DNA from: an uncultured virus (IMG/VR IMGVR_UViG_3300011693_000001)
Lineage: Duplodnaviria; Heunggongvirae; Uroviricota; Caudoviricetes
Strand: one strand, 5' to 3'
IMG/VR virus record: IMGVR_UViG_3300011693_000001
Coordinates: 124,001-188,000 of that record
DNA length: 64,000 nt
The notes beneath the pieces are model-generated. The model was not told the DNA's origin. It worked only from the letters and a program-made list of their open reading frames with translations, and ran no database searches. Numbering within the stretch: the stretch's first letter is position 1; every line of letters starts with the position of its first letter. The translations under genes and the position numbers were made by a program. This document shows, piece by piece, positions 1 through 64,000 of this stretch.

Positions 1-337
1 ATTCCTACCCTGACAAGTGATCCTGAATAATGCAAATACACAAACTGGCACCTACGCACATCGCTCAAGTTCTTTATTCTGCCATTCGTGCCGCCGATGA
101 TGCTAATGAGATTATCGAGTCTATTACTCTTACGGATGATGAATTCGCACAGCTGGTAAACTGCGAAACTGTAAAGAGTACCAAGAGCAAGTGGTATGGC
201 TCTAATGAAGGCGGCTTCGTTATGACCGATATCCTAATGCGTGATATCACCATCAGCGAAGGCGGAAAGAATCGTGTCGAGCGTCTTCCTGTTTCCTGCT
301 ATTTCTGTGGCGTTAAAATAACTAGGGGTTCCATTTA

Positions 338-1117
338 ATGTTTACTCGTGAAATGCTGATCGAAATGCTGACTATTCAGAATGAACTGAATTGCGGCATG
401 GCTGGTACATCTTGGCTGACCTCTGATAATCGCACTCGCCCTTTCTATCGAGCCGCTTATCTGGAATCTGCTGAAGGTATCGATCACTACGGTTGGAAGT
501 GGTGGAAGCGTTTTGATCGCTCTGCCAACATCGGCCAAGTGAAACTGGAAGTCGTGGATATGCTGCTGTTCGTTCTCAGTGACGAACTGCGTGATGTTTT
601 CCAAGCTCAAGTTTCCGCTGCTGAAGATGAAGGCAAGAGCATCGAATGTTATGAAGATGGCATGCCTACTCAGGCGTGCGTCAATCAGATCATCGAATTG
701 ACCGCTCAGCGTATCATCGAGAAAGGTATCATCGATCTACCGGAAAGCACGGATGAAGACCTGTTCGTTCTGGTGTCTGAGCAGTTCATCGCACAAACTA
801 TCATCCGTCGCAGTGCAACTGTCCGTAATTGGGGCGCACTGGCGGATGCGCTTAACCTCACTCTTGAAGAAGCTGGCTTGTGGTATATCGGCAAATGCTG
901 CTTGAACTTCCTGCGTGACGGTAACGGCCAGAAAGAAGGCACCTACGTTAAAAATTGGTGGGGTGTCGAAGACAACATTTATCTGGAGAGACTTATCAAT
1001 GCTATTCGCACTGGTAGTTATCCTATTCAAGATGGTGATCTTCGTGGAACAATCTTTGCTCATCTGCAAGAGCAATACCGTCGGCTTATGTCCGGCGAAC
1101 CTGCACTGGAAGTCTAA
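338..1117 (+). CDS. dut: Dimeric (all-alpha) dUTP diphosphatase
   Basis: Motifs E..E.IDHYGWKWWK, QVKLEVVD, YIGK..LNFLR...G.KEGTY.K.W.G.EDN typical of the Campylobacter-type dUTPase_2 family. Confidence 0.85.
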   Translation: MFTREMLIEMLTIQNELNCGMAGTSWLTSDNRTRPFYRAAYLESAEGIDHYGWKWWKRFDRSANIGQVKLEVVDMLLFVLSDELRDVFQAQVSAAEDEGKSIECYEDGMPTQACVNQIIELTAQRIIEKGIIDLPESTDEDLFVLVSEQFIAQTIIRRSATVRNWGALADALNLTLEEAGLWYIGKCCLNFLRDGNGQKEGTYVKNWWGVEDNIYLERLINAIRTGSYPIQDGDLRGTIFAHLQEQYRRLMSGEPALEV

Positions 1118-1135
1118 CTTCTGGTGATGCAGTAG

Positions 1136-1172
1136 AAAAGGGCGAGCTTCTTTACCGAGGCTACGCCCTTTT
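1136..1172. terminator. Intrinsic terminator, possibly bidirectional
   Basis: AAAAGGGCG...CGCCCTTTT inverted repeat after dut. Confidence 0.7.
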
Positions 1173-1284
1173 CGCGTTTCTGCCTTACGTTCACAAACTT
1201 ATCTCAAGTTAAACTACGACCGGAACCCTTGAGCAGTTTCTATATACTCGGCAACTGGCGTGCGGTGATCCCTGAAGAAAAATG

Positions 1285-1385
1285 TTGCCTTCCGTTTCCT
1301 GTTGTGGTAAACTGGTGCCAAGGAAAACGCCGGGAGAACGGCTATATGGTTCTTCCCGTAGTTAAGGTTCCAGTCGTAGTTAAAC
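1285..1385 (+). promoter_or_regulatory. Sigma70 promoter A plus conserved leader element
   Basis: TTGCCT(1285)-17nt-TAAACT(1308) with extended TG; CCAAGG at 1318; 18-nt repeats at 1348-1365 and 1366-1383. Confidence 0.75.
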
Positions 1386-1716
1386 AACGAGGTAAGTATG
1401 GCAAAAGTATCCCACGCTCTTGTTCGCCCGCTGGCTCAACTTGTCTGCGATGGTTGTCTCGACATAACCAGCTTCGTCGACGAACTCAAACGAAACAGGC
1501 TTATTGTTTCTTCCGTTGAATTGTCGACAGCTCCGTTGCTCGATCATATGTCACGCGCAGTAGAGGTGAAGCCTTATATCGTTGCCTGTATCGTGCATGA
1601 AGATGCGCCGCACTCGGAGCCTGTGTGTTACGCTCTACAAACACCGCAACCTGTTTAAACAAAATCTGAGGCCGGGCAACTGGCCTTTAACTCTCCGAAT
1701 AAGTTAAGGCGAGAAA

Positions 1717-2181
1717 ATGCTGAACCACATGATAACAGAGCCTGATATTTTCCAGAAAGCTGTTGCTCGCTCTTTGGATTACGCGGCCCAAGGATTTCCC
1801 GGTTGCGATAGTGAGCTGATCGATATCCTGCCTAAACTAAATGCGCTGCCCGGTATCGCTACGCTGTGGAGTTGTGCGAGCCATGTAGAAGTTAGCGGTT
1901 CGGATAATCAGTTCTACATCGCCGTGGCTGTAACGGAAGAAGGTATGCGCCACATGGTTAGCATATACGAGGAACTTTCTCGCATCGCGCAGCCGAAACT
2001 GGATGATGAGACAGGCTGTTCACTCCGTTTGGAATTCAGTCGCCTGATCGCTGGTTTGTTTGAGCGACCCGATGTTCGCTACAATATCATGGCTATCGAC
2101 TGTCTTGTCAGTGATGCTGATAACAAATGGGCGCTTCTTGATTCTCTGGCAGAAGCACTAACTAATTACAGGCCCAAATGA
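1717..2181 (+). CDS. Hypothetical protein, possible TYW3-like fold
   Basis: LN.LPG..T.WSC.SH motif. Confidence 0.3.
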   Translation: MLNHMITEPDIFQKAVARSLDYAAQGFPGCDSELIDILPKLNALPGIATLWSCASHVEVSGSDNQFYIAVAVTEEGMRHMVSIYEELSRIAQPKLDDETGCSLRLEFSRLIAGLFERPDVRYNIMAIDCLVSDADNKWALLDSLAEALTNYRPK

Positions 2182-2945
2182 TGAACCTAGAAAGCTTTTT
2201 GTTTGGAGGGTTCATCGACGAACACCGTACGAAGAAGGCGAATCTTCTACTTGCTCGACTGACAGAGAAATATGGTAAGCCCCGCATAGGAACAACACGC
2301 GCTTGTTTCTTCTCCAAACATTTCGTTCTCAAATTCCCGATCAATGATCGTGGTGAGTTCTGCAATGATTGGGGAGGGCAGTGTGTTACTGAAGCGGAAC
2401 TCAGCACATACCCATATTGCCACATCCTTCACAAGAACAAAATCATTGAGCTGTTTTAAGGAGAACACTATGAAAAATCGACCAAAGCAGGGTGCTATCT
2501 ACACCGCCAAACAAATTCTGGAAGAACTGGACCTGATGGACAGTCCGTTCTTCCGGTTCCACCACAACAATGAGATTCAGGTTATCCAAACTTCTCATTG
2601 CGGCGACGGCGCATTGTTGGAAGTTCCCGGCTTCGCTGAATCCCGCTGGCGGTACGAGCGCACAACGGATGAATGGATTCCGTTGTTTATGCTCGACGTG
2701 GATCAGGACATAACGGAATGGGTTGATATGGAACCTGATAATAACCCGTATGTGGACAACAATCGGGTCATGTACGTGACTCCGAAAGGATTCCCCGAGA
2801 GACAATACTACAGCATTGTGGAAGACAAGGTTGTTTCTCCGTTCGGTGCCGTATACGATCTGCCTGTGTTTGACGAACACGGTGAGCGTATCCGCGCTTA
2901 AACAAATCGCCCGCTTTAACCGGCGGGCATCTTCGGTGGCTCAAA

Positions 2946-3086
2946 ATGTATGATCTTAATTGTTTCACCTGCAACGCGCATATCGGCTATGTATATAGCT
3001 CAGCCCCTGTTCATCCGATCAATTGCGTCTCTTGCGGACAAAAAGAGATTGAGGAAGAGCTGAGAAAACAGGAAGAGGAAGGATGA
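2946..3086 (+). CDS. Small zinc-ribbon protein (46 aa, not in ORF track)
   Basis: MYDLNCFTC...INCVSCGQKE; two CxxC; its TGA overlaps the ATG of the next gene. Confidence 0.6.
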   Translation: MYDLNCFTCNAHIGYVYSSAPVHPINCVSCGQKEIEEELRKQEEEG

Positions 3087-5712
3087 ACAAACTATTCAAT
3101 TGGAAAGAACATCCCGCTTCGGTCTTCTACTTAGCGTTTCCGATTGCAGCACTAGCCATTGTGCTTCTGCTCGCACGTGCCGTTATTGAATGGTATGTGA
3201 ATGATAATTGGGGTTACGCTGTGTTGTTTGTGTTCTTCATCGTACTCGGTGTGCTGGCTCTTCTGCCAGCCTACCGTCTCTACACCATCGTTAATCCAAA
3301 GGAGTAACATATGTTTGAACTGGAACTGGAACAAGATCAAGCTAAGCTGCATACCGCAGTCAACAAGCTTCTTGACGAAACCCTGAAAGCAGGGAAGACA
3401 ATCTGTTTTGCTTCTCCGATTGGTTTGCTGAAAACCACTGAGTTTCAAATCATCGATGGGAATTCGATTATCCAAGAGATTCGGGACTATACTTGCTCTA
3501 TTGAGTTCGGCAAAATGTTTGGTACGTGGGTATTCACTGAGTTCGGTGACGGTTATTGTGTGTTTTCCAGATTGGCAGAAGACATTATCACCGCCTCTGC
3601 TATTGAGGATGGTCAATATCCGCGTGTAACTTCCGGTGGAGATTTCTGGCCCTAACTTATTCTCATGGCGATTCTTCCGAGTCGCCATCGGAATAGTGCT
3701 ATGTGGTTATCGACTCGCTGCTTAGTGCTACTTCTGAGAGTCGAATGGAGAAACTGTTATGCATCCTGCTGATTGGAAAAAACTTGAGTCTGCGACTCTG
3801 AAAATTCTGACTGATGCGCAAGCTATGCAGAAGCGAATTGTTATCGTGAATGCTAGCGACTTTTTTGAAAGCTGCCGTTTCGCTTTCTTGAAACGCAAAG
3901 ACTTTCGTTGCAGCGTTGACGATTATCTGGCAACAACCGCTTTCCGTAAGGAAGAACTCGGGCAGTGGTTGTATGTGAACTACGAGAATGAGTATGATCT
4001 TTTCGTGAATCTCATGCCGCACGATACCGATATCAAACGTCCTTGGCTTCAGAGTCTGATCGACAGTCCTGATGTTGTCATGCAAGGATTTTCCAAGGTG
4101 AAGCTACCCGAACCTGATCCTTCATTCCACATAAAGTTTGCTTCGGGAGAAGAAGAAACCATCCACGGCTACGTGAATCTATCTGAAGCGCTTGAAGCCA
4201 TCGAGAATGAACCACGCTTTGCGAAATATGGATCGGTTGTCTCGATTAATCTGATCGAACGGTGATTCAATCGCGGCTCTTCGGGGCCGCATCTTCTACC
4301 GAGGTGTGTAATGGAAATTCTCGAAGCCACTGTTCTTGTCGGTATTGGAACAGACAACGTACGTTTGCTAACTAATCTGCCTCAACCTATTTGGCCCTTC
4401 GATGGTAATCTGACGATGCAATTTGAAGTGGCGAAAGGTGATGGTGTTGAGTATGTGAGCAAACACTTTAAGCTGGAACCTGAAGTAATCAAAATGGCTG
4501 GAGCTTAACATGATCGTTTCTTCTGTCCGTGTAAACATGAATGCCATCGTTCAGTTCCGTTTGACTGAGGAAGGCGAGCGTGCGTGGAAAGAGATTGCAG
4601 AGACTGAAGCCCGTATCTACAAACTAAACACGCCGCGAGAAATCCCCTACTATGATGGTTCGCAGAAACTCATACGCATGACACTGTGGGATTTCGCAAA
4701 CTTTCTTGGCGAGAGGTTTATCATAGGCGGACCTCTGTTGATTCAAGACAACGAGATTGAAATCTTCGGCCCTGAAGGTGAAGTATGACCGTTAAGTTCC
4801 TGCATCATGGCAACAGAAAACTCTCAACTTGAGATTGTTATCTCGGAAGAATTTTGGAGTGCAACATGAACCTGTATGAGTTCAAACTGGAACGTCATTA
4901 CGAAGACGGTAGCGTCAAAGCTACTGATTACCAGATTCCTGCAACTTCGGAAACTGATGCTCTTATTTCGCTAGGCCGCACGTATCACGGCGATGACTAC
5001 GATGTTAAGGTTGTCAGTTGTGAACTTGTTCGCATTGGCGAAGGTACGGAGCTGGACAATTTCCGCAAGCTTGCCTTCAAGCTGAAAAAGGAGTTCGAAG
5101 CGGAGCGTGGAGATATCACCTGTGAGTTTTCCACGACGACTGATGACCTTCGAGCTAAGTGGAAAATTCTTCAGATGGATCAACCAGAAAACGGCCACTG
5201 GCATCTGCACGTTTGTTCAGTATGTATTTCTGACTCTCCAACCCATATCATCCACTGTGAAATTATCCGAAACGAGTAATTACGGGAATGGGCATTGGCA
5301 ACAGTGCCCATTGGTAATCACTCCAACATAAGCTGGGAGGTTGTATGGAAATCAGTTTCCAAGAAAGTGATCTTGTTAGAATCATATCCCGCATCGTTCT
5401 GCGCAATGTACGCCACCGCCTAGAAGAGACTGGTTTGTCTGTACCTGATAACTTATCAGTTGTGTGGACAGCTAAAGGGTTTTGCCATGTAACCGTGAAC
5501 AATATCACCCTGCGAATTCCGTATCTGGATCAGATGGTAACTAATCGCAGTTTGCCATTTAGCCTAATTGAAAACCAAGGAGAGTAAGATGGAAACCAAA
5601 ATCTCGGAATCTACACTAGCACTAGCCAAGGCGGTTATCCCCAACTTTCAGGGCCACTGTAAAAATATGCTAGTGATGCGAAAACACCGATAGCTGTCCT
5701 TGCAGAAAAAGC

Positions 5713-5813
5713 TTGACCCTACCAGATAGATGTTGCTATACTGAACCCAAGGCGACGACGGGGACACAGCCATTTGGTTCTGACCGTTGTTAAGGTTCCA
5801 GCTGTAGTTAAAC
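5713..5813 (+). promoter_or_regulatory. Sigma70 promoter B plus conserved leader element
   Basis: TTGACC(5713)-18nt-TATACT(5737) with extended TG; CCAAGG at 5747; repeats at 5776-5793 and 5794-5811. Confidence 0.8.
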
Positions 5814-5825
5814 TAGGGAATAAGT

Positions 5826-6182
5826 ATGTACGTCTATCGGTTAGAAGACCCTGCGGGTAATGGGCCGTTTTACGGTAAGCAAACTATCGCCACATACTTG
5901 CATAGCCACAATGATCCTACAGTGCATCATATGCTGGCTTCGATCAAACACACTCGGCGCCAGTTTGATCGTTACCTCAAAGACTACGTGTTCGGTTGGA
6001 GTACGAAAAAGCAAGCGCTCGCGTTTGTTCGGAAGAATCGCCGTAACGTTGTTCATATGTTGGGGTGGCGTATCAACCGCTACAGTGTTTACAAACACAG
6101 TGTTGTTCGCTTTCACGATGGTCAAGTCATGTTCATCCGCGAACGCGCTGTTCACGACCAAACAATTTCCGTAACTGGATAA
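5826..6182 (+). CDS. Early hypothetical protein, possible ADP-ribosyltransferase-like fold
   Basis: First gene after promoter B; VYRLE...FGWST...GQVMF pattern. Confidence 0.3.
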   Translation: MYVYRLEDPAGNGPFYGKQTIATYLHSHNDPTVHHMLASIKHTRRQFDRYLKDYVFGWSTKKQALAFVRKNRRNVVHMLGWRINRYSVYKHSVVRFHDGQVMFIRERAVHDQTISVTG

Positions 6183-6267
6183 AGGTGTTACGATGACTTT
6201 CTCGCTAATCACCTAAAAGCAAAAACGCTTTCAAACTAAAATTATTCTTGGATAGGGGAATATCCTA

Positions 6268-6711
6268 ATGGCTCGTAAATCATCTGGCTGTGTTGTTTAC
6301 CGTATCAACGAAGAACTGGCGACGATGGAAATTCTGCTGGTCAAATCTAGGCAGGGTAAGAATTGGGTTTTCCCGAAAGGTGGCGTTGAGCCTGATCTGA
6401 CTTCGCGTGAATCTGCCGCGAAAGAAGTTTACGAAGAAGCTGGCGTGCGCGGCGTTGTCGGTCAGAAACTCGGCATGTACCGTTACGTGAAAAATGACCA
6501 GATGCAGAAAGTTACCATGTACGCCATGCGTTACACTGGCGAAGCTGCTGACTGGCCGGAAGAAGGTCTGCGTGAGCGCAAGTGGTTTGCTGTTGAAAAA
6601 GCGATGAACAAAGTTAGCGAATTCCTCGCGCCGTTCATTCGTGACGTTATGAAGATGAGCCTTGAGAATGAAATGAAAGGTCTGGAAGACCCAACCTCAT
6701 TTGACGAATAA
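6268..6711 (+). CDS. NUDIX hydrolase
   Basis: Nudix box PKGGVEPDLTSRESAAKEVYEEAGV. Confidence 0.93.
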   Translation: MARKSSGCVVYRINEELATMEILLVKSRQGKNWVFPKGGVEPDLTSRESAAKEVYEEAGVRGVVGQKLGMYRYVKNDQMQKVTMYAMRYTGEAADWPEEGLRERKWFAVEKAMNKVSEFLAPFIRDVMKMSLENEMKGLEDPTSFDE

Positions 6712-7127
6712 CGTCGCACATTCTATTGAATAACTCCGCATAAGCTAAGGGGTAAACATGGAAACTAAAGAAGTATCGTATCGTCGTCGTGTAGTTGCAA
6801 CCATGTATCGCGGCAAATCCAAGGAAGTGATTCTGGTCCGTCACTTCGCCTACTTCGACACCGCAATGCCACGTGTTGTTCAGCTCGCAATCAGCTACGG
6901 TAACGAAGGTGACTTCGTTGAGTTCCACAGTCAAGAGTTTGGTTTTCAGATTGGTGTGTTGCAGATCAAGAAAGGCAACCGCTTTGATATCGAAATGAGT
7001 CCGATTGTAAAATCCAGCCCGAGCCTGTTGAAGTTAATGAGCGAATCGAAGACGCTCTGAGGAACAACATGAACACCACTGACTACGCACACTTCACTTT
7101 CTGAAGGCACTTTATAGGAATACGAAC

Positions 7128-7502
7128 ATGGAATTTACAAGCAGTATGATCGTGGCTCTCAGCGGATTGACTGCCATGTTCATCACAACGTTTCTTCGCG
7201 GTTTTTAGAACAAGAACGTAGCGGGCGGCCACAAGCTACTAGCGTTTTTCTGTGGCGGGGCGATGACATTGTTCGAAGGTGTTGTCATCGCATTGATCGC
7301 GCAGTCTGGTAAAGAACTCATCTTCTTTACTGCGCTTGGAAGTGCTTTCGGTTGGGTATGCGGCATGTTTGTCCACGAGTGGATCATGCACAAGAAGATC
7401 AAAGCGGCTAAGAAAGCCAAGAAGACCAAGCGTCAAAACAAACTTGAGGCACTTATCGAAGAACGCCTCGAAGAACGCCTAAAGGAACTAGGAGTCGCCT
7501 AA
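7128..7502 (+). pseudogene. Membrane protein gene interrupted by an in-frame TAG (paralog of 10205..10606)
   Basis: ATG 7128 with RBS; MF.TTFLRGF[TAG 7206-7208]NKNVAGG aligns with TTFLRGFQNKNVAGG of the paralog, which has CAG. Confidence 0.8.
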
Positions 7503-7748
7503 TGCACTATTTGCTTATCTTCTGGACTAATCATTCTGGTCCAGAAATTTTTCTAATCGAGAACGCTTTGGCAGAAGATGTTCGCGCGATTGAAGGACTG
7601 ATTGACCTAAAGGAGCCGGAAGCTAAGCAAAAAGCTGTAAACGAGTTTATGAAAAAGTGCTATTCGCACGCACGGTGCACGTACAAACCAGATGACTGCC
7701 TACTAAACGGCAGCGTTCGCATCGTCAACTTTTACTAGGAGGTACACA

Positions 7749-8240
7749 ATGGTAACTAAAACTTATCCCGGCAAGCGGAAAAAGTCACAACTGAACTCTC
7801 TGGAGTCGTTTTTGGCACATAAGCTCCTGCTCGACCACAATGACCTTCAAGTGATCATGAAGGCTGTCAAGGACTGGTTAGCCAACAGCCAGTTCGGACA
7901 ATCTGTGCGAGTTCTGCACGATAGCATAAATGCGGCGCGAGAAGATAAGGACTCCCTATCAGCCCTTCTGCGTGACGCAGGCGTTGAGATTCCTACATCG
8001 CGTATCGTAGAATCGTTGGAGATAATCGACAACGTTATGAGCGAAAGCCAACTCGATTCGCTGTATGCGGAACTCAATAAAGCAGAACAACAACGGAATG
8101 CCATTCTCGACATTCAAGGTGATTATCCGGACGTCAAGGTTCCGAAGGTTCTCACCGCTCGAATCAATGAACTCAACACTACCATTCGTGAAATGAAGGC
8201 CAAGTACCCTGACTTCGCCTATCCAGCAATCGTAGGTTAA
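7749..8240 (+). CDS. Hypothetical coiled-coil protein (paralog of 16002..16565)
   Basis: Shared C-terminal Y..(V/M)(K/R)VP..L...YP(D/E)F. Confidence 0.6.
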   Translation: MVTKTYPGKRKKSQLNSLESFLAHKLLLDHNDLQVIMKAVKDWLANSQFGQSVRVLHDSINAAREDKDSLSALLRDAGVEIPTSRIVESLEIIDNVMSESQLDSLYAELNKAEQQRNAILDIQGDYPDVKVPKVLTARINELNTTIREMKAKYPDFAYPAIVG

Positions 8241-10204
8241 CGCAAAATGCCAATGTCATTCCCAGATATGGAATCTCTGCAAAGTCGTGCGAAGCAACGC
8301 GGCTTCCGTCAACCTAACGAAGGTGAGACAGAGGCAGAGTACCGCACCGCCTTTGCCGACTTCATGGTAAATGTGGATCGAGTTGAGTCCGTTGAAATCC
8401 GCAACAAACTCGGCTGGGATCAGCAAGACCCGCGAGCTATGTTGGAAGCTATGGGCATCTTCCCTAAGTCAGTCTAAAAGAATAGGTGTACTTTGAGCAA
8501 ACATGAATTTAAAGCTTACTCGCAGTCTGTTTGTTTGCCTGATTCGTGCTCAGGTGGTCCTAACCTAGAGTACGCCATGCATGCATTCTACGGTGATTTA
8601 GCGGCCATGCATTCTAATGCAATCAAGAAGGTTGAGCGTCGGATAGCCGCTTTGGAAAAACGGCTGGGACAACAAGCTGTAGATAAATCCTACCTGTCCG
8701 GCTTTACTGTGAAGGATGGGAAAACTTATCTACAAGTCCGCATTGTCTTTCGACTGAAACTTAAACTTCAAGCGGTCAAATGAGAAGTTAACCTACGGTT
8801 TGCTTCGACCCTTCAAAACATAACTTCCAGAAAGGAACGCTATCATGCTTTGGTTTACTGTTTTGTTTGGCCCCATTGTTTTCGGTTTCCTTCACTATAA
8901 CTTCGGCCAGCAGCCGTGGTTGCTGAATATGGCAAACAACGATCCGGTGTTTGCCTATTTGCTCACTGTAATCTTTTACTACACCGTTCTTGGTTCGGTT
9001 TATCTTCTGCGCTGGTGCATCGCGCGCCGGACTAAAACTATTCTCCGCTAAAATAAGGTGAACAAAATGGCCAACGCTGCCGCTCTTCTTGTTAATGTCA
9101 AGACCAAGCTCGGAAAAACTGTGCCGGACTACGCTAAGAAACTCTCTGCCGATCCTACTGGTGGGAACATGGCACGTGCTGAGCGCGAGTTGTTTGATCT
9201 GTTGACCTCGATGCGTAACAGCACTCGAAAAGAGTTGTTTGCACAAGATACCCGCTTGCAGGTTTGGTTCGCTGATCAAACGTGTGATGCTTGATATGGA
9301 AGAAATTCTCATACCAGTAGATGCAAAAGCTCTACAACGTATTCTCGAAGCTCTGTACGGTCCACCTCATCTGATTCGAGAACTTCAGGCAACTGTTTCG
9401 TTACCTGACAATCCGATAGAGAAGATACGCGAACAGTACAATACTTTTGTTTTGGCTAGGAGGGAGAACCTTTCATGCGAACCTTCATCGACGACGTAGA
9501 GAACAAGGTGTTTCGTTATTCTGCCTACCGCTTGTATACAGATGGCGGTTATCACATAAATATCTTCGGCGCTAAGCATCTGGATGAAGCTAAAGAGGAT
9601 GCTCTGCTTGTGAAAGAACATTTGCATATCGAGAAAGTCCATTCGATAAACGAGGGTCACTATGGGCACCAGTAAGCGGCTAATAAAGATTCGCCCACAT
9701 CGCGGATCGCTAATCGAGTCAATGCGTCAAACTAAAACGATTGAACCTACAGCAGAAGCCGTTGCTTTTGTTATCAATCGCACTGATGGCTTTGAAGGTT
9801 TCATAGCTGAGTGTTTGCCCGGAGACGTTACTGTTGAGCCATACGCAAACGATGAGCGCGATCCCGAATGGAATCAGACGTACATCGTTAAGTTTCGAGG
9901 GAACGTTTTCGGCTATACTAACGGCCCGCTTGATCCACCGTTGCGTTACGTATGGTTGAATATCGCCACGGGCGAATTCTCTGATTCGTGGCTCGAATCT
10001 GATTGGGGAACCGTAACAAGGGATTCGCTAATAACAGACGCCAAGAAAGATACGCCTCCTGACGCACAGCCAGTTTGGAAATTGATTGAATACCGTTGCC
10101 TGACTGATGACAATTTTCAGTTCGACAGAAATATGAGGCTGCCGTGAGTTAGCGCCGGCAATCTTTTCGATAAACGTGAGATAACTGAATAACCGAGGTT
10201 CATA

Positions 10205-10606
10205 ATGGAAGTATCGTTCGATACACAAGCACTTTTGATTTACGCAACCGCCATTCTAACGATGTTTGCCACTACGTTCCTTCGCGGTTTTCAGAATAAA
10301 AACGTTGCCGGTGGCTACAAGAAACTCGCAGGTATCTTCGGTTACGCGATGGCTGTCTGCGATATGTTAACAGTTGGCTTGATTGTCAAGGGAGGTATGA
10401 GTGTAGCTTTCGTCGGTGCCTTCGGTGCTGCCCTCGGTTGGGTAGTTGGTATGATGGTTCACGATGCCATCTTGCGCAAGCGTCAAAAAGAAGCCTCACG
10501 TTTGAAGAAAGAGAAGAAGCGCACTAAGCGCGAGCAGTATATTCTCAGCTTGATCGAAGAGCGGTTAAACGAACGTGATTTAGAAAAACGAAACTACGAA
10601 GCGTAA
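10205..10606 (+). CDS. Hypothetical membrane protein (about 3 TM plus basic coiled tail)
   Basis: Hydrophobic segments and Lys/Arg-rich C-terminus; GAGG RBS. Confidence 0.7.
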   Translation: MEVSFDTQALLIYATAILTMFATTFLRGFQNKNVAGGYKKLAGIFGYAMAVCDMLTVGLIVKGGMSVAFVGAFGAALGWVVGMMVHDAILRKRQKEASRLKKEKKRTKREQYILSLIEERLNERDLEKRNYEA

Positions 10607-11734
10607 TAATAGCTAAACGTGCATAAAGGAGCTACCGATCATGGTTAAGATCAACGTCGTTAATAAGCCGGTCAATGGGGTAGAGTATGAGTTTGTGGTT
10701 CTCTCCTGTGAATCACCAGCAGCTATCTACTCCATCGAAGTTTCTACGCTGAGCACTACGCTGCGAGCAGACGGTTTAGTAGTTGGGAATTTCCCTTCTC
10801 GCCCCAGCACGAAAGAGCTACTGCGTGTTCATAGTAACCTCGAAGTTGATATTGAATTGTTCCTACAAGAAACAAATGATATCGCTAAGACTCGCATGCT
10901 TACTCAGATGCGTAGCGGCGCTGGTTCCATTATCTGACGGTGGCATAAATGTCTCTGCATAAACTCACGGCTGCTCTAATGCTGACAATGTTCCTGTCGT
11001 ATGTTGGTCTGATAATCTTTGGTGTGTGTTTTCCGCACCGTGTCGTTTTCGGCTTCGAAACTACACGCGATGTTTGCTTCGCACTGACACTGTTGTTTGG
11101 CTTTATCGCTTCTGCCGTTACGGTTAGCGTTATGAGCCTTCGCGTGTTGAATGGCGATGCTGCTTGGTAAAAACAGAGGGCATATAAATGGAAATGTTCA
11201 AAGTAACTTTGGCGGGCGGGCAGGAATATTCGGTAGAATCTGTTCGCGGTAAAGAATCGTTAGAGTTAGTTCTTCAAGGGACAGACGCGACCATCGAGCG
11301 TTATGAAGGTGATCCAATATTCAATTTTCACCTACGGGCACAGGAGAAGGAAGAATTGCTACTTCTGGAAGTTCGAGCGTTGCGCTCCTTCATTGAAGAG
11401 CAAGCCAACCCTAAACGTGCTGTTAAAATACGACTCAATATGTCTGCCGGGCAGGAAACAACGTTCGGTAAGATTCTAGCTAGCTTGTACTACGGTAGAG
11501 GGCATGGTCTTTTGGAACGCGCACCGGGACGTTCAGGGTATCCCCATAACGGCGGTTCTCACACTCTGTACCTAAATGGAGCAGTGGGGAGCATTCTGAA
11601 TTTCTTCGAAGAACTCCAATCTAGTTATCCTAATGCTAAACCCGCACTGGATAATTTGCGCCAACAAATTAAGGATGGTACTAAACCGATCCGGTTGCCG
11701 CACGGCTTCTAATATCCGACTGAGAGTAGCACTT

Positions 11735-12379
11735 ATGAACACCACCAGTTTCGAAAAGCTGTTAACTACCACACGGCATTGGCTCAAAGGACTTGCGGCA
11801 TACGATAATCGTTTTTACGATGTTCTGCAAGCCTTGGACTTCTTTGCGAACATCCATAAAGACGAACTGCGCAAGGATGGTAAAACGCTGGGGTTCTATC
11901 ATCAGCTGAACATGCTTGCTTTTGCTCGCACGCAACATCGCAATCTCACTGATCCTGCAAGTGTGTACATTGCAATTCTCGGCCACGATGCTGTTGAAGA
12001 TTACCCGGAGCGGTTTGAGGAAATTTCAAACAACATCAAGCAAAGCGATCTGCGCAATATCTGTCTTCTGGATAAGAATCGTGCGTCCAGCTTCGATAGC
12101 TACATGGATGCTATCGCACAGGATGAAGTTTGCAGTGTAGTTAAAGGTATCGACCGTATTCACAACTACAGTACGATGGCAGGTGTTTTCTCTACATTGA
12201 AGCAGGAATCGTACGCGGAAGCAGGGCGCATGTATTTCCTACCTATGCTGAAAATAGCACGTCGTCGTTTCCCTCGCCAAGAACCGTTGTATGAACTGCT
12301 GAAGTCCGTGATGCTAATGCAAATTCATGCAACTGATCATTTGGTTGACGCTTTGAAACGAGTGGAAGTTGGTGTCTGA
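11735..12379 (+). CDS. HD-domain (p)ppGpp hydrolase-like protein (SpoT/Mesh1-type small alarmone hydrolase)
   Basis: H...RKDG...YH, AILGHDAVED, VKGIDRIHN motifs of the RelA/SpoT HD domain; no synthetase domain. Confidence 0.8.
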   Translation: MNTTSFEKLLTTTRHWLKGLAAYDNRFYDVLQALDFFANIHKDELRKDGKTLGFYHQLNMLAFARTQHRNLTDPASVYIAILGHDAVEDYPERFEEISNNIKQSDLRNICLLDKNRASSFDSYMDAIAQDEVCSVVKGIDRIHNYSTMAGVFSTLKQESYAEAGRMYFLPMLKIARRRFPRQEPLYELLKSVMLMQIHATDHLVDALKRVEVGV

Positions 12380-13649
12380 TATGAACAATTTCTTTGTTTA
12401 CCTCTTCAACCGTTCCGCTGCGCTAGAGAAGACTATTGAAGAACATCCGTATCTCGCGCATTACATTAATTATCCTTTCGAACGCCGCTCCTATTATCTA
12501 AGCGATGAACACAGCAGCCTAGATGCTACTGTGGCTGTGCTTGTTCTCGCACGCCATCGGATTTACTGGCGAGATTCTATGTGTGAATTGCCGGAAGACT
12601 TGAAATCTAACGCAGCTCGTGATGTTCTCGCTTATGCTCGTGCTATGTTCCAGATTGGTTTTCCACACGCCGACCCCTCAGAACTAGAAAGTCGTGTGTA
12701 CAAAAACGCTACACCTTTTTCAGAGCATGAGTTACTGCGTGCCTGCGTTGCCGCTATGCATAGAGCGCCGCCGCTCTATACTGGAACTTTCTATCGAATC
12801 GATTAAACAAGGTGATATCGTGATGCATAATGCAGCTGATGTACTTGAAGCGAACGGGAAAACCATTCGGGAAAACAACAACGAAACAACACACGCTATT
12901 CCGCTAGGCACGTTGGTTGAAATCAATTCGCCTTGTCTTTCCGATTGCGGATTGCGTCTTTATGTACATTCACACATCCGCGATTGCGACGGTACTCCGT
13001 TGTATACCCTGACACATCGCTACGATCTGGTAGGTCAACCTGTAGGCGCTGCCTATATCCGAAGCCTAGCGGAAAACTCGGAAGATAAAGCACTATCCGA
13101 GAAAGCGCTTACAGGGTTTATCGCAAACCAGCGTGAAGGTGCTACCACGGGTGGTTATCCTGAAAGCATGCTGACTGTTATTCGTCTTCCTCGCACGGAG
13201 TTGTAAAATGGCAACAGCTGAAGGTTTGGGTTTTCACCTTGCTTTTCTGGAAGGTAGTTGGACTAAAGTATGGGATGACGGTAGTTGTATGTCAGTTACC
13301 GCTGAAGAAGTTGCCATGTGGCGGGAGCTTAATGTTCAGGTCAATTACTATGTTCAAGAAGAGAATCCTTCTGCGGCACAAGGTATGCGCCTGTTCATCA
13401 ACTTTTTCCTCGACAATGAGCCACATACTAAGATTCAAACTCTGTCCGATCTTTGCGCTTGGGGCGGTTATGATAAGTCGCAACTGTACTCGGAACAGAA
13501 CCGTCGAATGCTGTCTTGGGAATTCAGCAGTGAAATAGCGCCTGCTGTAAAAGTCTTGCTGAGACGATGGGAATCTAAGCATAACTGGAAAGAGGAAGAC
13601 CCTAGCAAAGTCTGGCCATGAAAATGAGAGGGAGCTTCGGCTCCCCCCG

Positions 13650-14726
13650 TTGTCTGTCTCACTGAATAGGATATTCATCGTGGAACATACTCGAAAGAAC
13701 ACCTTCGACTTTCTACGTTTCTTCGCAGCGCTGTTAGTGTTTTATGGACATTGTTACTGGCTGACAGGAAATGTAGAGTTGGAACCTCTGCTTCGCCTAT
13801 CAGGGTATAAGGATATGCCTGATTTGGGCGTCGATATTTTCTTTGTTATCAGCGGCTTCCTGATAACTATGTCTTTTCAACGATCAAAGACCTATCGCGC
13901 CTTTGTGCTTAATCGAGCCATACGTATTTTCCCCGGACTGATAGTAGCTGTGTTATTCACAGCGCTAGTCGTCGGCCCTCTGGTAAGCGTTTTCTCTACC
14001 TCCGCTTATTTTGCTGACTATAAATTCTGGCGCTATCTTCTGAATGCCCTACTGTTAACCTCCTATAGTTTACCCGGTGTGTTTGAAACCACACCATTTG
14101 CTGATGTGGTGAACGGTTCTCTGTGGACATTACCGCAAGAAGTAGCTATGTACTGCATGTTGTTTTCCGCAGGCGCTCTTGGTTTACTCAAGCCTAGATT
14201 GACCGCTATCATTCTGTTTCTGCTGGCGCTGGGTTTAATCGTAACTGTTCAGCTACCGGAGCTTCCTCACACAGTACGTTCTTTTTTCCGATTAGGATTC
14301 TTGTTCTTCTCTGGAGCCTTCTACTTCCTAGTACAGCAGCACGTACGTTTTAAATCGTCCGTGGTATTCTTTTTCCTTTTCCTTTTTGTGGTAACTGGCC
14401 ACACTGAAGCATGGTTGCCTATCTACTACGTTGCGTTACCCTACATAGTTCTTTGGGCATCGCAGTTAGATATTCCGGCTCTTACTTCTTTTGGAAAACA
14501 TGGCGATATATCATACGGGCTGTATATATACGGCTTCATGGTACAACAAACCATCATACATATAGTAGGTGAAGCAACACCTAACGGTTTGTTCTTCGCC
14601 TCCGTGTCTTATACCTTGATACTAGCTGTTCTATCATGGCGCTTTATCGAGAAGCCTAGTCTACGTTTAAAATATCTTTGGTCGGAGAAAATCAATGCGA
14701 AAAATCAACAGTTGGGAAGACCTTAG
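13650..14726 (+). CDS. Acyltransferase family 3 (OafA/Oac-like O-acetyltransferase); start may be GTG 13680
   Basis: FDFLRFFAA..V...H, GVDIFFVISGFLI, R..RIFP, NGSLWTL..E, DISYGLYIY, SWRFIEKP; multiple TM segments. Confidence 0.93.
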   Translation: MSVSLNRIFIVEHTRKNTFDFLRFFAALLVFYGHCYWLTGNVELEPLLRLSGYKDMPDLGVDIFFVISGFLITMSFQRSKTYRAFVLNRAIRIFPGLIVAVLFTALVVGPLVSVFSTSAYFADYKFWRYLLNALLLTSYSLPGVFETTPFADVVNGSLWTLPQEVAMYCMLFSAGALGLLKPRLTAIILFLLALGLIVTVQLPELPHTVRSFFRLGFLFFSGAFYFLVQQHVRFKSSVVFFFLFLFVVTGHTEAWLPIYYVALPYIVLWASQLDIPALTSFGKHGDISYGLYIYGFMVQQTIIHIVGEATPNGLFFASVSYTLILAVLSWRFIEKPSLRLKYLWSEKINAKNQQLGRP

Positions 14727-14865
14727 CAAACTGATAAAAGAACAAGGCGGTGTGTCAGAAGTACGCATGCTTGCTTCCATGCCTGAGAGGGCAAAGCCTA
14801 GCGTCATACGTGACACATGCGAAGGTATTCATCCTGAACGTAAATTTCCTGAGAAAAGAAAATGA
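14695..14865 (+). CDS. Small hypothetical protein (56 aa) overlapping the acyltransferase 3' end
   Basis: GGAG RBS then ATG 14695 (MRKINSWEDLSKLIKEQGG...); its TGA overlaps the next ATG. Confidence 0.5.
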   Translation: MRKINSWEDLSKLIKEQGGVSEVRMLASMPERAKPSVIRDTCEGIHPERKFPEKRK

Positions 14866-16001
14866 CAGGCTACGTTACCGAATACATTAACAAAATCGCG
14901 CCGGAACACGGTCGCACCAGTTGCAGCGACACTAACCTATACAACGCCGCATACGGTTTGGATGACTTCGATGGGCACGGTCGCTGTTACCGTTGCACGT
15001 TGCTAGCAGCTGCGGCTTCGTCTATCCAAGTAACCGAAGAAAAAGTGGAATCAGTAGCTATGGCAGTCCTCGGTTACGACACTGATCCTTCTCCGGGTAT
15101 CAATTGGTCCTGTAGTCGGGTTTGGAAAGTCAACACCGTACGAGAACGTGTGAAGGCTGCCTTGAATAAAATCTTCGGTAGTGAGGATAAAGAAAGTGAG
15201 CCTGCATAAACAACAGCTAACCGTAATGGAAGAGGAAGGATTAAGAGCGCACGGCTTAACCGTAGGCGCACCTAGTCAATTATCTGATGCCTTTCGTCAC
15301 GGTATAGCATGGGCCGTTAAGAACTACAGTCAAATCACTGTACCTGAAGGTTGCCAACTAGTTCCAATACGTCCAACAACGCAGATGCTTGCCGCTTGTA
15401 CAACGTCTAAGAATGAAATGCTTCGACAAGAGATAATGAGAATGGCAGCTGAAGACTACACAGCTATGTTGTCGGCCGCACCGAGCTTGATCGAACTACT
15501 AACAGATAAGGAAACGGAAGATGGGTAGCATCCAACGTAAACATCAATCCCGCCGCTTGGGTTACGATAGTTTTGATCGTGGCGATTGGGACAACCACCT
15601 CGTTATTACAAAGGACTAGTAATCATGCGAACCAGCATCCAACATATTGCAAATCACATCGTAAGCGTCGGTAACTGGAAACCTGACTGCTGCGGTAAGC
15701 AGGATTTCGACCTGCCTCTGATTTCCACTAGTTGTCGTTACTACCCCCCCGACAATACAATTTACGCATCGGTGCTGCTGTACGTGGATGGTACTGAGCA
15801 GGGAGACTATATCCAACTGGCTCATACTGAAATCAAAGGTGAAACGGAATCAGCGGCGAAGACCTCTGTTGAAGAATGGTTTCGAGAGCAGATTTCTAAA
15901 GTTGTAGCTTGCACTATCACAAATTTCTCCATAAGTGATAGTGAGAGTGAGCGGGTGGATAAGATTTTTGCCCAAGATCAAATTCCTGATTAACATAACG
16001 A

Positions 16002-16565
16002 GTGTGTAAAATGCAAAATGATGTAGAAGCTATTCCTGAAGAGATTCGGGAAAATGTAGTTATCGATAATATGCAGCAAGCTATAGATGCTTTCGAAAAA
16101 GCATTCCATGAGCAGATCGTTGGCGAGTGTATGCTAGACTACGATCTTATCTCTAAGGCGGCTCGCCAGCATCTACTAACTTTCCTGATCAACTGCGGGT
16201 TCGGAGATTCTCTTACTCGACTGATCAACGTCATCGATGATCTTGCTGTAATGCGCCCTGCTGACATTCCAGACAAAGCACTTAAGCGTACGTTGATACG
16301 CCTTTGCAAAGATCACGAAATCAAGCTGATCGATATGCGAGAATTGGCAGAAGCTTTACTGCCAGAAGAGGAAGAGCCTGATATGCAATCCGCTTTCGCT
16401 GAGCTGCAAGCTCGATACGCTGAGGTCCAGCATGAGTATGAAACCGCAGTTAAGCTGAGCCATCAGTATCAGGAAATGCGAGTCCCTGCTGCCCTCAAAC
16501 GTAAGTACGAGGAAACGCGAGAAGAGTACAATACCTTCCTCGAAGAATATCCAGAATTCAACTAA
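16002..16565 (+). CDS. Hypothetical coiled-coil protein (paralog of 7749..8240)
   Basis: C-terminal YQEMRVPAALKRK...YPEF. Confidence 0.6.
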   Translation: MCKMQNDVEAIPEEIRENVVIDNMQQAIDAFEKAFHEQIVGECMLDYDLISKAARQHLLTFLINCGFGDSLTRLINVIDDLAVMRPADIPDKALKRTLIRLCKDHEIKLIDMRELAEALLPEEEEPDMQSAFAELQARYAEVQHEYETAVKLSHQYQEMRVPAALKRKYEETREEYNTFLEEYPEFN

Positions 16566-19098
16566 GGAATCTCTTATGCAACCGGAAGAACTTAAGCCAC
16601 TGAACAAATACCCGCAATGTCCGATGAATGAAGACCTTAGCCGTTTGTTGATGGTGCTGCTTATGGCAAAACCTGCGCAAATCGAATCGATGGAAAATGA
16701 TGTTTGCGCTGTTTTCCTCTATCGTGTTATCGCAAAGCGTGTCGAAGTTCTAGGTATTCGTGTAGAAACAGCAGTGATGATTTTCATCATGTTCGCCTCA
16801 AGCAGTCCAGCGGATGCTGTTATGTTTATCCATTCCTTATGGATGCGTGCGCGCGAAACTGACCCGACTGTCGAAATAACATTGGCTGATTTCTGTAAGA
16901 TGTACGCTGAAGGTTTCCCCAACGGGGCCGCTAAGTTAGAGGCGTGGAATGCTCAGAAAACGCCAGAGGGAATTAACCTGCTAGATACCATGACTCGACT
17001 TTAAGAGCGTAGCGAATGCGTGTTTCTTTTGAAGCCAATGCTTTTTCTTCACTAGTTCTCGAACGGAGTATGTTAAGCGGGAAGGATAGCAATCTGCTAA
17101 ACAGTCTGATTCAGGATTACTACCGTGAGCGTATGGTAGCCCCGATTGTTCCGCAGATTGCTAAAGCTGCCTACAAAAATTTCACCGAAGCACTAGCTCA
17201 AGGCTTGGACAGCACTGAGTCGATGTACATAGGAAACTTCGTTGATGAAAGCTTACGTAGCATTGCTAGTTTGATGATACGTTACGATGAGAACTTTGCT
17301 GTAGTCGGTAACGGAGGTATCGAAGAGCTGCTATCTCTAATAGGAGGTAAGCTACATGGCTCTGTGGTAACACTAGGGAGTGTATCAGGTTGTATTGTAT
17401 TCGATCAATCCATGACTACCATACGAGTTAAGAGGTTAGTTACATGATTCAGATTTACACCAACGCTGCTGGAACAAAACGATTTATCGTGAACGGAAGC
17501 AATGGTCACTTCAAGGATCAAAATATTCTCTCTGTTCACTCTAAGTCAGAGTTCGTAGCTCTGATAGAAAAGTACCACTTGGTTGAAACACCCATTACTC
17601 ACCGCTCTTATAACCTGAGCATTCAGGCGGCGGGCAAAGAGTTGACGGTTAGAGTTACGTTGTTCAGCCTAGAGAAAGACTTGCCCGGCTTGTGGTTCCG
17701 TGGTGAGATAACCAGAACCACCAGTGATCGTCGCGTGCTGCCTTGCTACTTCTCGCTTATTCCTGTGCGCAAAAAGCGTGGGGTTTATGAGTTCCGTCCT
17801 GTAGTAAATATGATCCACCTGAGCGGCGCTGAACTCTCTATGTTCCGTCAAGAGTATGATGGGTATGAGTCTATAAAGGAATCTGTGTTGAAGAACGCGG
17901 ACTACGTTTCTCTAGGTATCGTTGGTAAAACACGCGAACGTCTTTCTGTGTCGGCTTAAGGTACTAGTATGCTGGATCAAACTTTAAAGTTATTTGACTT
18001 AAGTGACCATCTGCTAAATGAGTTACTTGAGCAGGATGTTTTAGTGAAGGGCACCTCAAGAGCGAGTTCTCATCTGACTAACAAGATGATAGTATCCTCC
18101 ACTCCTCTTCATATTCCAGATTTTTCTGCATTGGAGTCTCGCTTACTAGAAGGTGGTCTGTTTTGGAAAACCAATTGGCAGTCCACTGAAAGTGTAGCCA
18201 AAGCATTTGCCGCTGGAGTGTTACTCCGTGGCTTGGAATACGATATGGAAGCTACCATAGATTTTTCCACATGGTACGACAACTTCATTATGAAAGAGCC
18301 GTAGCTTACGGCTTTGGCCAAAGCGGTTGGTTTTGTTAAACCAACACCAATCATCATTTCACATGAGGCAAACCCAACAGTATAAGGAGAACTTAATGGC
18401 AGTAGAACGCGCTTGGAGTTCGGAGGACGGAACAGTCCTCCTATACCTGTCGAGAATCAGCGGTGAGGACATTGCACATCTAAACAACAATGGGGATATA
18501 CGCACGGTCTTCAAACAAGGTGTCGATATGACTCGTGCGATATCTGCCATTCAAAATGAATTCCAGAGAAAGAAAATCGATCTTCTGGAAATACCTATCT
18601 ACTCGCGTAACGCTGAGATTCGAATCCATACGGTGCAGAACGGGCGTGAGCGAGTTTTTCAGGTTCGTGTGCAGAATACGCTAATGAATTTGGGAGGTAA
18701 TCCACACGGCATCGAACAGCTAGTTATCGCAACTCATATGATTCACGGCAATCGTATTGAACCGCGACAAGAACATTCAGCAATGATCTTGCAGAATGGG
18801 AATAAGCTGATCGGTCTTGTTCAGGGATGGGAAACATCGGCGGAGATACTGGAATGAAAACGTGGATAGTAAAAGTAAAATCACATAGCGCCGGCATGCA
18901 ACAGGTTACACTGGTAACGGACGAGGCCACTGATATAGAAACTGTCCGCTCTTACGCAGAGGGTATTTATAGTGATAGGCGCTTTGGCATTACAGTGGAG
19001 TCAGTAGAAGCCGGGCGTAGTGGAGTTCCCTATTTAAATATCCCTGATATTGTTCTCGACCCAGCAGTAGCAGATTAGAAACTAAGCCTACATTTTAC

Positions 19099-19200
19099 TT
19101 GACTTTAGGAGGACATAGGGCTATACTTGTTTCCAAGGGCAGCAGCGGGTAGGCACCATTATGGTTCCACACGTTGTTAAGGTTCCGCTCTTTGTTAAAC
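19099..19200 (+). promoter_or_regulatory. Sigma70 promoter C plus conserved leader element
   Basis: TTGACT(19099)-17nt-TATACT(19122); CCAAGG at 19133; repeats at 19163-19180 and 19181-19198. Confidence 0.85.
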
Positions 19201-19273
19201 TTGCGACATAGTTGAGCAAACGTTGCATATAGCTAATCCGGGCTTTCCGGCAAACCTAGTAAGGAGATACACC

Positions 19274-19762
19274 ATGAGCAAGCAAATCGAAACCAATCTG
19301 GCCAAAGCTCTTGACCTGCTGTACACGATCCGTCGTGAAATCAACAGCAATTCAAAAACCAATGCCGAGTCGGTTGCTGCGGTGAAAGATATCCTGAAAG
19401 AGAACTCTAAAGAAATTACAGCCTTGATGAAAATTCGCCGCGAGCATGTTGCGGCTGAACGGGCTGCGAAGAAAGCAGAAAAGCAAGCGACTCCGAAAAC
19501 CACCCGCGCTAAGCAGGCTGCTGAAAAAGCAACTAAGACTCCGCGCGGCAAAAAAGAAGAAGCTCAGCCGTTGACTGTCGGTCAACTGAAGAACAAGGAA
19601 ATCAAGATCGGTCGTTCTTCTGCCGTTATCCTCAAAGTCACTCGCGGTAAGAACGGCCGTAATGCCGTCACGCAAAATGCGATTATCCCGGTCGATCAAA
19701 TCAGCATTGATCGCAAAGGCGCGCTGGTTTGGAAGAAGCCGCGTAAGACAGCATCAGCCTAA
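19274..19762 (+). CDS. Basic Lys/Ala-rich early protein, probably nucleic-acid binding
   Basis: Strong AAGGAG RBS; first gene after promoter C; AAKKAEKQATPKTTRAK tract. Confidence 0.6.
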   Translation: MSKQIETNLAKALDLLYTIRREINSNSKTNAESVAAVKDILKENSKEITALMKIRREHVAAERAAKKAEKQATPKTTRAKQAAEKATKTPRGKKEEAQPLTVGQLKNKEIKIGRSSAVILKVTRGKNGRNAVTQNAIIPVDQISIDRKGALVWKKPRKTASA

Positions 19763-20508
19763 CTTAATACGACGCGCTGCTTCGGTGGCGCGTTTACCGA
19801 GGCACGAGTATGAATGATTGCCCTATTTGCGCGGCTGCGCTTAAACCGCATCAGCGTGTCTTTATGAATGCGCTTCGCTATACCCTGCCACCTAGTCGGA
19901 ATCGATCTGCGCGGCAAGAAAAGAAGTTGCGAAAGAAAGGACTGTACCCTCCGCAGCATGTAGTTCTGAATATGAGTCAGCATGGGTACTATGCGATACG
20001 GACGCTGATTGAAACAGCAAACTAATCTATTCCTAATGAGCTAAGGAAATAACATGAATAAGCAACTCGTAATCTCTTCGCGTAACAGCGGTGAAACCCT
20101 CGCTACTTTCAACATGATTGAAGCTGAACGTATGGTCGATCTGCTAACTAAATGGGACTGTTACGGTGTCGGCGACAGTATGATCAAACGTATCGGTGAT
20201 CTGCAAGGATTCTTCGAAGATTCAGATACCGATAAGCCATACTCTGTGTTTATGTCGAACAATACAGCGATGGTTTTGTTCAACATCGCAACTGAATTGC
20301 TGGGTCAGTTCACAGCACAATCGCGCATGATCCACACTAAGATTCTGCATGTTCGTCGGAATCGTGAAGACAAGAAAGACACTACCATCGGGCAAAATAT
20401 GCGGGCCGATGTTATCTACATGAACATGTCGTCGCTGGCGCGTCTTGTCAGCGCGTTGTCCACCGCGATCTTCGCTGGCGATAGTATCCGTTTTGAAGAG
20501 ACTCAACC

Positions 20509-20942
20509 ATGAATTTTCTTCGTAACTTGTTTAAGCGCTTCCGCTCTGAGCCGAAAGAGCCGGAGGTTATTCAGCTTGAAGTGAAAGACGGCGCTATGTA
20601 TATGAACGGAATGCGTGTCCGCGAAGTATCCGAAGAATATACACGAGAATTGATGCTCGGAAAGAACAAAGAGCAGTTAACACGCGACATTCAAAAAGCT
20701 CTGATCGATGAAGCTTCAAGGAGGGGTCTATGAAACTAGGCTATCGTCGTCTTTTGACTAAGCTGCGCTCTATGAATTCGACAACGGAACGTGTGCTGGC
20801 TAGACAGAATCTCGGCGATTCTGAACTTGAAGTTCGCCGCAGTGGTTTGTATATCGATGGTAAGTTTGAGCGTGAGCTTACGCCACGTGAAATCCTCGAT
20901 ATGAGCAAAGGTTTTGATAACCTCGGCCCGCGAGTTGAATAA
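20509..20942 (+). CDS. Tandem pair of small paralogous proteins (20509..20733 and 20730..20942)
   Basis: LEVKDGAMYMNGMRVREVS versus LEVRRSGLYIDGKFERELT. Confidence 0.6.
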
Positions 20943-23880
20943 GATAACAGACGCACTAGTGACAGGTAAGACCAATGGATAAGGTAATGAAGGAACGTGA
21001 CACCAAGGCTATCGCAGACGCATTAGAGCGCGTTGGCGTATCTTACGAATTCGAACGTGTACAAGAATAAGGGGCAGCCATGAGCAAAGGTAAGTTGGTA
21101 GTATCGCTGGTAGATTCAGTTCCGGCTATGTCGGAAACATTCCACGACGATGCGTGCTTGATCCTCGCACGTTCTCTTTCTGACACACAGCACCGGATGA
21201 GCCTTCTCGCAGGCGCTTATGAAAACTTCTTCTTGGATATGGAAGACGACATTAATGCCAAGGAGTATTTCATTGTAAACTTCAATGCCTCTGCGCGAAA
21301 CATTTTCGATATGCTCTCAATTTGCATGACGGAAGACCTTCGCCTGCTGCGCTACAATATGGATAACGGTGATGATGAAATCCCGGTAACAGTCATATCC
21401 GAAGCTGACGGTTTTGAAATGCAAGCAACCGAAGGGCTTCCAGACTTCGAGGTTGCACGCATAGAAGCTTTGGTGCGTTTGCATGTACATAATCGTCTGC
21501 TGGATATGGTGATCTTGGCCTGTGCTAAGCGTCTGTCCATTTGTTTCGAATACACTCCGGGTTAATTGCAGTTAGGGGCTACGGCCCCTTCTGTAAAAAG
21601 TCTGGTATAGATAACTTTACGGTGCATCATAATGACTTACGCCCGGCTGCTGTTAGATGTTGAAGATGTTCCCTCTGGCGCCTTGATTTATATTCTAAAT
21701 CGTAGCGGTAACGTCACGGAATTCATCTGGCGTGAAACAATGCGACGCTATGTTGGAAACGTCGGATCAAAATCTTTGTTGTTGTTCCCAGCCCCGCAAG
21801 ACATTCTGATGCTCCTGAGTAGTTTCACTCCGGTTAGTATTCTGTGGTCTAGCCGAGACAACAAACATCGTGTAGTAAATGTAAGTTTCGGCCATCTTGT
21901 TGAAAAGACCGTACCCGTATTCAAAAAGGGTAAGAAAATCGGCAAGCGTACAGTGCGAACTGTTCAGCACGTTGATATCGTAGCTGATAGTTTCACACAA
22001 GCTGCCTACCAACTATTTTTCGCTACGCTAGGCGGAAAACTCTGCCGTTATCATAGTGAAGATAAATTTGAATATCTGCTATGGGACAACTACGAGCGCC
22101 GCTTCAAAACTGAGATAAGGTAATTATGAGCTTCCACCAACTACCTCCTGCATCGCGCGAATATCAGCTGGCTGAATTCCTCGATGCCAACATTGATTCC
22201 AAATTTCCGCCGGGTATCGAAGGGTACTGGCGTAGGCAAAAAGAACTACCCCAGCGTAACGCTGACGCCGAGTCTCCGCTGCCGTGGCCTGTCGTCTATT
22301 ATGACATTGACGGCTATGATATGACGTTGTTTCTTTCTTGTTTGAAGAAACTAGAGGACAACCCAAGCGTTACAGTTCATAACTACCGAGGCGTTTCGAT
22401 CAACCGCCTTAACGGTCGCATGAACGGCAGTCGAGAGTATGAATATCGTGGTTGGCGCTGGCCTGAAGGTTATCGTAACTACATCAACATGGGTGTTCCT
22501 CCATCGCGTGCCTTTCATAAATTCGTGACAGGGATTTATCTGCTCAACCTTCCGAGTTACGGCCATGAACAAACCAAGTGAATCAAAACTGGTGATACTG
22601 AAAGGTCGTACTGCTGGCGAATACCAATTAAACACGCAGAAGCAAACTTTTGCGGATCGCCCCGCCGGTAAGGTAGCCATACCTAAAAAATTCCGAGGAA
22701 AGAAATGAGCCAGATTCTAGGATATCGGATTTATACCGCTTCAAGTAGCGTGTTTATTCTTGATATAGATCAGATTGATTTTGTCAGAGACATTCTACCT
22801 GTAGAAATCAGAGACAACGGCGACCGGCTAAATAAAACACTGCTCTTGATCAAAGCAGTGATAGAACTGGCATCGAAGAAAGGTTCCGTTACCGTAAAAG
22901 AACTAGGTGTCTCTGTTGAAGTGATATCCCACAAACATCACGCCCCTCGTTTTGTTTGTCTCCGCTCGCGGCAAGGCGGTAATCGCTTCTACACTACGTA
23001 TGACGGAGAAGATCGCTACACTATCGGACAAGGGCCGGAAGGTCGAGTTTTTTACGATATTTTGGGATTCGCCGACAATACCGCAGAAGCTCAATCTCTT
23101 TTGTACCGAGCAAAGATTCCAGCATTCGCTGTTCAAGTTACAGTGAATGAGTTGCAAGTTGACGGAAATGAAATGCAGGGATAGTTAAATCTAGCATAGA
23201 GGCAAACAGATGACAATTAAGAACCGCGTAAAAACTCTCATTGGAAGCGACGCCACACTGACTCGTCACGGCGTTCTCGATTCTGAGGACGGAGAATTGA
23301 GTGTCTTAGAAGGTACAGCATCTTGTTGTACTCGTATCTTCGACCGGCATGATGCGCGGGCATTGATTTCACATGAATTCATCGCCTATGACTTGCTCTC
23401 AACGAATCCTATTGTTGTGCAAGACGGTTCCATCTTACAGTTAACGTCTCACATGGTACGTATGATTAACGGTGAGATTACCGTTGGTCTATGCGCGGTT
23501 AAAGGCTACCTGACCGCGACACCTGAGATTATGCTTATCAAGCAGGAGCACTCGAAATACTTGCTGCCCGCTGAAGTACCTGCTTTCCATCTGTTCTCAG
23601 TAATGACCGACGGTGATACTGTTGAGCAGTTACCAAAAGCAGTATCCGATGAGCACGATACTCTGCTTAGCTTTATCAATATGGAATACTTCGATGATAC
23701 GGACCCTGTGCCGGAAGCCATTCGCCTTGAGCCTCGTAACATCGTAGACTTCACTATTAAAATGATTACCATGTCTCCTAATAACTGGAGCACAGGTATC
23801 GCTGATGTTCGCATCGAACACGACGGACATTTGTTTGAATTTTCCACTAACTTGGAACAATGGTATAAGGAACTAGTTGG

Positions 23881-24693
23881 ATGAACATTCGCACTCTACA
23901 ACAAGTAGTCAATCCGCTTAGTGAAAAGCACGGTATATCGATCCTGCACGTTGTAGAGTGTAGTTCACGGGCTTGGGGGTTTTCTACTCCCGAGTCCGAC
24001 CACGATATCTTTGTCATCTACGTGAAGATTCCGTGGATGGTAGATATCCAAAATGACCTTGAGACTTTCAACGAGAAAATCTGGTTGGAAGAGGAGCAGG
24101 TGGAAATCACAGTTCAAGGTATCGAGCTGCGTCGATTCTTCACCAAGCTCACTAGCAGTTCGTTCTCAGCCTATGAGATTCTTCATAGCCCTATGATTTA
24201 TGCAGCCAGTAAGCATCTGATTAACGATTGGATATTGCTGCAACGCAACTACGCAAACCCTGTACGTATGATCGACGCTTGCCGAGGTCTGGTAAAAAAG
24301 AATCTTTATATCAAAGAGCAAACGCCGAAACTAATGTTGCACGGATTACGCTTTGCTCTTATTGCAAATCAGTTGAGTGCTGGTAATCTGAATCCTGATT
24401 TGCGGTTGCCTGTCCTTTTGCAAGGATCACCGCTGGAAGATTTAACAGAAACCATCTTGATGGCCCGTACCAACAAAGATGCGTATGAGCCAATTCCAGC
24501 AGTCGTAGAATACAACAGGCTGGTTGCATCACAACCAACACCCAGCGGCGACGAAAAGCCTCAACAGCGGGACATTGAGTTCTTCCGCGCTGCGAATGAG
24601 ATTTATCAGAGACATATGGTCGGTCTGCTATCTCCATTCAGTGTCGGTTCCACTGCGTACTTGCCGATCTGGTCTACCTCTATTTTTGAATGA
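23881..24693 (+). CDS. DNA polymerase beta-superfamily nucleotidyltransferase (RlaP/Nuc-transf-like)
   Basis: ECSSRAWGFSTPESDHD resembles the family motif ESGSRAWGF.S.DSDYD; later E.L.SP.IY. Confidence 0.8.
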   Translation: MNIRTLQQVVNPLSEKHGISILHVVECSSRAWGFSTPESDHDIFVIYVKIPWMVDIQNDLETFNEKIWLEEEQVEITVQGIELRRFFTKLTSSSFSAYEILHSPMIYAASKHLINDWILLQRNYANPVRMIDACRGLVKKNLYIKEQTPKLMLHGLRFALIANQLSAGNLNPDLRLPVLLQGSPLEDLTETILMARTNKDAYEPIPAVVEYNRLVASQPTPSGDEKPQQRDIEFFRAANEIYQRHMVGLLSPFSVGSTAYLPIWSTSIFE

Positions 24694-27600
24694 GTTAAAG
24701 AAATGGATAAGAAAACGTTTGTACTGAATTCGATCAAGGTTGTGATCTTCACGGTGGATAACACTAATCGTACCGAGGATGATCTTACGGTCCCTGCTAC
24801 AGAAATGTATGTTCATCCTAATATGTTCGTACTACCTAGCGTCGGTTCGCGCATGAATTTTAAGAGAAAGTCTGTCAGCTTCGCTGGTTCGGTTACATCA
24901 GATACTGTGTTTGGTATCGTCGAAAGTGTGACGTACAACTACGAACTCGTAGAGCAGGAAATGGCAGGCAACAGTTTACATCAGACCGTAGAAATTGTTC
25001 TCGACCTTAATCCTGCACTACGGTAGACCCTGTATGATTACTGAATGGAAGTACGTTGTTATCCGCGAGGAGTTTCGCAACGGCACCGAGACACCTCTGT
25101 TACAGGAGCATCCTATTCTTTTTCCAAAAACTCTAACGCACGCTGATGTAGGTAGAGCTGTACTTTTCTCAGATGAGCTGATGGAAAAAGGTAACGAGCG
25201 GGATATTGTTGCTGCTGGTTTCTGTCGATTCGACCGCATGCAAGGTTGGTTGTGCTACGGTGAAAGTGAATCTCTGAAAAGCATTGGCTGCACTGGTTAC
25301 AAGTCACGCGACACCGATCCTGATTTGTTTGCAACACTCGGTCTGACTCACGGTCTGGTCGATAACTCTAACGATACTGCGGAGTAAATACTATGGGCTG
25401 CTACGACAATATCGGACACGACAAATTTCCGAAGCAAGGTTCTCACCTAGGTAAGAAAGCGGAAGTGTGTTTCCACTTCAATACCAACGAGCTTATTTCC
25501 GGTAAGGTAGTACGTGATGACATGGAATCACGTAAAGTAGGCGAGCATGAATCTCCCGGCCTCACTATCATTGCACTGGAAGATGGTCGCTACGTTCTAT
25601 CTACTGAGTGTCAGTATTCTATTGCTCGTGAAATCGACGATGGCGGTCCTTACAACGGACTGGCTAAGATCACTATCCCAATTAGGCATCGGCTGTACTA
25701 CAAAGTTGTTTATCCAACAATTAAGATGAACCTACTGCGCAGTGAGTGGGAAGCTATAATGGAGGAAGCGGAGTCTATCTACGATCCAGTAATAGCCGAT
25801 GTTCCGGGCGCTTCCTCTGTTGTACTAGGTCCGAAGTTGGTTGGTTATACAGGGGACGTGTTTAGAGGATTCTTGATATCGGAAGATTACTCTGAGCGTA
25901 AACTCTCCAGTATCCGATCCAAAATGATGCCAACGTTTATTGTCGAAAAAGATTTCGCTGACAATAAAGCAGTTATTGTTGCCATCCCGAACAAGCAAAC
26001 TAAGAAAGGGCAAGACCTTCTCAAGCGCATTGCGAAGATAGAATCTGAAAATCAAATTATTGGATCATTCGCCTCTTACGTTTTGGATCAGTTAGGTCTG
26101 ACCGATATCGAAGGGTTTAATCCGACTACAGGTAAAACCATAGGCGTTAGCTTAGCTGACGTTGCTGGGGACGTGTGGTTTGGTATTCCCAGCATCACCG
26201 ATAGCGATTGGGCACGCAAAGTGGCTGATCTTGTAGATAACGGAACGCTAGAGCGCATGCGTTACAGTGAGTTGGTTGCAGCTCAAGAAGACGAAGCGAT
26301 AGCCCACGGTAACTACAACGGTTCCGATACTGACTACTACGCGAAGAAGTAAGGACACTAGCATGCGTAAACTACGTGCAGGGCAAACGCTGTATGTTCT
26401 GGATAATAACGGTGCGCTGCAAAGCTATCGTGTTATAACAAGCTGCTACAACAGCAGTCGAGGGATCATCGTAAACTGTTATCGGACGACAGCGCTAGAA
26501 CTTAGACAGGAAGAGCTTGAGATAAACGAGTTTGGTTTTGTGGAATACACCCCACCGAACGAAGCTAGGCTGCGTATGTTCAACGGCATAGAACCGATTA
26601 ACGTAAAGTGGTGTCGCGTGTATCACTCTCGCCGGAAAGCGGAACGTAAAGTTAAGGCAGACCGCGCTTCCGTTATTTTGCCAATTGAGCGACTTCCTGA
26701 ACTACGTACTATGCTTCGCGCTCTTGGGCGTACGCATGGTCTTATCCCATTCTATAAACAAGATGAGGACACTCGTAGGATGGAGAAGCTGCTCGATTGC
26801 ATGTCGGCCTCCTCAGAAAAAAGACGTCACCACCTTCAACATTCGCTTTATATGACAGCGGATGGTAAGGTTCACCAAGCAGCAGTTAATTAAACAGGAA
26901 ATACAACATGGAAGAGATTCTGCTACTCCTCGGTAATCCGAAAAACACGCTGGCTGAAATCGCGCGTCCGTTGGAAGAATGCGTTAAGCTGACAACGCTG
27001 GCCGCTTACCTGAAGCAAAACAAGCCTGATTACATTCACGATCTGGATCGGGATAAGCAAGCCATCGAAGGCTCGATACTTACTTTCACAGCCGATAAAA
27101 CGGTGGAAGTAGTCGTGATGGACACTTTCGCCAACATGGCAGAGTTTGAGGATATCTGCCGATCTGATAGTGGTTCGCTGTTCGATTATCGGATGATTCA
27201 CAATACAATCACTGCGGTCAAGATCGGTGATGAACTCTATCTCTGTGAAATTCTTCGCTGTATGCAAACAGTAGAAGAGGCGAAAGCTTTGCAGTTTCCA
27301 GAGAAATGGGAAACCACCATCGGCAGTTTTTCAGTAAGAGACGGTCAGCCTGATTTTGAGTTGAAGTGGTTGCAGCACGGCACACTTAGCCAATTGGACG
27401 TTCACAAGCTAGAGGACTTCGGTAATTACCTAGCTCTCGGTGATGTGGATTACATACTCGGTGACGTTAGCTCCATTACTGGTGATACAGAATTCACGGT
27501 CTACCGCCGTGTGTCGAAAGAACCAACATCGATCAAGGTGTGCCAATGACCACCAAAATAAATTTACTACCGGCTCATATTCACTTCCTATCCTTAGATA

Positions 27601-29277
27601 ATGGCGCTGGTTACGTAACGGATATACCTCTGCGCGAACAAGACTACCCTGAGTTAACCGACGTTGACGGTAATGTTTTACAATCGAACGCGAAGTTCAG
27701 TTACGTGTTAAACAACCGCGCATCTTTGATTCCTCTTCATGCCACAGCTGCTGGTGAAGGTATCGAGTTTGTTGAAGTAAGCCCTGACGATAAGCGAGAA
27801 TGTACCGATCTGATTCTGAAGTTTGAGAAAGGTCTGGAGCAGGAAGACGATGTACCAGAAACGATCTTTCTGAAAAAGATCGTGCGTAAGCTCAACAATG
27901 TAGAAGGCATTCACTACAAGTTCTGCTTCCTCTACGATGGCAATTCATGGTTGCCTAATCGCGGTCTGCTTCGAATGATCTTGCTGCGCATTTATCGGAA
28001 CATCGATTTCGAATGTGTTGAGCATAGTGAAATGCTAGCAGGTGCGCCGTTGGGTATGTACTTCTGTGATATCTGCGGTGCGATGCAGGTGCCCGGCATG
28101 ATGCACTTGGACGATCCTGTGTAATAGGAAATCTGTAAAAACTAGCAGAGAGGATCGGATATGAAGCAAATTCTGGTAGTGACAGATCGTAACGGAGTAG
28201 CTGTTCCTCCTGAGCTGCTGAGAACTCTGCAAGATAAGCTTAGTGCTGAATATGAAATCATCACGGTTGATCGTGAGTCTCAGCAATTGCAAACTTACCT
28301 AGAAGGTTTTGATCATCCGATATTGCTGCTGGATGAGAAACAGATGGAACATACGTCAGAGGATGAACGGTTTAACAGTCCTCTCGTGAAACAGATATTT
28401 GCAATGAGTGTGGATTCATTACCGATTCAAAATCTCCCCGTCGAGCGGGAGGGCATCAAGGCGCTCTCTAAAAACCAAGATAAGTGGCCGGGACAATCGT
28501 ACAGGTCACGACGAGGTAAGCATAGGTAATGGACATTCAAGTCTATCAGCCGGACGGTAAACTGTTATTTGGTGCTTTAGAAATACCGGATACATTCAGA
28601 GTACCGGAACCGGGTCAGACGTGGGAATGGGAAAGCCGTGAATGGGCAAACGATTTAACCACCTCACGGATTCTAAGTGGGTTCGTTGAGAAGGTTAGTT
28701 TGAAATCCAGTTTCTGCTCTTCTACGAAGAAACTAGATCAGGAGTACAAAATTTATCTATCTGCTGTTTATCGCCATGTTGTGTGCGTTACTTCATCCGC
28801 TAGACTCTATACGGTCACTGCTAGGGTAGCAACATGAACACTACGGAGATTATCTGGAACGGGACTATCTATGACTTCAAGGCTATCGTAAGCCGGGTGC
28901 AAGCGCTGTCGAAAATCTATATCAAGACAGTGGAGCGTCTACCTTTACCCGGCTTCGAACCTTGTATCGATCCTTTAACCGAGTTACGAACATCGGCCCG
29001 CCGAGTTGTTTACGGCTCCGCGAAACTGCAAGAGCAGCTGGTAGAAGTTATCACTAGCTTGTCCGCTGATGGTAAGCGTGTTGACGTTGAAGATACCGCG
29101 TTGTTTGTTATCGATGCTTTCAGCAACACCGATATCATGGATCGTGCCCGTTTAGTGCGTCGAGCCGATGGTACACTGCGCTTGACGCTACTGCGAACAC
29201 TGTGTCCAAAAGATCAACGCGCTTGTGTGCATATTCCGATGGGGAAGAAGACCAAGGCCAGTTAAGAGGATTATCCA

Positions 29278-29865
29278 ATGAGTAAGTTTTCACCATACGA
29301 AGTTTCGCGTGGAGGCGACGATAGAATTTGTTACGAGCGTTCTGTCTTCCCGATGGGCACTTACACTACTGGTTGGTTCTTTGAAGCTGTCACGTTTAAA
29401 TACGGCATTCTGCCTATGGTGTTTAGCGGTTGCGACTTTGAACGTGTAGTGTTTGATCGAGTTGATATGCGTCACGTAGTTTTCATAGGTTGTGTATTCG
29501 GCAACTGTCAGTTCAAACGCTGTGACTTATCCTATGCGACCTTTGTGGACTGTCGTGGACATAATCTTAGCTTCCGCCGTTGTAACGCTGACTCTCTTCT
29601 GATGATGCACCTGATGTTAGACGGCATAAATTTGGTAGACTGTGTACTGCCTAATTTCAGGTTAACTGTAAATACTGAGTACCTAGCTCCTATCCGATTA
29701 GCCAACTGCAATCTGGAGGGAGCGCATATCGAGAACATCGGGCACATGGATTACCTAAGCCCCTTCGGTGCTCCGGTACTTGGGACACGTGATCGAGCAT
29801 CTGTAAAGATGAATCGTTGCACAGGCTCCTATAAGTTAGCAGGGTTCAAACATGCCTATCAGTAG
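29278..29865 (+). CDS. Pentapeptide-repeat protein
   Basis: 5-residue periodicity: VFSGC DFERV VFDRV DMRHV VFIGC VFGNC QFKRC DLSYA TFVDC. Confidence 0.85.
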   Translation: MSKFSPYEVSRGGDDRICYERSVFPMGTYTTGWFFEAVTFKYGILPMVFSGCDFERVVFDRVDMRHVVFIGCVFGNCQFKRCDLSYATFVDCRGHNLSFRRCNADSLLMMHLMLDGINLVDCVLPNFRLTVNTEYLAPIRLANCNLEGAHIENIGHMDYLSPFGAPVLGTRDRASVKMNRCTGSYKLAGFKHAYQ

Positions 29866-30225
29866 CGGACTTCAAGAACGTATTCTTGAATCCTATAACA
29901 GCGAAGAATTAGCGAGACATTTGAAGCACGGATGCTTCGAAGCTCTCTACATATTAGAGAAATTGGTTGTCATGGAGTTCAACCCAAACCTCATCATGCA
30001 GCTTTGTGATGATGGTGACGTGAAAAGAATTCGAGAAGTTTGTGCTCAACACCTTGAAGGTAAAGCACTAGCTTACGAGTTGTACCGCGAGCTAACTAGC
30101 GTACGACTCAACTAAGATTCAACACGAGCCTGCTTGTATCGTGTGAATACGTGCAACGTCACGTTAGTGAATACTGTAAACAGGTAACGGTATCACAACC
30201 ACCACTTAAATCTAGGAGTTACAAA

Positions 30226-30711
30226 ATGGCTAACGTAGAAACCAAAACCAACCTGACCGCTTCCGCTAAGCAAATCGCCAAGTCGGCTGCCGCTATCCTG
30301 AACGCTGAAATCAAGAAGCTGGGTCTGGCGAAGAAAGACGCTGACGCTCTGAGCAAGAAAGTTTCCGCAGTCGTCAAGCAATCCGAAGTTGTGGTTGCTG
30401 CTGTCAAGAAACTGGAAACCGCTCTGAAGGAAGCTGACACCAGCGTTACCAAAGCTGGCAAAGAAAAAGCTGCCGCCGACAAGAAAGCAGCGAAGGCTAG
30501 CAAAACTCCGACCGCAGTGAAAGGCGAGGCTGCAACCAAAGCTGCTACTACCAAGGCCAAAGCTGCTGCCACTAAAGCTAAAGCTCCGGCTAAGAAAGAA
30601 GCTGCTCCGGCTAAGAAAGAAGCTGCTCCGGCGGTCAAAGCTCCTGCAAAAGCACGCAAAGCTCCGGCCAAGAAAGAAGCTGCTCCGGCTGCCGACGCTG
30701 CTAAGAAGTAA
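30226..30711 (+). CDS. Histone H1-like Lys/Ala/Pro-rich DNA-binding protein
   Basis: AGGAG RBS; C-terminal repeats APAKKEA(A) x3 and AATKA; strongly biased codon usage. Confidence 0.8.
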   Translation: MANVETKTNLTASAKQIAKSAAAILNAEIKKLGLAKKDADALSKKVSAVVKQSEVVVAAVKKLETALKEADTSVTKAGKEKAAADKKAAKASKTPTAVKGEAATKAATTKAKAAATKAKAPAKKEAAPAKKEAAPAVKAPAKARKAPAKKEAAPAADAAKK

Positions 30712-30773
30712 CATCGGCTGACACAGCCGGGAACTAAACACTCCCGGCTTACCAACACTTAAGGATCACACAG

Positions 30774-31028
30774 ATGGACCGCAGCAGTATCCAAGAAAAA
30801 GTTTATCCAATCATTCGTCAATATCTCAATATGACGGAAGATGCTGATATCACCGAAGAAATGAAGTTCTTAGATGACCTCGGTGCCGATTCCCTTGACC
30901 TGATTGAAATCGTCATGGATATCGAAAACGAGTTCGAAGTAGAAATACCAGATTCCGTGTTCGATACAGAGTCTACCTCTATGACCGTCGGCAAACTTAT
31001 CTCGGTCGTTGAGCAGCAAATTGGCTGA
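30774..31028 (+). CDS. acpP: Acyl carrier protein
   Basis: FLDDLGADSLDLIEIVMDIENEFEVEIPD with the phosphopantetheine Ser (DSL); acidic, 84 aa. Confidence 0.92.
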   Translation: MDRSSIQEKVYPIIRQYLNMTEDADITEEMKFLDDLGADSLDLIEIVMDIENEFEVEIPDSVFDTESTSMTVGKLISVVEQQIG

Positions 31029-31120
31029 AATTCAGCAACAGCAAGGCAAACTGGAATAACTAGTTTGCCTTTGCCCATTTCTACCGGGCAATATTTCTCT
31101 ATCTACCGTGAAGTGAAGTC

Positions 31121-31600
31121 ATGGACCTGATCGCAATTGCAGCACGTTCTGCTAACAACGTTATTGGCAAGGGTAATAAACTACCGTGGCCGCATAACCA
31201 ACAAGACCTACGTTGGTTTATGCAGATTACGAAAGGTCGCCCGATCATTATGGGTATTAACACCTTTGAGTCTTTGCCGAAATTGCTACCGGGTCGAAAA
31301 CATATTGTCGTCACACGGCAGGTGAAAGTCTCTGAAAATCCGATGGTGCAGTTTGTTAACCCTCAATTGCTTGATACAACTATAAGTCGATTAGAAGAAG
31401 ACGGTAATACGCGACAAGCTTTTGTTATCGGCGGCGCTCATCTATTCTCAAACCTGCTACCTAGATGCAATGCAATCTATCTGCGTACCTTTCACGCAGA
31501 GTACGAAGGCGATGTGAAGTTCCCCGACTACCATCTACAGGCTCGCAGATTGATTGCTACCGAGCAGTGGGATGATTCTATAACTCAGATATACGTGTGA
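31121..31600 (+). CDS. folA: Dihydrofolate reductase
   Basis: NVIGKGNKLPW, DLRWF..T, IIMG..TFESL..LPGRKHIV, FVIGGA, EGDVKFP. Confidence 0.95.
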   Translation: MDLIAIAARSANNVIGKGNKLPWPHNQQDLRWFMQITKGRPIIMGINTFESLPKLLPGRKHIVVTRQVKVSENPMVQFVNPQLLDTTISRLEEDGNTRQAFVIGGAHLFSNLLPRCNAIYLRTFHAEYEGDVKFPDYHLQARRLIATEQWDDSITQIYV

Positions 31601-31924
31601 GCATAAAATGACTAATGTTATTAGCAAGCCTGACCTCACTCGGATGCCGGAGTGGCCCGATGTAGAAGAGTTTAATCGTATTCTGAATCAAGCGCGTCTT
31701 ATCGAATTCGTTATGCATTGTAATCGAATTCCGGTAGATAGCTATCTACCTCCTGCGCCTCCTGTTGTGAACTTCGAATCAACAGATGACCTTTCGTTCG
31801 AAGCGAAGCGGTTACACAAAAGCATCTGCAATATGCTAAATGACAATCGAGCAACGAAGCGGGAAATAGCTTGGATGAACAAACAACCAGCCCTGCTCTG
31901 CTTAGCTCAAGTGAATCGCACATT

Positions 31925-32725
31925 ATGAACAAACAATTGATTGTCTTTCTTGACCTTGACGGTGTTTTCAAAACAAGCCGCAGTGCGCTAGCTGGTTTGC
32001 CTTATGATCCTGTAGCTTCTACGCTGATCGACAAACTCTGTGCTACACCGAACACGCTGGCTGTTATTTCTGCCACTTGTCGTGCTCATCACGATACGCG
32101 AGAAGAAGCACAACAATGGTGGCGCTCTCTCGGTATGCCTAATCTTGTTCTACATGAAGATTGGCGAACAGCTGATTTCCACGGCCATCGTGTGCTTGAG
32201 ATTCAAGATTGGTTTTTGCGTAACCCGGTTAAACCAGATCAGGAATTCTTGTTCGTCGATGATGAAATGCCGATCTTCACGCAAGGGCTTAACCATGATC
32301 TTCACGAACTGTTCCGTGTAAACTGGTTGCTGATTGGTGGGCATCACAACGGTATGTCTTATCTTCAATGTCGAGCTTTGCGGGGTTTGATAAATGAGCG
32401 CAAGAGCCTTAACCAAGAGACAGAGGATACAGAAGAAGAGGGAGCAGCAACAGGAATTAGCCAGACAGGCCAAGCTGAAAAAGCAGTTGGAGAAAATCTC
32501 TGCTCGGAAGTTTCACTCACCGGAAGTGGTGGAACAGAACTGTGCTCGATTGTACCACCCGAAGAACGGAGCGATTCCGAAGAAAGTAGCCGCCTACGCA
32601 TTCCTCTCGAAAAGTTCAAATTCAAAACAAATCCCAAATCAATCGGCGCGCTCGTTACCTACCAGACAGACGATGGAAGGATCGTCTCGGCACGGGAAAT
32701 CAAGGAACGGAGTATCCGTAGCTGA
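31925..32725 (+). CDS. HAD-superfamily protein (Swiss-army-knife RNA-repair HAD-like) with overprinted C-terminal extension
   Basis: VFLDLDGV, VISAT.R, R..EI..W, FVDD motifs. Confidence 0.75.
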   Translation: MNKQLIVFLDLDGVFKTSRSALAGLPYDPVASTLIDKLCATPNTLAVISATCRAHHDTREEAQQWWRSLGMPNLVLHEDWRTADFHGHRVLEIQDWFLRNPVKPDQEFLFVDDEMPIFTQGLNHDLHELFRVNWLLIGGHHNGMSYLQCRALRGLINERKSLNQETEDTEEEGAATGISQTGQAEKAVGENLCSEVSLTGSGGTELCSIVPPEERSDSEESSRLRIPLEKFKFKTNPKSIGALVTYQTDDGRIVSAREIKERSIRS

Positions 32726-32954
32726 ACTGTATTGCTATCCGCAATCAAGCCATCAGCAATATCCAAGTGCAAAGATGACTCCGATGCGTCAGGTTATTCC
32801 AAAGAAACTTGATGCGAAAATGCAGGCACGTGAGGATGCTGCACAGGAAGAGATTGCACGAAAGAAGAAACGTGTTGCGCCCCTTTTTAACAAGGGCGGT
32901 CTGCAATACATAAGCGATGAAATGGATTTAACTACCTTGGGGAGAAAGGTATGA
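32394..32954 (+). CDS. Basic hypothetical phage protein
   Basis: Coherent basic ORF ending KRVAPLFNKGGLQYI; its stop overlaps the next ATG. Confidence 0.6.
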   Translation: MSARALTKRQRIQKKREQQQELARQAKLKKQLEKISARKFHSPEVVEQNCARLYHPKNGAIPKKVAAYAFLSKSSNSKQIPNQSARSLPTRQTMEGSSRHGKSRNGVSVAELYCYPQSSHQQYPSAKMTPMRQVIPKKLDAKMQAREDAAQEEIARKKKRVAPLFNKGGLQYISDEMDLTTLGRKV

Positions 32955-33665
32955 ACCTCGAAGAAGCAAACCAGATAGCCGAGGATGTGGACCGTACTCT
33001 TAACATACTCAATCGTAAACTGAGAGCACTTAATCCAGCAGGAAACTACGGTACAGTACGATCTAGGGAGTTCAGTTCGTTAATCGAAGTACGCAAACAC
33101 TTAGAAATGCGCCGCGCTGAAATCAATAGCGCACGCGCTGAAATTGAACGTTTAGAAAGTGACGATCCTGAGAGTGCTCAGATACAATCACTGTTGCGTG
33201 AAATATATCCTAGCAAACCTATTGGCGTTATGGATATCATGGCAGCTTCCGAAAGACGCCGAGAGCAACATGCTCAGATAGCCCAAGCGATTGCTGCTCC
33301 TTGTAAGATCGAATCTATCAAGGAACTAGCTGATCACCTTGATCTGTTATATATAGACTTGCGCAAAAGTCAAGGCGTCGCCTCTGTTCCGCTAGGGCAA
33401 CGCGGAGCAATGACTGAAAGGCAGTTGCTATCCTACTGCCAAACAAAGTACAAGGAATGCATGGAAGTTAGTGAACGCATTCGCGACTTCCGTAATAAGA
33501 ATCAAATCATACAAAATATTTTCAATTCAGCAGAAGCTTTGCGAAAAGAACTGTTGAGTTAAAGACTATGCATCGGTTCACACACGAAGAGCTTATCACG
33601 ATCCTGTTCAAGCTAGGCTACCAGATCGAACTGAACATAATAGAGCCAGAAGTTAAGGAAGCATA

Positions 33666-34361
33666 ATGACAATCAAGAGTGATCGTTGGTTCAAGAGCAA
33701 GTGCATTCATCCAACGCGCCAGATGCAGTTTCAAACACACGGTAACTATGGTGACGATAAAGATATCGGTTCCGTGTATGAGCCTATGGTTTCCTCCCGC
33801 AAGCAGCGTGAATGGAAGCCGATGATCGAACCATACTTCCCACATGCGGTTCGCCGTATCGTTGATCCAGAAATCGATCTGGCAGAGACTGTTATCAGTT
33901 ACGGTCAATCGAGCTACGGTTACGATGTGCGTTGCGGCGAAGAATTCAAAATCTTTACCAACGTGAACAGTAGCGAAGTCGATCCGAAGAACTTCGATGA
34001 CGATTGCTACGTAACGAAGTTTGCTAAGAACGGCTATATCACTATCCCGCCGAATGGATTCGCACTTGCTCATACTGTTGAGTATTTCCGTATCCCGCGC
34101 AATGTGCTTGTTGTCTGTCTTGGTAAATCCACATACGCCCGTTGTGGCATCATCGTCAACGTAACACCGCTGGAACCAGAATGGGAAGGTAATGTGGTTC
34201 TGGAATTCTCCAACACCACGAATCTTCCGGCGCGTATTTATGCCAATGAAGGTTGCGCTCAATTCCTGTTCTTCGAATCTGATGAAGACTGCGAGGTTAG
34301 TTACAAAGATCGCGGCGGTAAGTACCAAGGCCAGACTGGTGTAACGTTACCGAGGATGTAA
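33666..34361 (+). CDS. dcd: dCTP deaminase
   Basis: [76 protein letters not shown]. Confidence 0.97.
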
Positions 34362-37300
34362 CATGGAACTAGTAATTCCTGAAGATATCGATCGTTATAT
34401 TAAACGTTACGAAGAAGCTCGCGGCGGAACCCACAACGAGCAGACTAGTAGCGAAGCCATGTTTGTACTGGTGGGTAAGTATAGCGGCATCTATATGCTT
34501 ACCACGGGTATCGGACCAATTTGGGTTGGGTTGCAGAATGCGACCGCGCGTTGGACAAACAAAGGAAAACCTTTCGATTCTGTTCAGCATGCCATTGATT
34601 CGATATTCTCCAACCGTGACATATCGCCAACCAATCGACTAGTTCAGCTGTACTACTCAGAAGATTCGGCGGAACGATTGCGCTGGATTGCTGATCGCAT
34701 TGAATCTTTCAAAGCCTCCGGCGATTTCCTACTGTACTAAAGAGGGCGAGTGATGTTGGGTGTATTAGAGCCACGAGTTACTGCAATAAAAGCAGCGTCG
34801 TTGTTACGGCGGCGCGTGCTCGCTTGCTTGGAAAAAGAAATCGCAGCAGAGCCTGTGGATATACGTGACCAAATTCGAGAATACGCAGAAGTCTATCTCT
34901 CAACGCTCTGCCACAATTCCGTTAAACAATACTCGATAGAAGGTCCAGAGTTCTGCACAGACTACAAAGTTGCATACCATAAACGCGGAGCACAAGCGCT
35001 ACTGCTATCGGAAACAGGCATGGTGTTGAACACATTATATCTGCGTTCCGGCCGACTCGCGCGATTGGCAGGTAAGCGTAGCTTGAAAAAGATGTTTATG
35101 GGTGTGAGCATAACTCCAATTCGACCCGCTGAGCGTGTTCGACTAGAGGGTACAGTATGATGCAACCCGTTTGGAAGCTCAGCGCGATAACCGCATTGGT
35201 AGCAGTTGCTAATGGGTTAGTGAGTGTGGTGCTGGGGTTCTTTGTATTCGGCGCGCACTTATGTTTTCTGGTTTTGCAGTACGCTTTTACAGGAGGTTTA
35301 GTCCCGAACGTAGAACTGATTTTTGTATCAGTCCTGCTACCGTCGCTTATTCTGCTCTGTTGGATTTTACTGAAAGGTCTGTATAGGCTTGACTGTAATA
35401 TGGTGTTCCTATGGCGCAATCGCAATAACTCTGTTGCTATTTTGTTTGAATAGGGAAATCAAAATGTCGAACATGACACCAGAAGGGTACAAAGCGACTT
35501 TGGATGAACAAGAGCATCACATTCGGCTGCTTGGTAAGCTGCTAGGCGAATGCATTGAAGCTGCCGGTATTACGAAAGCCGGTACGCCTCTCATCTGTCC
35601 ACAGCTACTGATGTTTGGCGAAGACTTGAAACAACAACTGTTACAGCAGAAGTCTGAATAAGGTGATAGTTATGGAAGAAAAGTCATACCCTGTTGTTAT
35701 GGCACGTATCCTAATGGAGCGTGCGTTAGTGTTGCCTACTTCGGATGCTTTCCGGCCATTCGATCTATTGAAGCCCGAGGAGCAGAACTGGAAAGAAGTA
35801 TCCTGTGCAATCGGTTTCCATTTCTACCAACTGCAAAAGAAAAATCCAGATGTTATGCAGAGACTCGGCAACGGGCAGTACGCACGCATCGGCGGAGCAG
35901 CACCTTTCACTAAGAAGAAAGGTAGTCGCACGGTAATGGAATTCTAGGATCAGACATATGGATATCTTATTCGCTCTAGGTGTAGGTATTACTTTTGCAG
36001 TGGTTGTTATTTGGTTGCCATTCCGTTTGATCGAATGGGCGATAGTCACTGCGAAAACAAAGGGGGCGGAAAGAGCTAGACTACGCGGTAGAGAGTACGC
36101 GGAAAATCTCTTGGCAGGTCACTACGATAAAGATGTACAGCAGCTGTATCGTATAGACAAGAATGTAACTCTGCGTGATCGTATTAACTACTTAGAAGAG
36201 AAAATAAGTGAGTCCCGTTCCTTCTCACACTACGGAGATTTTGATCGTGGGTGTGAGGAAGTGCTACGGGCGCAGCGAGGTACGGATGATGAGTACGCAA
36301 CCGCAACAACCGAAACCGTTAACGCCTGAGCAAAAAACAGCAATGGATAACTGCCGGGTTAATCGAGAGGCGACCGCTGAAGATATTTTCGATTTTCTCT
36401 ATAACGGCAATCGTTCATCGTTGACTCGGATTGTTCGTAGATTGTCTTCGAAGACGGCTAAACGTTGGCTTCCCGGCATTCATGTTCTGCCCCGCTCACC
36501 GCAGACTGTTTATATGTCGGTGCCTCTTGAGCAGTTCTCTGATGCGAATGCAGTTATCTACAATGACTACTGCTTAGCTAGTGTGAATCCGATTCGAGTG
36601 ATGGCGAGGAATCGTATAACTTTTGCAGTACATGAATTCGAGCTGATCTGCTGTCCGAGGTCGGTGTTCAAATACGTAGCGAAGGCTAAGTATATTCGAA
36701 CGCAAAACCTGTTAAAGAATATGGCCAATTCTCCGGTAACAGAAGATGATTATCTTATTAAGCGTCTGCGGCCTTTGGACGCTTGTGATATTGTCCATTG
36801 CCCTAATGAAGCCATCTTCACCACTTTACCTGTTATTGTTCAACGCCGTATTCAAACATATGGCCTTAATGAAATGCTGAATACAGCTTCCAACACAGCG
36901 TAAGGATACGATAATGTCTTTGAATATAAAACTGCTACTAGCTTCCAGTGTGCTAGTCATAGTCTTGATCTGCACTCTTAACAAGGATGTTACGGTGGGC
37001 TGGTATTAAACTGTAAAGAAGGTGATAGGATGAACAATCTAACAGTGGCTCCGAAAACGCTAACCTTACCCGTATGGGTGCTATACAGTAAGCAGGATGA
37101 CGTTTGGAAAACCGTTGCTGCATTTATCAGTAAGCAGCATTGTGATGCGTGGTGTAATCAGAACTTCAATACCTTGCCAAAGGGAAACATGGATTACTTC
37201 TGTACACTGTATGCCACACGTGCTCCGCATACGATAGCTTGTTATCCAGATGGTCGGTTTGAAATCACCGTAGAAGAAACGGCAATTAGCGTGATCGATC

Positions 37301-37475
37301 TTGCTGATATGCCAGATGTGTTGCCTCTCGTTGAAGCCGCCTCAACAATAGTTAATGAATACCTCCGTTATGGTAAGGGAGATACTGAAAGCTGGATTAA
37401 GGCGAGGGCTTTAGTCAGAGCTATCACAGAAGAGCATCTACTGCTAACTTCCAAATTTTCTAGCCTCAGATAAAT

Positions 37476-37501
37476 GGGTTGTTTCGGCAACCTTTTCTTT
37501 T
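37476..37501 (+). terminator. Intrinsic terminator
   Basis: GGTTGT-TTCG-GCAACC followed by TTTTCTTTT. Confidence 0.75.
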
Positions 37502-40444
37502 ACCTTGGTGTAAGACAATGTAATACACACTGCTAGGGGAATAGCATGGCGATAGCGGAATTCGCAAGGGCTATACATTCACTAATACCTGATCGTGCGC
37601 CGGATGAATGGGAATCCCGCACTATCATTGCAGCAGTGACAGCCGCAGATTTTCTGATGGATTGCGCAGCTGTTTGTACGTCATACTCTATAATGGGACA
37701 TAGCTATCTAAGGGCTGAAGTTCTGGTTGGAGCGGCTACGTTAAATGCATTCTGTCGGAAGATGATGGAGTTGAAAGCACTGTACCGTGTCGATTCTATG
37801 GAGTACGGTAACTACGGTTTGCGTAAAGTGGTGCTGCTGTTTAGCAGCAATGAGGGTCTGATTAAAGCAGGCGGGCCATGTGTTTACGATTCGATTCAAC
37901 CGTTGCCCGGCGATGGACTTACGTTCAATCTGCGAAACAAGATAATGACTCTGATCCAAGCGGTAAACGAACATCTGACAGAGTATTCGGAACCAGCGAT
38001 CATGTGGTTCGGCGATAATCTACCACGTGATGAGCATAGCGGCCCACACATGTTGGCTCTACAGAATTTTGTTTACCGCAGCAAGCGTTTCTGCACAAAT
38101 AAGGAAACTCAATAATGGCTATCGAAAAACGTTACTTCGTATTCAAAACTTTCGGCGCTAATAAGTGGAAGCGTGCTTTTACCGCTACTACTGTGACAAA
38201 AGAAGGTGGTGCTATCGATCTGCTGTATGATCACATTACCACTGGCCCCGATGGTTTGATTGCAATCGTCTACGATACCAAGAAAGATCGTCATGTAGAA
38301 GTACACCGTTTGAACGCAGCCGGTATTACGCAGCTGGTAGCACGAGGCACATGGATCGACGGTATTAATGAATCCGTGGAGAAAAATCTAGTTGATGATG
38401 AAATCGAGGTTATCGCCAATCAACTAGTTGCCGATATCGCTACCACTGTTCCCGAAGTTCCTGTGGTCGATGTGCCAGCTTACGTTTTGTTGACGATAAC
38501 CTATAGTCATGCCGGGCCAAAGCAATTCCTGATCCCTAGCCCTACGGAAAAACAACTAAAGGCACTCCGTCTCGTTCATGGCAAACTGCGCAACTATCTA
38601 GGGGATGATAATGGTGACAAAGCAGATGCTGCTCTTGATCGTGTCATCGCTGCCACTATCGGCACACATACCTTCGTTCAGGGAGACAAAGCACTGAAGC
38701 GTTGGCATCACATTTGGAAAGATCACCTTATCATTGAACCCTTCCGCTCAAACAAAGATGTTGAGCACATCGCTTGCAGTTGGATCGGGTAACTGGAGAA
38801 TGAATTGATTCCGTTAGTGAAAAGCAATTCTGCTTATGCTGATATTCGTTTCGCCGATCAAATAAAGTCCGGTAGGATTAGTGATATGGTGAAAGCGACA
38901 TTTCAAACACAGGTAGGCGTTTTTCATAATCTACTCAAAGACATTGATACGGATATAGAAAGCATCATGTGTTGTTCGCATTCTGTACGTAGTCGCATAC
39001 GTGATGCCACTAGGAAGTTGATAGCAGACTATGAAGAACTATCTCTGCCGGAACTCCGCTATGGCTCTATCAATGTTCTTTGCGATGGGAGCAATCAGTT
39101 AATATCCAGTCAAGTGAATGTAACTCTACGTATCCAGTTAACGCCACTTCGGATATTCTCACTGTCAAGAGGGCTTCCTCTTAGGGAGTGCAAATGCTGC
39201 TGATACATTTTGAATATGAGGATGGCTGGCGCAGCGTGAAGGCCAGTAGCACGGAGGTAGCCGTTCGGGAGATAAGACGACGTGTTCCAAGTGTGAAGAG
39301 GATAATGCTGCGCTCAAAAACTTTATGGGAAAAAGAAAATGGAAACGTGCGCAACAGAACCACTGAGCTTAGGCAAGGTGATGAGTGATAACGTGAACGT
39401 GCTACGTGCTCTTTCATGTATGGTTAACGCTATTGTAGATAAACGTAATCTCAGCTTGAACCTCGTCGAAGATTTCTCGGGGAAACGAGCTTTGATTGAC
39501 TACGTAGAATCTCTGGCTAATGAGTTGTCTGAAGTTAGCTTCAGTCGCGTTGAAGAAGGTCTGGTGTTCCAAGACGGATCGCAATTTATCGTTAAACACG
39601 TGATGACCGGATACAACTACGTTGAGTTGTCGCTATCGGTAACTCGCGGTCACGCTTGGTTGCTTATGCCAGATGATGAACCTTGTTTGGAAAACCGGAC
39701 GGTGATGGGATTCTCCTATCACTACATTCTCGATCACGGTAAAGGCGTACTCGTACGCAACCCTATTCCTGTACAGGTAGACTGGACATGATCAGAGCAA
39801 TGATTCTTCTGCTAATGTCAGGGGGTGTCTTTGCAGCTAATCTAGGTACTCCACGCATTGTACCGGGAGGCGGCACGGAAGATGTTCTATATAAGGATAC
39901 TCTGGTTTGCAACGATCCTACTTTACTGATCGCTTTAAAAGAGCGGGTATTAAATAATCCAGACGGTGATGTTACGCCTATACTGGATGCCGTGAAAGCG
40001 GCTGAGTGTGACGTGCTACCAACCGACACAAGAGTTCGTGTCAAGCAAGTCGTTGAAGGCTTTATGATTGTAGACAGTCATCTTTACGCCGAAATAATTG
40101 TTATGGCAGAGCGCTCGGGTAATCAGGTTTGGGCTGATGCTGAAAACCTAATACATAGCGGAAACTTCTACCGCGAGGTGAAGAGCCGATTGATCATCAC
40201 AGAGCTGGCACCTAAGCTACATCCGATACGTGCCATCGATACTGTCAAGCATTAACTCGGTAACTGTATGAATATGTCTGAATTGTACAATAAGATGAAA
40301 GATGCTCTACACGTATTCGGTTTGCGATTCGGCGATATGGAACTCGTTGAGGTAACATTGGAAGAGGACACTATTGTCTTCTCTTACCAAGGCACCAAAG
40401 TCAGTTACAAAATCTAAATAACACAAGCTAGGGGAATAGCAAAA

Positions 40445-41452
40445 ATGCTGCAAGCAAATTTCGCAAATGGTGATTACGTACTTCTTAGTTATGAGCGTCA
40501 TACCTATTACCGCAAGCACCTGATAAATCGAGGTAGCGTTGCGTATGCTATCACTCATATCAAACGTGATAGTGCTGTGCCACGAGGTCCGATCGCCAAC
40601 AACATCCGCAAGGCTATCGAGACAGGTATAAGCAAAAAACAGTTTAGCGTGCATGATGCTCTACAGTTGTTTATGCCAAAGCATGAAGAAACTGAGGTGA
40701 TTGTGCCGGAGCATTTTCGCATCTTGGAAAAGAAGGAATGCGCGGATGAAGATTCACCTAACGAGTATCTTGTAAAGGTGTACGTAACAAAGCAGATTGA
40801 CTTCCAGCATCCGCTGCATCCTACCAACACGGATAGGGTTTTTAAAGTCGATCCCGGTACTGTTTCAGGTTGGATGCCTTATCGCTGCTTACCGTTGAAT
40901 GTTTGGGTAACTAGCGACTCTGAAGTTTCTCTCGATAGCCATGTAGAGAATAGTATTATCTCCGGTGGCGCGAAAGTCCGAGGCAGTCGCGTGACAGGTT
41001 CTTGGTTGCGTGGCGGAACTTGTCTCGACAGTAACATTGCCGGTAGTGTGTTTCATAAAACAGGTGTGATAGATTCAGACATAACTGATTGTGGATTACG
41101 TAAGAGCACTGTACGTGAAAGTCTGCTTGAACGAAGCTCGTTGAGTGGTAGTAATGTTGGTGCCTGCCTAATCAGTGATTCACGTGTAACTGAACTCACA
41201 TCCGTAGTTTCCGTTATCGTAGACAGCATGATAGATTCTATGTCTGTAGAAAGCTCCCATCTGATCCGATGCACAGCCTCTTGTGGTGATCGAATTCTTT
41301 CCAGCACAATCACGGATGCTACTCTGCAATCTCTTACGGCTATTGAAACCAATGTCTCTGGTACGCCTCAGTGTAAAGTAGAGCTAGGTTATGACTTGTA
41401 CCTGTTTGGTAAGTCTCAGGATAATGCCAAAATGACTTTTGAAGGAAACTAA
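40445..41452 (+). CDS. Beta-helix repeat protein (array member 1)
   Basis: PGTVSGW, then about 5-residue S-(I/V)-x-x-S repeats. Confidence 0.6.
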   Translation: MLQANFANGDYVLLSYERHTYYRKHLINRGSVAYAITHIKRDSAVPRGPIANNIRKAIETGISKKQFSVHDALQLFMPKHEETEVIVPEHFRILEKKECADEDSPNEYLVKVYVTKQIDFQHPLHPTNTDRVFKVDPGTVSGWMPYRCLPLNVWVTSDSEVSLDSHVENSIISGGAKVRGSRVTGSWLRGGTCLDSNIAGSVFHKTGVIDSDITDCGLRKSTVRESLLERSSLSGSNVGACLISDSRVTELTSVVSVIVDSMIDSMSVESSHLIRCTASCGDRILSSTITDATLQSLTAIETNVSGTPQCKVELGYDLYLFGKSQDNAKMTFEGN

Positions 41453-41453
41453 C

Positions 41454-42158
41454 ATGACTCCGCGCTTCGATCAAAAATCTCTGGAACTCACACTGGCGGT
41501 CAATAACGCTAAGCTGGATGTTGTGTTGGACAAGTACAACTTAGGTGAAGCCCGCGATTTCGTTGTGGAATTCAACAAAGCCTACAACCTCCCGTATCAC
41601 AATACTAAGCACTGCATGACAGTAGCTAGGTTGTGTCACGATCTGCTGAGCATGGATGATCTGTTTTACACAGCACATGATTACCGACTTGTCATCTGTG
41701 CTGCGCTATTCCACGACTTCAACCATACAGGTAATGATCCTGATATCAACAACATTGAAAATGCGGTTGCTGGATTTCTTCAATTCTGCGCAGAGTACCC
41801 GTCAGCGTTCTCCGCGTACGATAGGTACGTTATCGAAAATATAATCCGCGTGACGGAGTTCCCCTTCGTACACGAACCTAAAACCGAGCTAGAGAAGATC
41901 ATTAGAGACGCTGATGTTTTGCAAATTTTCGAACCGGATCATATCAGTGTCTCGCTGTACTCACTTCGCCGCGAACTGGAAGACAAACTTAAGAGTACAC
42001 TCCAGCTCAACTTCTACTTAGAGAAACAAAAGGATTTCGTAAGTGGAATTCAGTGGTACACGAAGGCAGCTAAACGCATAGCTCAAGATTCTATGCCAGC
42101 TCTGTTCGCTTCTTACGACGAACATCTGCACAATGCAGGTCTTTCGTTAAAAGGGTGA
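41454..42158 (+). CDS. HD-domain phosphodiesterase (class I PDEase-like)
   Basis: PYHNTKH...V, AALFHDFNHTG, IIRDAD metal-binding motifs. Confidence 0.75.
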   Translation: MTPRFDQKSLELTLAVNNAKLDVVLDKYNLGEARDFVVEFNKAYNLPYHNTKHCMTVARLCHDLLSMDDLFYTAHDYRLVICAALFHDFNHTGNDPDINNIENAVAGFLQFCAEYPSAFSAYDRYVIENIIRVTEFPFVHEPKTELEKIIRDADVLQIFEPDHISVSLYSLRRELEDKLKSTLQLNFYLEKQKDFVSGIQWYTKAAKRIAQDSMPALFASYDEHLHNAGLSLKG

Positions 42159-42180
42159 TCGGTACTAGGAGAGTAAGATC

Positions 42181-43260
42181 ATGGATTATAAAGTGGTAGA
42201 GCGCAATGGATCATTCACCATTGAAAACACTTCACCCTATTCCTACTACTCTATAACACCGGAGCGCTACAACTCTCTGGAAGAACTGCTCAATATAGCT
42301 GTTCCTATCGGCTTTATCGGGCAGCAGAAGGTTCGGGCAGTTTGTCGATTCCTACACAGCAAAGCTGGTAATGTAGTGTCGCTAGCCTCTGCGCTTCAGC
42401 CGCATTACGGTTACGGTCAAGAGATTGAAGTTGGTCACACGGTAGACGATATGTTCACCGTGGTTGAAGTGGAAAAAGAACATATGAAATTGCGTGCAGA
42501 TCGTGATATCGAAATGTACGTGCAATCGGATATGTTTGTAGAAGATATGGGAATTCCTTCACCTACTTGTGAACGTTTGTTTATCATCCCAAAAGATGAA
42601 ATAAGCGGATGGATGCATGTAGACAACCTGTTAAACATATCCGCAGACTTCACACTCGATGGTAAGTATCTCGGTTCGTGGGTACACGCTTCCGCAGAGA
42701 CTCGTAACACTGATCTGCGTAATGCTTACGTGAAAGGCGTGAAAGTTACTACCAGTACGATTTGCGGTAGTTACCTGATCCAACAAGAGCAGGATCAACG
42801 CTCTTCGGTTGTTGACTGCTATATCACGCAAAGCATGCTATGTGTGGATAAGGGGTTCGCTCTTCGTCGGAGTGAATTGAATAGAGTCAAATGTGTGCCC
42901 GTCACAGGTAACACACTCACTGTAAAAAGAAGTGAACTGTGCCGCGTGGCTTTAGGTTTCTGTGACGTTGTACACATAGAAGATAGCAAGGTTGCTGCCA
43001 GTACAATTGAGAGAGTGGAACCGCACGCAGCTGTGTTCTCAAAAGTTTTTATACTGGAGAGCAAGGTAAGCAATTCATGTATGAGCGGTGACGTGAAACT
43101 AGAGCGTGTGCAAGCTACGTTCTTGCAATGCTCAGATAGTGTAGTGGTGGCAATGACGGTTCCACCACAATGCAGCGTACGGAACAGCACACTTATACGC
43201 TGTCAAATGTCGCCACGCACTACCGTGGAAAACCAGTTTATTTCAAGAGCTAAGGTATGA
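42181..43260 (+). CDS. Beta-helix repeat protein (array member 2)
   Basis: KLRADRDI...DEISGW...GSWV, then Ser/Val/Cys repeats. Confidence 0.6.
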   Translation: MDYKVVERNGSFTIENTSPYSYYSITPERYNSLEELLNIAVPIGFIGQQKVRAVCRFLHSKAGNVVSLASALQPHYGYGQEIEVGHTVDDMFTVVEVEKEHMKLRADRDIEMYVQSDMFVEDMGIPSPTCERLFIIPKDEISGWMHVDNLLNISADFTLDGKYLGSWVHASAETRNTDLRNAYVKGVKVTTSTICGSYLIQQEQDQRSSVVDCYITQSMLCVDKGFALRRSELNRVKCVPVTGNTLTVKRSELCRVALGFCDVVHIEDSKVAASTIERVEPHAAVFSKVFILESKVSNSCMSGDVKLERVQATFLQCSDSVVVAMTVPPQCSVRNSTLIRCQMSPRTTVENQFISRAKV

Positions 43261-43868
43261 TGATGAAGCATTTCCCAATTTACCATTCCGGTATCTGCCT
43301 CGGTGTGGCTGTTGTCTTTCAGGAAAACGGTGTTTGGAAACTACGCTTTATGCGGGATGATCGCAAAGGCTCCGTGTTCACCTTTGCTGAAATTGCGAGC
43401 ATGATCAATGCTCGTGAGAACGCTCACCCGATGTTGTTGGCTAAGCTTGGCTTTGTTATCGAGGAAATCGAAGAGTACACTAATGTACCGCTGACCCGTC
43501 TACCGAAACAGGCACATCCGAAGCCGAAAGCTTCTTGCGAAATTAAGCATGTAAACAAACTGTTGTCCCTTGTGCGGTTTAAGGATTCTCCTTGGCTCGG
43601 TATGTTTATGGCTGATTGGTATCTTAACGGTCGTATTCAATTCGAGCGTGTGCCGGATACTACAACTATGTTATTCGAACTGCAAGATAATGCTAGCGTA
43701 TCTATTGTAGGAAACAGCTCAGTGTCGTTCTGTTCTTTCTCCGGTAATTCCCAATTGCAAGCTGTTCAAGCGGTATTCTCGCACTTTCACGACACTACGT
43801 TAATGAATCATACGTTGCGTAGTGGTTACGTGTACGGCCGAGGTGAGGATGTGAGGGTATGTCTATAA
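43257..43868 (+). CDS. Hypothetical protein, possible degenerate array member
   Basis: Short DNASV/GNSSV/GNSQL repeats near the C-terminus. Confidence 0.4.
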   Translation: MMMKHFPIYHSGICLGVAVVFQENGVWKLRFMRDDRKGSVFTFAEIASMINARENAHPMLLAKLGFVIEEIEEYTNVPLTRLPKQAHPKPKASCEIKHVNKLLSLVRFKDSPWLGMFMADWYLNGRIQFERVPDTTTMLFELQDNASVSIVGNSSVSFCSFSGNSQLQAVQAVFSHFHDTTLMNHTLRSGYVYGRGEDVRVCL

Positions 43869-44050
43869 GTATTCCACGATCTTTTCGGCTACAAGATAAT
43901 ATCGATACTGCCATTACTGAGTTGATGCGAGAGGAAAATCGTACCCGTAGTAATATGGTGAACACCCTTCTCGCTGAAGCATTGCGCAATAGGAAAAACA
44001 AATATCAGCGTTTTGAAGAACGACGTAAAAAGAAACGCTTAACGCCCTAA
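43859..44050 (+). CDS. Ribbon-helix-helix DNA-binding protein
   Basis: RSFRL...I..L..EENRTRSNMVNTLLAEAL, CopG/Arc-like pattern. Confidence 0.7.
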   Translation: MSISIPRSFRLQDNIDTAITELMREENRTRSNMVNTLLAEALRNRKNKYQRFEERRKKKRLTP

Positions 44051-44284
44051 CGTAGAGGTTACGATGGCTGAGAAAACTCGTCGCGCTCAATCTATTGGCA
44101 ATAACAAGAAGAAGCCTTCCGACACGGTAGTCGTTCCCGCGTTGAAGACTATGACTCCTGAAGAATTGCATCAGTATATCGACAGCCGACTAAATATGTT
44201 ATCCAGCGGACGCACACCTTTAGCTGTACGTGCGAAAAAGCCACGACAGCAGTAAACATACCAAGGATTAAAGAGGTTATCACC

Positions 44285-45304
44285 ATGTATTGCTCGCCAC
44301 TGTTTGTTGACTACAATATCGCTACCGGTGTCACCACCGTACAAGATCGTGAGTTCCGTACTTTCCAAACTGCGCTGAATGTGTATCGCAAAGAAAAAGA
44401 TATGACAGCTTACCTGCAATTGCTGGAAGCTCAGCAGCGAGCGCATCATAATACCGGTACTCCTATCGAGCGGGTTGAACCTGAAATCGATAGCAAGCAG
44501 TTTGAAATCTCAGCTAAGCGTTGGATCGGTCAAGAACTGATGGTTCGTTTCCGTGCGCTGGAATCCATCAGCTACAATATTCAAGAGCAAACCATCGTTC
44601 TGGAAGAAGGTGAAGAGACGGGTTGGTTCCTGTATAGCCCGGCTAACGTCAAAGGTGTGCTGGACCGCACTCTCTACCTAGACGATAAAAGCTACTTCTT
44701 CGGCGATGCTACTGGTCGCGTTCTTATCGTTGCATCCAAAGTAATCGGATGTGTGAATAACAGCGTGATCCGTAAAAGTATGGTCAACTACTCCTATACC
44801 GAGAAGTCCTTCATTCGGAATAGCTGCATTCAATTTGGGCGTACGATCAGCTCTCGTGTGTTGCATAGTGAACTTCGCCACACTACGATGGTTAGAAGTA
44901 TCGCCTCTAGTTCCAACTTGAATCAGTGTACGATGGTGGCTTCGCGTGTCACTGATCTACAAGCTGTTTTTGTCGGTCTGCGCGATAGCGTGGTATCTTA
45001 CATGCAGATGAATTCCTGCAAGCTCACTGATTTCAATCGCGCTGGAAACGGTGAAGAACTTGAAAAGCAAGTCAATGTGAACGTAGTCGCAGAGTTCGAG
45101 CGTCATTTGCATATAGGTGACGTGCATTCCAAACTCGAACACGTTATCGCTGACAAAAACGAAAGTGAATCCGATGACGATGAGATTATCCCTGCTGCTT
45201 CGGCTGTTGTACTTGCTCGGAAAGAAGGTTCCGTAAAAGTTATCGATGTTAGTGGCGATAATCAAACGGCTGAAGCTGATTCAGAATTGGAAACGTCAAA
45301 ATGA
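44285..45304 (+). CDS. Beta-helix repeat protein (array member)
   Basis: RFRALE...EGEETGW, then S-x-(I/V) repeats; acidic tail. Confidence 0.6.
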   Translation: MYCSPLFVDYNIATGVTTVQDREFRTFQTALNVYRKEKDMTAYLQLLEAQQRAHHNTGTPIERVEPEIDSKQFEISAKRWIGQELMVRFRALESISYNIQEQTIVLEEGEETGWFLYSPANVKGVLDRTLYLDDKSYFFGDATGRVLIVASKVIGCVNNSVIRKSMVNYSYTEKSFIRNSCIQFGRTISSRVLHSELRHTTMVRSIASSSNLNQCTMVASRVTDLQAVFVGLRDSVVSYMQMNSCKLTDFNRAGNGEELEKQVNVNVVAEFERHLHIGDVHSKLEHVIADKNESESDDDEIIPAASAVVLARKEGSVKVIDVSGDNQTAEADSELETSK

Positions 45305-45777
45305 ACGGCCAGTATGAGGTTATAGCTGCTGGGGAATTTTCAGATGGCGCTCCTGCTTTCAAGCTAGTAACACTCAATACTTTTACGTTGCTAGGTATTA
45401 CGGTGCCTATCGGAGAAGTCAGTGAATTCCGTATCGATGAGAACACTGACTTTCTCGACAGTTGGATTTTCGGCGAAGCAGATGTTCGTAACTCGGCGAT
45501 CTATCACAGCATACTCGGTAGGAAAACTGGACCACACGATCACTCACGATTCGAACAGTGTGTTATACGCAGTTGCAGAATCAAAGCATCGCAGATGGCA
45601 GTACGTAATGCAGAGTTAAACGCAGTTAGTACCCACCGCATAATCCGATTCTTTGGTGCCGTGGGTACGGTTGAGGAAAACGTTCTTATGAACAAGCTAC
45701 GTTATGACCTCAGCGTATCGGTGTATAACTGCTCTATCGGCGAGTATAAGAAGTTTACCGGAGCATTAGACGAATGA
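45301..45777 (+). CDS. Beta-helix repeat protein (short array member)
   Basis: KLV...F...IGEVS...DSWIFGEADVRNSAIYHS. Confidence 0.5.
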   Translation: MNGQYEVIAAGEFSDGAPAFKLVTLNTFTLLGITVPIGEVSEFRIDENTDFLDSWIFGEADVRNSAIYHSILGRKTGPHDHSRFEQCVIRSCRIKASQMAVRNAELNAVSTHRIIRFFGAVGTVEENVLMNKLRYDLSVSVYNCSIGEYKKFTGALDE

Positions 45778-46945
45778 TCGTAGTAGAGAATGTCGACGGC
45801 GCGTTGCGTTTAGTCTGCAAGGAGCGTCACGAATTCGGACTGCTGCAACCAAACATGGTATCTGACCCCGCTTCTTTCTTCAATGTAATCGAAGCCGGTA
45901 CGGTCGAAGGGTTTGTTCCGTATCTGAAAGAAGGTACACAAGTGGATTTCTGGATCAATGATCGATCAGTTGGAAAGCAAGGCTAAAGCCAAACTGGTTA
46001 TTACCGTACCGCTGAAGGAGAAATCTGTGAAAAAGAATTGTGATGGTTGCGCTGCGAACATGCCTGTAGTTGAGAAAACTCTGCTAGGCAAAACTGTAAA
46101 AATGCATACCAACCCGGCGACAGGTCGCACGCATATGATCTGTACAGCTGAGCGTTACAACAAGCAGAAATAAGAGTTCAATTGGCCGCATCTTCATTCG
46201 AGGATAGCGGCCAGTTGCATTTGTGGGGCATTTATGGAAATTGAAGGAATAACCCGGAAAGCCTATAAGGTAATCCGATCAAAGGATAATACATACGATG
46301 ATTTAGAGGTCATCCGATGTATAGTCAATTGCTCTCGTTTTCATAACGTACGAACCACAGCTCGCTTGAAAGAGCTTATCTACGAACGTGTACCTAAGAT
46401 AACGAAAGAGCAGTTCAGTCGTTGCCTGAAAATCGTAACGGATAGTATGGGAAAGGATTGAAGCAATCTCCGGTATAAGACCTTTCCATGTTTAATATTG
46501 ATAGACGCACTCTGATTACCAAGCTGCCGTATAAAACGGTGAACAACCACGGCGAGTTATTGAGTGCGCTGCGTAGATTTCGCATCAGATTGATTGAGGT
46601 AGATAATGAACAGCACGTTCGAGCGCACACCTCCGCGCCAGTCGACACGTAATCTTCAAGTATGGACAGGCACGTTAGATAGCCTCAAGAAAAGAATGCT
46701 TGCACGGCAACGGCTTGATCCAAAGATTGTTCATATCTATTCTGTAAATAAAGCGGAAGATGTTTTCATCTGGTCATCCACCACAATCGATGACAAGATA
46801 ACTAAAGCCCTCAACCTAAAACTGGTAGAGAGCTTTGCCTTGCAACCCAAACTAAACTCAAACACCGCAGATAAAGGGCCGTCAATGGAGTGCCCACTAA
46901 CTACAAATGCGCTAATATAAATGCTGACCCTTATAAGGTAGTGTA

Positions 46946-49900
46946 ATGATCGAAACGATTATCAAGCGGAATGGGACAGAAGAACCGCTCATCCCGCATA
47001 AGATTAACGGCTGGGGCGAGTGGGGTGTTCTTAACCTCGATGTGTATGTTGATTGGTCCAGTATTGTTCTGGAAACTGTCGGCTCACTCCCTACTGTTGT
47101 TAGCTCGCAAGTGCTGCAAGAGCAATTGATCAAGACTACGTTGGATCAAGATGGCTGGTCGCCGCAGTTGTTCGCCGGTCGTCTGTTTGCTGTCTATCTG
47201 CAAAAGAAAATCTTTGGCGACAAGATTCCCACAGTTAAAGAACAGCATGAGCGTCTGCACCGTCTCGGTTTCATGGTTAAACTGAACTACAGCGACGAGG
47301 AATATGCACAGGTAGAAGAGTGGATCGATCACCAGCGTGATATGAATTGTCCGCACTTCGCACTCAAGCAAGTTCGGGAAAAGTATTCGCTGCAAAATCG
47401 TGTTACCCGCGAAGAGTACGAAACTCAACAGTTCGTTTACATGCGAATGGCTATGGCCTTGGCTGAAGACCAACCTGCTGAACGTCGCATGCAGGATGTA
47501 TATGCTTGGTACGAGCACTTCTCCCATAAGCGTATCAATGCACCAACGCCGAACTATGTGAACCTCGGAACCAAGCTACGTGGTTACGCTAGCTGCTGTG
47601 TATTCACTACTGAAGATGATGCTCGTTCGCTAGCGATAGGCGACCATATCGCTTACATTATGACGTGCATGAGCGCCGGTATCGGTAGCTTTATTAAGAC
47701 ACGTAGTATCGGCGATGCTGTTCGTGGCGGTCTGATCAAGCACAAAGGTAAGTATGGTTACTATGATGTGCAAGATGCTGCGGTACATGCAAACCTGCAA
47801 AATGGCCGTGGTGGTGCGCTGACTACACACAACAATGCCTTCGATCCTGAAATCGAATTGCTGACTCGTCTGAAGAATCCGCGTTCTACAGAAGACAAAC
47901 AGATTCGCGGCCTCGACTATAGCTTCTCTGCTAATCGTTTGTTCGACCGCAAGGCTCTGAAAAATGAACCGATCTTCACGTTTAACTGCTTTACTGCGCC
48001 TGATTTGTTTGACGCATTCTACGGCAAAGACATTGAACTGTTCGAAAGTCTCTACGCGAAATACGAAGCCGACGAAAGCTTCCCGAAGAATTGGGTTAGC
48101 GCCCGTGAGATTCTGCTGGTTGCCCTGAATGAAGCCTTCGAGACAGGCCGTCATTACGAAACCAACATCGAAGAAATGAATCGGCACACGCCGTTCAAAG
48201 ACCCGATCTACAGCAGTAACCTCTGTGTAGCTCCAGAAACCTTATTGATGACTAAACAAGGTTATCAGAGGATTGGCGATCTTGACGGGCAAAAGGTCAC
48301 TGTATGGAATGGCTCTGAATGGAGCCGCACTGCCGTAGTTAAAACAGGGACTAATCAGAAACTACTCAAAGTAATAACTGATTCAGGCCATGAGTTGAAT
48401 TGCACCCCTTACCACAAGTTCTATTTGTTCAACGGTTACGGTAAGCCTTACCGTGAAGTAAGGGCGCATGAATTACGATCAGGGGATAAGCTTGCTAAGT
48501 TTGAATTACCAGTTATACACGGGCGGAAAAAACTAAAGCAAGCTTACGTTAATGGTTTCTATAGTGGCGATGGTTGCCTTACACGCGAAGGTCAACGTAT
48601 CTATCTGTACGGTGAAGAGAAGATCGCTTTGGCCGAAAGGTTTGAAGGTGGATCAGATTGGACCGTTCAGGAAAAGCATAACCGTATTTACAAGCACTAC
48701 CATGATCTACAAGATAAGTTCTTTGTACCTCAAGCAGATTACACAGTACAGACTCGCCTTGAGTGGTTAGCTGGTTGGTTGGATGCAGACGGTTGTGTTT
48801 ACCGTAATGGGACTAATCAGCAGTTAGTTGGAGTTTCTAACGAATTCGACTTCCTCTCACGTGTACAGCTGATGCTCCAAACTCTTGGAGTAAATGCTAA
48901 GATCGTTAAAGCCTGTGATGCTGGCCCGCAGCTTATGCCGTTGAATGACGGCAGTGGCGATATGGGCGAGTTTAATTGCAAGGCTGCGTGGCGTTTGTTG
49001 ATTAACTCTAATGACGCTCAAACCTTAGTGCGGATGGGAATCGACTTTGGCCGACTGGAACTGGCCGAACATGAACCTCAGCGTAGTGCAGCTCGTTTTA
49101 TTTCCGTAGAAGATATCATCGATGAAGGACGTATAGATGATACTTATTGCGTAAATGAACCAAAAAACCATACTGTTATGTTCAACGGTATCCTTACGGG
49201 ACAATGCCAAGAAATCGCGCTGCCTACAAAGGGCTACGTCGATATGCGTGATCTATATTCCGAAGAGGATCATGGTCGCGGTGAAGTAGGTATGTGCTCG
49301 CTGGGCGGTATCGTTATCAGTAACATTGAAAACGATGCGCAGTACCAAGATGCTATGTACTATACACTGTTGATGATCGACAAGTGTATTCATCTGAGTG
49401 ACTACGCTCTGCCGCATATTGGTGTGACAGCAAAAGCGCGTATGAGTGCTGGCGTTGGTATCATGGGTTACGCTCATTACCTTGCTCGCAAGGGAATCAA
49501 GTACAGCACGCAAGAAGGTAAAGAGGAACATCACCGTGTTGCTGAAAAGCACATGTACTTTGCAATCGAAGCCAGTTTGCGCCTCGGCAAAGAACTCGGT
49601 AATGCTCCTTGGATGCACAAAACACTTTGGCCGGAAGGTTGGATGCCGATTGATACCTACAATCGCGCAGTCGATCAGATTGTTGCACCGGTGTATCAGT
49701 TCGATTGGGAAGACCTTCGTGCTCGGGTTGTTGCCAACGGTGGTATCCGCAACAGTGTTCTTGTTGCTTATATGCCGGGTGAATCTAGCTCGAAAGCCTC
49801 CGGTACAACCAACAGCATCTATCCGATCCGCGATCTGAATCTACTGAAATCAGATAACGGCGTGGTAATGCAGTGGTCGGCGCCTGAAGGTGAGAAGCTG

Positions 49901-50194
49901 GCTGACGCTTACGAGTTTGCATGGGACATTGAAACCATCCATCAGATTCATATGTACGCGCTGTTCCAGAAGTTTACCGACCAAGGTATCTCTGCCGATA
50001 TGTTCCGTCGTCTAGTTGATGATGAGAAAGTATCATCGCAGGAAATGTTGCGTGATCGGTTCAATCGTACCAAGTTCGGTCTGAAGTCCAAATATTATCA
50101 GAACGTTCTTACCACAGACGGTACTGATCTGACTATTGGAACTGAAAATGCTGCGGGTGCTGCCGGTTGTGCTGGTGGGGCTTGCACTCTATAA
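46946..50194 (+). CDS. nrdA: Class Ia ribonucleotide reductase alpha subunit, intein-containing
   Basis: N-terminal ATP-cone IIKRNG; PTP, ASCC, SNLC.EI (after splicing), MPGESSS, DQGISA, KSKYY; C-terminal CAGGAC. Confidence 0.97.
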   Translation: MIETIIKRNGTEEPLIPHKINGWGEWGVLNLDVYVDWSSIVLETVGSLPTVVSSQVLQEQLIKTTLDQDGWSPQLFAGRLFAVYLQKKIFGDKIPTVKEQHERLHRLGFMVKLNYSDEEYAQVEEWIDHQRDMNCPHFALKQVREKYSLQNRVTREEYETQQFVYMRMAMALAEDQPAERRMQDVYAWYEHFSHKRINAPTPNYVNLGTKLRGYASCCVFTTEDDARSLAIGDHIAYIMTCMSAGIGSFIKTRSIGDAVRGGLIKHKGKYGYYDVQDAAVHANLQNGRGGALTTHNNAFDPEIELLTRLKNPRSTEDKQIRGLDYSFSANRLFDRKALKNEPIFTFNCFTAPDLFDAFYGKDIELFESLYAKYEADESFPKNWVSAREILLVALNEAFETGRHYETNIEEMNRHTPFKDPIYSSNLCVAPETLLMTKQGYQRIGDLDGQKVTVWNGSEWSRTAVVKTGTNQKLLKVITDSGHELNCTPYHKFYLFNGYGKPYREVRAHELRSGDKLAKFELPVIHGRKKLKQAYVNGFYSGDGCLTREGQRIYLYGEEKIALAERFEGGSDWTVQEKHNRIYKHYHDLQDKFFVPQADYTVQTRLEWLAGWLDADGCVYRNGTNQQLVGVSNEFDFLSRVQLMLQTLGVNAKIVKACDAGPQLMPLNDGSGDMGEFNCKAAWRLLINSNDAQTLVRMGIDFGRLELAEHEPQRSAARFISVEDIIDEGRIDDTYCVNEPKNHTVMFNGILTGQCQEIALPTKGYVDMRDLYSEEDHGRGEVGMCSLGGIVISNIENDAQYQDAMYYTLLMIDKCIHLSDYALPHIGVTAKARMSAGVGIMGYAHYLARKGIKYSTQEGKEEHHRVAEKHMYFAIEASLRLGKELGNAPWMHKTLWPEGWMPIDTYNRAVDQIVAPVYQFDWEDLRARVVANGGIRNSVLVAYMPGESSSKASGTTNSIYPIRDLNLLKSDNGVVMQWSAPEGEKLADAYEFAWDIETIHQIHMYALFQKFTDQGISADMFRRLVDDEKVSSQEMLRDRFNRTKFGLKSKYYQNVLTTDGTDLTIGTENAAGAAGCAGGACTL
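48224..49204 (+). mobile_element. Intein (327 aa) with LAGLIDADG homing endonuclease
   Basis: Starts CVAPETL after SSNL; block B CTPYHKF; GFYSGDG and LAGWLDADG; ends H...FNGILTGQ followed by extein CQEI. Confidence 0.93.
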
Positions 50195-50211
50195 ACCTAG
50201 AGGGATAACTT

Positions 50212-50352
50212 GTGGAAGTTCTTGTGTATAAAAACGTGGATGTTGTATTCCAAGAAGTGAGCCACTCGTGCCATCGGGTATCTGAAAAAGTAAACAGCTT
50301 CAGTTCAGGCAGACAACAGGAACATGCTCTGCGTCACTACCATAAGGAATAA
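50212..50352 (+). CDS. Small hypothetical ORF (46 aa) between nrdA and nrdB
   Basis: GAGGG RBS and GTG start; fills the intergenic gap. Confidence 0.35.
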   Translation: MEVLVYKNVDVVFQEVSHSCHRVSEKVNSFSSGRQQEHALRHYHKE

Positions 50353-50413
50353 CTGTAAATAGAAGCAGTTGAGGAGATAATTCTTCAACTGCTTTTTCAG
50401 GATATAACTTGGC

Positions 50414-51532
50414 ATGACTTCTCTCGTTAATCATATTTTCAACGCCGATAAGACGGATTACGAAAACCCTAGTATTTTTCTAGGTCAGGATAAGGGTCTT
50501 CTTGATACAATCAACAAGAAGTTCCCGACAGTGTGGAAGCTGTATAAATCCATGAAGTCCCTCGATTGGGATGAAAACGAATTCGATTATAAGAAGTGTG
50601 AAGTCGAATTTGCTACATGCCCGCGTAACATCTACGATATGATGATCAAGACGCTGGCGTGGCAATGGGAAGCGGATTCAGCTGCGGCGCAATCTATCGC
50701 TCCTATTATCGCTATGTACTCTCCTGCTACAGAAGTGTGGGTTGCATGGCAAAGAATTTCTGACAACGAATCTATTCACGCGCTGACCTACAGTGAAATC
50801 GTACGGAATAGTTTTGTTGACCCTGATAAGGCAATGGCTACAGTTCTCGAAGAGAAGAAAGCTCTGGAGAGACTGAGCACAGTTGCTCATATCATGGGTA
50901 ACGCGAAGATCGTGGGGCACAAGATTGGCCTCGGTATGATCGATAAAGATAGCGATGAAGCTTACGATGCTGTCTTTATGTTTGTCGCAGCGTTGCTGAT
51001 CCTTGAACGCATTCAGTTCATGGCATCGTTCTCGATCACTTTTGCTATTTGTGATCTTGGCTACTTCAATCCGATTGGAAAAGCAGTACAGAAGATTGCA
51101 CAGGATGAACTGGAAGTCCACGTAGCAATGGACAAAGAAGTGCTCCGGCATGAAATGTCTACGGCTCGTGGTGCTGCTGCCTTCGAACGTTGTCGTCCCC
51201 TAATTCAAAAGACGATCGATGAAGTTCTGTTTGGTGAGTATGGTTGGACGGATTATATGTTCTCGGATGGTCGAGAACTGCCGGGTATGAATGCTCAGAA
51301 AGTAAAAGATTGGGTAGGCTTCAATGCCCTCGATGTTTATAGCTTCTTCGGCCTCACACCTCCTGCTGTGCCGAAGACGCTCCCTAATCAACTGCCTTTG
51401 AAATTCATGGAGCGTTGGTTGAACATCGGTAAGATGCAACCAAGCCCGCAGGAAGAAGATGTTGCTATGTACCGCCTTGGTATCATGCAACGTGATGACG
51501 AAGATGCCAACTTCGACGAATTCGACCTGTAA
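50414..51532 (+). CDS. nrdB: Ribonucleotide reductase beta subunit
   Basis: W...E, DS, NE.IHA.TYS, LE.IQF.ASF, IAQDELEVH, PQE...Y. Confidence 0.96.
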   Translation: MTSLVNHIFNADKTDYENPSIFLGQDKGLLDTINKKFPTVWKLYKSMKSLDWDENEFDYKKCEVEFATCPRNIYDMMIKTLAWQWEADSAAAQSIAPIIAMYSPATEVWVAWQRISDNESIHALTYSEIVRNSFVDPDKAMATVLEEKKALERLSTVAHIMGNAKIVGHKIGLGMIDKDSDEAYDAVFMFVAALLILERIQFMASFSITFAICDLGYFNPIGKAVQKIAQDELEVHVAMDKEVLRHEMSTARGAAAFERCRPLIQKTIDEVLFGEYGWTDYMFSDGRELPGMNAQKVKDWVGFNALDVYSFFGLTPPAVPKTLPNQLPLKFMERWLNIGKMQPSPQEEDVAMYRLGIMQRDDEDANFDEFDL

Positions 51533-51785
51533 GTAATTCAGGACCGGACGCACACTCGGTCCTTCTGTTTTAACGGTATCGCTTGTTCGGTACTGCACTT
51601 GCCGAACGGCGATCCCTTCTAGCTTTCAAAAATCATTGAAAACTAAGGAGGTGCTATCATGGTCTAACTTAACTGAAGAAAGCGAGGTAACAAGTGAAGC
51701 ATTATGGAGGCTTCACATTTTGTTGAAGATGATCGACTAGGCGTCAGGTGCAGACACCGGCGATCATTATGTGAGAATTACCTAG

Positions 51786-53495
51786 ATGGAAAATGCAAAG
51801 TTCGCTGAACTGATAAAGTCTTTGTGCGAGGAATTTATCAAGAGCAACAACCCCAACGAAAACTTCAGTGCGATTATGAAGGAGGTACAGGAGCTTCGAA
51901 AAGAAATAGCTGAAATGAAAGCAATGATCGGGGAAAAGCCAAGCGTGCCTGTTCCACCGGAAGAGCCGGAAACTCCAGTTGAAGAACCGGAAAAACCAGA
52001 ACCGGAAAAACCAGAACCGGAAACTCCGAGTGAAGAACCTAAACCCGAACCTGTTGAGAAACTAGCTGTTACGCTAAATAGTTTCAATGGAGGTGATTGG
52101 TCGAAAGGCGTATGGGTGAAGGATAATACACCGCGAGTATCTGTAGCGGACACTCCACAAAACCGCAGTGCGTTCGCAGTCGGAGCTGAAGTATCTCTAG
52201 CTGACAACAAACCACGTAAGGTGGTTAAGCAGGAAGTAGTTGGCACTAATATCAGCATTGATTTATCCGGTGATAAACTCAATCCTGATGTTGTAGGAAA
52301 TCCAAAGCAAATTGTAACCGGTAAACCTACAGGAGAGCCTGTACAGGATACACCGGCACCCGAGCCGAAACCGGACACACCAACTCCACCTTCAGGTAGC
52401 GGTAATTTACCCGCTGCTGGTTTGAACTTAGGAGGTATAGGTAATAACCCGTGGCTTGCTGCTATTAATGGGCCGGATAATGTGCGAGGTAATACGCACT
52501 ACTCGGTTACTAAAGAAGCGCACATCGCCTGCTATACAAAAGGGCTTAACGGTAAACCGTGGATCGCCAGATTACCAATCGCAGGCGAATACATGATTAC
52601 CAAGAACTTCGAGCAACCTAATCAACGTTACGTGAATGATATCCTTGGTGTTATGGATATCATACATAAACACGGAGGTAAGGTGTTGCTTGATATGCAC
52701 AACTACTACCGTTGGTGGAAAAAAGTACCATCTGCTGTAAGCGGTAGGACAAACAAGACACACAATGATCATCTAGCGAAAGGCACCGCTGTATGGACCG
52801 TTATCAACGAACCTGATTGTCCAATCTCTAACGAAGGTCTTGCTGATCTTTGGGTTAAGATTGTTCAAGGTCCGATTGGTAAACATCCCGCTATGTTTAT
52901 GTGTGGTCTGATGAATGAGCCGCATAATCGTGGTGACGATAAGGTTGATATCAACAGTAAGTGGCCGATTGCGGCACAGCTGTGTATCAATAAGATTCGT
53001 GAAGTTAATAGAGAGCTGTGGATCACAGTAGGAGGTAACTTCTACAGTTCAGCTAAGCTGTGGACCAAGGTAAGCAATAATCTTGCTTCTATCAAAGACC
53101 CTGCTGATAAGTTGATCTTTGAAGCGCATCAATACATGGACAAAGGCGGTGACGGTGGTGGCCAATGGGCTAGCCATTCTGATCCAGTATCTGCTGATCA
53201 AGGAACGAAAGATTGGGCAGCATTCTTCAAGTGGTGCGAAGATAACAATGTCCGTGGTATGTGCGGTGAAGTAGGAGGCCCAGCAACAGCGGGTCAATAT
53301 CTGGAAGCGGTAAGGCGTCTGCGTAATGAATTCATTAAGCGTCGCATGCCTATTGTATTCTGGATGGGAGGTACAGGACAGTCAGATGGTTATGCTAACG
53401 GTATGAATACTGCCGCTGGTGTATTGAAACCGAATGCTGCTCCGTTAATGGAAGTAATTGGCACGACATACGCCGATTACGGCCCGAAGAAGTAA
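51786..53495 (+). CDS. GH5 endoglucanase (cellulase-like) with Pro/Glu linkers and an accessory domain
   Basis: RLP, LLDMHNY, LMNEPH (acid/base), FEAHQY, GEVG (nucleophile); PEKPE repeats. Confidence 0.88.
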   Translation: MENAKFAELIKSLCEEFIKSNNPNENFSAIMKEVQELRKEIAEMKAMIGEKPSVPVPPEEPETPVEEPEKPEPEKPEPETPSEEPKPEPVEKLAVTLNSFNGGDWSKGVWVKDNTPRVSVADTPQNRSAFAVGAEVSLADNKPRKVVKQEVVGTNISIDLSGDKLNPDVVGNPKQIVTGKPTGEPVQDTPAPEPKPDTPTPPSGSGNLPAAGLNLGGIGNNPWLAAINGPDNVRGNTHYSVTKEAHIACYTKGLNGKPWIARLPIAGEYMITKNFEQPNQRYVNDILGVMDIIHKHGGKVLLDMHNYYRWWKKVPSAVSGRTNKTHNDHLAKGTAVWTVINEPDCPISNEGLADLWVKIVQGPIGKHPAMFMCGLMNEPHNRGDDKVDINSKWPIAAQLCINKIREVNRELWITVGGNFYSSAKLWTKVSNNLASIKDPADKLIFEAHQYMDKGGDGGGQWASHSDPVSADQGTKDWAAFFKWCEDNNVRGMCGEVGGPATAGQYLEAVRRLRNEFIKRRMPIVFWMGGTGQSDGYANGMNTAAGVLKPNAAPLMEVIGTTYADYGPKK

Positions 53496-53718
53496 AGCCT
53501 GACGTAACTGCTTGGTAGGATTATCTGCCAAGGAAGGCGTTTAGGCGAAATAACATCACATGGTTATCTAAGTTATTTCCCAAGAATTCCTCTGGCGCGA
53601 CTCGCTGCAACATATTGCCTATTAGAGTCGGCCCGAAACAACTGCACGCGCATGATGAAGTACCGACCTAATGCTTCGGACTGGAATCATGCGCTCACGA
53701 ACTATAAAGGATGTCACC

Positions 53719-53991
53719 ATGAAAACTCTTGGATTCGCTGTTATAGTAGCTGTAGTAATAGGTTTGGTAATGGCTGGTGTTCGCGGACCTAATCAAACTG
53801 CTACAGCTAGTGAATACAGTACGTACTCTGGGGTTGAAAAGACGACGTACCATATTGGCGGCGATATTAATGTTACCCGCTTCTATGACAGTGAGCTGGA
53901 TACATATTGCTGGAAAACCGGAGCTAATCAAGGCGGCATCAGTTGTCTTCCCCGTGGCTTTGTAGAGAAATATAAAACCACAGGTAACTAA
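53719..53991 (+). CDS. Small membrane-anchored or exported protein
   Basis: N-terminal hydrophobic helix; C-terminal CW...GGISCLP. Confidence 0.6.
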   Translation: MKTLGFAVIVAVVIGLVMAGVRGPNQTATASEYSTYSGVEKTTYHIGGDINVTRFYDSELDTYCWKTGANQGGISCLPRGFVEKYKTTGN

Positions 53992-54047
53992 TTCGGTAGC
54001 AATTCCGCTACCGTCAAATGCCTCACAAGAGGCTAAGGTTGTATCAC

Positions 54048-54488
54048 ATGAAAAATGAAACTCTTGCTGTATTTCAACACCTGATCGCTTGCGCTGTTTC
54101 TGGTCACACGACTACCTATGAAGAGACAGCGATTGCTACAGGTCTGCCATCTAGCGGAAATGCTCTAGGTGCCGCGTTGACTCCAATCCTAACAGATATC
54201 TTTAGCTGGTGCCGGAAAAACAATCACCCACATTTGACAGCGTTGGTTGTACGCAAGTCTGGTCAGGATGCAGGTTTGCCCGGACGCGGGTTTTGGAATC
54301 TACTAGAGCTGCCTGTTTCGCAGGAAAGAGTTTGCCGCGTTGCATTAACGCTTGTCTTCCAAAACGAAGTGTTTCGTATGTATGGTGGACTTGGAACACC
54401 GCGAACTTTGACGCTGAATCTTCCAGAAGATGAAGCAGAAGCGAAGGCTATACTCAAAGAACTAACCACGACGTTTAAAGAAGCATAG
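54048..54488 (+). CDS. Hypothetical protein, winged-helix-like
   Basis: TTTYEE.A..GL...L..I..WC...P.LTALVV.K...PG.GF. Confidence 0.45.
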   Translation: MKNETLAVFQHLIACAVSGHTTTYEETAIATGLPSSGNALGAALTPILTDIFSWCRKNNHPHLTALVVRKSGQDAGLPGRGFWNLLELPVSQERVCRVALTLVFQNEVFRMYGGLGTPRTLTLNLPEDEAEAKAILKELTTTFKEA

Positions 54489-54715
54489 CTTCAGCAAGCC
54501 CTAATCTGATTGGAGGTAATTTTGCCTTGGGAGCTGTACGTTACGATTTTGCTATTTGTTGTAAACTTTACAATAGGCTTTAGCCGAAGTAAACAGCAGC
54601 ATATAGCGCATCGTCTGATGACAGGTCTGACTATTGGAGTTATGGCCTCTTCTTTGTTCCTGCTCATAGTAGGTGCGAACAATATAGGTTCTACGGCAAC
54701 ACAGCCATTCTAAAC

Positions 54716-54751
54716 AAAGGCCCGATTGGCATTCGCTGATTGGGCCTTTTT
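54716..54751 (+). terminator. Intrinsic terminator
   Basis: AAAGGCCC...GGGCCTTTTT. Confidence 0.8.
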
Positions 54752-54841
54752 CGTTTCAATTGGTAATTTAGGTGTATGTTGGCAACACATTAACTCGCCT
54801 GATACTAGGCAATAAAGAACACCCGATTTGGGGAATAAGAC

Positions 54842-55588
54842 ATGCACCTCCTAGTTTCTCTTTCTGCTGCTAAAGAATTCATGGTTAAGCAGCGTGTAGC
54901 AATCAAAATAGAAACCACTTGGCATCTGGCTACCATTCTTGAGATACACCGTAAATATGTATCTGTTAAGTTTGACGATGGAGATACCGGTGAGTTTGAT
55001 AAGGTAGAAGATGCTGCGGTGGTTAAGATTCTACCGAAAGGCATTAAGAAGCATAAGGCTCCTCTAAAGCTAAAGGAACTAAAAGAACTTATCTCGGAAG
55101 CAGAAACTCCTAAGCTTGATAAGATTGAACGTAAAGTTCAGAAGCCTGTTGTTCCAGCAGCAAAAACAACTGGCGGTAAGAAGATTCAAATCACATTGAA
55201 GCCGGTCGTAGTACCCGCGCTGGATAAGCACGCTAAGCCAGTTGAAGTTCCGCATCCAGTAGCTACTCCTAATCAAGCTGTAAAGAAACCTAGTACGCTG
55301 AAAACTCAACTGAAAATCCACAACGATAAACCTATTCACCCTATGGACCTGAATGCGGGTATGGTTGTGCAGGTAGCACGCGATGCTCAGTTGTTTACTA
55401 TGCTGCTGCTTGAGTACAACGCAGCTACACATAAATGGTCTGCGGTGCAGTTGCGGGAAAATGCCAACCTAGTGCTGATCCCGTCCAATCAAATCTTTAC
55501 CCATAACGGCCCGTTGAGTTCCAGCCAAAAGCTTTGGGAGCATAAATATATGTTCCGGCTGAATAAAATGAAAGAAGGAATGTTCTGA
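54842..55588 (+). CDS. Tudor/SH3-like domain protein with VSLS N-terminus
   Basis: MHLLVSLSA; KYVSVKFDDGDT domain shared with the next gene. Confidence 0.6.
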   Translation: MHLLVSLSAAKEFMVKQRVAIKIETTWHLATILEIHRKYVSVKFDDGDTGEFDKVEDAAVVKILPKGIKKHKAPLKLKELKELISEAETPKLDKIERKVQKPVVPAAKTTGGKKIQITLKPVVVPALDKHAKPVEVPHPVATPNQAVKKPSTLKTQLKIHNDKPIHPMDLNAGMVVQVARDAQLFTMLLLEYNAATHKWSAVQLRENANLVLIPSNQIFTHNGPLSSSQKLWEHKYMFRLNKMKEGMF

Positions 55589-56883
55589 TGGAAATCCTAG
55601 TATCTCTATCTGCTAGTGCTCTAGGTGAAAATGATCGTGTAGCTGTACTTACAGATGCGGGCTGGTTCATCGGTACTGTGACTGCTGTGAAGAAGAAATA
55701 TGCTAGCGTTCAATTCGACGATGGTGATACGGCAGAGGTACTGAAAGACGCTAGTGCCCGTGAGGTTAAGGTGCTTCCAGCGGGAACAAAGAAAATCAAG
55801 AAAGCGCTGATGTTGAAAGACATTAAGCTGCTTCTCGCTCCGAAAACCGCTACAAAAACGAAAGCAGAAAAGCCAGCGGTACGTAAGCCGTTCGAAGATG
55901 AAGTTATTCAAGAACCTGTCGTTAAGCCGCTGCCTGTACGTCCGGCACCACCGCGACCTACCATGAGGCAAATCGGAGTCGTAGCCCCGCCTACTTCAAA
56001 CACTAAGCATGAAGAGAAAGAGCAGCCTGCTGTAGAACATCCGACCGATCCTGTTGAGCAAATGCGTATCGTATACGAGTCGAAGATTCGTAACTCACAC
56101 GATCATGCTGCGATTAGGCGCTTCATGCTTGATCTATGGACTGCTTTGAACAGACACAAATTCGATAATCGTCTGCGTCCGATCAAAAAGTTTCTGGTTA
56201 TTCCGGCTAATGGACGTACAGGTCTGCGCGCTTTCTGGCATCCACACTACAGGCTTATTGTCTTCACTGACCTAGTGTTCAAATCACGCTGGGATAAGTT
56301 TCACGAAATCTATCTGCATGAAATGTGCCACCAAGCGGTTACTGATCTGGATTACAACGGTAAGCCAATGGTGCTAGCGGAGGGCGGTCACGGCCCTGAA
56401 TGGCAAGCGTGGATGCGTAAGGTAGGGCTGGAACCTAAGCGTTACGATGACAGTACCTTCAAAGAGTACATGACTGAAGATGAGCGAGAACTCTTTGAAA
56501 AGAACGCTTCGCATGAAATGTCTGAACAAGCACTGGCTATTGTACGCAAGAAAGATCATTACGATAAGATCAAAGCTCAGCGTCTACCCCCTGTGAAGAA
56601 CGGTCAGGTCGGCGCTTACGTGGTGTTCTCGACTGGTGTAACTGAGGAACCGCTGGAAGGTGTAATCACGGACTACGAGGAAAAGAATGGTCATCGTGAA
56701 TACACGGTTATGGTGTACATTCAAGAACTGCGGACAAAGGATCACGTTTATGTAGTTCGTGAAAATGATACCAACAATCCGCTGCACTTTATGCGCGAAC
56801 CTCGTTTGAAGTATAAAGCAATTGCCCGTAAGCTGGCGGAAGAAGCTAGAGCACGTGGGCGGAAAGCAGGAAAGGCCCGCTAA
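55588..56883 (+). CDS. SprT-like zinc metalloprotease with N-terminal Tudor-like domain
   Basis: LHEMCHQ...GGHGPEWQAWM..VG; N-terminal MEILVSLSA and VQFDDGDT. Confidence 0.8.
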   Translation: MEILVSLSASALGENDRVAVLTDAGWFIGTVTAVKKKYASVQFDDGDTAEVLKDASAREVKVLPAGTKKIKKALMLKDIKLLLAPKTATKTKAEKPAVRKPFEDEVIQEPVVKPLPVRPAPPRPTMRQIGVVAPPTSNTKHEEKEQPAVEHPTDPVEQMRIVYESKIRNSHDHAAIRRFMLDLWTALNRHKFDNRLRPIKKFLVIPANGRTGLRAFWHPHYRLIVFTDLVFKSRWDKFHEIYLHEMCHQAVTDLDYNGKPMVLAEGGHGPEWQAWMRKVGLEPKRYDDSTFKEYMTEDERELFEKNASHEMSEQALAIVRKKDHYDKIKAQRLPPVKNGQVGAYVVFSTGVTEEPLEGVITDYEEKNGHREYTVMVYIQELRTKDHVYVVRENDTNNPLHFMREPRLKYKAIARKLAEEARARGRKAGKAR

Positions 56884-57269
56884 TGATTACAAATCTTTTA
56901 ATGGCTGTTACTCGACGAACAGTCCGCCCCGTACGTGAAAGAATAGCAGGTAGTTGGTACTCGACTAACAAGGCACACAACTCTACAGGTACATCACCTA
57001 TTACAACTGTGCCATGTTTAGTAGGTGATGTTATAATCATACCTTGGTCTGTCAGCTCGGAAAGCGGTTATGACTTCCTGACTATCTATATAAACAATGT
57101 GGCCATTATACGGGAATCAGGTTCGAAGACTGGAACAATTAACTACAATATAAGCAGTGCCGGAAATTACACTGTAAAAGCCACCTACTCTAAAGATGGT
57201 TCAGTAAACAGTGGTTCCGATAATGGTGGCTACTCCTATATTGATCGACAGAATAATCAGAGCATGTAA
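56883..57269 (+). CDS. Small beta-sandwich protein
   Basis: WSVSSESGYDFLTIYIN...YSKDGS..SGSD, resembling CUB/jelly-roll-like modules. Confidence 0.5.
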   Translation: MITNLLMAVTRRTVRPVRERIAGSWYSTNKAHNSTGTSPITTVPCLVGDVIIIPWSVSSESGYDFLTIYINNVAIIRESGSKTGTINYNISSAGNYTVKATYSKDGSVNSGSDNGGYSYIDRQNNQSM

Positions 57270-57271
57270 AA

Positions 57272-59476
57272 ATGGAAATAATGATTTCACTGTCGGCACT
57301 ACGGCCGTCACAGTACCGCAAATATGTGAAGGGTTGGGATAAGGGGCGCTATGCTGAAGCTTTCAATAAAGCATCCGGTGATAAAGACCGTAACGCTTAC
57401 CGAATTTACATCCCGATCAATCGCCCGAAGATAGAACCTTTGGATATACCGGAAGATATCGCACAAGCTGTAGAATCTCAAGGATATACCATCGAAGACT
57501 ACCGAGCTGGTATCGCTACCGACAAAACAGGCAAGCGCCGCATGCGGATCGGCCGTCTGCTCGGTAAACATAAAGAGCTACAAAAGAAATTCAACGAAGA
57601 CAAACTGCGTGCTGCTTCTAAGCAGGAACACGTTATCTGTATTTCTCGCCATCCGTACGATGTAGCTGGTATGAGTACAGACCGTGGTTGGACTTCCTGT
57701 ATGAATCTGGTAGACGGTAGCAACAAGCATTACGTATTCAGCGACGTGAAATACGGTGGCTTGATTGCTTATCTTATCGAGAAGAAAGATATCGATCTTA
57801 AGCGACCTGTTGCCCGCGTGCTGATCAAGCCGTTTCATAACACAGAAAACGGCGGCACCATAATGGTAGCCGATGGTGTATATGGTACGAACGTAAAAGG
57901 TTTTGTCAAAACGGTACAAGACTGGTTAGACCTGCATATCAACCATAAGCATACAGCTGGCCTCTACAAGTTAGATGAAAACGCATATGATGATGGTAAA
58001 GATGTTCACGTTAAATTTGACGAGAATGATCAGGCATCCATCGACAGTGTGTTGGGTTTTAAAATCGTCGGAGGCTATGTGCAGCTTAATAGCAGTGCAT
58101 CTGCGCGTAATACCGCTATCGATGATGATCCTGAAATTCTGTGGAAAATGAGTCAGGTACTGGTCCGCGATGTACACTCTTTGATTGCCATTAATCCTAA
58201 ATCAGCCTACCGCTTCCTTCACGAGCGTGCTGATGATATTTACAACAGAGACGGGGCGATTGGAAAGGGTTCTGCTGTATACAACGATCTGTTGAAGACA
58301 GTCTTAGAGAATGAGCCTAATCTGTTCTCTCGAATCAAAAACGAGATTACGATAGACAGTCAGGTTATTCGAGATTTACTGTTCAGGCATGAAGAAAAAG
58401 CCATCCAGATTATCGACCGCAGTTACTTCACACCGCGCGTCGTCGAAGATATCATGTATCTCGGCAATAGAGATACACGTCAACTGATGTTGGATCACGG
58501 ATTTGTACAGTTAACAGATAAGAGTCTGGCGGACTACCCTGCGTTGTTCAATAACATCGAGAAGCCTACGTTAAAGCAGTTTGATATTGCGATTGAGCAC
58601 GCTTCCGGTGATGTACGTAAGCAGATTCTCTATGGTCGTGATGTTGCTATGATTGACTACAGTCTAGCTGTCGGTATGCAACGGGTAATTGCAGGTGAGT
58701 TGGACTACAATGGTACAGCTCGTTTCACTGAGAACATCATCAGCAACTCTAAGATTATCGATGATGAACAGAAACAGAAACTAGCCGGTTCTGCGTTCCA
58801 GTTATTTGAGAAAGTAGGACAGCCTCTCTTCGATATGAAGAACTCTTTCCTTGTAAGGCGAGTATACGCTACCTGCTCCAAAGCAGATAAGATTCGAGCC
58901 ATCCGCAAGCTATGTGTTCGCAATATCCTAGAAGGTCTGCTGTTTGATAGCTCTTTCTATGATCGTAATCTTGACCCGGAAGAACTAGCTGCGGTCATCG
59001 ATACCAATCCGCGAGAAATGCTGCAAATAGATGAGCATCATGCGGCCTCTATCTTCCAGATTAATCCACATGCGTTTAAGCAAGGTCTGGAATACTTAGA
59101 AAGCTTAGACTTGGATAGAGTGCTGTTAGAGCTACCGCGCCTGTTCATCACAGCAGCTGCTTTCTGGCGTAGTGTTTACGAGCTGGATAAATCGATGGCT
59201 GACTGGTTACGCCGCTTGCTGGTGAACAGCGACAACCTAGCCTATGACTGCCCTGCCGAACTGTTTATGCGTGATGATAACCTGCACGCAGAACTAGTGA
59301 TGTGTTACATGGTTCGGCCGTGGGTTCTTTCTACGGAATCGGTTGTACGTAATCCATCGCGCTTGCCTGAATCGGTACGAACAGCTTACCTCAAAATAAA
59401 CTCAGCAGATTATCCTGAAACGACTCAGCAGTTTATGATCAATAGGTTGCAAACAGCTATTCGGGAAATGGAATAA
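57272..59476 (+). CDS. Large hypothetical protein (ISLS N-terminus, conserved N-domain, helical C-region)
   Basis: 734 aa; ISRHPYDVAGMSTDRGWTSCMNL shared with the 59630 gene. Confidence 0.75.
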   Translation: MEIMISLSALRPSQYRKYVKGWDKGRYAEAFNKASGDKDRNAYRIYIPINRPKIEPLDIPEDIAQAVESQGYTIEDYRAGIATDKTGKRRMRIGRLLGKHKELQKKFNEDKLRAASKQEHVICISRHPYDVAGMSTDRGWTSCMNLVDGSNKHYVFSDVKYGGLIAYLIEKKDIDLKRPVARVLIKPFHNTENGGTIMVADGVYGTNVKGFVKTVQDWLDLHINHKHTAGLYKLDENAYDDGKDVHVKFDENDQASIDSVLGFKIVGGYVQLNSSASARNTAIDDDPEILWKMSQVLVRDVHSLIAINPKSAYRFLHERADDIYNRDGAIGKGSAVYNDLLKTVLENEPNLFSRIKNEITIDSQVIRDLLFRHEEKAIQIIDRSYFTPRVVEDIMYLGNRDTRQLMLDHGFVQLTDKSLADYPALFNNIEKPTLKQFDIAIEHASGDVRKQILYGRDVAMIDYSLAVGMQRVIAGELDYNGTARFTENIISNSKIIDDEQKQKLAGSAFQLFEKVGQPLFDMKNSFLVRRVYATCSKADKIRAIRKLCVRNILEGLLFDSSFYDRNLDPEELAAVIDTNPREMLQIDEHHAASIFQINPHAFKQGLEYLESLDLDRVLLELPRLFITAAAFWRSVYELDKSMADWLRRLLVNSDNLAYDCPAELFMRDDNLHAELVMCYMVRPWVLSTESVVRNPSRLPESVRTAYLKINSADYPETTQQFMINRLQTAIREME

Positions 59477-59629
59477 GAGACTTGCTATGGCCGTAGTAAC
59501 ATTGAACAAAAGTATGCGTATTAAATTACGCTTCAAAAGATTCTGGAGAAATCTGGTAGGCAAACCACAGACCATTCAGAAACCGGTGAACGATTGTTAC
59601 TACGACCCTAAGCAGTTTAGGAGAAAAAG

Positions 59630-61892
59630 ATGAAGCCCATTATGATCAGCTTGAGCAAGCTGTCTCTAACTCAAGCGCGCAAATACGCAAAGGGCTGGGA
59701 TAAGGGACGTTACGCAGAAGCGTTTACAGAGAATGGTAAAGCTCGCTATCGTATGTACATAGAGCTTGCGGCACGTGAGACAAATCACGTACAAGCTCCA
59801 GAAGAATTAGAAGAAACACTTGAGCAACTAGGTTACATAGTTGAAGATTACATTTCTGGAATCGCAGTAGATAGTAGCGGCAAGCGTCGTATGCGTATTG
59901 GACGTTTGCTGGCGAAACATCCTGAAGTGAAAAAACTCTTCGAGCGCGATCCTGTACGTAAAGGACAGCAGCAGAAGTTTATGATCTGTATCTCTCGGCA
60001 TCCCTACGATATTGCGGGTATGAGTACGGATCGTGGTTGGACTTCGTGCATGAATCTTACCGACGGGTGCAACAAGGCATACGTGAAAAAAGAGATTGAG
60101 GTAGGTACTATCATAGCCTATCTGATCAAGCCGGGCGATACCAACCTAAAGTCACCGAGCGCACGTGTTCTGTTGAAGCCGTTCTATGAAGTAGATATTA
60201 AAACAGGTAAGCAGAAACGCTCGAACCCTATCCTAGTGTGTGACGGTGTATATGGTAGTGCTCCTGATCATTTCCTTGAAACCGTGCAACGCTGGGCCGA
60301 TGTGCATATAAATCGCCACAGCACTAACGGTATTTTTAAGCTGAACAGTAAATCATACGATGATGAGGTCAGCATTACGGTGCATGTCAGTGGAGAAGAC
60401 GGCCTTCAGAATCTAGCGAAGAAACTTACGCCTGCAATAAGAAAGGGTAAAGTTCGGGTTATCAGTTTTACTGAACGTCGGCAACGCGAAAGGGTATTTG
60501 GCAGTAAACCTGAACTGCTCGATCACATCGCAGTTGTATATGCCTCTGATCTTGCGTCTATGCAAGGGGGGCGAGTACGACATGCACATACTGGATTTCT
60601 TGCTGCGTGATGATACTAAGGTATTCGACGCGGAAGGTGAAGAAATAAGCAAAAGCATGGAAGGGCGCGCTTATAAATCTGTAATTGGATCGTGCTACTT
60701 TCAGCTTTTCTTCAATGATAAATGTCGAGAAAAGATGTTCGAGAAAAAGCTGCCTATTATGCGCTTAGTGTGCGATGCACTGGCAACAGGCACTAAGAAC
60801 ATGCACAGAAGTATGCGGGATACACTGAACTATCTGGATGATTCGTATTTCGATGATTACTGTCGGGATCGCCTGATTACCAGTGATATATTCCGTGTGC
60901 ATGATTACGCAGTGCGTCGCTTCTCCGATAGTCTAACCGGCAGCTTAGAGGACAATCTAGCTAAAGCCCCATCACTGCTATTCAAGTTAACGAATCCAAC
61001 GTACGCTAATGTATTAGAGGCAGCTAAAAATCCGAATTTCATTTCAGCAGTCAATGCCAATTCCCCGTTAGACGACGTACCGCACACTCTAGCGAATGAT
61101 ATTGTACTGGCGGTAGAAGAAATCACAGAAGCTGGTGATAAGCACCGTTATGTGTACATGGCATGGGATGCTCTTGAACTTAAAATCAACGGAGAATACC
61201 GGAACAAGTTTCACAATCAGTGTGCGCTACTCATGGTGAAAGCCTTGCGGGCTGATTACACGGCAGAGGAACTACGTGAACGTACGGTTGGTCATGTCCG
61301 TCTAAATGATATTATCGAAAACTTTGATTTTGAGGATCGGTGCGAATTCATAGCCAACAACATACCGGAATTGCAATACCTGTACGTTCTGGTGCATGAT
61401 AAAGATAATCATAATCGTATACCTTATGGGATATTGACGACACTGTTGGAAGCTAACCCGAATCAACTGGTCGATATAGATAGGCGTTCAGCGAAGTCGT
61501 TCTTCTCCACACATGCAGAAGAATTTGTCCCATTGTTTATGCGTACGCTTGAACACATGGATGCTCCGTCAATCCAGCGACTGTGTGAGAACATTTTTGT
61601 TATCGCAGAGTTTAGCAAAGAAGGCACACAGAAACTTCTTAGCCTGATGGACGATGCTGTGATGCAGAAGACTCTTGTTCAAGTTCTTAAGTGGGACTAT
61701 TACGAGTCAGGTGCTTCTGAGTTAATCCGTGAAATGTTGAGCAGGATAGATAAGGAAACGCTAGTTAAGCTTTTGGATAACAGCAGTTTCCGCAGTGGTG
61801 ATTCATATGCCCTTGTGCTGGAAATGCACGAAGCTGTGCATGCCGGTAACATAGGCGCGTTCAATAATGCCTATAGTGATTACTCCTATTGA
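59630..61892 (+). pseudogene. Paralog of 57272..59476 split by a +1 frameshift, probably at a G6 tract
   Basis: ORFs 59630..60610 and 60498..61892 join into 753 aa if one G of GGGGGG (60566-60571) is removed. Confidence 0.65.
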
Positions 61893-61907
61893 TAAAAGAG
61901 GCAAGAA

Positions 61908-63155
61908 ATGTTTGTACCTATTAATGGCAGCATATCACTGCTAACAAATGAATACTTTCATGCGATACAGTCGAAGCACTCAGATAGTGTGATTATAAGT
62001 AAAGTCTCTATCGGTGCTTCTTTCTGGAGTGAACGGGGGTTTTGGAAACTCCGACATGACGGGGAGCAATTCAATATTGAGTCTAGCAAAGTTCTGGTCT
62101 TAGGCTACGGACATAAAGTTACTTTCTTAACACCGTCGGGAAAAGAATACCTGATACACACGGAACGCAACATAGATGCCAATAATAACTACAAAGGTTA
62201 CTACATAAGACTGTATGATACCTCAGATTGGACATTGGTAAACACCTTCCATTTCACGACATGGGTTGGTCAATACGGCACATCCAGTTTTGACATCACA
62301 GGGATAAGCTACTGTGAAGTAAATGACATTATCATACTGTCAGTCTGTCGGATAGATGGCACCACTTATGACAGTACATCGCTGTATGCTGTGCACAGGT
62401 ATAACGAGATAGATAATACACTAACTCAGTTAAGCAACGGTTACATTTCGAGCGCATACGGTACGATGTTAAACGTGGGGTTCGGTGCCATTATCCCCAC
62501 GGGGCAAGGTAACTATATTTTGCCGATAACGGCAGGCACTGCTAGCATAAATTTGATTACGATAGCAGATAGGGTACGTAACGTAGGTATCGAAGTGTTA
62601 TTCGATACCGGTACAAGTAAGCTGGTAAAAGAAACGCAGTCTAGGATAATGGCGATACTGGAACACACGGATGGCACTAAGAAGATAGGTGTGTCTCCTG
62701 TAAAACTAACAGGCTACTCCGATCCAGCCTACACTAATGCGATGGCATCTATTGATTTCGGAGAAGGGGCGACAGGTCCTATGCCATCAGGTCGTGGTCA
62801 TTATACATCTATTATCAAAGGTAAACTTTATCAAATATCTGAAATAGTTAGATATGCTCCGGGAACTACATTCCCAGACGGAGCCTTCCGTTTTAGGGGT
62901 ATGGAGTATGCGAACGGGAAACTAAACACACAGGTAGATATAGATACCATTGCTGGAACCTCTATCACAGGACCGTTAGCGAATAGGATTGGGCGTAACC
63001 CTCACCCTTCGAACATTGCTGTTGTTTCGGGTGAATTGTATCACCCGTCCACTACGTTACCTGATGGTAGAGTCGGTTTATTTTCTGTAACCAGAATGAA
63101 TGCAGTACCATTTAAACACGTACCACGTATGTTTGGTTTCCTTAGCGGCGGTTGA
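61908..63155 (+). CDS. Beta-rich hypothetical protein, possibly virion/tail-associated
   Basis: 415 aa, Thr/Ser/Gly/Tyr-rich, GAGG RBS. Confidence 0.5.
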   Translation: MFVPINGSISLLTNEYFHAIQSKHSDSVIISKVSIGASFWSERGFWKLRHDGEQFNIESSKVLVLGYGHKVTFLTPSGKEYLIHTERNIDANNNYKGYYIRLYDTSDWTLVNTFHFTTWVGQYGTSSFDITGISYCEVNDIIILSVCRIDGTTYDSTSLYAVHRYNEIDNTLTQLSNGYISSAYGTMLNVGFGAIIPTGQGNYILPITAGTASINLITIADRVRNVGIEVLFDTGTSKLVKETQSRIMAILEHTDGTKKIGVSPVKLTGYSDPAYTNAMASIDFGEGATGPMPSGRGHYTSIIKGKLYQISEIVRYAPGTTFPDGAFRFRGMEYANGKLNTQVDIDTIAGTSITGPLANRIGRNPHPSNIAVVSGELYHPSTTLPDGRVGLFSVTRMNAVPFKHVPRMFGFLSGG

Positions 63156-63167
63156 TAATGCTAATTT

Positions 63168-63326
63168 AGAGCTAGAGGTAACTGACAGGAGGTGATCCTC
63201 TATCTCCTTGCAAACCGATGCAAGGTAAAAAGAATTCGGTAGTCGAAAGTTTAGCGCTGAGAAGCACCAAACAGTAGACCGATGTATAGCGCATTGAAAA
63301 AGGGGAGCCTTCGGGTTCCCCTTTTT
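63168..63326 (+). ncRNA. Putative structured small RNA
   Basis: Intergenic with several stems; contains AGGAGGTGATCC; ends at a terminator. Confidence 0.45.
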
Positions 63327-63378
63327 GTTTATTGTGCTATAGAATAGAAAAAGGGGAGCCATTGGCTCCCCTTCTTTG
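63297..63378. terminator. Two terminators between convergent transcription units
   Basis: AGGGGAGCC-TTCG-GGTTCCCCT-TTTT and AAAAGGGGAGCC-ATT-GGCTCCCCTT. Confidence 0.85.
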
Positions 63379-63379
63379 T

Positions 63380-63982
63380 TTACGACTTCGCACTTTTGAC
63401 AATTGTTGGACGAATGTTCAACGTCATACGGAAATCGTTGTTGGTTAAAATGGTACGCTTAGTACCTTGCCCCGGAACCAGATCGGTCAGACGGTAGCTA
63501 TCGTAGGCTGATTCGATGACCTGATTGTTCTCATCGAGAACACTTCGAATGCCTTCAATGGATCGCATATTGAAATCAAAGAAGGTATCGAAGGACACAG
63601 CTAGGTCAAGATCGACGTTAGTCAACGGAATGGTTTCACCAGCCTGTGTTGGAATCTGATTCGTATCAACAGGTTTGGCAATTGCGGTTTCCGCTTTCTC
63701 TACAGATTGCACGCGAATAACAGATCGTTTGTAACGGATGTGATTATCCACATCAGCGTAGGCGACAAACTCGGCGGGTTTTACCCGATAGTCTAATGCG
63801 AGTTCCGCTGGCACCGCGATACTAGCAGTGCCAAACTGAGAACCAGCAAACAACTGAGCTTTGCCGGGAATGCCGTCTACGTCAAGTGGATTTCCTTTAC
63901 GCACATCGTACACCACTAGATGACTAATGATGCGAGTTACTTCTGGTTCTGGTGCTCGGGTTTTCACCAGAAGAGTAGTCAT
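63380..63982 (-). CDS. Hypothetical protein, the only supported minus-strand gene
   Basis: 200 aa, ends at the terminator pair, no competing + strand gene. Confidence 0.7.
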   Translation of the reverse strand: MTTLLVKTRAPEPEVTRIISHLVVYDVRKGNPLDVDGIPGKAQLFAGSQFGTASIAVPAELALDYRVKPAEFVAYADVDNHIRYKRSVIRVQSVEKAETAIAKPVDTNQIPTQAGETIPLTNVDLDLAVSFDTFFDFNMRSIEGIRSVLDENNQVIESAYDSYRLTDLVPGQGTKRTILTNNDFRMTLNIRPTIVKSAKS

Positions 63983-64000
63983 AACAGGAAGGCATCTACC

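Follow-up and report, generated by a model that had tools for sequence, protein, structure and literature searches.

Tandem 18-nt units downstream of seven early sigma70-type promoters of a jumbo phage are a candidate joint operator

The GalR operators (OE and OI) and the AraC sites (I1-I2 and O2) flank rather than overlap their promoters, as do the sites of the promoter-linked cassette described here. In gal, one site is found downstream near +54 and its upstream partner is about 115 bp away, and ara has two adjacent direct-repeat half-sites and one distant site. The C1 repressor of phage P1 recognizes an asymmetric site that is found, single or paired, at many promoters of a large genome; P1 operators overlap the promoters. 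HK022 put, lambda nut and rrn boxB-boxA resemble the cassette in lying just past early promoters, with a hairpin adjoining a linear conserved stretch, and put RNA consists of two adjacent stem-loops in the nascent leader. With the ilv-type attenuators and the erm/cat-type leaders the cassette shares a Val-rich 5' ORF whose start region lies inside a hairpin. The phage 21 Q element, as presented in PMC6606751, consists of two direct-repeat DNA subsites by a sigma70 promoter, and the PeSL elements of T4-type phages, as presented in PMC4122927 (see also PMC2839356), combine a sigma70 early promoter with a conserved neighbour motif, occur genome-wide and stand at the borders of variable segments.

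We identified seven cassettes in the 259,605-bp genome of a jumbo phage, each consisting of a sigma70-type promoter, a spacer of 33-35 nt and two tandem 18-nt units with the pattern GGTTC-N5-DTWGTTAA. Three of these (A, B and C) lie in the stretch of 64,000 nucleotides that was analysed (the window), with tandem units, read from the sequence, at 1348-1383, 5776-5811 and 19163-19198 on the + strand. The other four (D-G) were found in a genome-wide pattern search. The features are as follows.

Window 1210..1227, - strand: single inverted unit, GGTTCCGGTCGTAGTTTA on the - strand, 22.0 bits, centre about -101 from predicted start A
Window 1285..1313, + strand: promoter A (TTGCCT, 17 nt, TAAACT), read directly, 8 of 12 consensus letters
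Window 1318..1347, + strand: leader A 5' segment, predicted to pair with unit 1 (-14.1 kcal/mol, z -1.74)
Window 1348..1365, + strand: cassette A unit 1, 25.2 bits
Window 1366..1383, + strand: cassette A unit 2, 26.2 bits
Window 1398..1658, + strand: first gene past cassette A, 86 aa, no family, ATG 14 nt after unit 2
Window 5713..5742, + strand: promoter B (TTGACC, 18 nt, TATACT), 10 of 12 in the promoter scan
Window 5747..5775, + strand: leader B 5' segment, predicted to pair with unit 1 (-14.6 kcal/mol, z -2.03; antisense -8.2)
Window 5776..5793, + strand: cassette B unit 1, by pattern match and bit score
Window 5794..5811, + strand: cassette B unit 2, by pattern match and bit score
Window 5826..6182, + strand: first gene past cassette B, 118 aa, phrog_1106 (unknown function)
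Window 19099..19127, + strand: promoter C (TTGACT, 17 nt, TATACT), 10 of 12 in the promoter scan
Window 19133..19162, + strand: leader C 5' segment, predicted to pair with unit 1 (-14.8 kcal/mol, z -2.31; antisense -8.9)
Window 19163..19180, + strand: cassette C unit 1, by pattern match and bit score
Window 19181..19198, + strand: cassette C unit 2, by pattern match and bit score
Window 19274..19762, + strand: first gene past cassette C, 162 aa, Lys/Arg-rich, no family, ATG 75 nt after unit 2
Genome 1227-1262, 5030-5065, 9399-9434 and 246093-246128, - strand: tandem units of cassettes D-G

The first-pass annotation had reported three promoters with a shared leader. All three are as it described them, but the genome holds seven. 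The -35 hexamers at 1285, 5713 and 19099 were read directly; promoter A, with 8 of 12 consensus letters, therefore falls below the threshold of the promoter scan. As had been noted for A, B and C, CCAAGG follows the -10 after 4, 4 and 5 nt, unit 1 starts 30, 29 and 30 nt past the start of CCAAGG, and AC stands directly 3' of the tandem units. Genome-wide, however, CCAAGG occurs in four of the seven copies, CCAAGC in one and neither in two, and the first base of the 3' block of the unit is G, T or A, where the consensus of the first-pass annotation had allowed only G or T. In leader A, CCAAGG (with the predicted start at its AA) is accompanied by the G-run CGGGA, the end is AT-rich, and unit 1 is directly adjoined by an ATG at 1346-1348.

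The 36-nt tandem pattern matches the window three times, against 0.00 expected from 100 shuffles. No unit in the genome (17 in all, 14 tandem and 3 inverted) is more than 140 bp away from one of the seven promoters, and unit 1 stands 33-35 nt from the -10 in every copy, including F and G with their unrelated spacer sequence, so that the tandem units occupy about +28 to +63. The cassette is present at four of the five intergenic sigma70 matches with at least 10 of 12 letters. Cassettes occur on both strands, where they head gene blocks, and the tandem pairs are always on the transcribed strand in the 5' UTR (7/7), with 13, 13, 14, 14, 30, 75 and 115 nt from unit 2 to the first start codon. A, B and C are co-directional, and no terminators were seen by eye between them. 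None of the seven copies matched an Rfam family at E up to 1, and the window gave no hit at gathering score (Rfam 15). The search beyond this genome, which the first-pass annotation had proposed together with the genome-wide one that yielded the seven copies, found no look-alike among four to five distant relatives, nor in four public collections. We regard the cassette as known in kind but new as a sequence family.

Several differences set the cassette apart from the described systems. Compared to gal and ara, its unit is 18 bp long and asymmetric, both tandem units are downstream of the start, a distal site is found at three of seven promoters without a common helical phase, no cognate protein was recognised, and the cassette spans seven dispersed promoters of a lytic-type jumbo phage. 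Unlike the P1 operators, its units stand at +28 to +63, they do not resemble the C1 site in sequence, and no C1-like protein was recognised. Compared to put and nut, the cassette has no Rfam match and no boxA, its hairpin architecture differs between copies, and the conserved part is a tandem sequence repeat and not a fold. It differs from the attenuators and the erm/cat-type leaders in having no later terminator or SD-masking hairpin, in its frozen codons and in one copy without a start. The phage 21 Q subsites are 6 bp long, 8 bp apart and at -21/-13 in the account of PMC6606751, whereas the cassette units are 18 bp long and at +28/+46. In the PeSL elements as given in PMC4122927 a terminator stem-loop lies upstream of the promoter, whereas in the cassette a tandem repeat lies downstream; by eye, A and F have GC-rich hairpins on their upstream side, which the scans did not call, and none was seen at B, C and G.

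The reading that we prefer, with a probability of a little under 0.4, is that the tandem 18-bp units are duplex-DNA recognition sites through which one candidate phage regulator would act on all early promoters jointly. The sites themselves, with their number, constant position, invariance and inverted copies, are observed, whereas we infer that a protein binds, that its target is DNA rather than RNA and that its effect is negative. The units lie just past the downstream edge of promoter-bound polymerase and would also be met by polymerases that read through from the preceding early promoter, so that a bound protein could block escape and elongation and shut down the early units jointly. Three promoters have a third, inverted unit (about -85 to -101), through which the DNA might be looped around the promoter in the manner of gal or ara. 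The copy-specific 5' hairpin with unit 1 as its 3' arm would then be a separate RNA feature, for example a 5' stabiliser.

Two observations mainly point to DNA as the target. Twelve letters per unit are invariant in both units of all seven cassettes (14 units), irrespective of whether unit 1 is base-paired (A, B, C and E) or has GGUUC in a 7-nt loop (F and G) in the predicted folds, and also in unit 2, for which no RNA pairing partner is predicted. Since the 5-6 letters between the invariant ones and the 27-nt spacer have diverged beyond recognition among A-E, F and G, this invariance indicates purifying selection rather than recency. Secondly, three single inverted units lie 85-101 bp upstream of promoters A, D and E, beyond the leader transcripts, with centres at -101.5, -92.5 and -85.5 relative to the predicted starts. 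They score 22.0, 24.5 and 19.8 bits, and the next best site of the genome scores 16.8. None has a stable local RNA fold (z -0.28, +1.49 and +0.51; both strands for A), and no likeness was seen by eye among A, D and E in the DNA between inverted unit and promoter. A further candidate unit at window 63314-63331 was rejected as the arm of a terminator-like hairpin with a background score of 13.7 bits. The confinement of all units to the vicinity of the seven promoters, the distance from the -10 that is kept whatever the spacer sequence, and the presence of the same site on all seven cassettes, including those at four of the five best intergenic sigma70 matches, are also in line with an operator.

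The first-pass annotation had offered a phage repressor as its alternative. This idea is strengthened by the inverted units outside the transcripts and by the invariance regardless of RNA pairing, but the unit is asymmetric, without dyad symmetry, and does not overlap the polymerase footprint, and +28 to +63 is an unusual location for an operator. The inverted unit is found at only three of seven promoters, and the centre-to-centre distances to unit 1 are 123, 130 and 139 bp; the inverted units therefore have no common helical phase. No DNA-binding regulator (HTH or other family) was recognised when 221 ORFs, most of them ORFans, were compared with Pfam or PHROGs, a scan that covered the genome except for 99 ORFs of the 20-124 kb part and 9 border-crossing ORFs. 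A codon reading of the units is likewise possible, and in six of seven copies a start codon adjoins unit 1.

A second reading, possible though on the unlikely side, is that the cassette acts as an RNA tag at the 5' end of every early transcript, in which a hairpin containing unit 1 and an exposed unit 2 would be read by one phage or host RNA-binding protein or nuclease, with effects on stability, processing or translation of all early transcripts. For A, B and C, folding to minimum free energy gives the pairings that the first-pass annotation named. The leaders as a set pair better with their own unit 1 than with that of another copy: the duplex energy of the actual combination is matched by 9 of 5040 permutations, and by fold energy 35 of 5040 do as well. 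In all seven copies G-U pairs make the sense fold the more stable one, with a margin of 0.4 to 6.4 kcal/mol over the antisense fold; five of the seven have z values from -1.7 to -2.35. A, B, C and E are each predicted to form a single long hairpin; F and G have two, with perfect stems of 8 bp and 7 bp that present GGUUC in the loop. Despite having a 5' hairpin already, F and G are predicted to form a second one that specifically includes unit 1, which argues that unit 1 matters in RNA. The copy-specific pairing, the sense-strand stability and this second hairpin all count against the operator reading. The location of the tandem pairs in the 5' UTR, 13-14 nt before the start codon in four of seven copies, would suit an RNA tag, and a contig from an RNA library begins at 19142, 6-7 nt past the predicted start, and covers cassette C, which is weak evidence in the same direction.

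Tests for a conserved fold gave less. Covariation, by which the first-pass annotation had wished to see the structure judged, was weak: RNAalifold on the copies did not recover the hairpin, and in the outer stem 67.9% of cells are paired compared to 64.7% in shuffles, a level reached by 110 of 500 shuffles, with only one pair altered on both sides. Copy D is unfolded (z +0.70; no notable hairpin) and copy G does not surpass shuffles (z +0.35). A natural relative carries three variants which are not compensatory and weaken hairpin A from -14.1 to -11.0 kcal/mol. We regard the predicted leader RNA hairpin as moderately supported, by the copy-specific pairing and the better sense folds, although it fails the formal covariation tests. 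The weakness of the fold tests and the weakened hairpin in the relative favour the operator reading. An RNA tag also leaves the three inverted units unexplained, has to account for the same invariant letters of unit 1 in three structural contexts, and is difficult to reconcile with a distance to the start codon that varies from 13 to 115 nt.

It is unlikely that the cassette represents a new class of early-leader device acting on the transcribing polymerase, built either from new parts in the manner of Q or put or on coupling through a Val-rich ORF. In the first version a hairpin-timed pause would set unit 2 and a TAAGGT motif at the unit junction in or just behind the transcription bubble, and a phage factor would load on the host RNA polymerase at the direct repeats and make it processive. 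In the second, a Val-rich leader ORF would couple early transcription to the translation state of the host.

A related and rather doubtful explanation is a leader peptide, in which the units would be translated in frame 2 as a short Val-rich upstream ORF whose translation, rather than the motif itself in RNA or DNA, would govern expression of the first gene. The 18 nt of a unit equal six codons and read V-(L/P)-x-(V/I/L/F)-V-K in this frame. Six of seven copies have an in-frame start codon, ATG in four and TTG in two, at 2 or 5 nt ahead of unit 1, and in A-E the conserved CGGGA forms an SD-like G-run (-5.0 to -7.4 kcal/mol) 5-11 nt upstream; the start codons of A-E are not independent, because these copies are paralogues. 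In copies A-C the first 13 residues include 5-7 Val, the invariant T12 flanked by variable positions 11 and 13 would specify a hydrophobic codon, and the natural relative's sole change within a unit, 1354 T>A, turns CTT into CTA and leaves the amino acid unaltered. In E and G no stop separates the frame from the first gene, whose product could gain extra residues at its N terminus. However, a start codon is missing from copy G, the SD of F is poor (-2.1), and the ORF lengths are 16, 28, 34, 49 and 57 residues in C, B, D, F and A, with E entering the first gene. The codons are frozen beyond coding need, as the two fixed Val codons are GTT in 28 of 28 cases and the Lys between the units is AAG in 7 of 7, and position 13 admits only A or T (17 of 17 units), which coding alone does not demand. 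Downstream of the leader ORF there is no terminator or obvious alternative hairpin: no sense terminator-like site follows it at A, B, C, E, F and G, and none is listed on the - strand for D.

Processive antitermination, by a put/nut-like leader RNA or by a Q-like factor at the direct repeats, was the explanation favoured by the first-pass annotation and is improbable. The cassette does head every early transcription unit, and put, nut, boxA and ops elements likewise stand at the heads of transcription units. The unit junction reads (T/A)GTTAAGGT in all seven copies and carries what we take to be the most important letters of the extended -10 element; the -10-like junction, if this significance is right, could cause a sigma-dependent pause, but TAAGGT lies at about +43 in all seven, far from the start. 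As already recognised in the first-pass annotation, there is no similarity to put or nut: the Rfam search was negative, although put itself is perhaps absent from Rfam, and the boxA consensus (GCTCTTTAACAA) with up to three mismatches gave 61 matches compared to 67.3 expected. The motif is not enriched, and among the window leaders the only sense-strand match is in unit 2 of copy C. Terminators to be overcome are few: the first 20 kb after the promoters contain 10 weak sense terminator-like sites (35 on both strands, compared to 18.8 in shuffles), and none lies within about 400 nt past cassettes E, F and G. No N-, Q- or NusG-like protein was recognised among the scanned ORFs. Binding of the phage 21 Q protein to two direct-repeat subsites offers a precedent, but that site, as described in PMC6606751, lies between -35 and -10, whereas the units lie 33-35 nt after the -10.

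That the cassette is a passive duplicate, spread by duplication and recombination like the PeSL cassettes of T4-type phages and kept by recency or gene conversion, is very improbable: metagenomic relatives do change sequence immediately before each of the three window cassettes (with joints at 1229 to 1303 and 18882 to 19075, and 635 extra letters at 5632/5633), cassettes head gene blocks on both strands, and the inverted singles have decayed SD and ATG flanks by eye, resembling partial copies, but there are 27 joints in 19 kb, so that three near promoters are only suggestive, and the 12 letters per unit are invariant in 14 units amid diverged surroundings.

A literature search on Lu11, PaBG and the Erwinia-Dickeya jumbo phages gave genome descriptions and no mapped early transcription programme. 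The cassette supplies a short defined tag that marks all host-polymerase transcription units of such a jumbo phage. This tag is a handle for pulling down the regulator with the 36-bp DNA or the leader RNA, for defining the early regulon, and for studying how the phage moves from host sigma70 promoters to a promoter class of its own. Should the tag act at the level of RNA or of the polymerase during elongation, put, nut and Q sites would be joined by a new family.

The three sites in the window, read directly from the sequence, match their description in the first-pass annotation. Each consists of a sigma70-type promoter, a spacer and two tandem 18-nt units of the form GGTTC-N5-DTWGTTAA, together referred to here as a cassette. 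The 36-nt tandem pattern gave these three matches in the window and none in 100 shuffles. A scan of the whole virus record (259,605 bp, terminal repeats present), of which the window covers bases 124001-188000, identified seven cassettes, three of which (A, B, and C) are on the + strand in the window and four on the − strand:

Genome 1227-1262, − strand, cassette D
Genome 5030-5065, − strand, cassette E
Genome 9399-9434, − strand, cassette F
Genome 246093-246128, − strand, cassette G

The promoter is organized as TTGnnn-17/18-TAnnnT in every cassette, the first unit starts 33-35 nt after the −10 element, and the second unit directly adjoins it. Across all 14 tandem units, 12 of the 18 letters are invariant. 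The word CCAAGG, whose AA marks the predicted start of the leader (the transcribed segment between promoter and unit 1), follows the −10 element in A, B, and C as annotated earlier, and also in E, but this does not extend to the genome as a whole, as D carries CCAAGC and F and G carry neither. Scoring the whole genome with a weight matrix derived from the tandem units (14 in all) returned 17 sites of at least 19.8 bits, the next genome site scoring 16.8 bits; we read the matches below these 17 sites as background. The three extra matrix sites are single inverted units near promoters A, D, and E, with their centers given relative to the predicted starts:

About −101.5, inverted, single unit near promoter A
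About −92.5, inverted, single unit near promoter D
About −85.5, inverted, single unit near promoter E

A unit-like match at window 63314-63331 was rejected as a chance match produced by the first of two GC-rich hairpins with T-runs (window 63290-63400), which are located after a gene ending at 63155. There are five mostly intergenic sigma70 matches of at least 10/12, and four of the five have a cassette; promoter D scores 9/12 and promoters A and E score 8/12.

The genome has a G+C content of 46%. According to a map based on crude ORF calls, genes are directed along the − strand at 1-19 kb, the + strand at 19-187 kb and the − strand at 187-259 kb. Downstream of the cassettes are runs of small family-less ORFs and some DNA-metabolism genes, and unit 2 is separated from the first start codon by 13 or 14 nt (A, B, E, and G), 30 nt (F), 75 nt (C) or 115 nt (D). 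The gene starting 13 nt after cassette G encodes a topoisomerase IV subunit A with an intein. Inteins with LAGLIDADG domains are found in the following genes:

Window 46946-50194, ribonucleotide reductase large subunit
Genome 243302-246079, topoisomerase IV A-like gene
Genome 14958-16919, primase-like gene
Genome 233810-237625, gene for a 1272-aa protein

Genes of the RNA-repair type, RlaP (PF10127) and HAD_SAK_2 (PF18143), are located at window 23881-24693 and 31871-32725, in the early or middle region, and a 569-aa protein (window 51786-53495) has a cellulase domain of glycosyl hydrolase family 5. The record ends (genome 1-300 and 254790-255650) contain long coding repeats rich in Asp/Glu, with up to 45 copies of GACGAAGACGA-type words, and an acidic tail of such repeats ends the first gene after cassette D. 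Pfam or PHROGs identified no named regulator among 221 ORFs, a set which does not include 99 ORFs of 20-124 kb and nine border-crossing ORFs, and within this set the early ORFs are almost all ORFans. RegA (PF01818) was considered as a regulator and rejected, being absent from the genome.

The nearest named phages, with about 36-46% amino-acid identity for the one protein compared, are Erwinia phages Yoloswag, Alexandra and the pEa_SNUABM phages, Dickeya phages JA11-JA33, Pseudomonas phage Lu11 and Ralstonia phage RsoM2USA. In PMC7412058, some of these phages are named the Lupandier group and a phage sigma factor is reported in that group. The genome also has 14 copies of a second repeated promoter-like motif, AACTGTAAAG(A), most of which precede genes on the + strand, and this motif may define the class of promoter used by the phage's own sigma factor. 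Examples are:

Window 167-177, AACTGTAAAG(A) motif
Window 37009-37019, AACTGTAAAG(A) motif
Window near 46091, AACTGTAAAG(A) motif

One copy, CCACTGTAAAAATA, is located about 60 nt upstream of the −35 element of cassette B, and 11 copies of the AATCTGTAAATA type are present in Yoloswag. The short motif TAAATTAGCA is common to four intergenic regions here, and the overlapping word AAATTAGCA is found in five intergenic regions of Yoloswag; TAAATTAGCA/AAATTAGCA is a candidate for a third signal conserved within the phage group.

The distance of the units to the −10 element is fixed and their distance to the start codon variable, the units are invariant in three different RNA contexts, and inverted copies are found outside the leader transcripts. 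We therefore argue that the units are a sequence motif which is read by one trans-acting factor and is tied to the promoter, not to the ribosome binding site. The inverted units are conserved while their promoter-side flanks have diverged, and by themselves they do not fold stably; their possible role as loop-displaying antisense hairpins was rejected, as they fold no better than shuffles. The fixed −10 distance, the invariance and the inverted copies also lead us to favor duplex DNA as the recognized form, and we give a probability of about 0.38 to the units being DNA operator sites. Operators had been mentioned in the first-pass annotation as the alternative to an antitermination RNA, and the same three features speak for them. 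Against them are their placement at +28 to +63, which is unusual for operators, the asymmetry of the unit, copy-specific hairpins on the sense strand, and second hairpins in F and G that incorporate unit 1.

That the cassette is an RNA tag is possible, if rather unlikely. A long imperfect hairpin is formed in A, B, C, and E by pairing of unit 1 with the 27 nt that precede it. In F and G, the loop is formed by GGUUC, with a perfect stem of 8 bp and 7 bp, respectively, located directly 5' of it and a separate GC hairpin preceding this stem. In copy D, the hairpin is not formed in the predicted fold. The sense-strand folds were as follows:

Sense-strand fold energies and z-scores of the seven copies
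Copy A, −14.1 kcal/mol, z-score −1.74
Copy B, −14.6 kcal/mol, z-score −2.03
Copy C, −14.8 kcal/mol, z-score −2.31
Copy D, −6.2 kcal/mol, z-score +0.70
Copy E, −10.6 kcal/mol, z-score −2.35
Copy F, −16.2 kcal/mol, z-score −1.72
Copy G, −13.0 kcal/mol, z-score +0.35

Because several of the pairs are G-U, the antisense strand folds less stably in every one of the seven copies, the difference being 0.4 to 6.4 kcal/mol. The best partner of each leader was its own unit 1, with the duplex-energy sum reached by 9 of 5040 permutations, and in the fold-energy version of this partner swap 35 of 5040 permutations reached the observed value. The pairing of unit 1 with a varying leader, proposed earlier for the window copies, is moderately supported as copy-specific pairing but not as covariation. 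RNAalifold did not recover the hairpin from the seven-sequence alignment, and 67.9% of the cells of the outer stem were paired compared to 64.7% in column shuffles, with 110 of 500 shuffles reaching at least the observed value. One pair of the outer stem is changed on both sides, and slid controls were 28.6-46.4% paired. Leader A of the metagenomic relatives has changes at 1336, 1343, and 1354 (among the variants listed); introducing all three weakens the fold, from −14.1 kcal/mol to −11.0, and alters its shape, which also counts against an RNA structure. For unit 2, no copy-specific partner was found on either side (upstream 1854 and downstream 2163 of 5040 permutations), and a long closing helix around both units was rejected, being present in copy D only.

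Translation of a Val-rich leader peptide across the units is improbable. Frame 2 reads each unit as six codons, V-(L/P)-x-(V/I/L/F)-V-K, and ATG or TTG adjoins unit 1 in A-E and is placed one codon farther upstream in F. A G-run fitting the anti-SD (−5.0 to −7.4 kcal/mol), which coincides with the conserved CGGGA, is present 5-11 nt upstream in A-E, the invariant T12 with its variable neighbors would fit a hydrophobic codon, and the change at 1354 in the relatives is synonymous. Copy G, however, has neither ATG nor TTG. In addition, both fixed Val codons are GTT wherever they occur (28 of 28), all 17 units have A or T at position 13, and Lys between the units is encoded by AAG without exception; coding alone therefore fails to explain the invariance.

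Antitermination of any kind, the function first proposed for the three window leaders, is very improbable. It is ranked low because no known signal is present, the sense-strand terminator-like sites are few and weak, and A, B, and C follow one another with no terminator visible between them. Rfam searches returned no family at the gathering score for the window and none at E up to 1 for all seven copies, and the boxA motif showed no enrichment (61 matches compared to 67 expected). Terminator-like hairpins in window 1-20000 numbered 35 compared to 18.8 in shuffles, 25 being antisense (−) and 10 sense. A passive cassette is the reading to which we give least credit.

Public sequencing runs contain relatives approximately 85-99% alike; X1 and X2 are RNA libraries from a single sample, and X3 and X4 are DNA runs. 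One RNA-library contig (19142-19768) includes both units of copy C and begins 6-7 nt past the AA of its CCAAGG. Another (5729-5990) begins before the predicted start of B, indicating that the contigs do not map starts. Because contigs do not define RNA ends and such libraries may contain DNA, these two are only a weak hint that the cassette leaders are transcribed. The relatives in X3 and X4 diverge just upstream of all window cassettes, from 1229 to 1303 and from 18882 to 19075, and with 635 extra letters at 5632/5633 at cassette B; 27 joints between window and relatives are reported in 19 kb. These replacements and the insertion upstream of A, B, and C recall the variable borders of T4-type promoter cassettes.

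The exact tandem pattern had no match in IMG/VR, JGI metagenome contigs or GTDB genomes. A looser pattern gave 53 loci in IMG/VR. Two loci with multiple matches were rejected as relatives, both being K-V-P-K coding repeats on inspection, and the remaining 51 are, by a rough estimate, a number of chance order. Protein-guided searches with a 734-aa and a 211-aa protein as queries found no relative, megablast with a 7.8-kb query found nothing in GenBank phages, and blastn of leader B against GenBank phages returned eight records, all with E of at least 0.8, which is chance level. A sequence-only covariance model (R1) recovered the seven copies with E values between 1.6e-16 and 6.7e-13 and, at E 0.015, the inverted unit near D, and matched none of four distant relatives, RsoM2USA being left out; the tandem pattern with up to three mismatches was found in none of five. 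K-mer counts in Yoloswag, covering the whole genome and the intergenic regions, revealed no analogous repeated leader, and in AD1 and Alexandra a gyrB-like gene directly precedes the counterpart of the topoisomerase gene that follows cassette G here, and no promoter gap separates the two. With no match in any searched collection, the cassette is confined to this lineage. A shared control site on phage early promoters is of an already known kind, and the sequence family found here is new to all collections searched.
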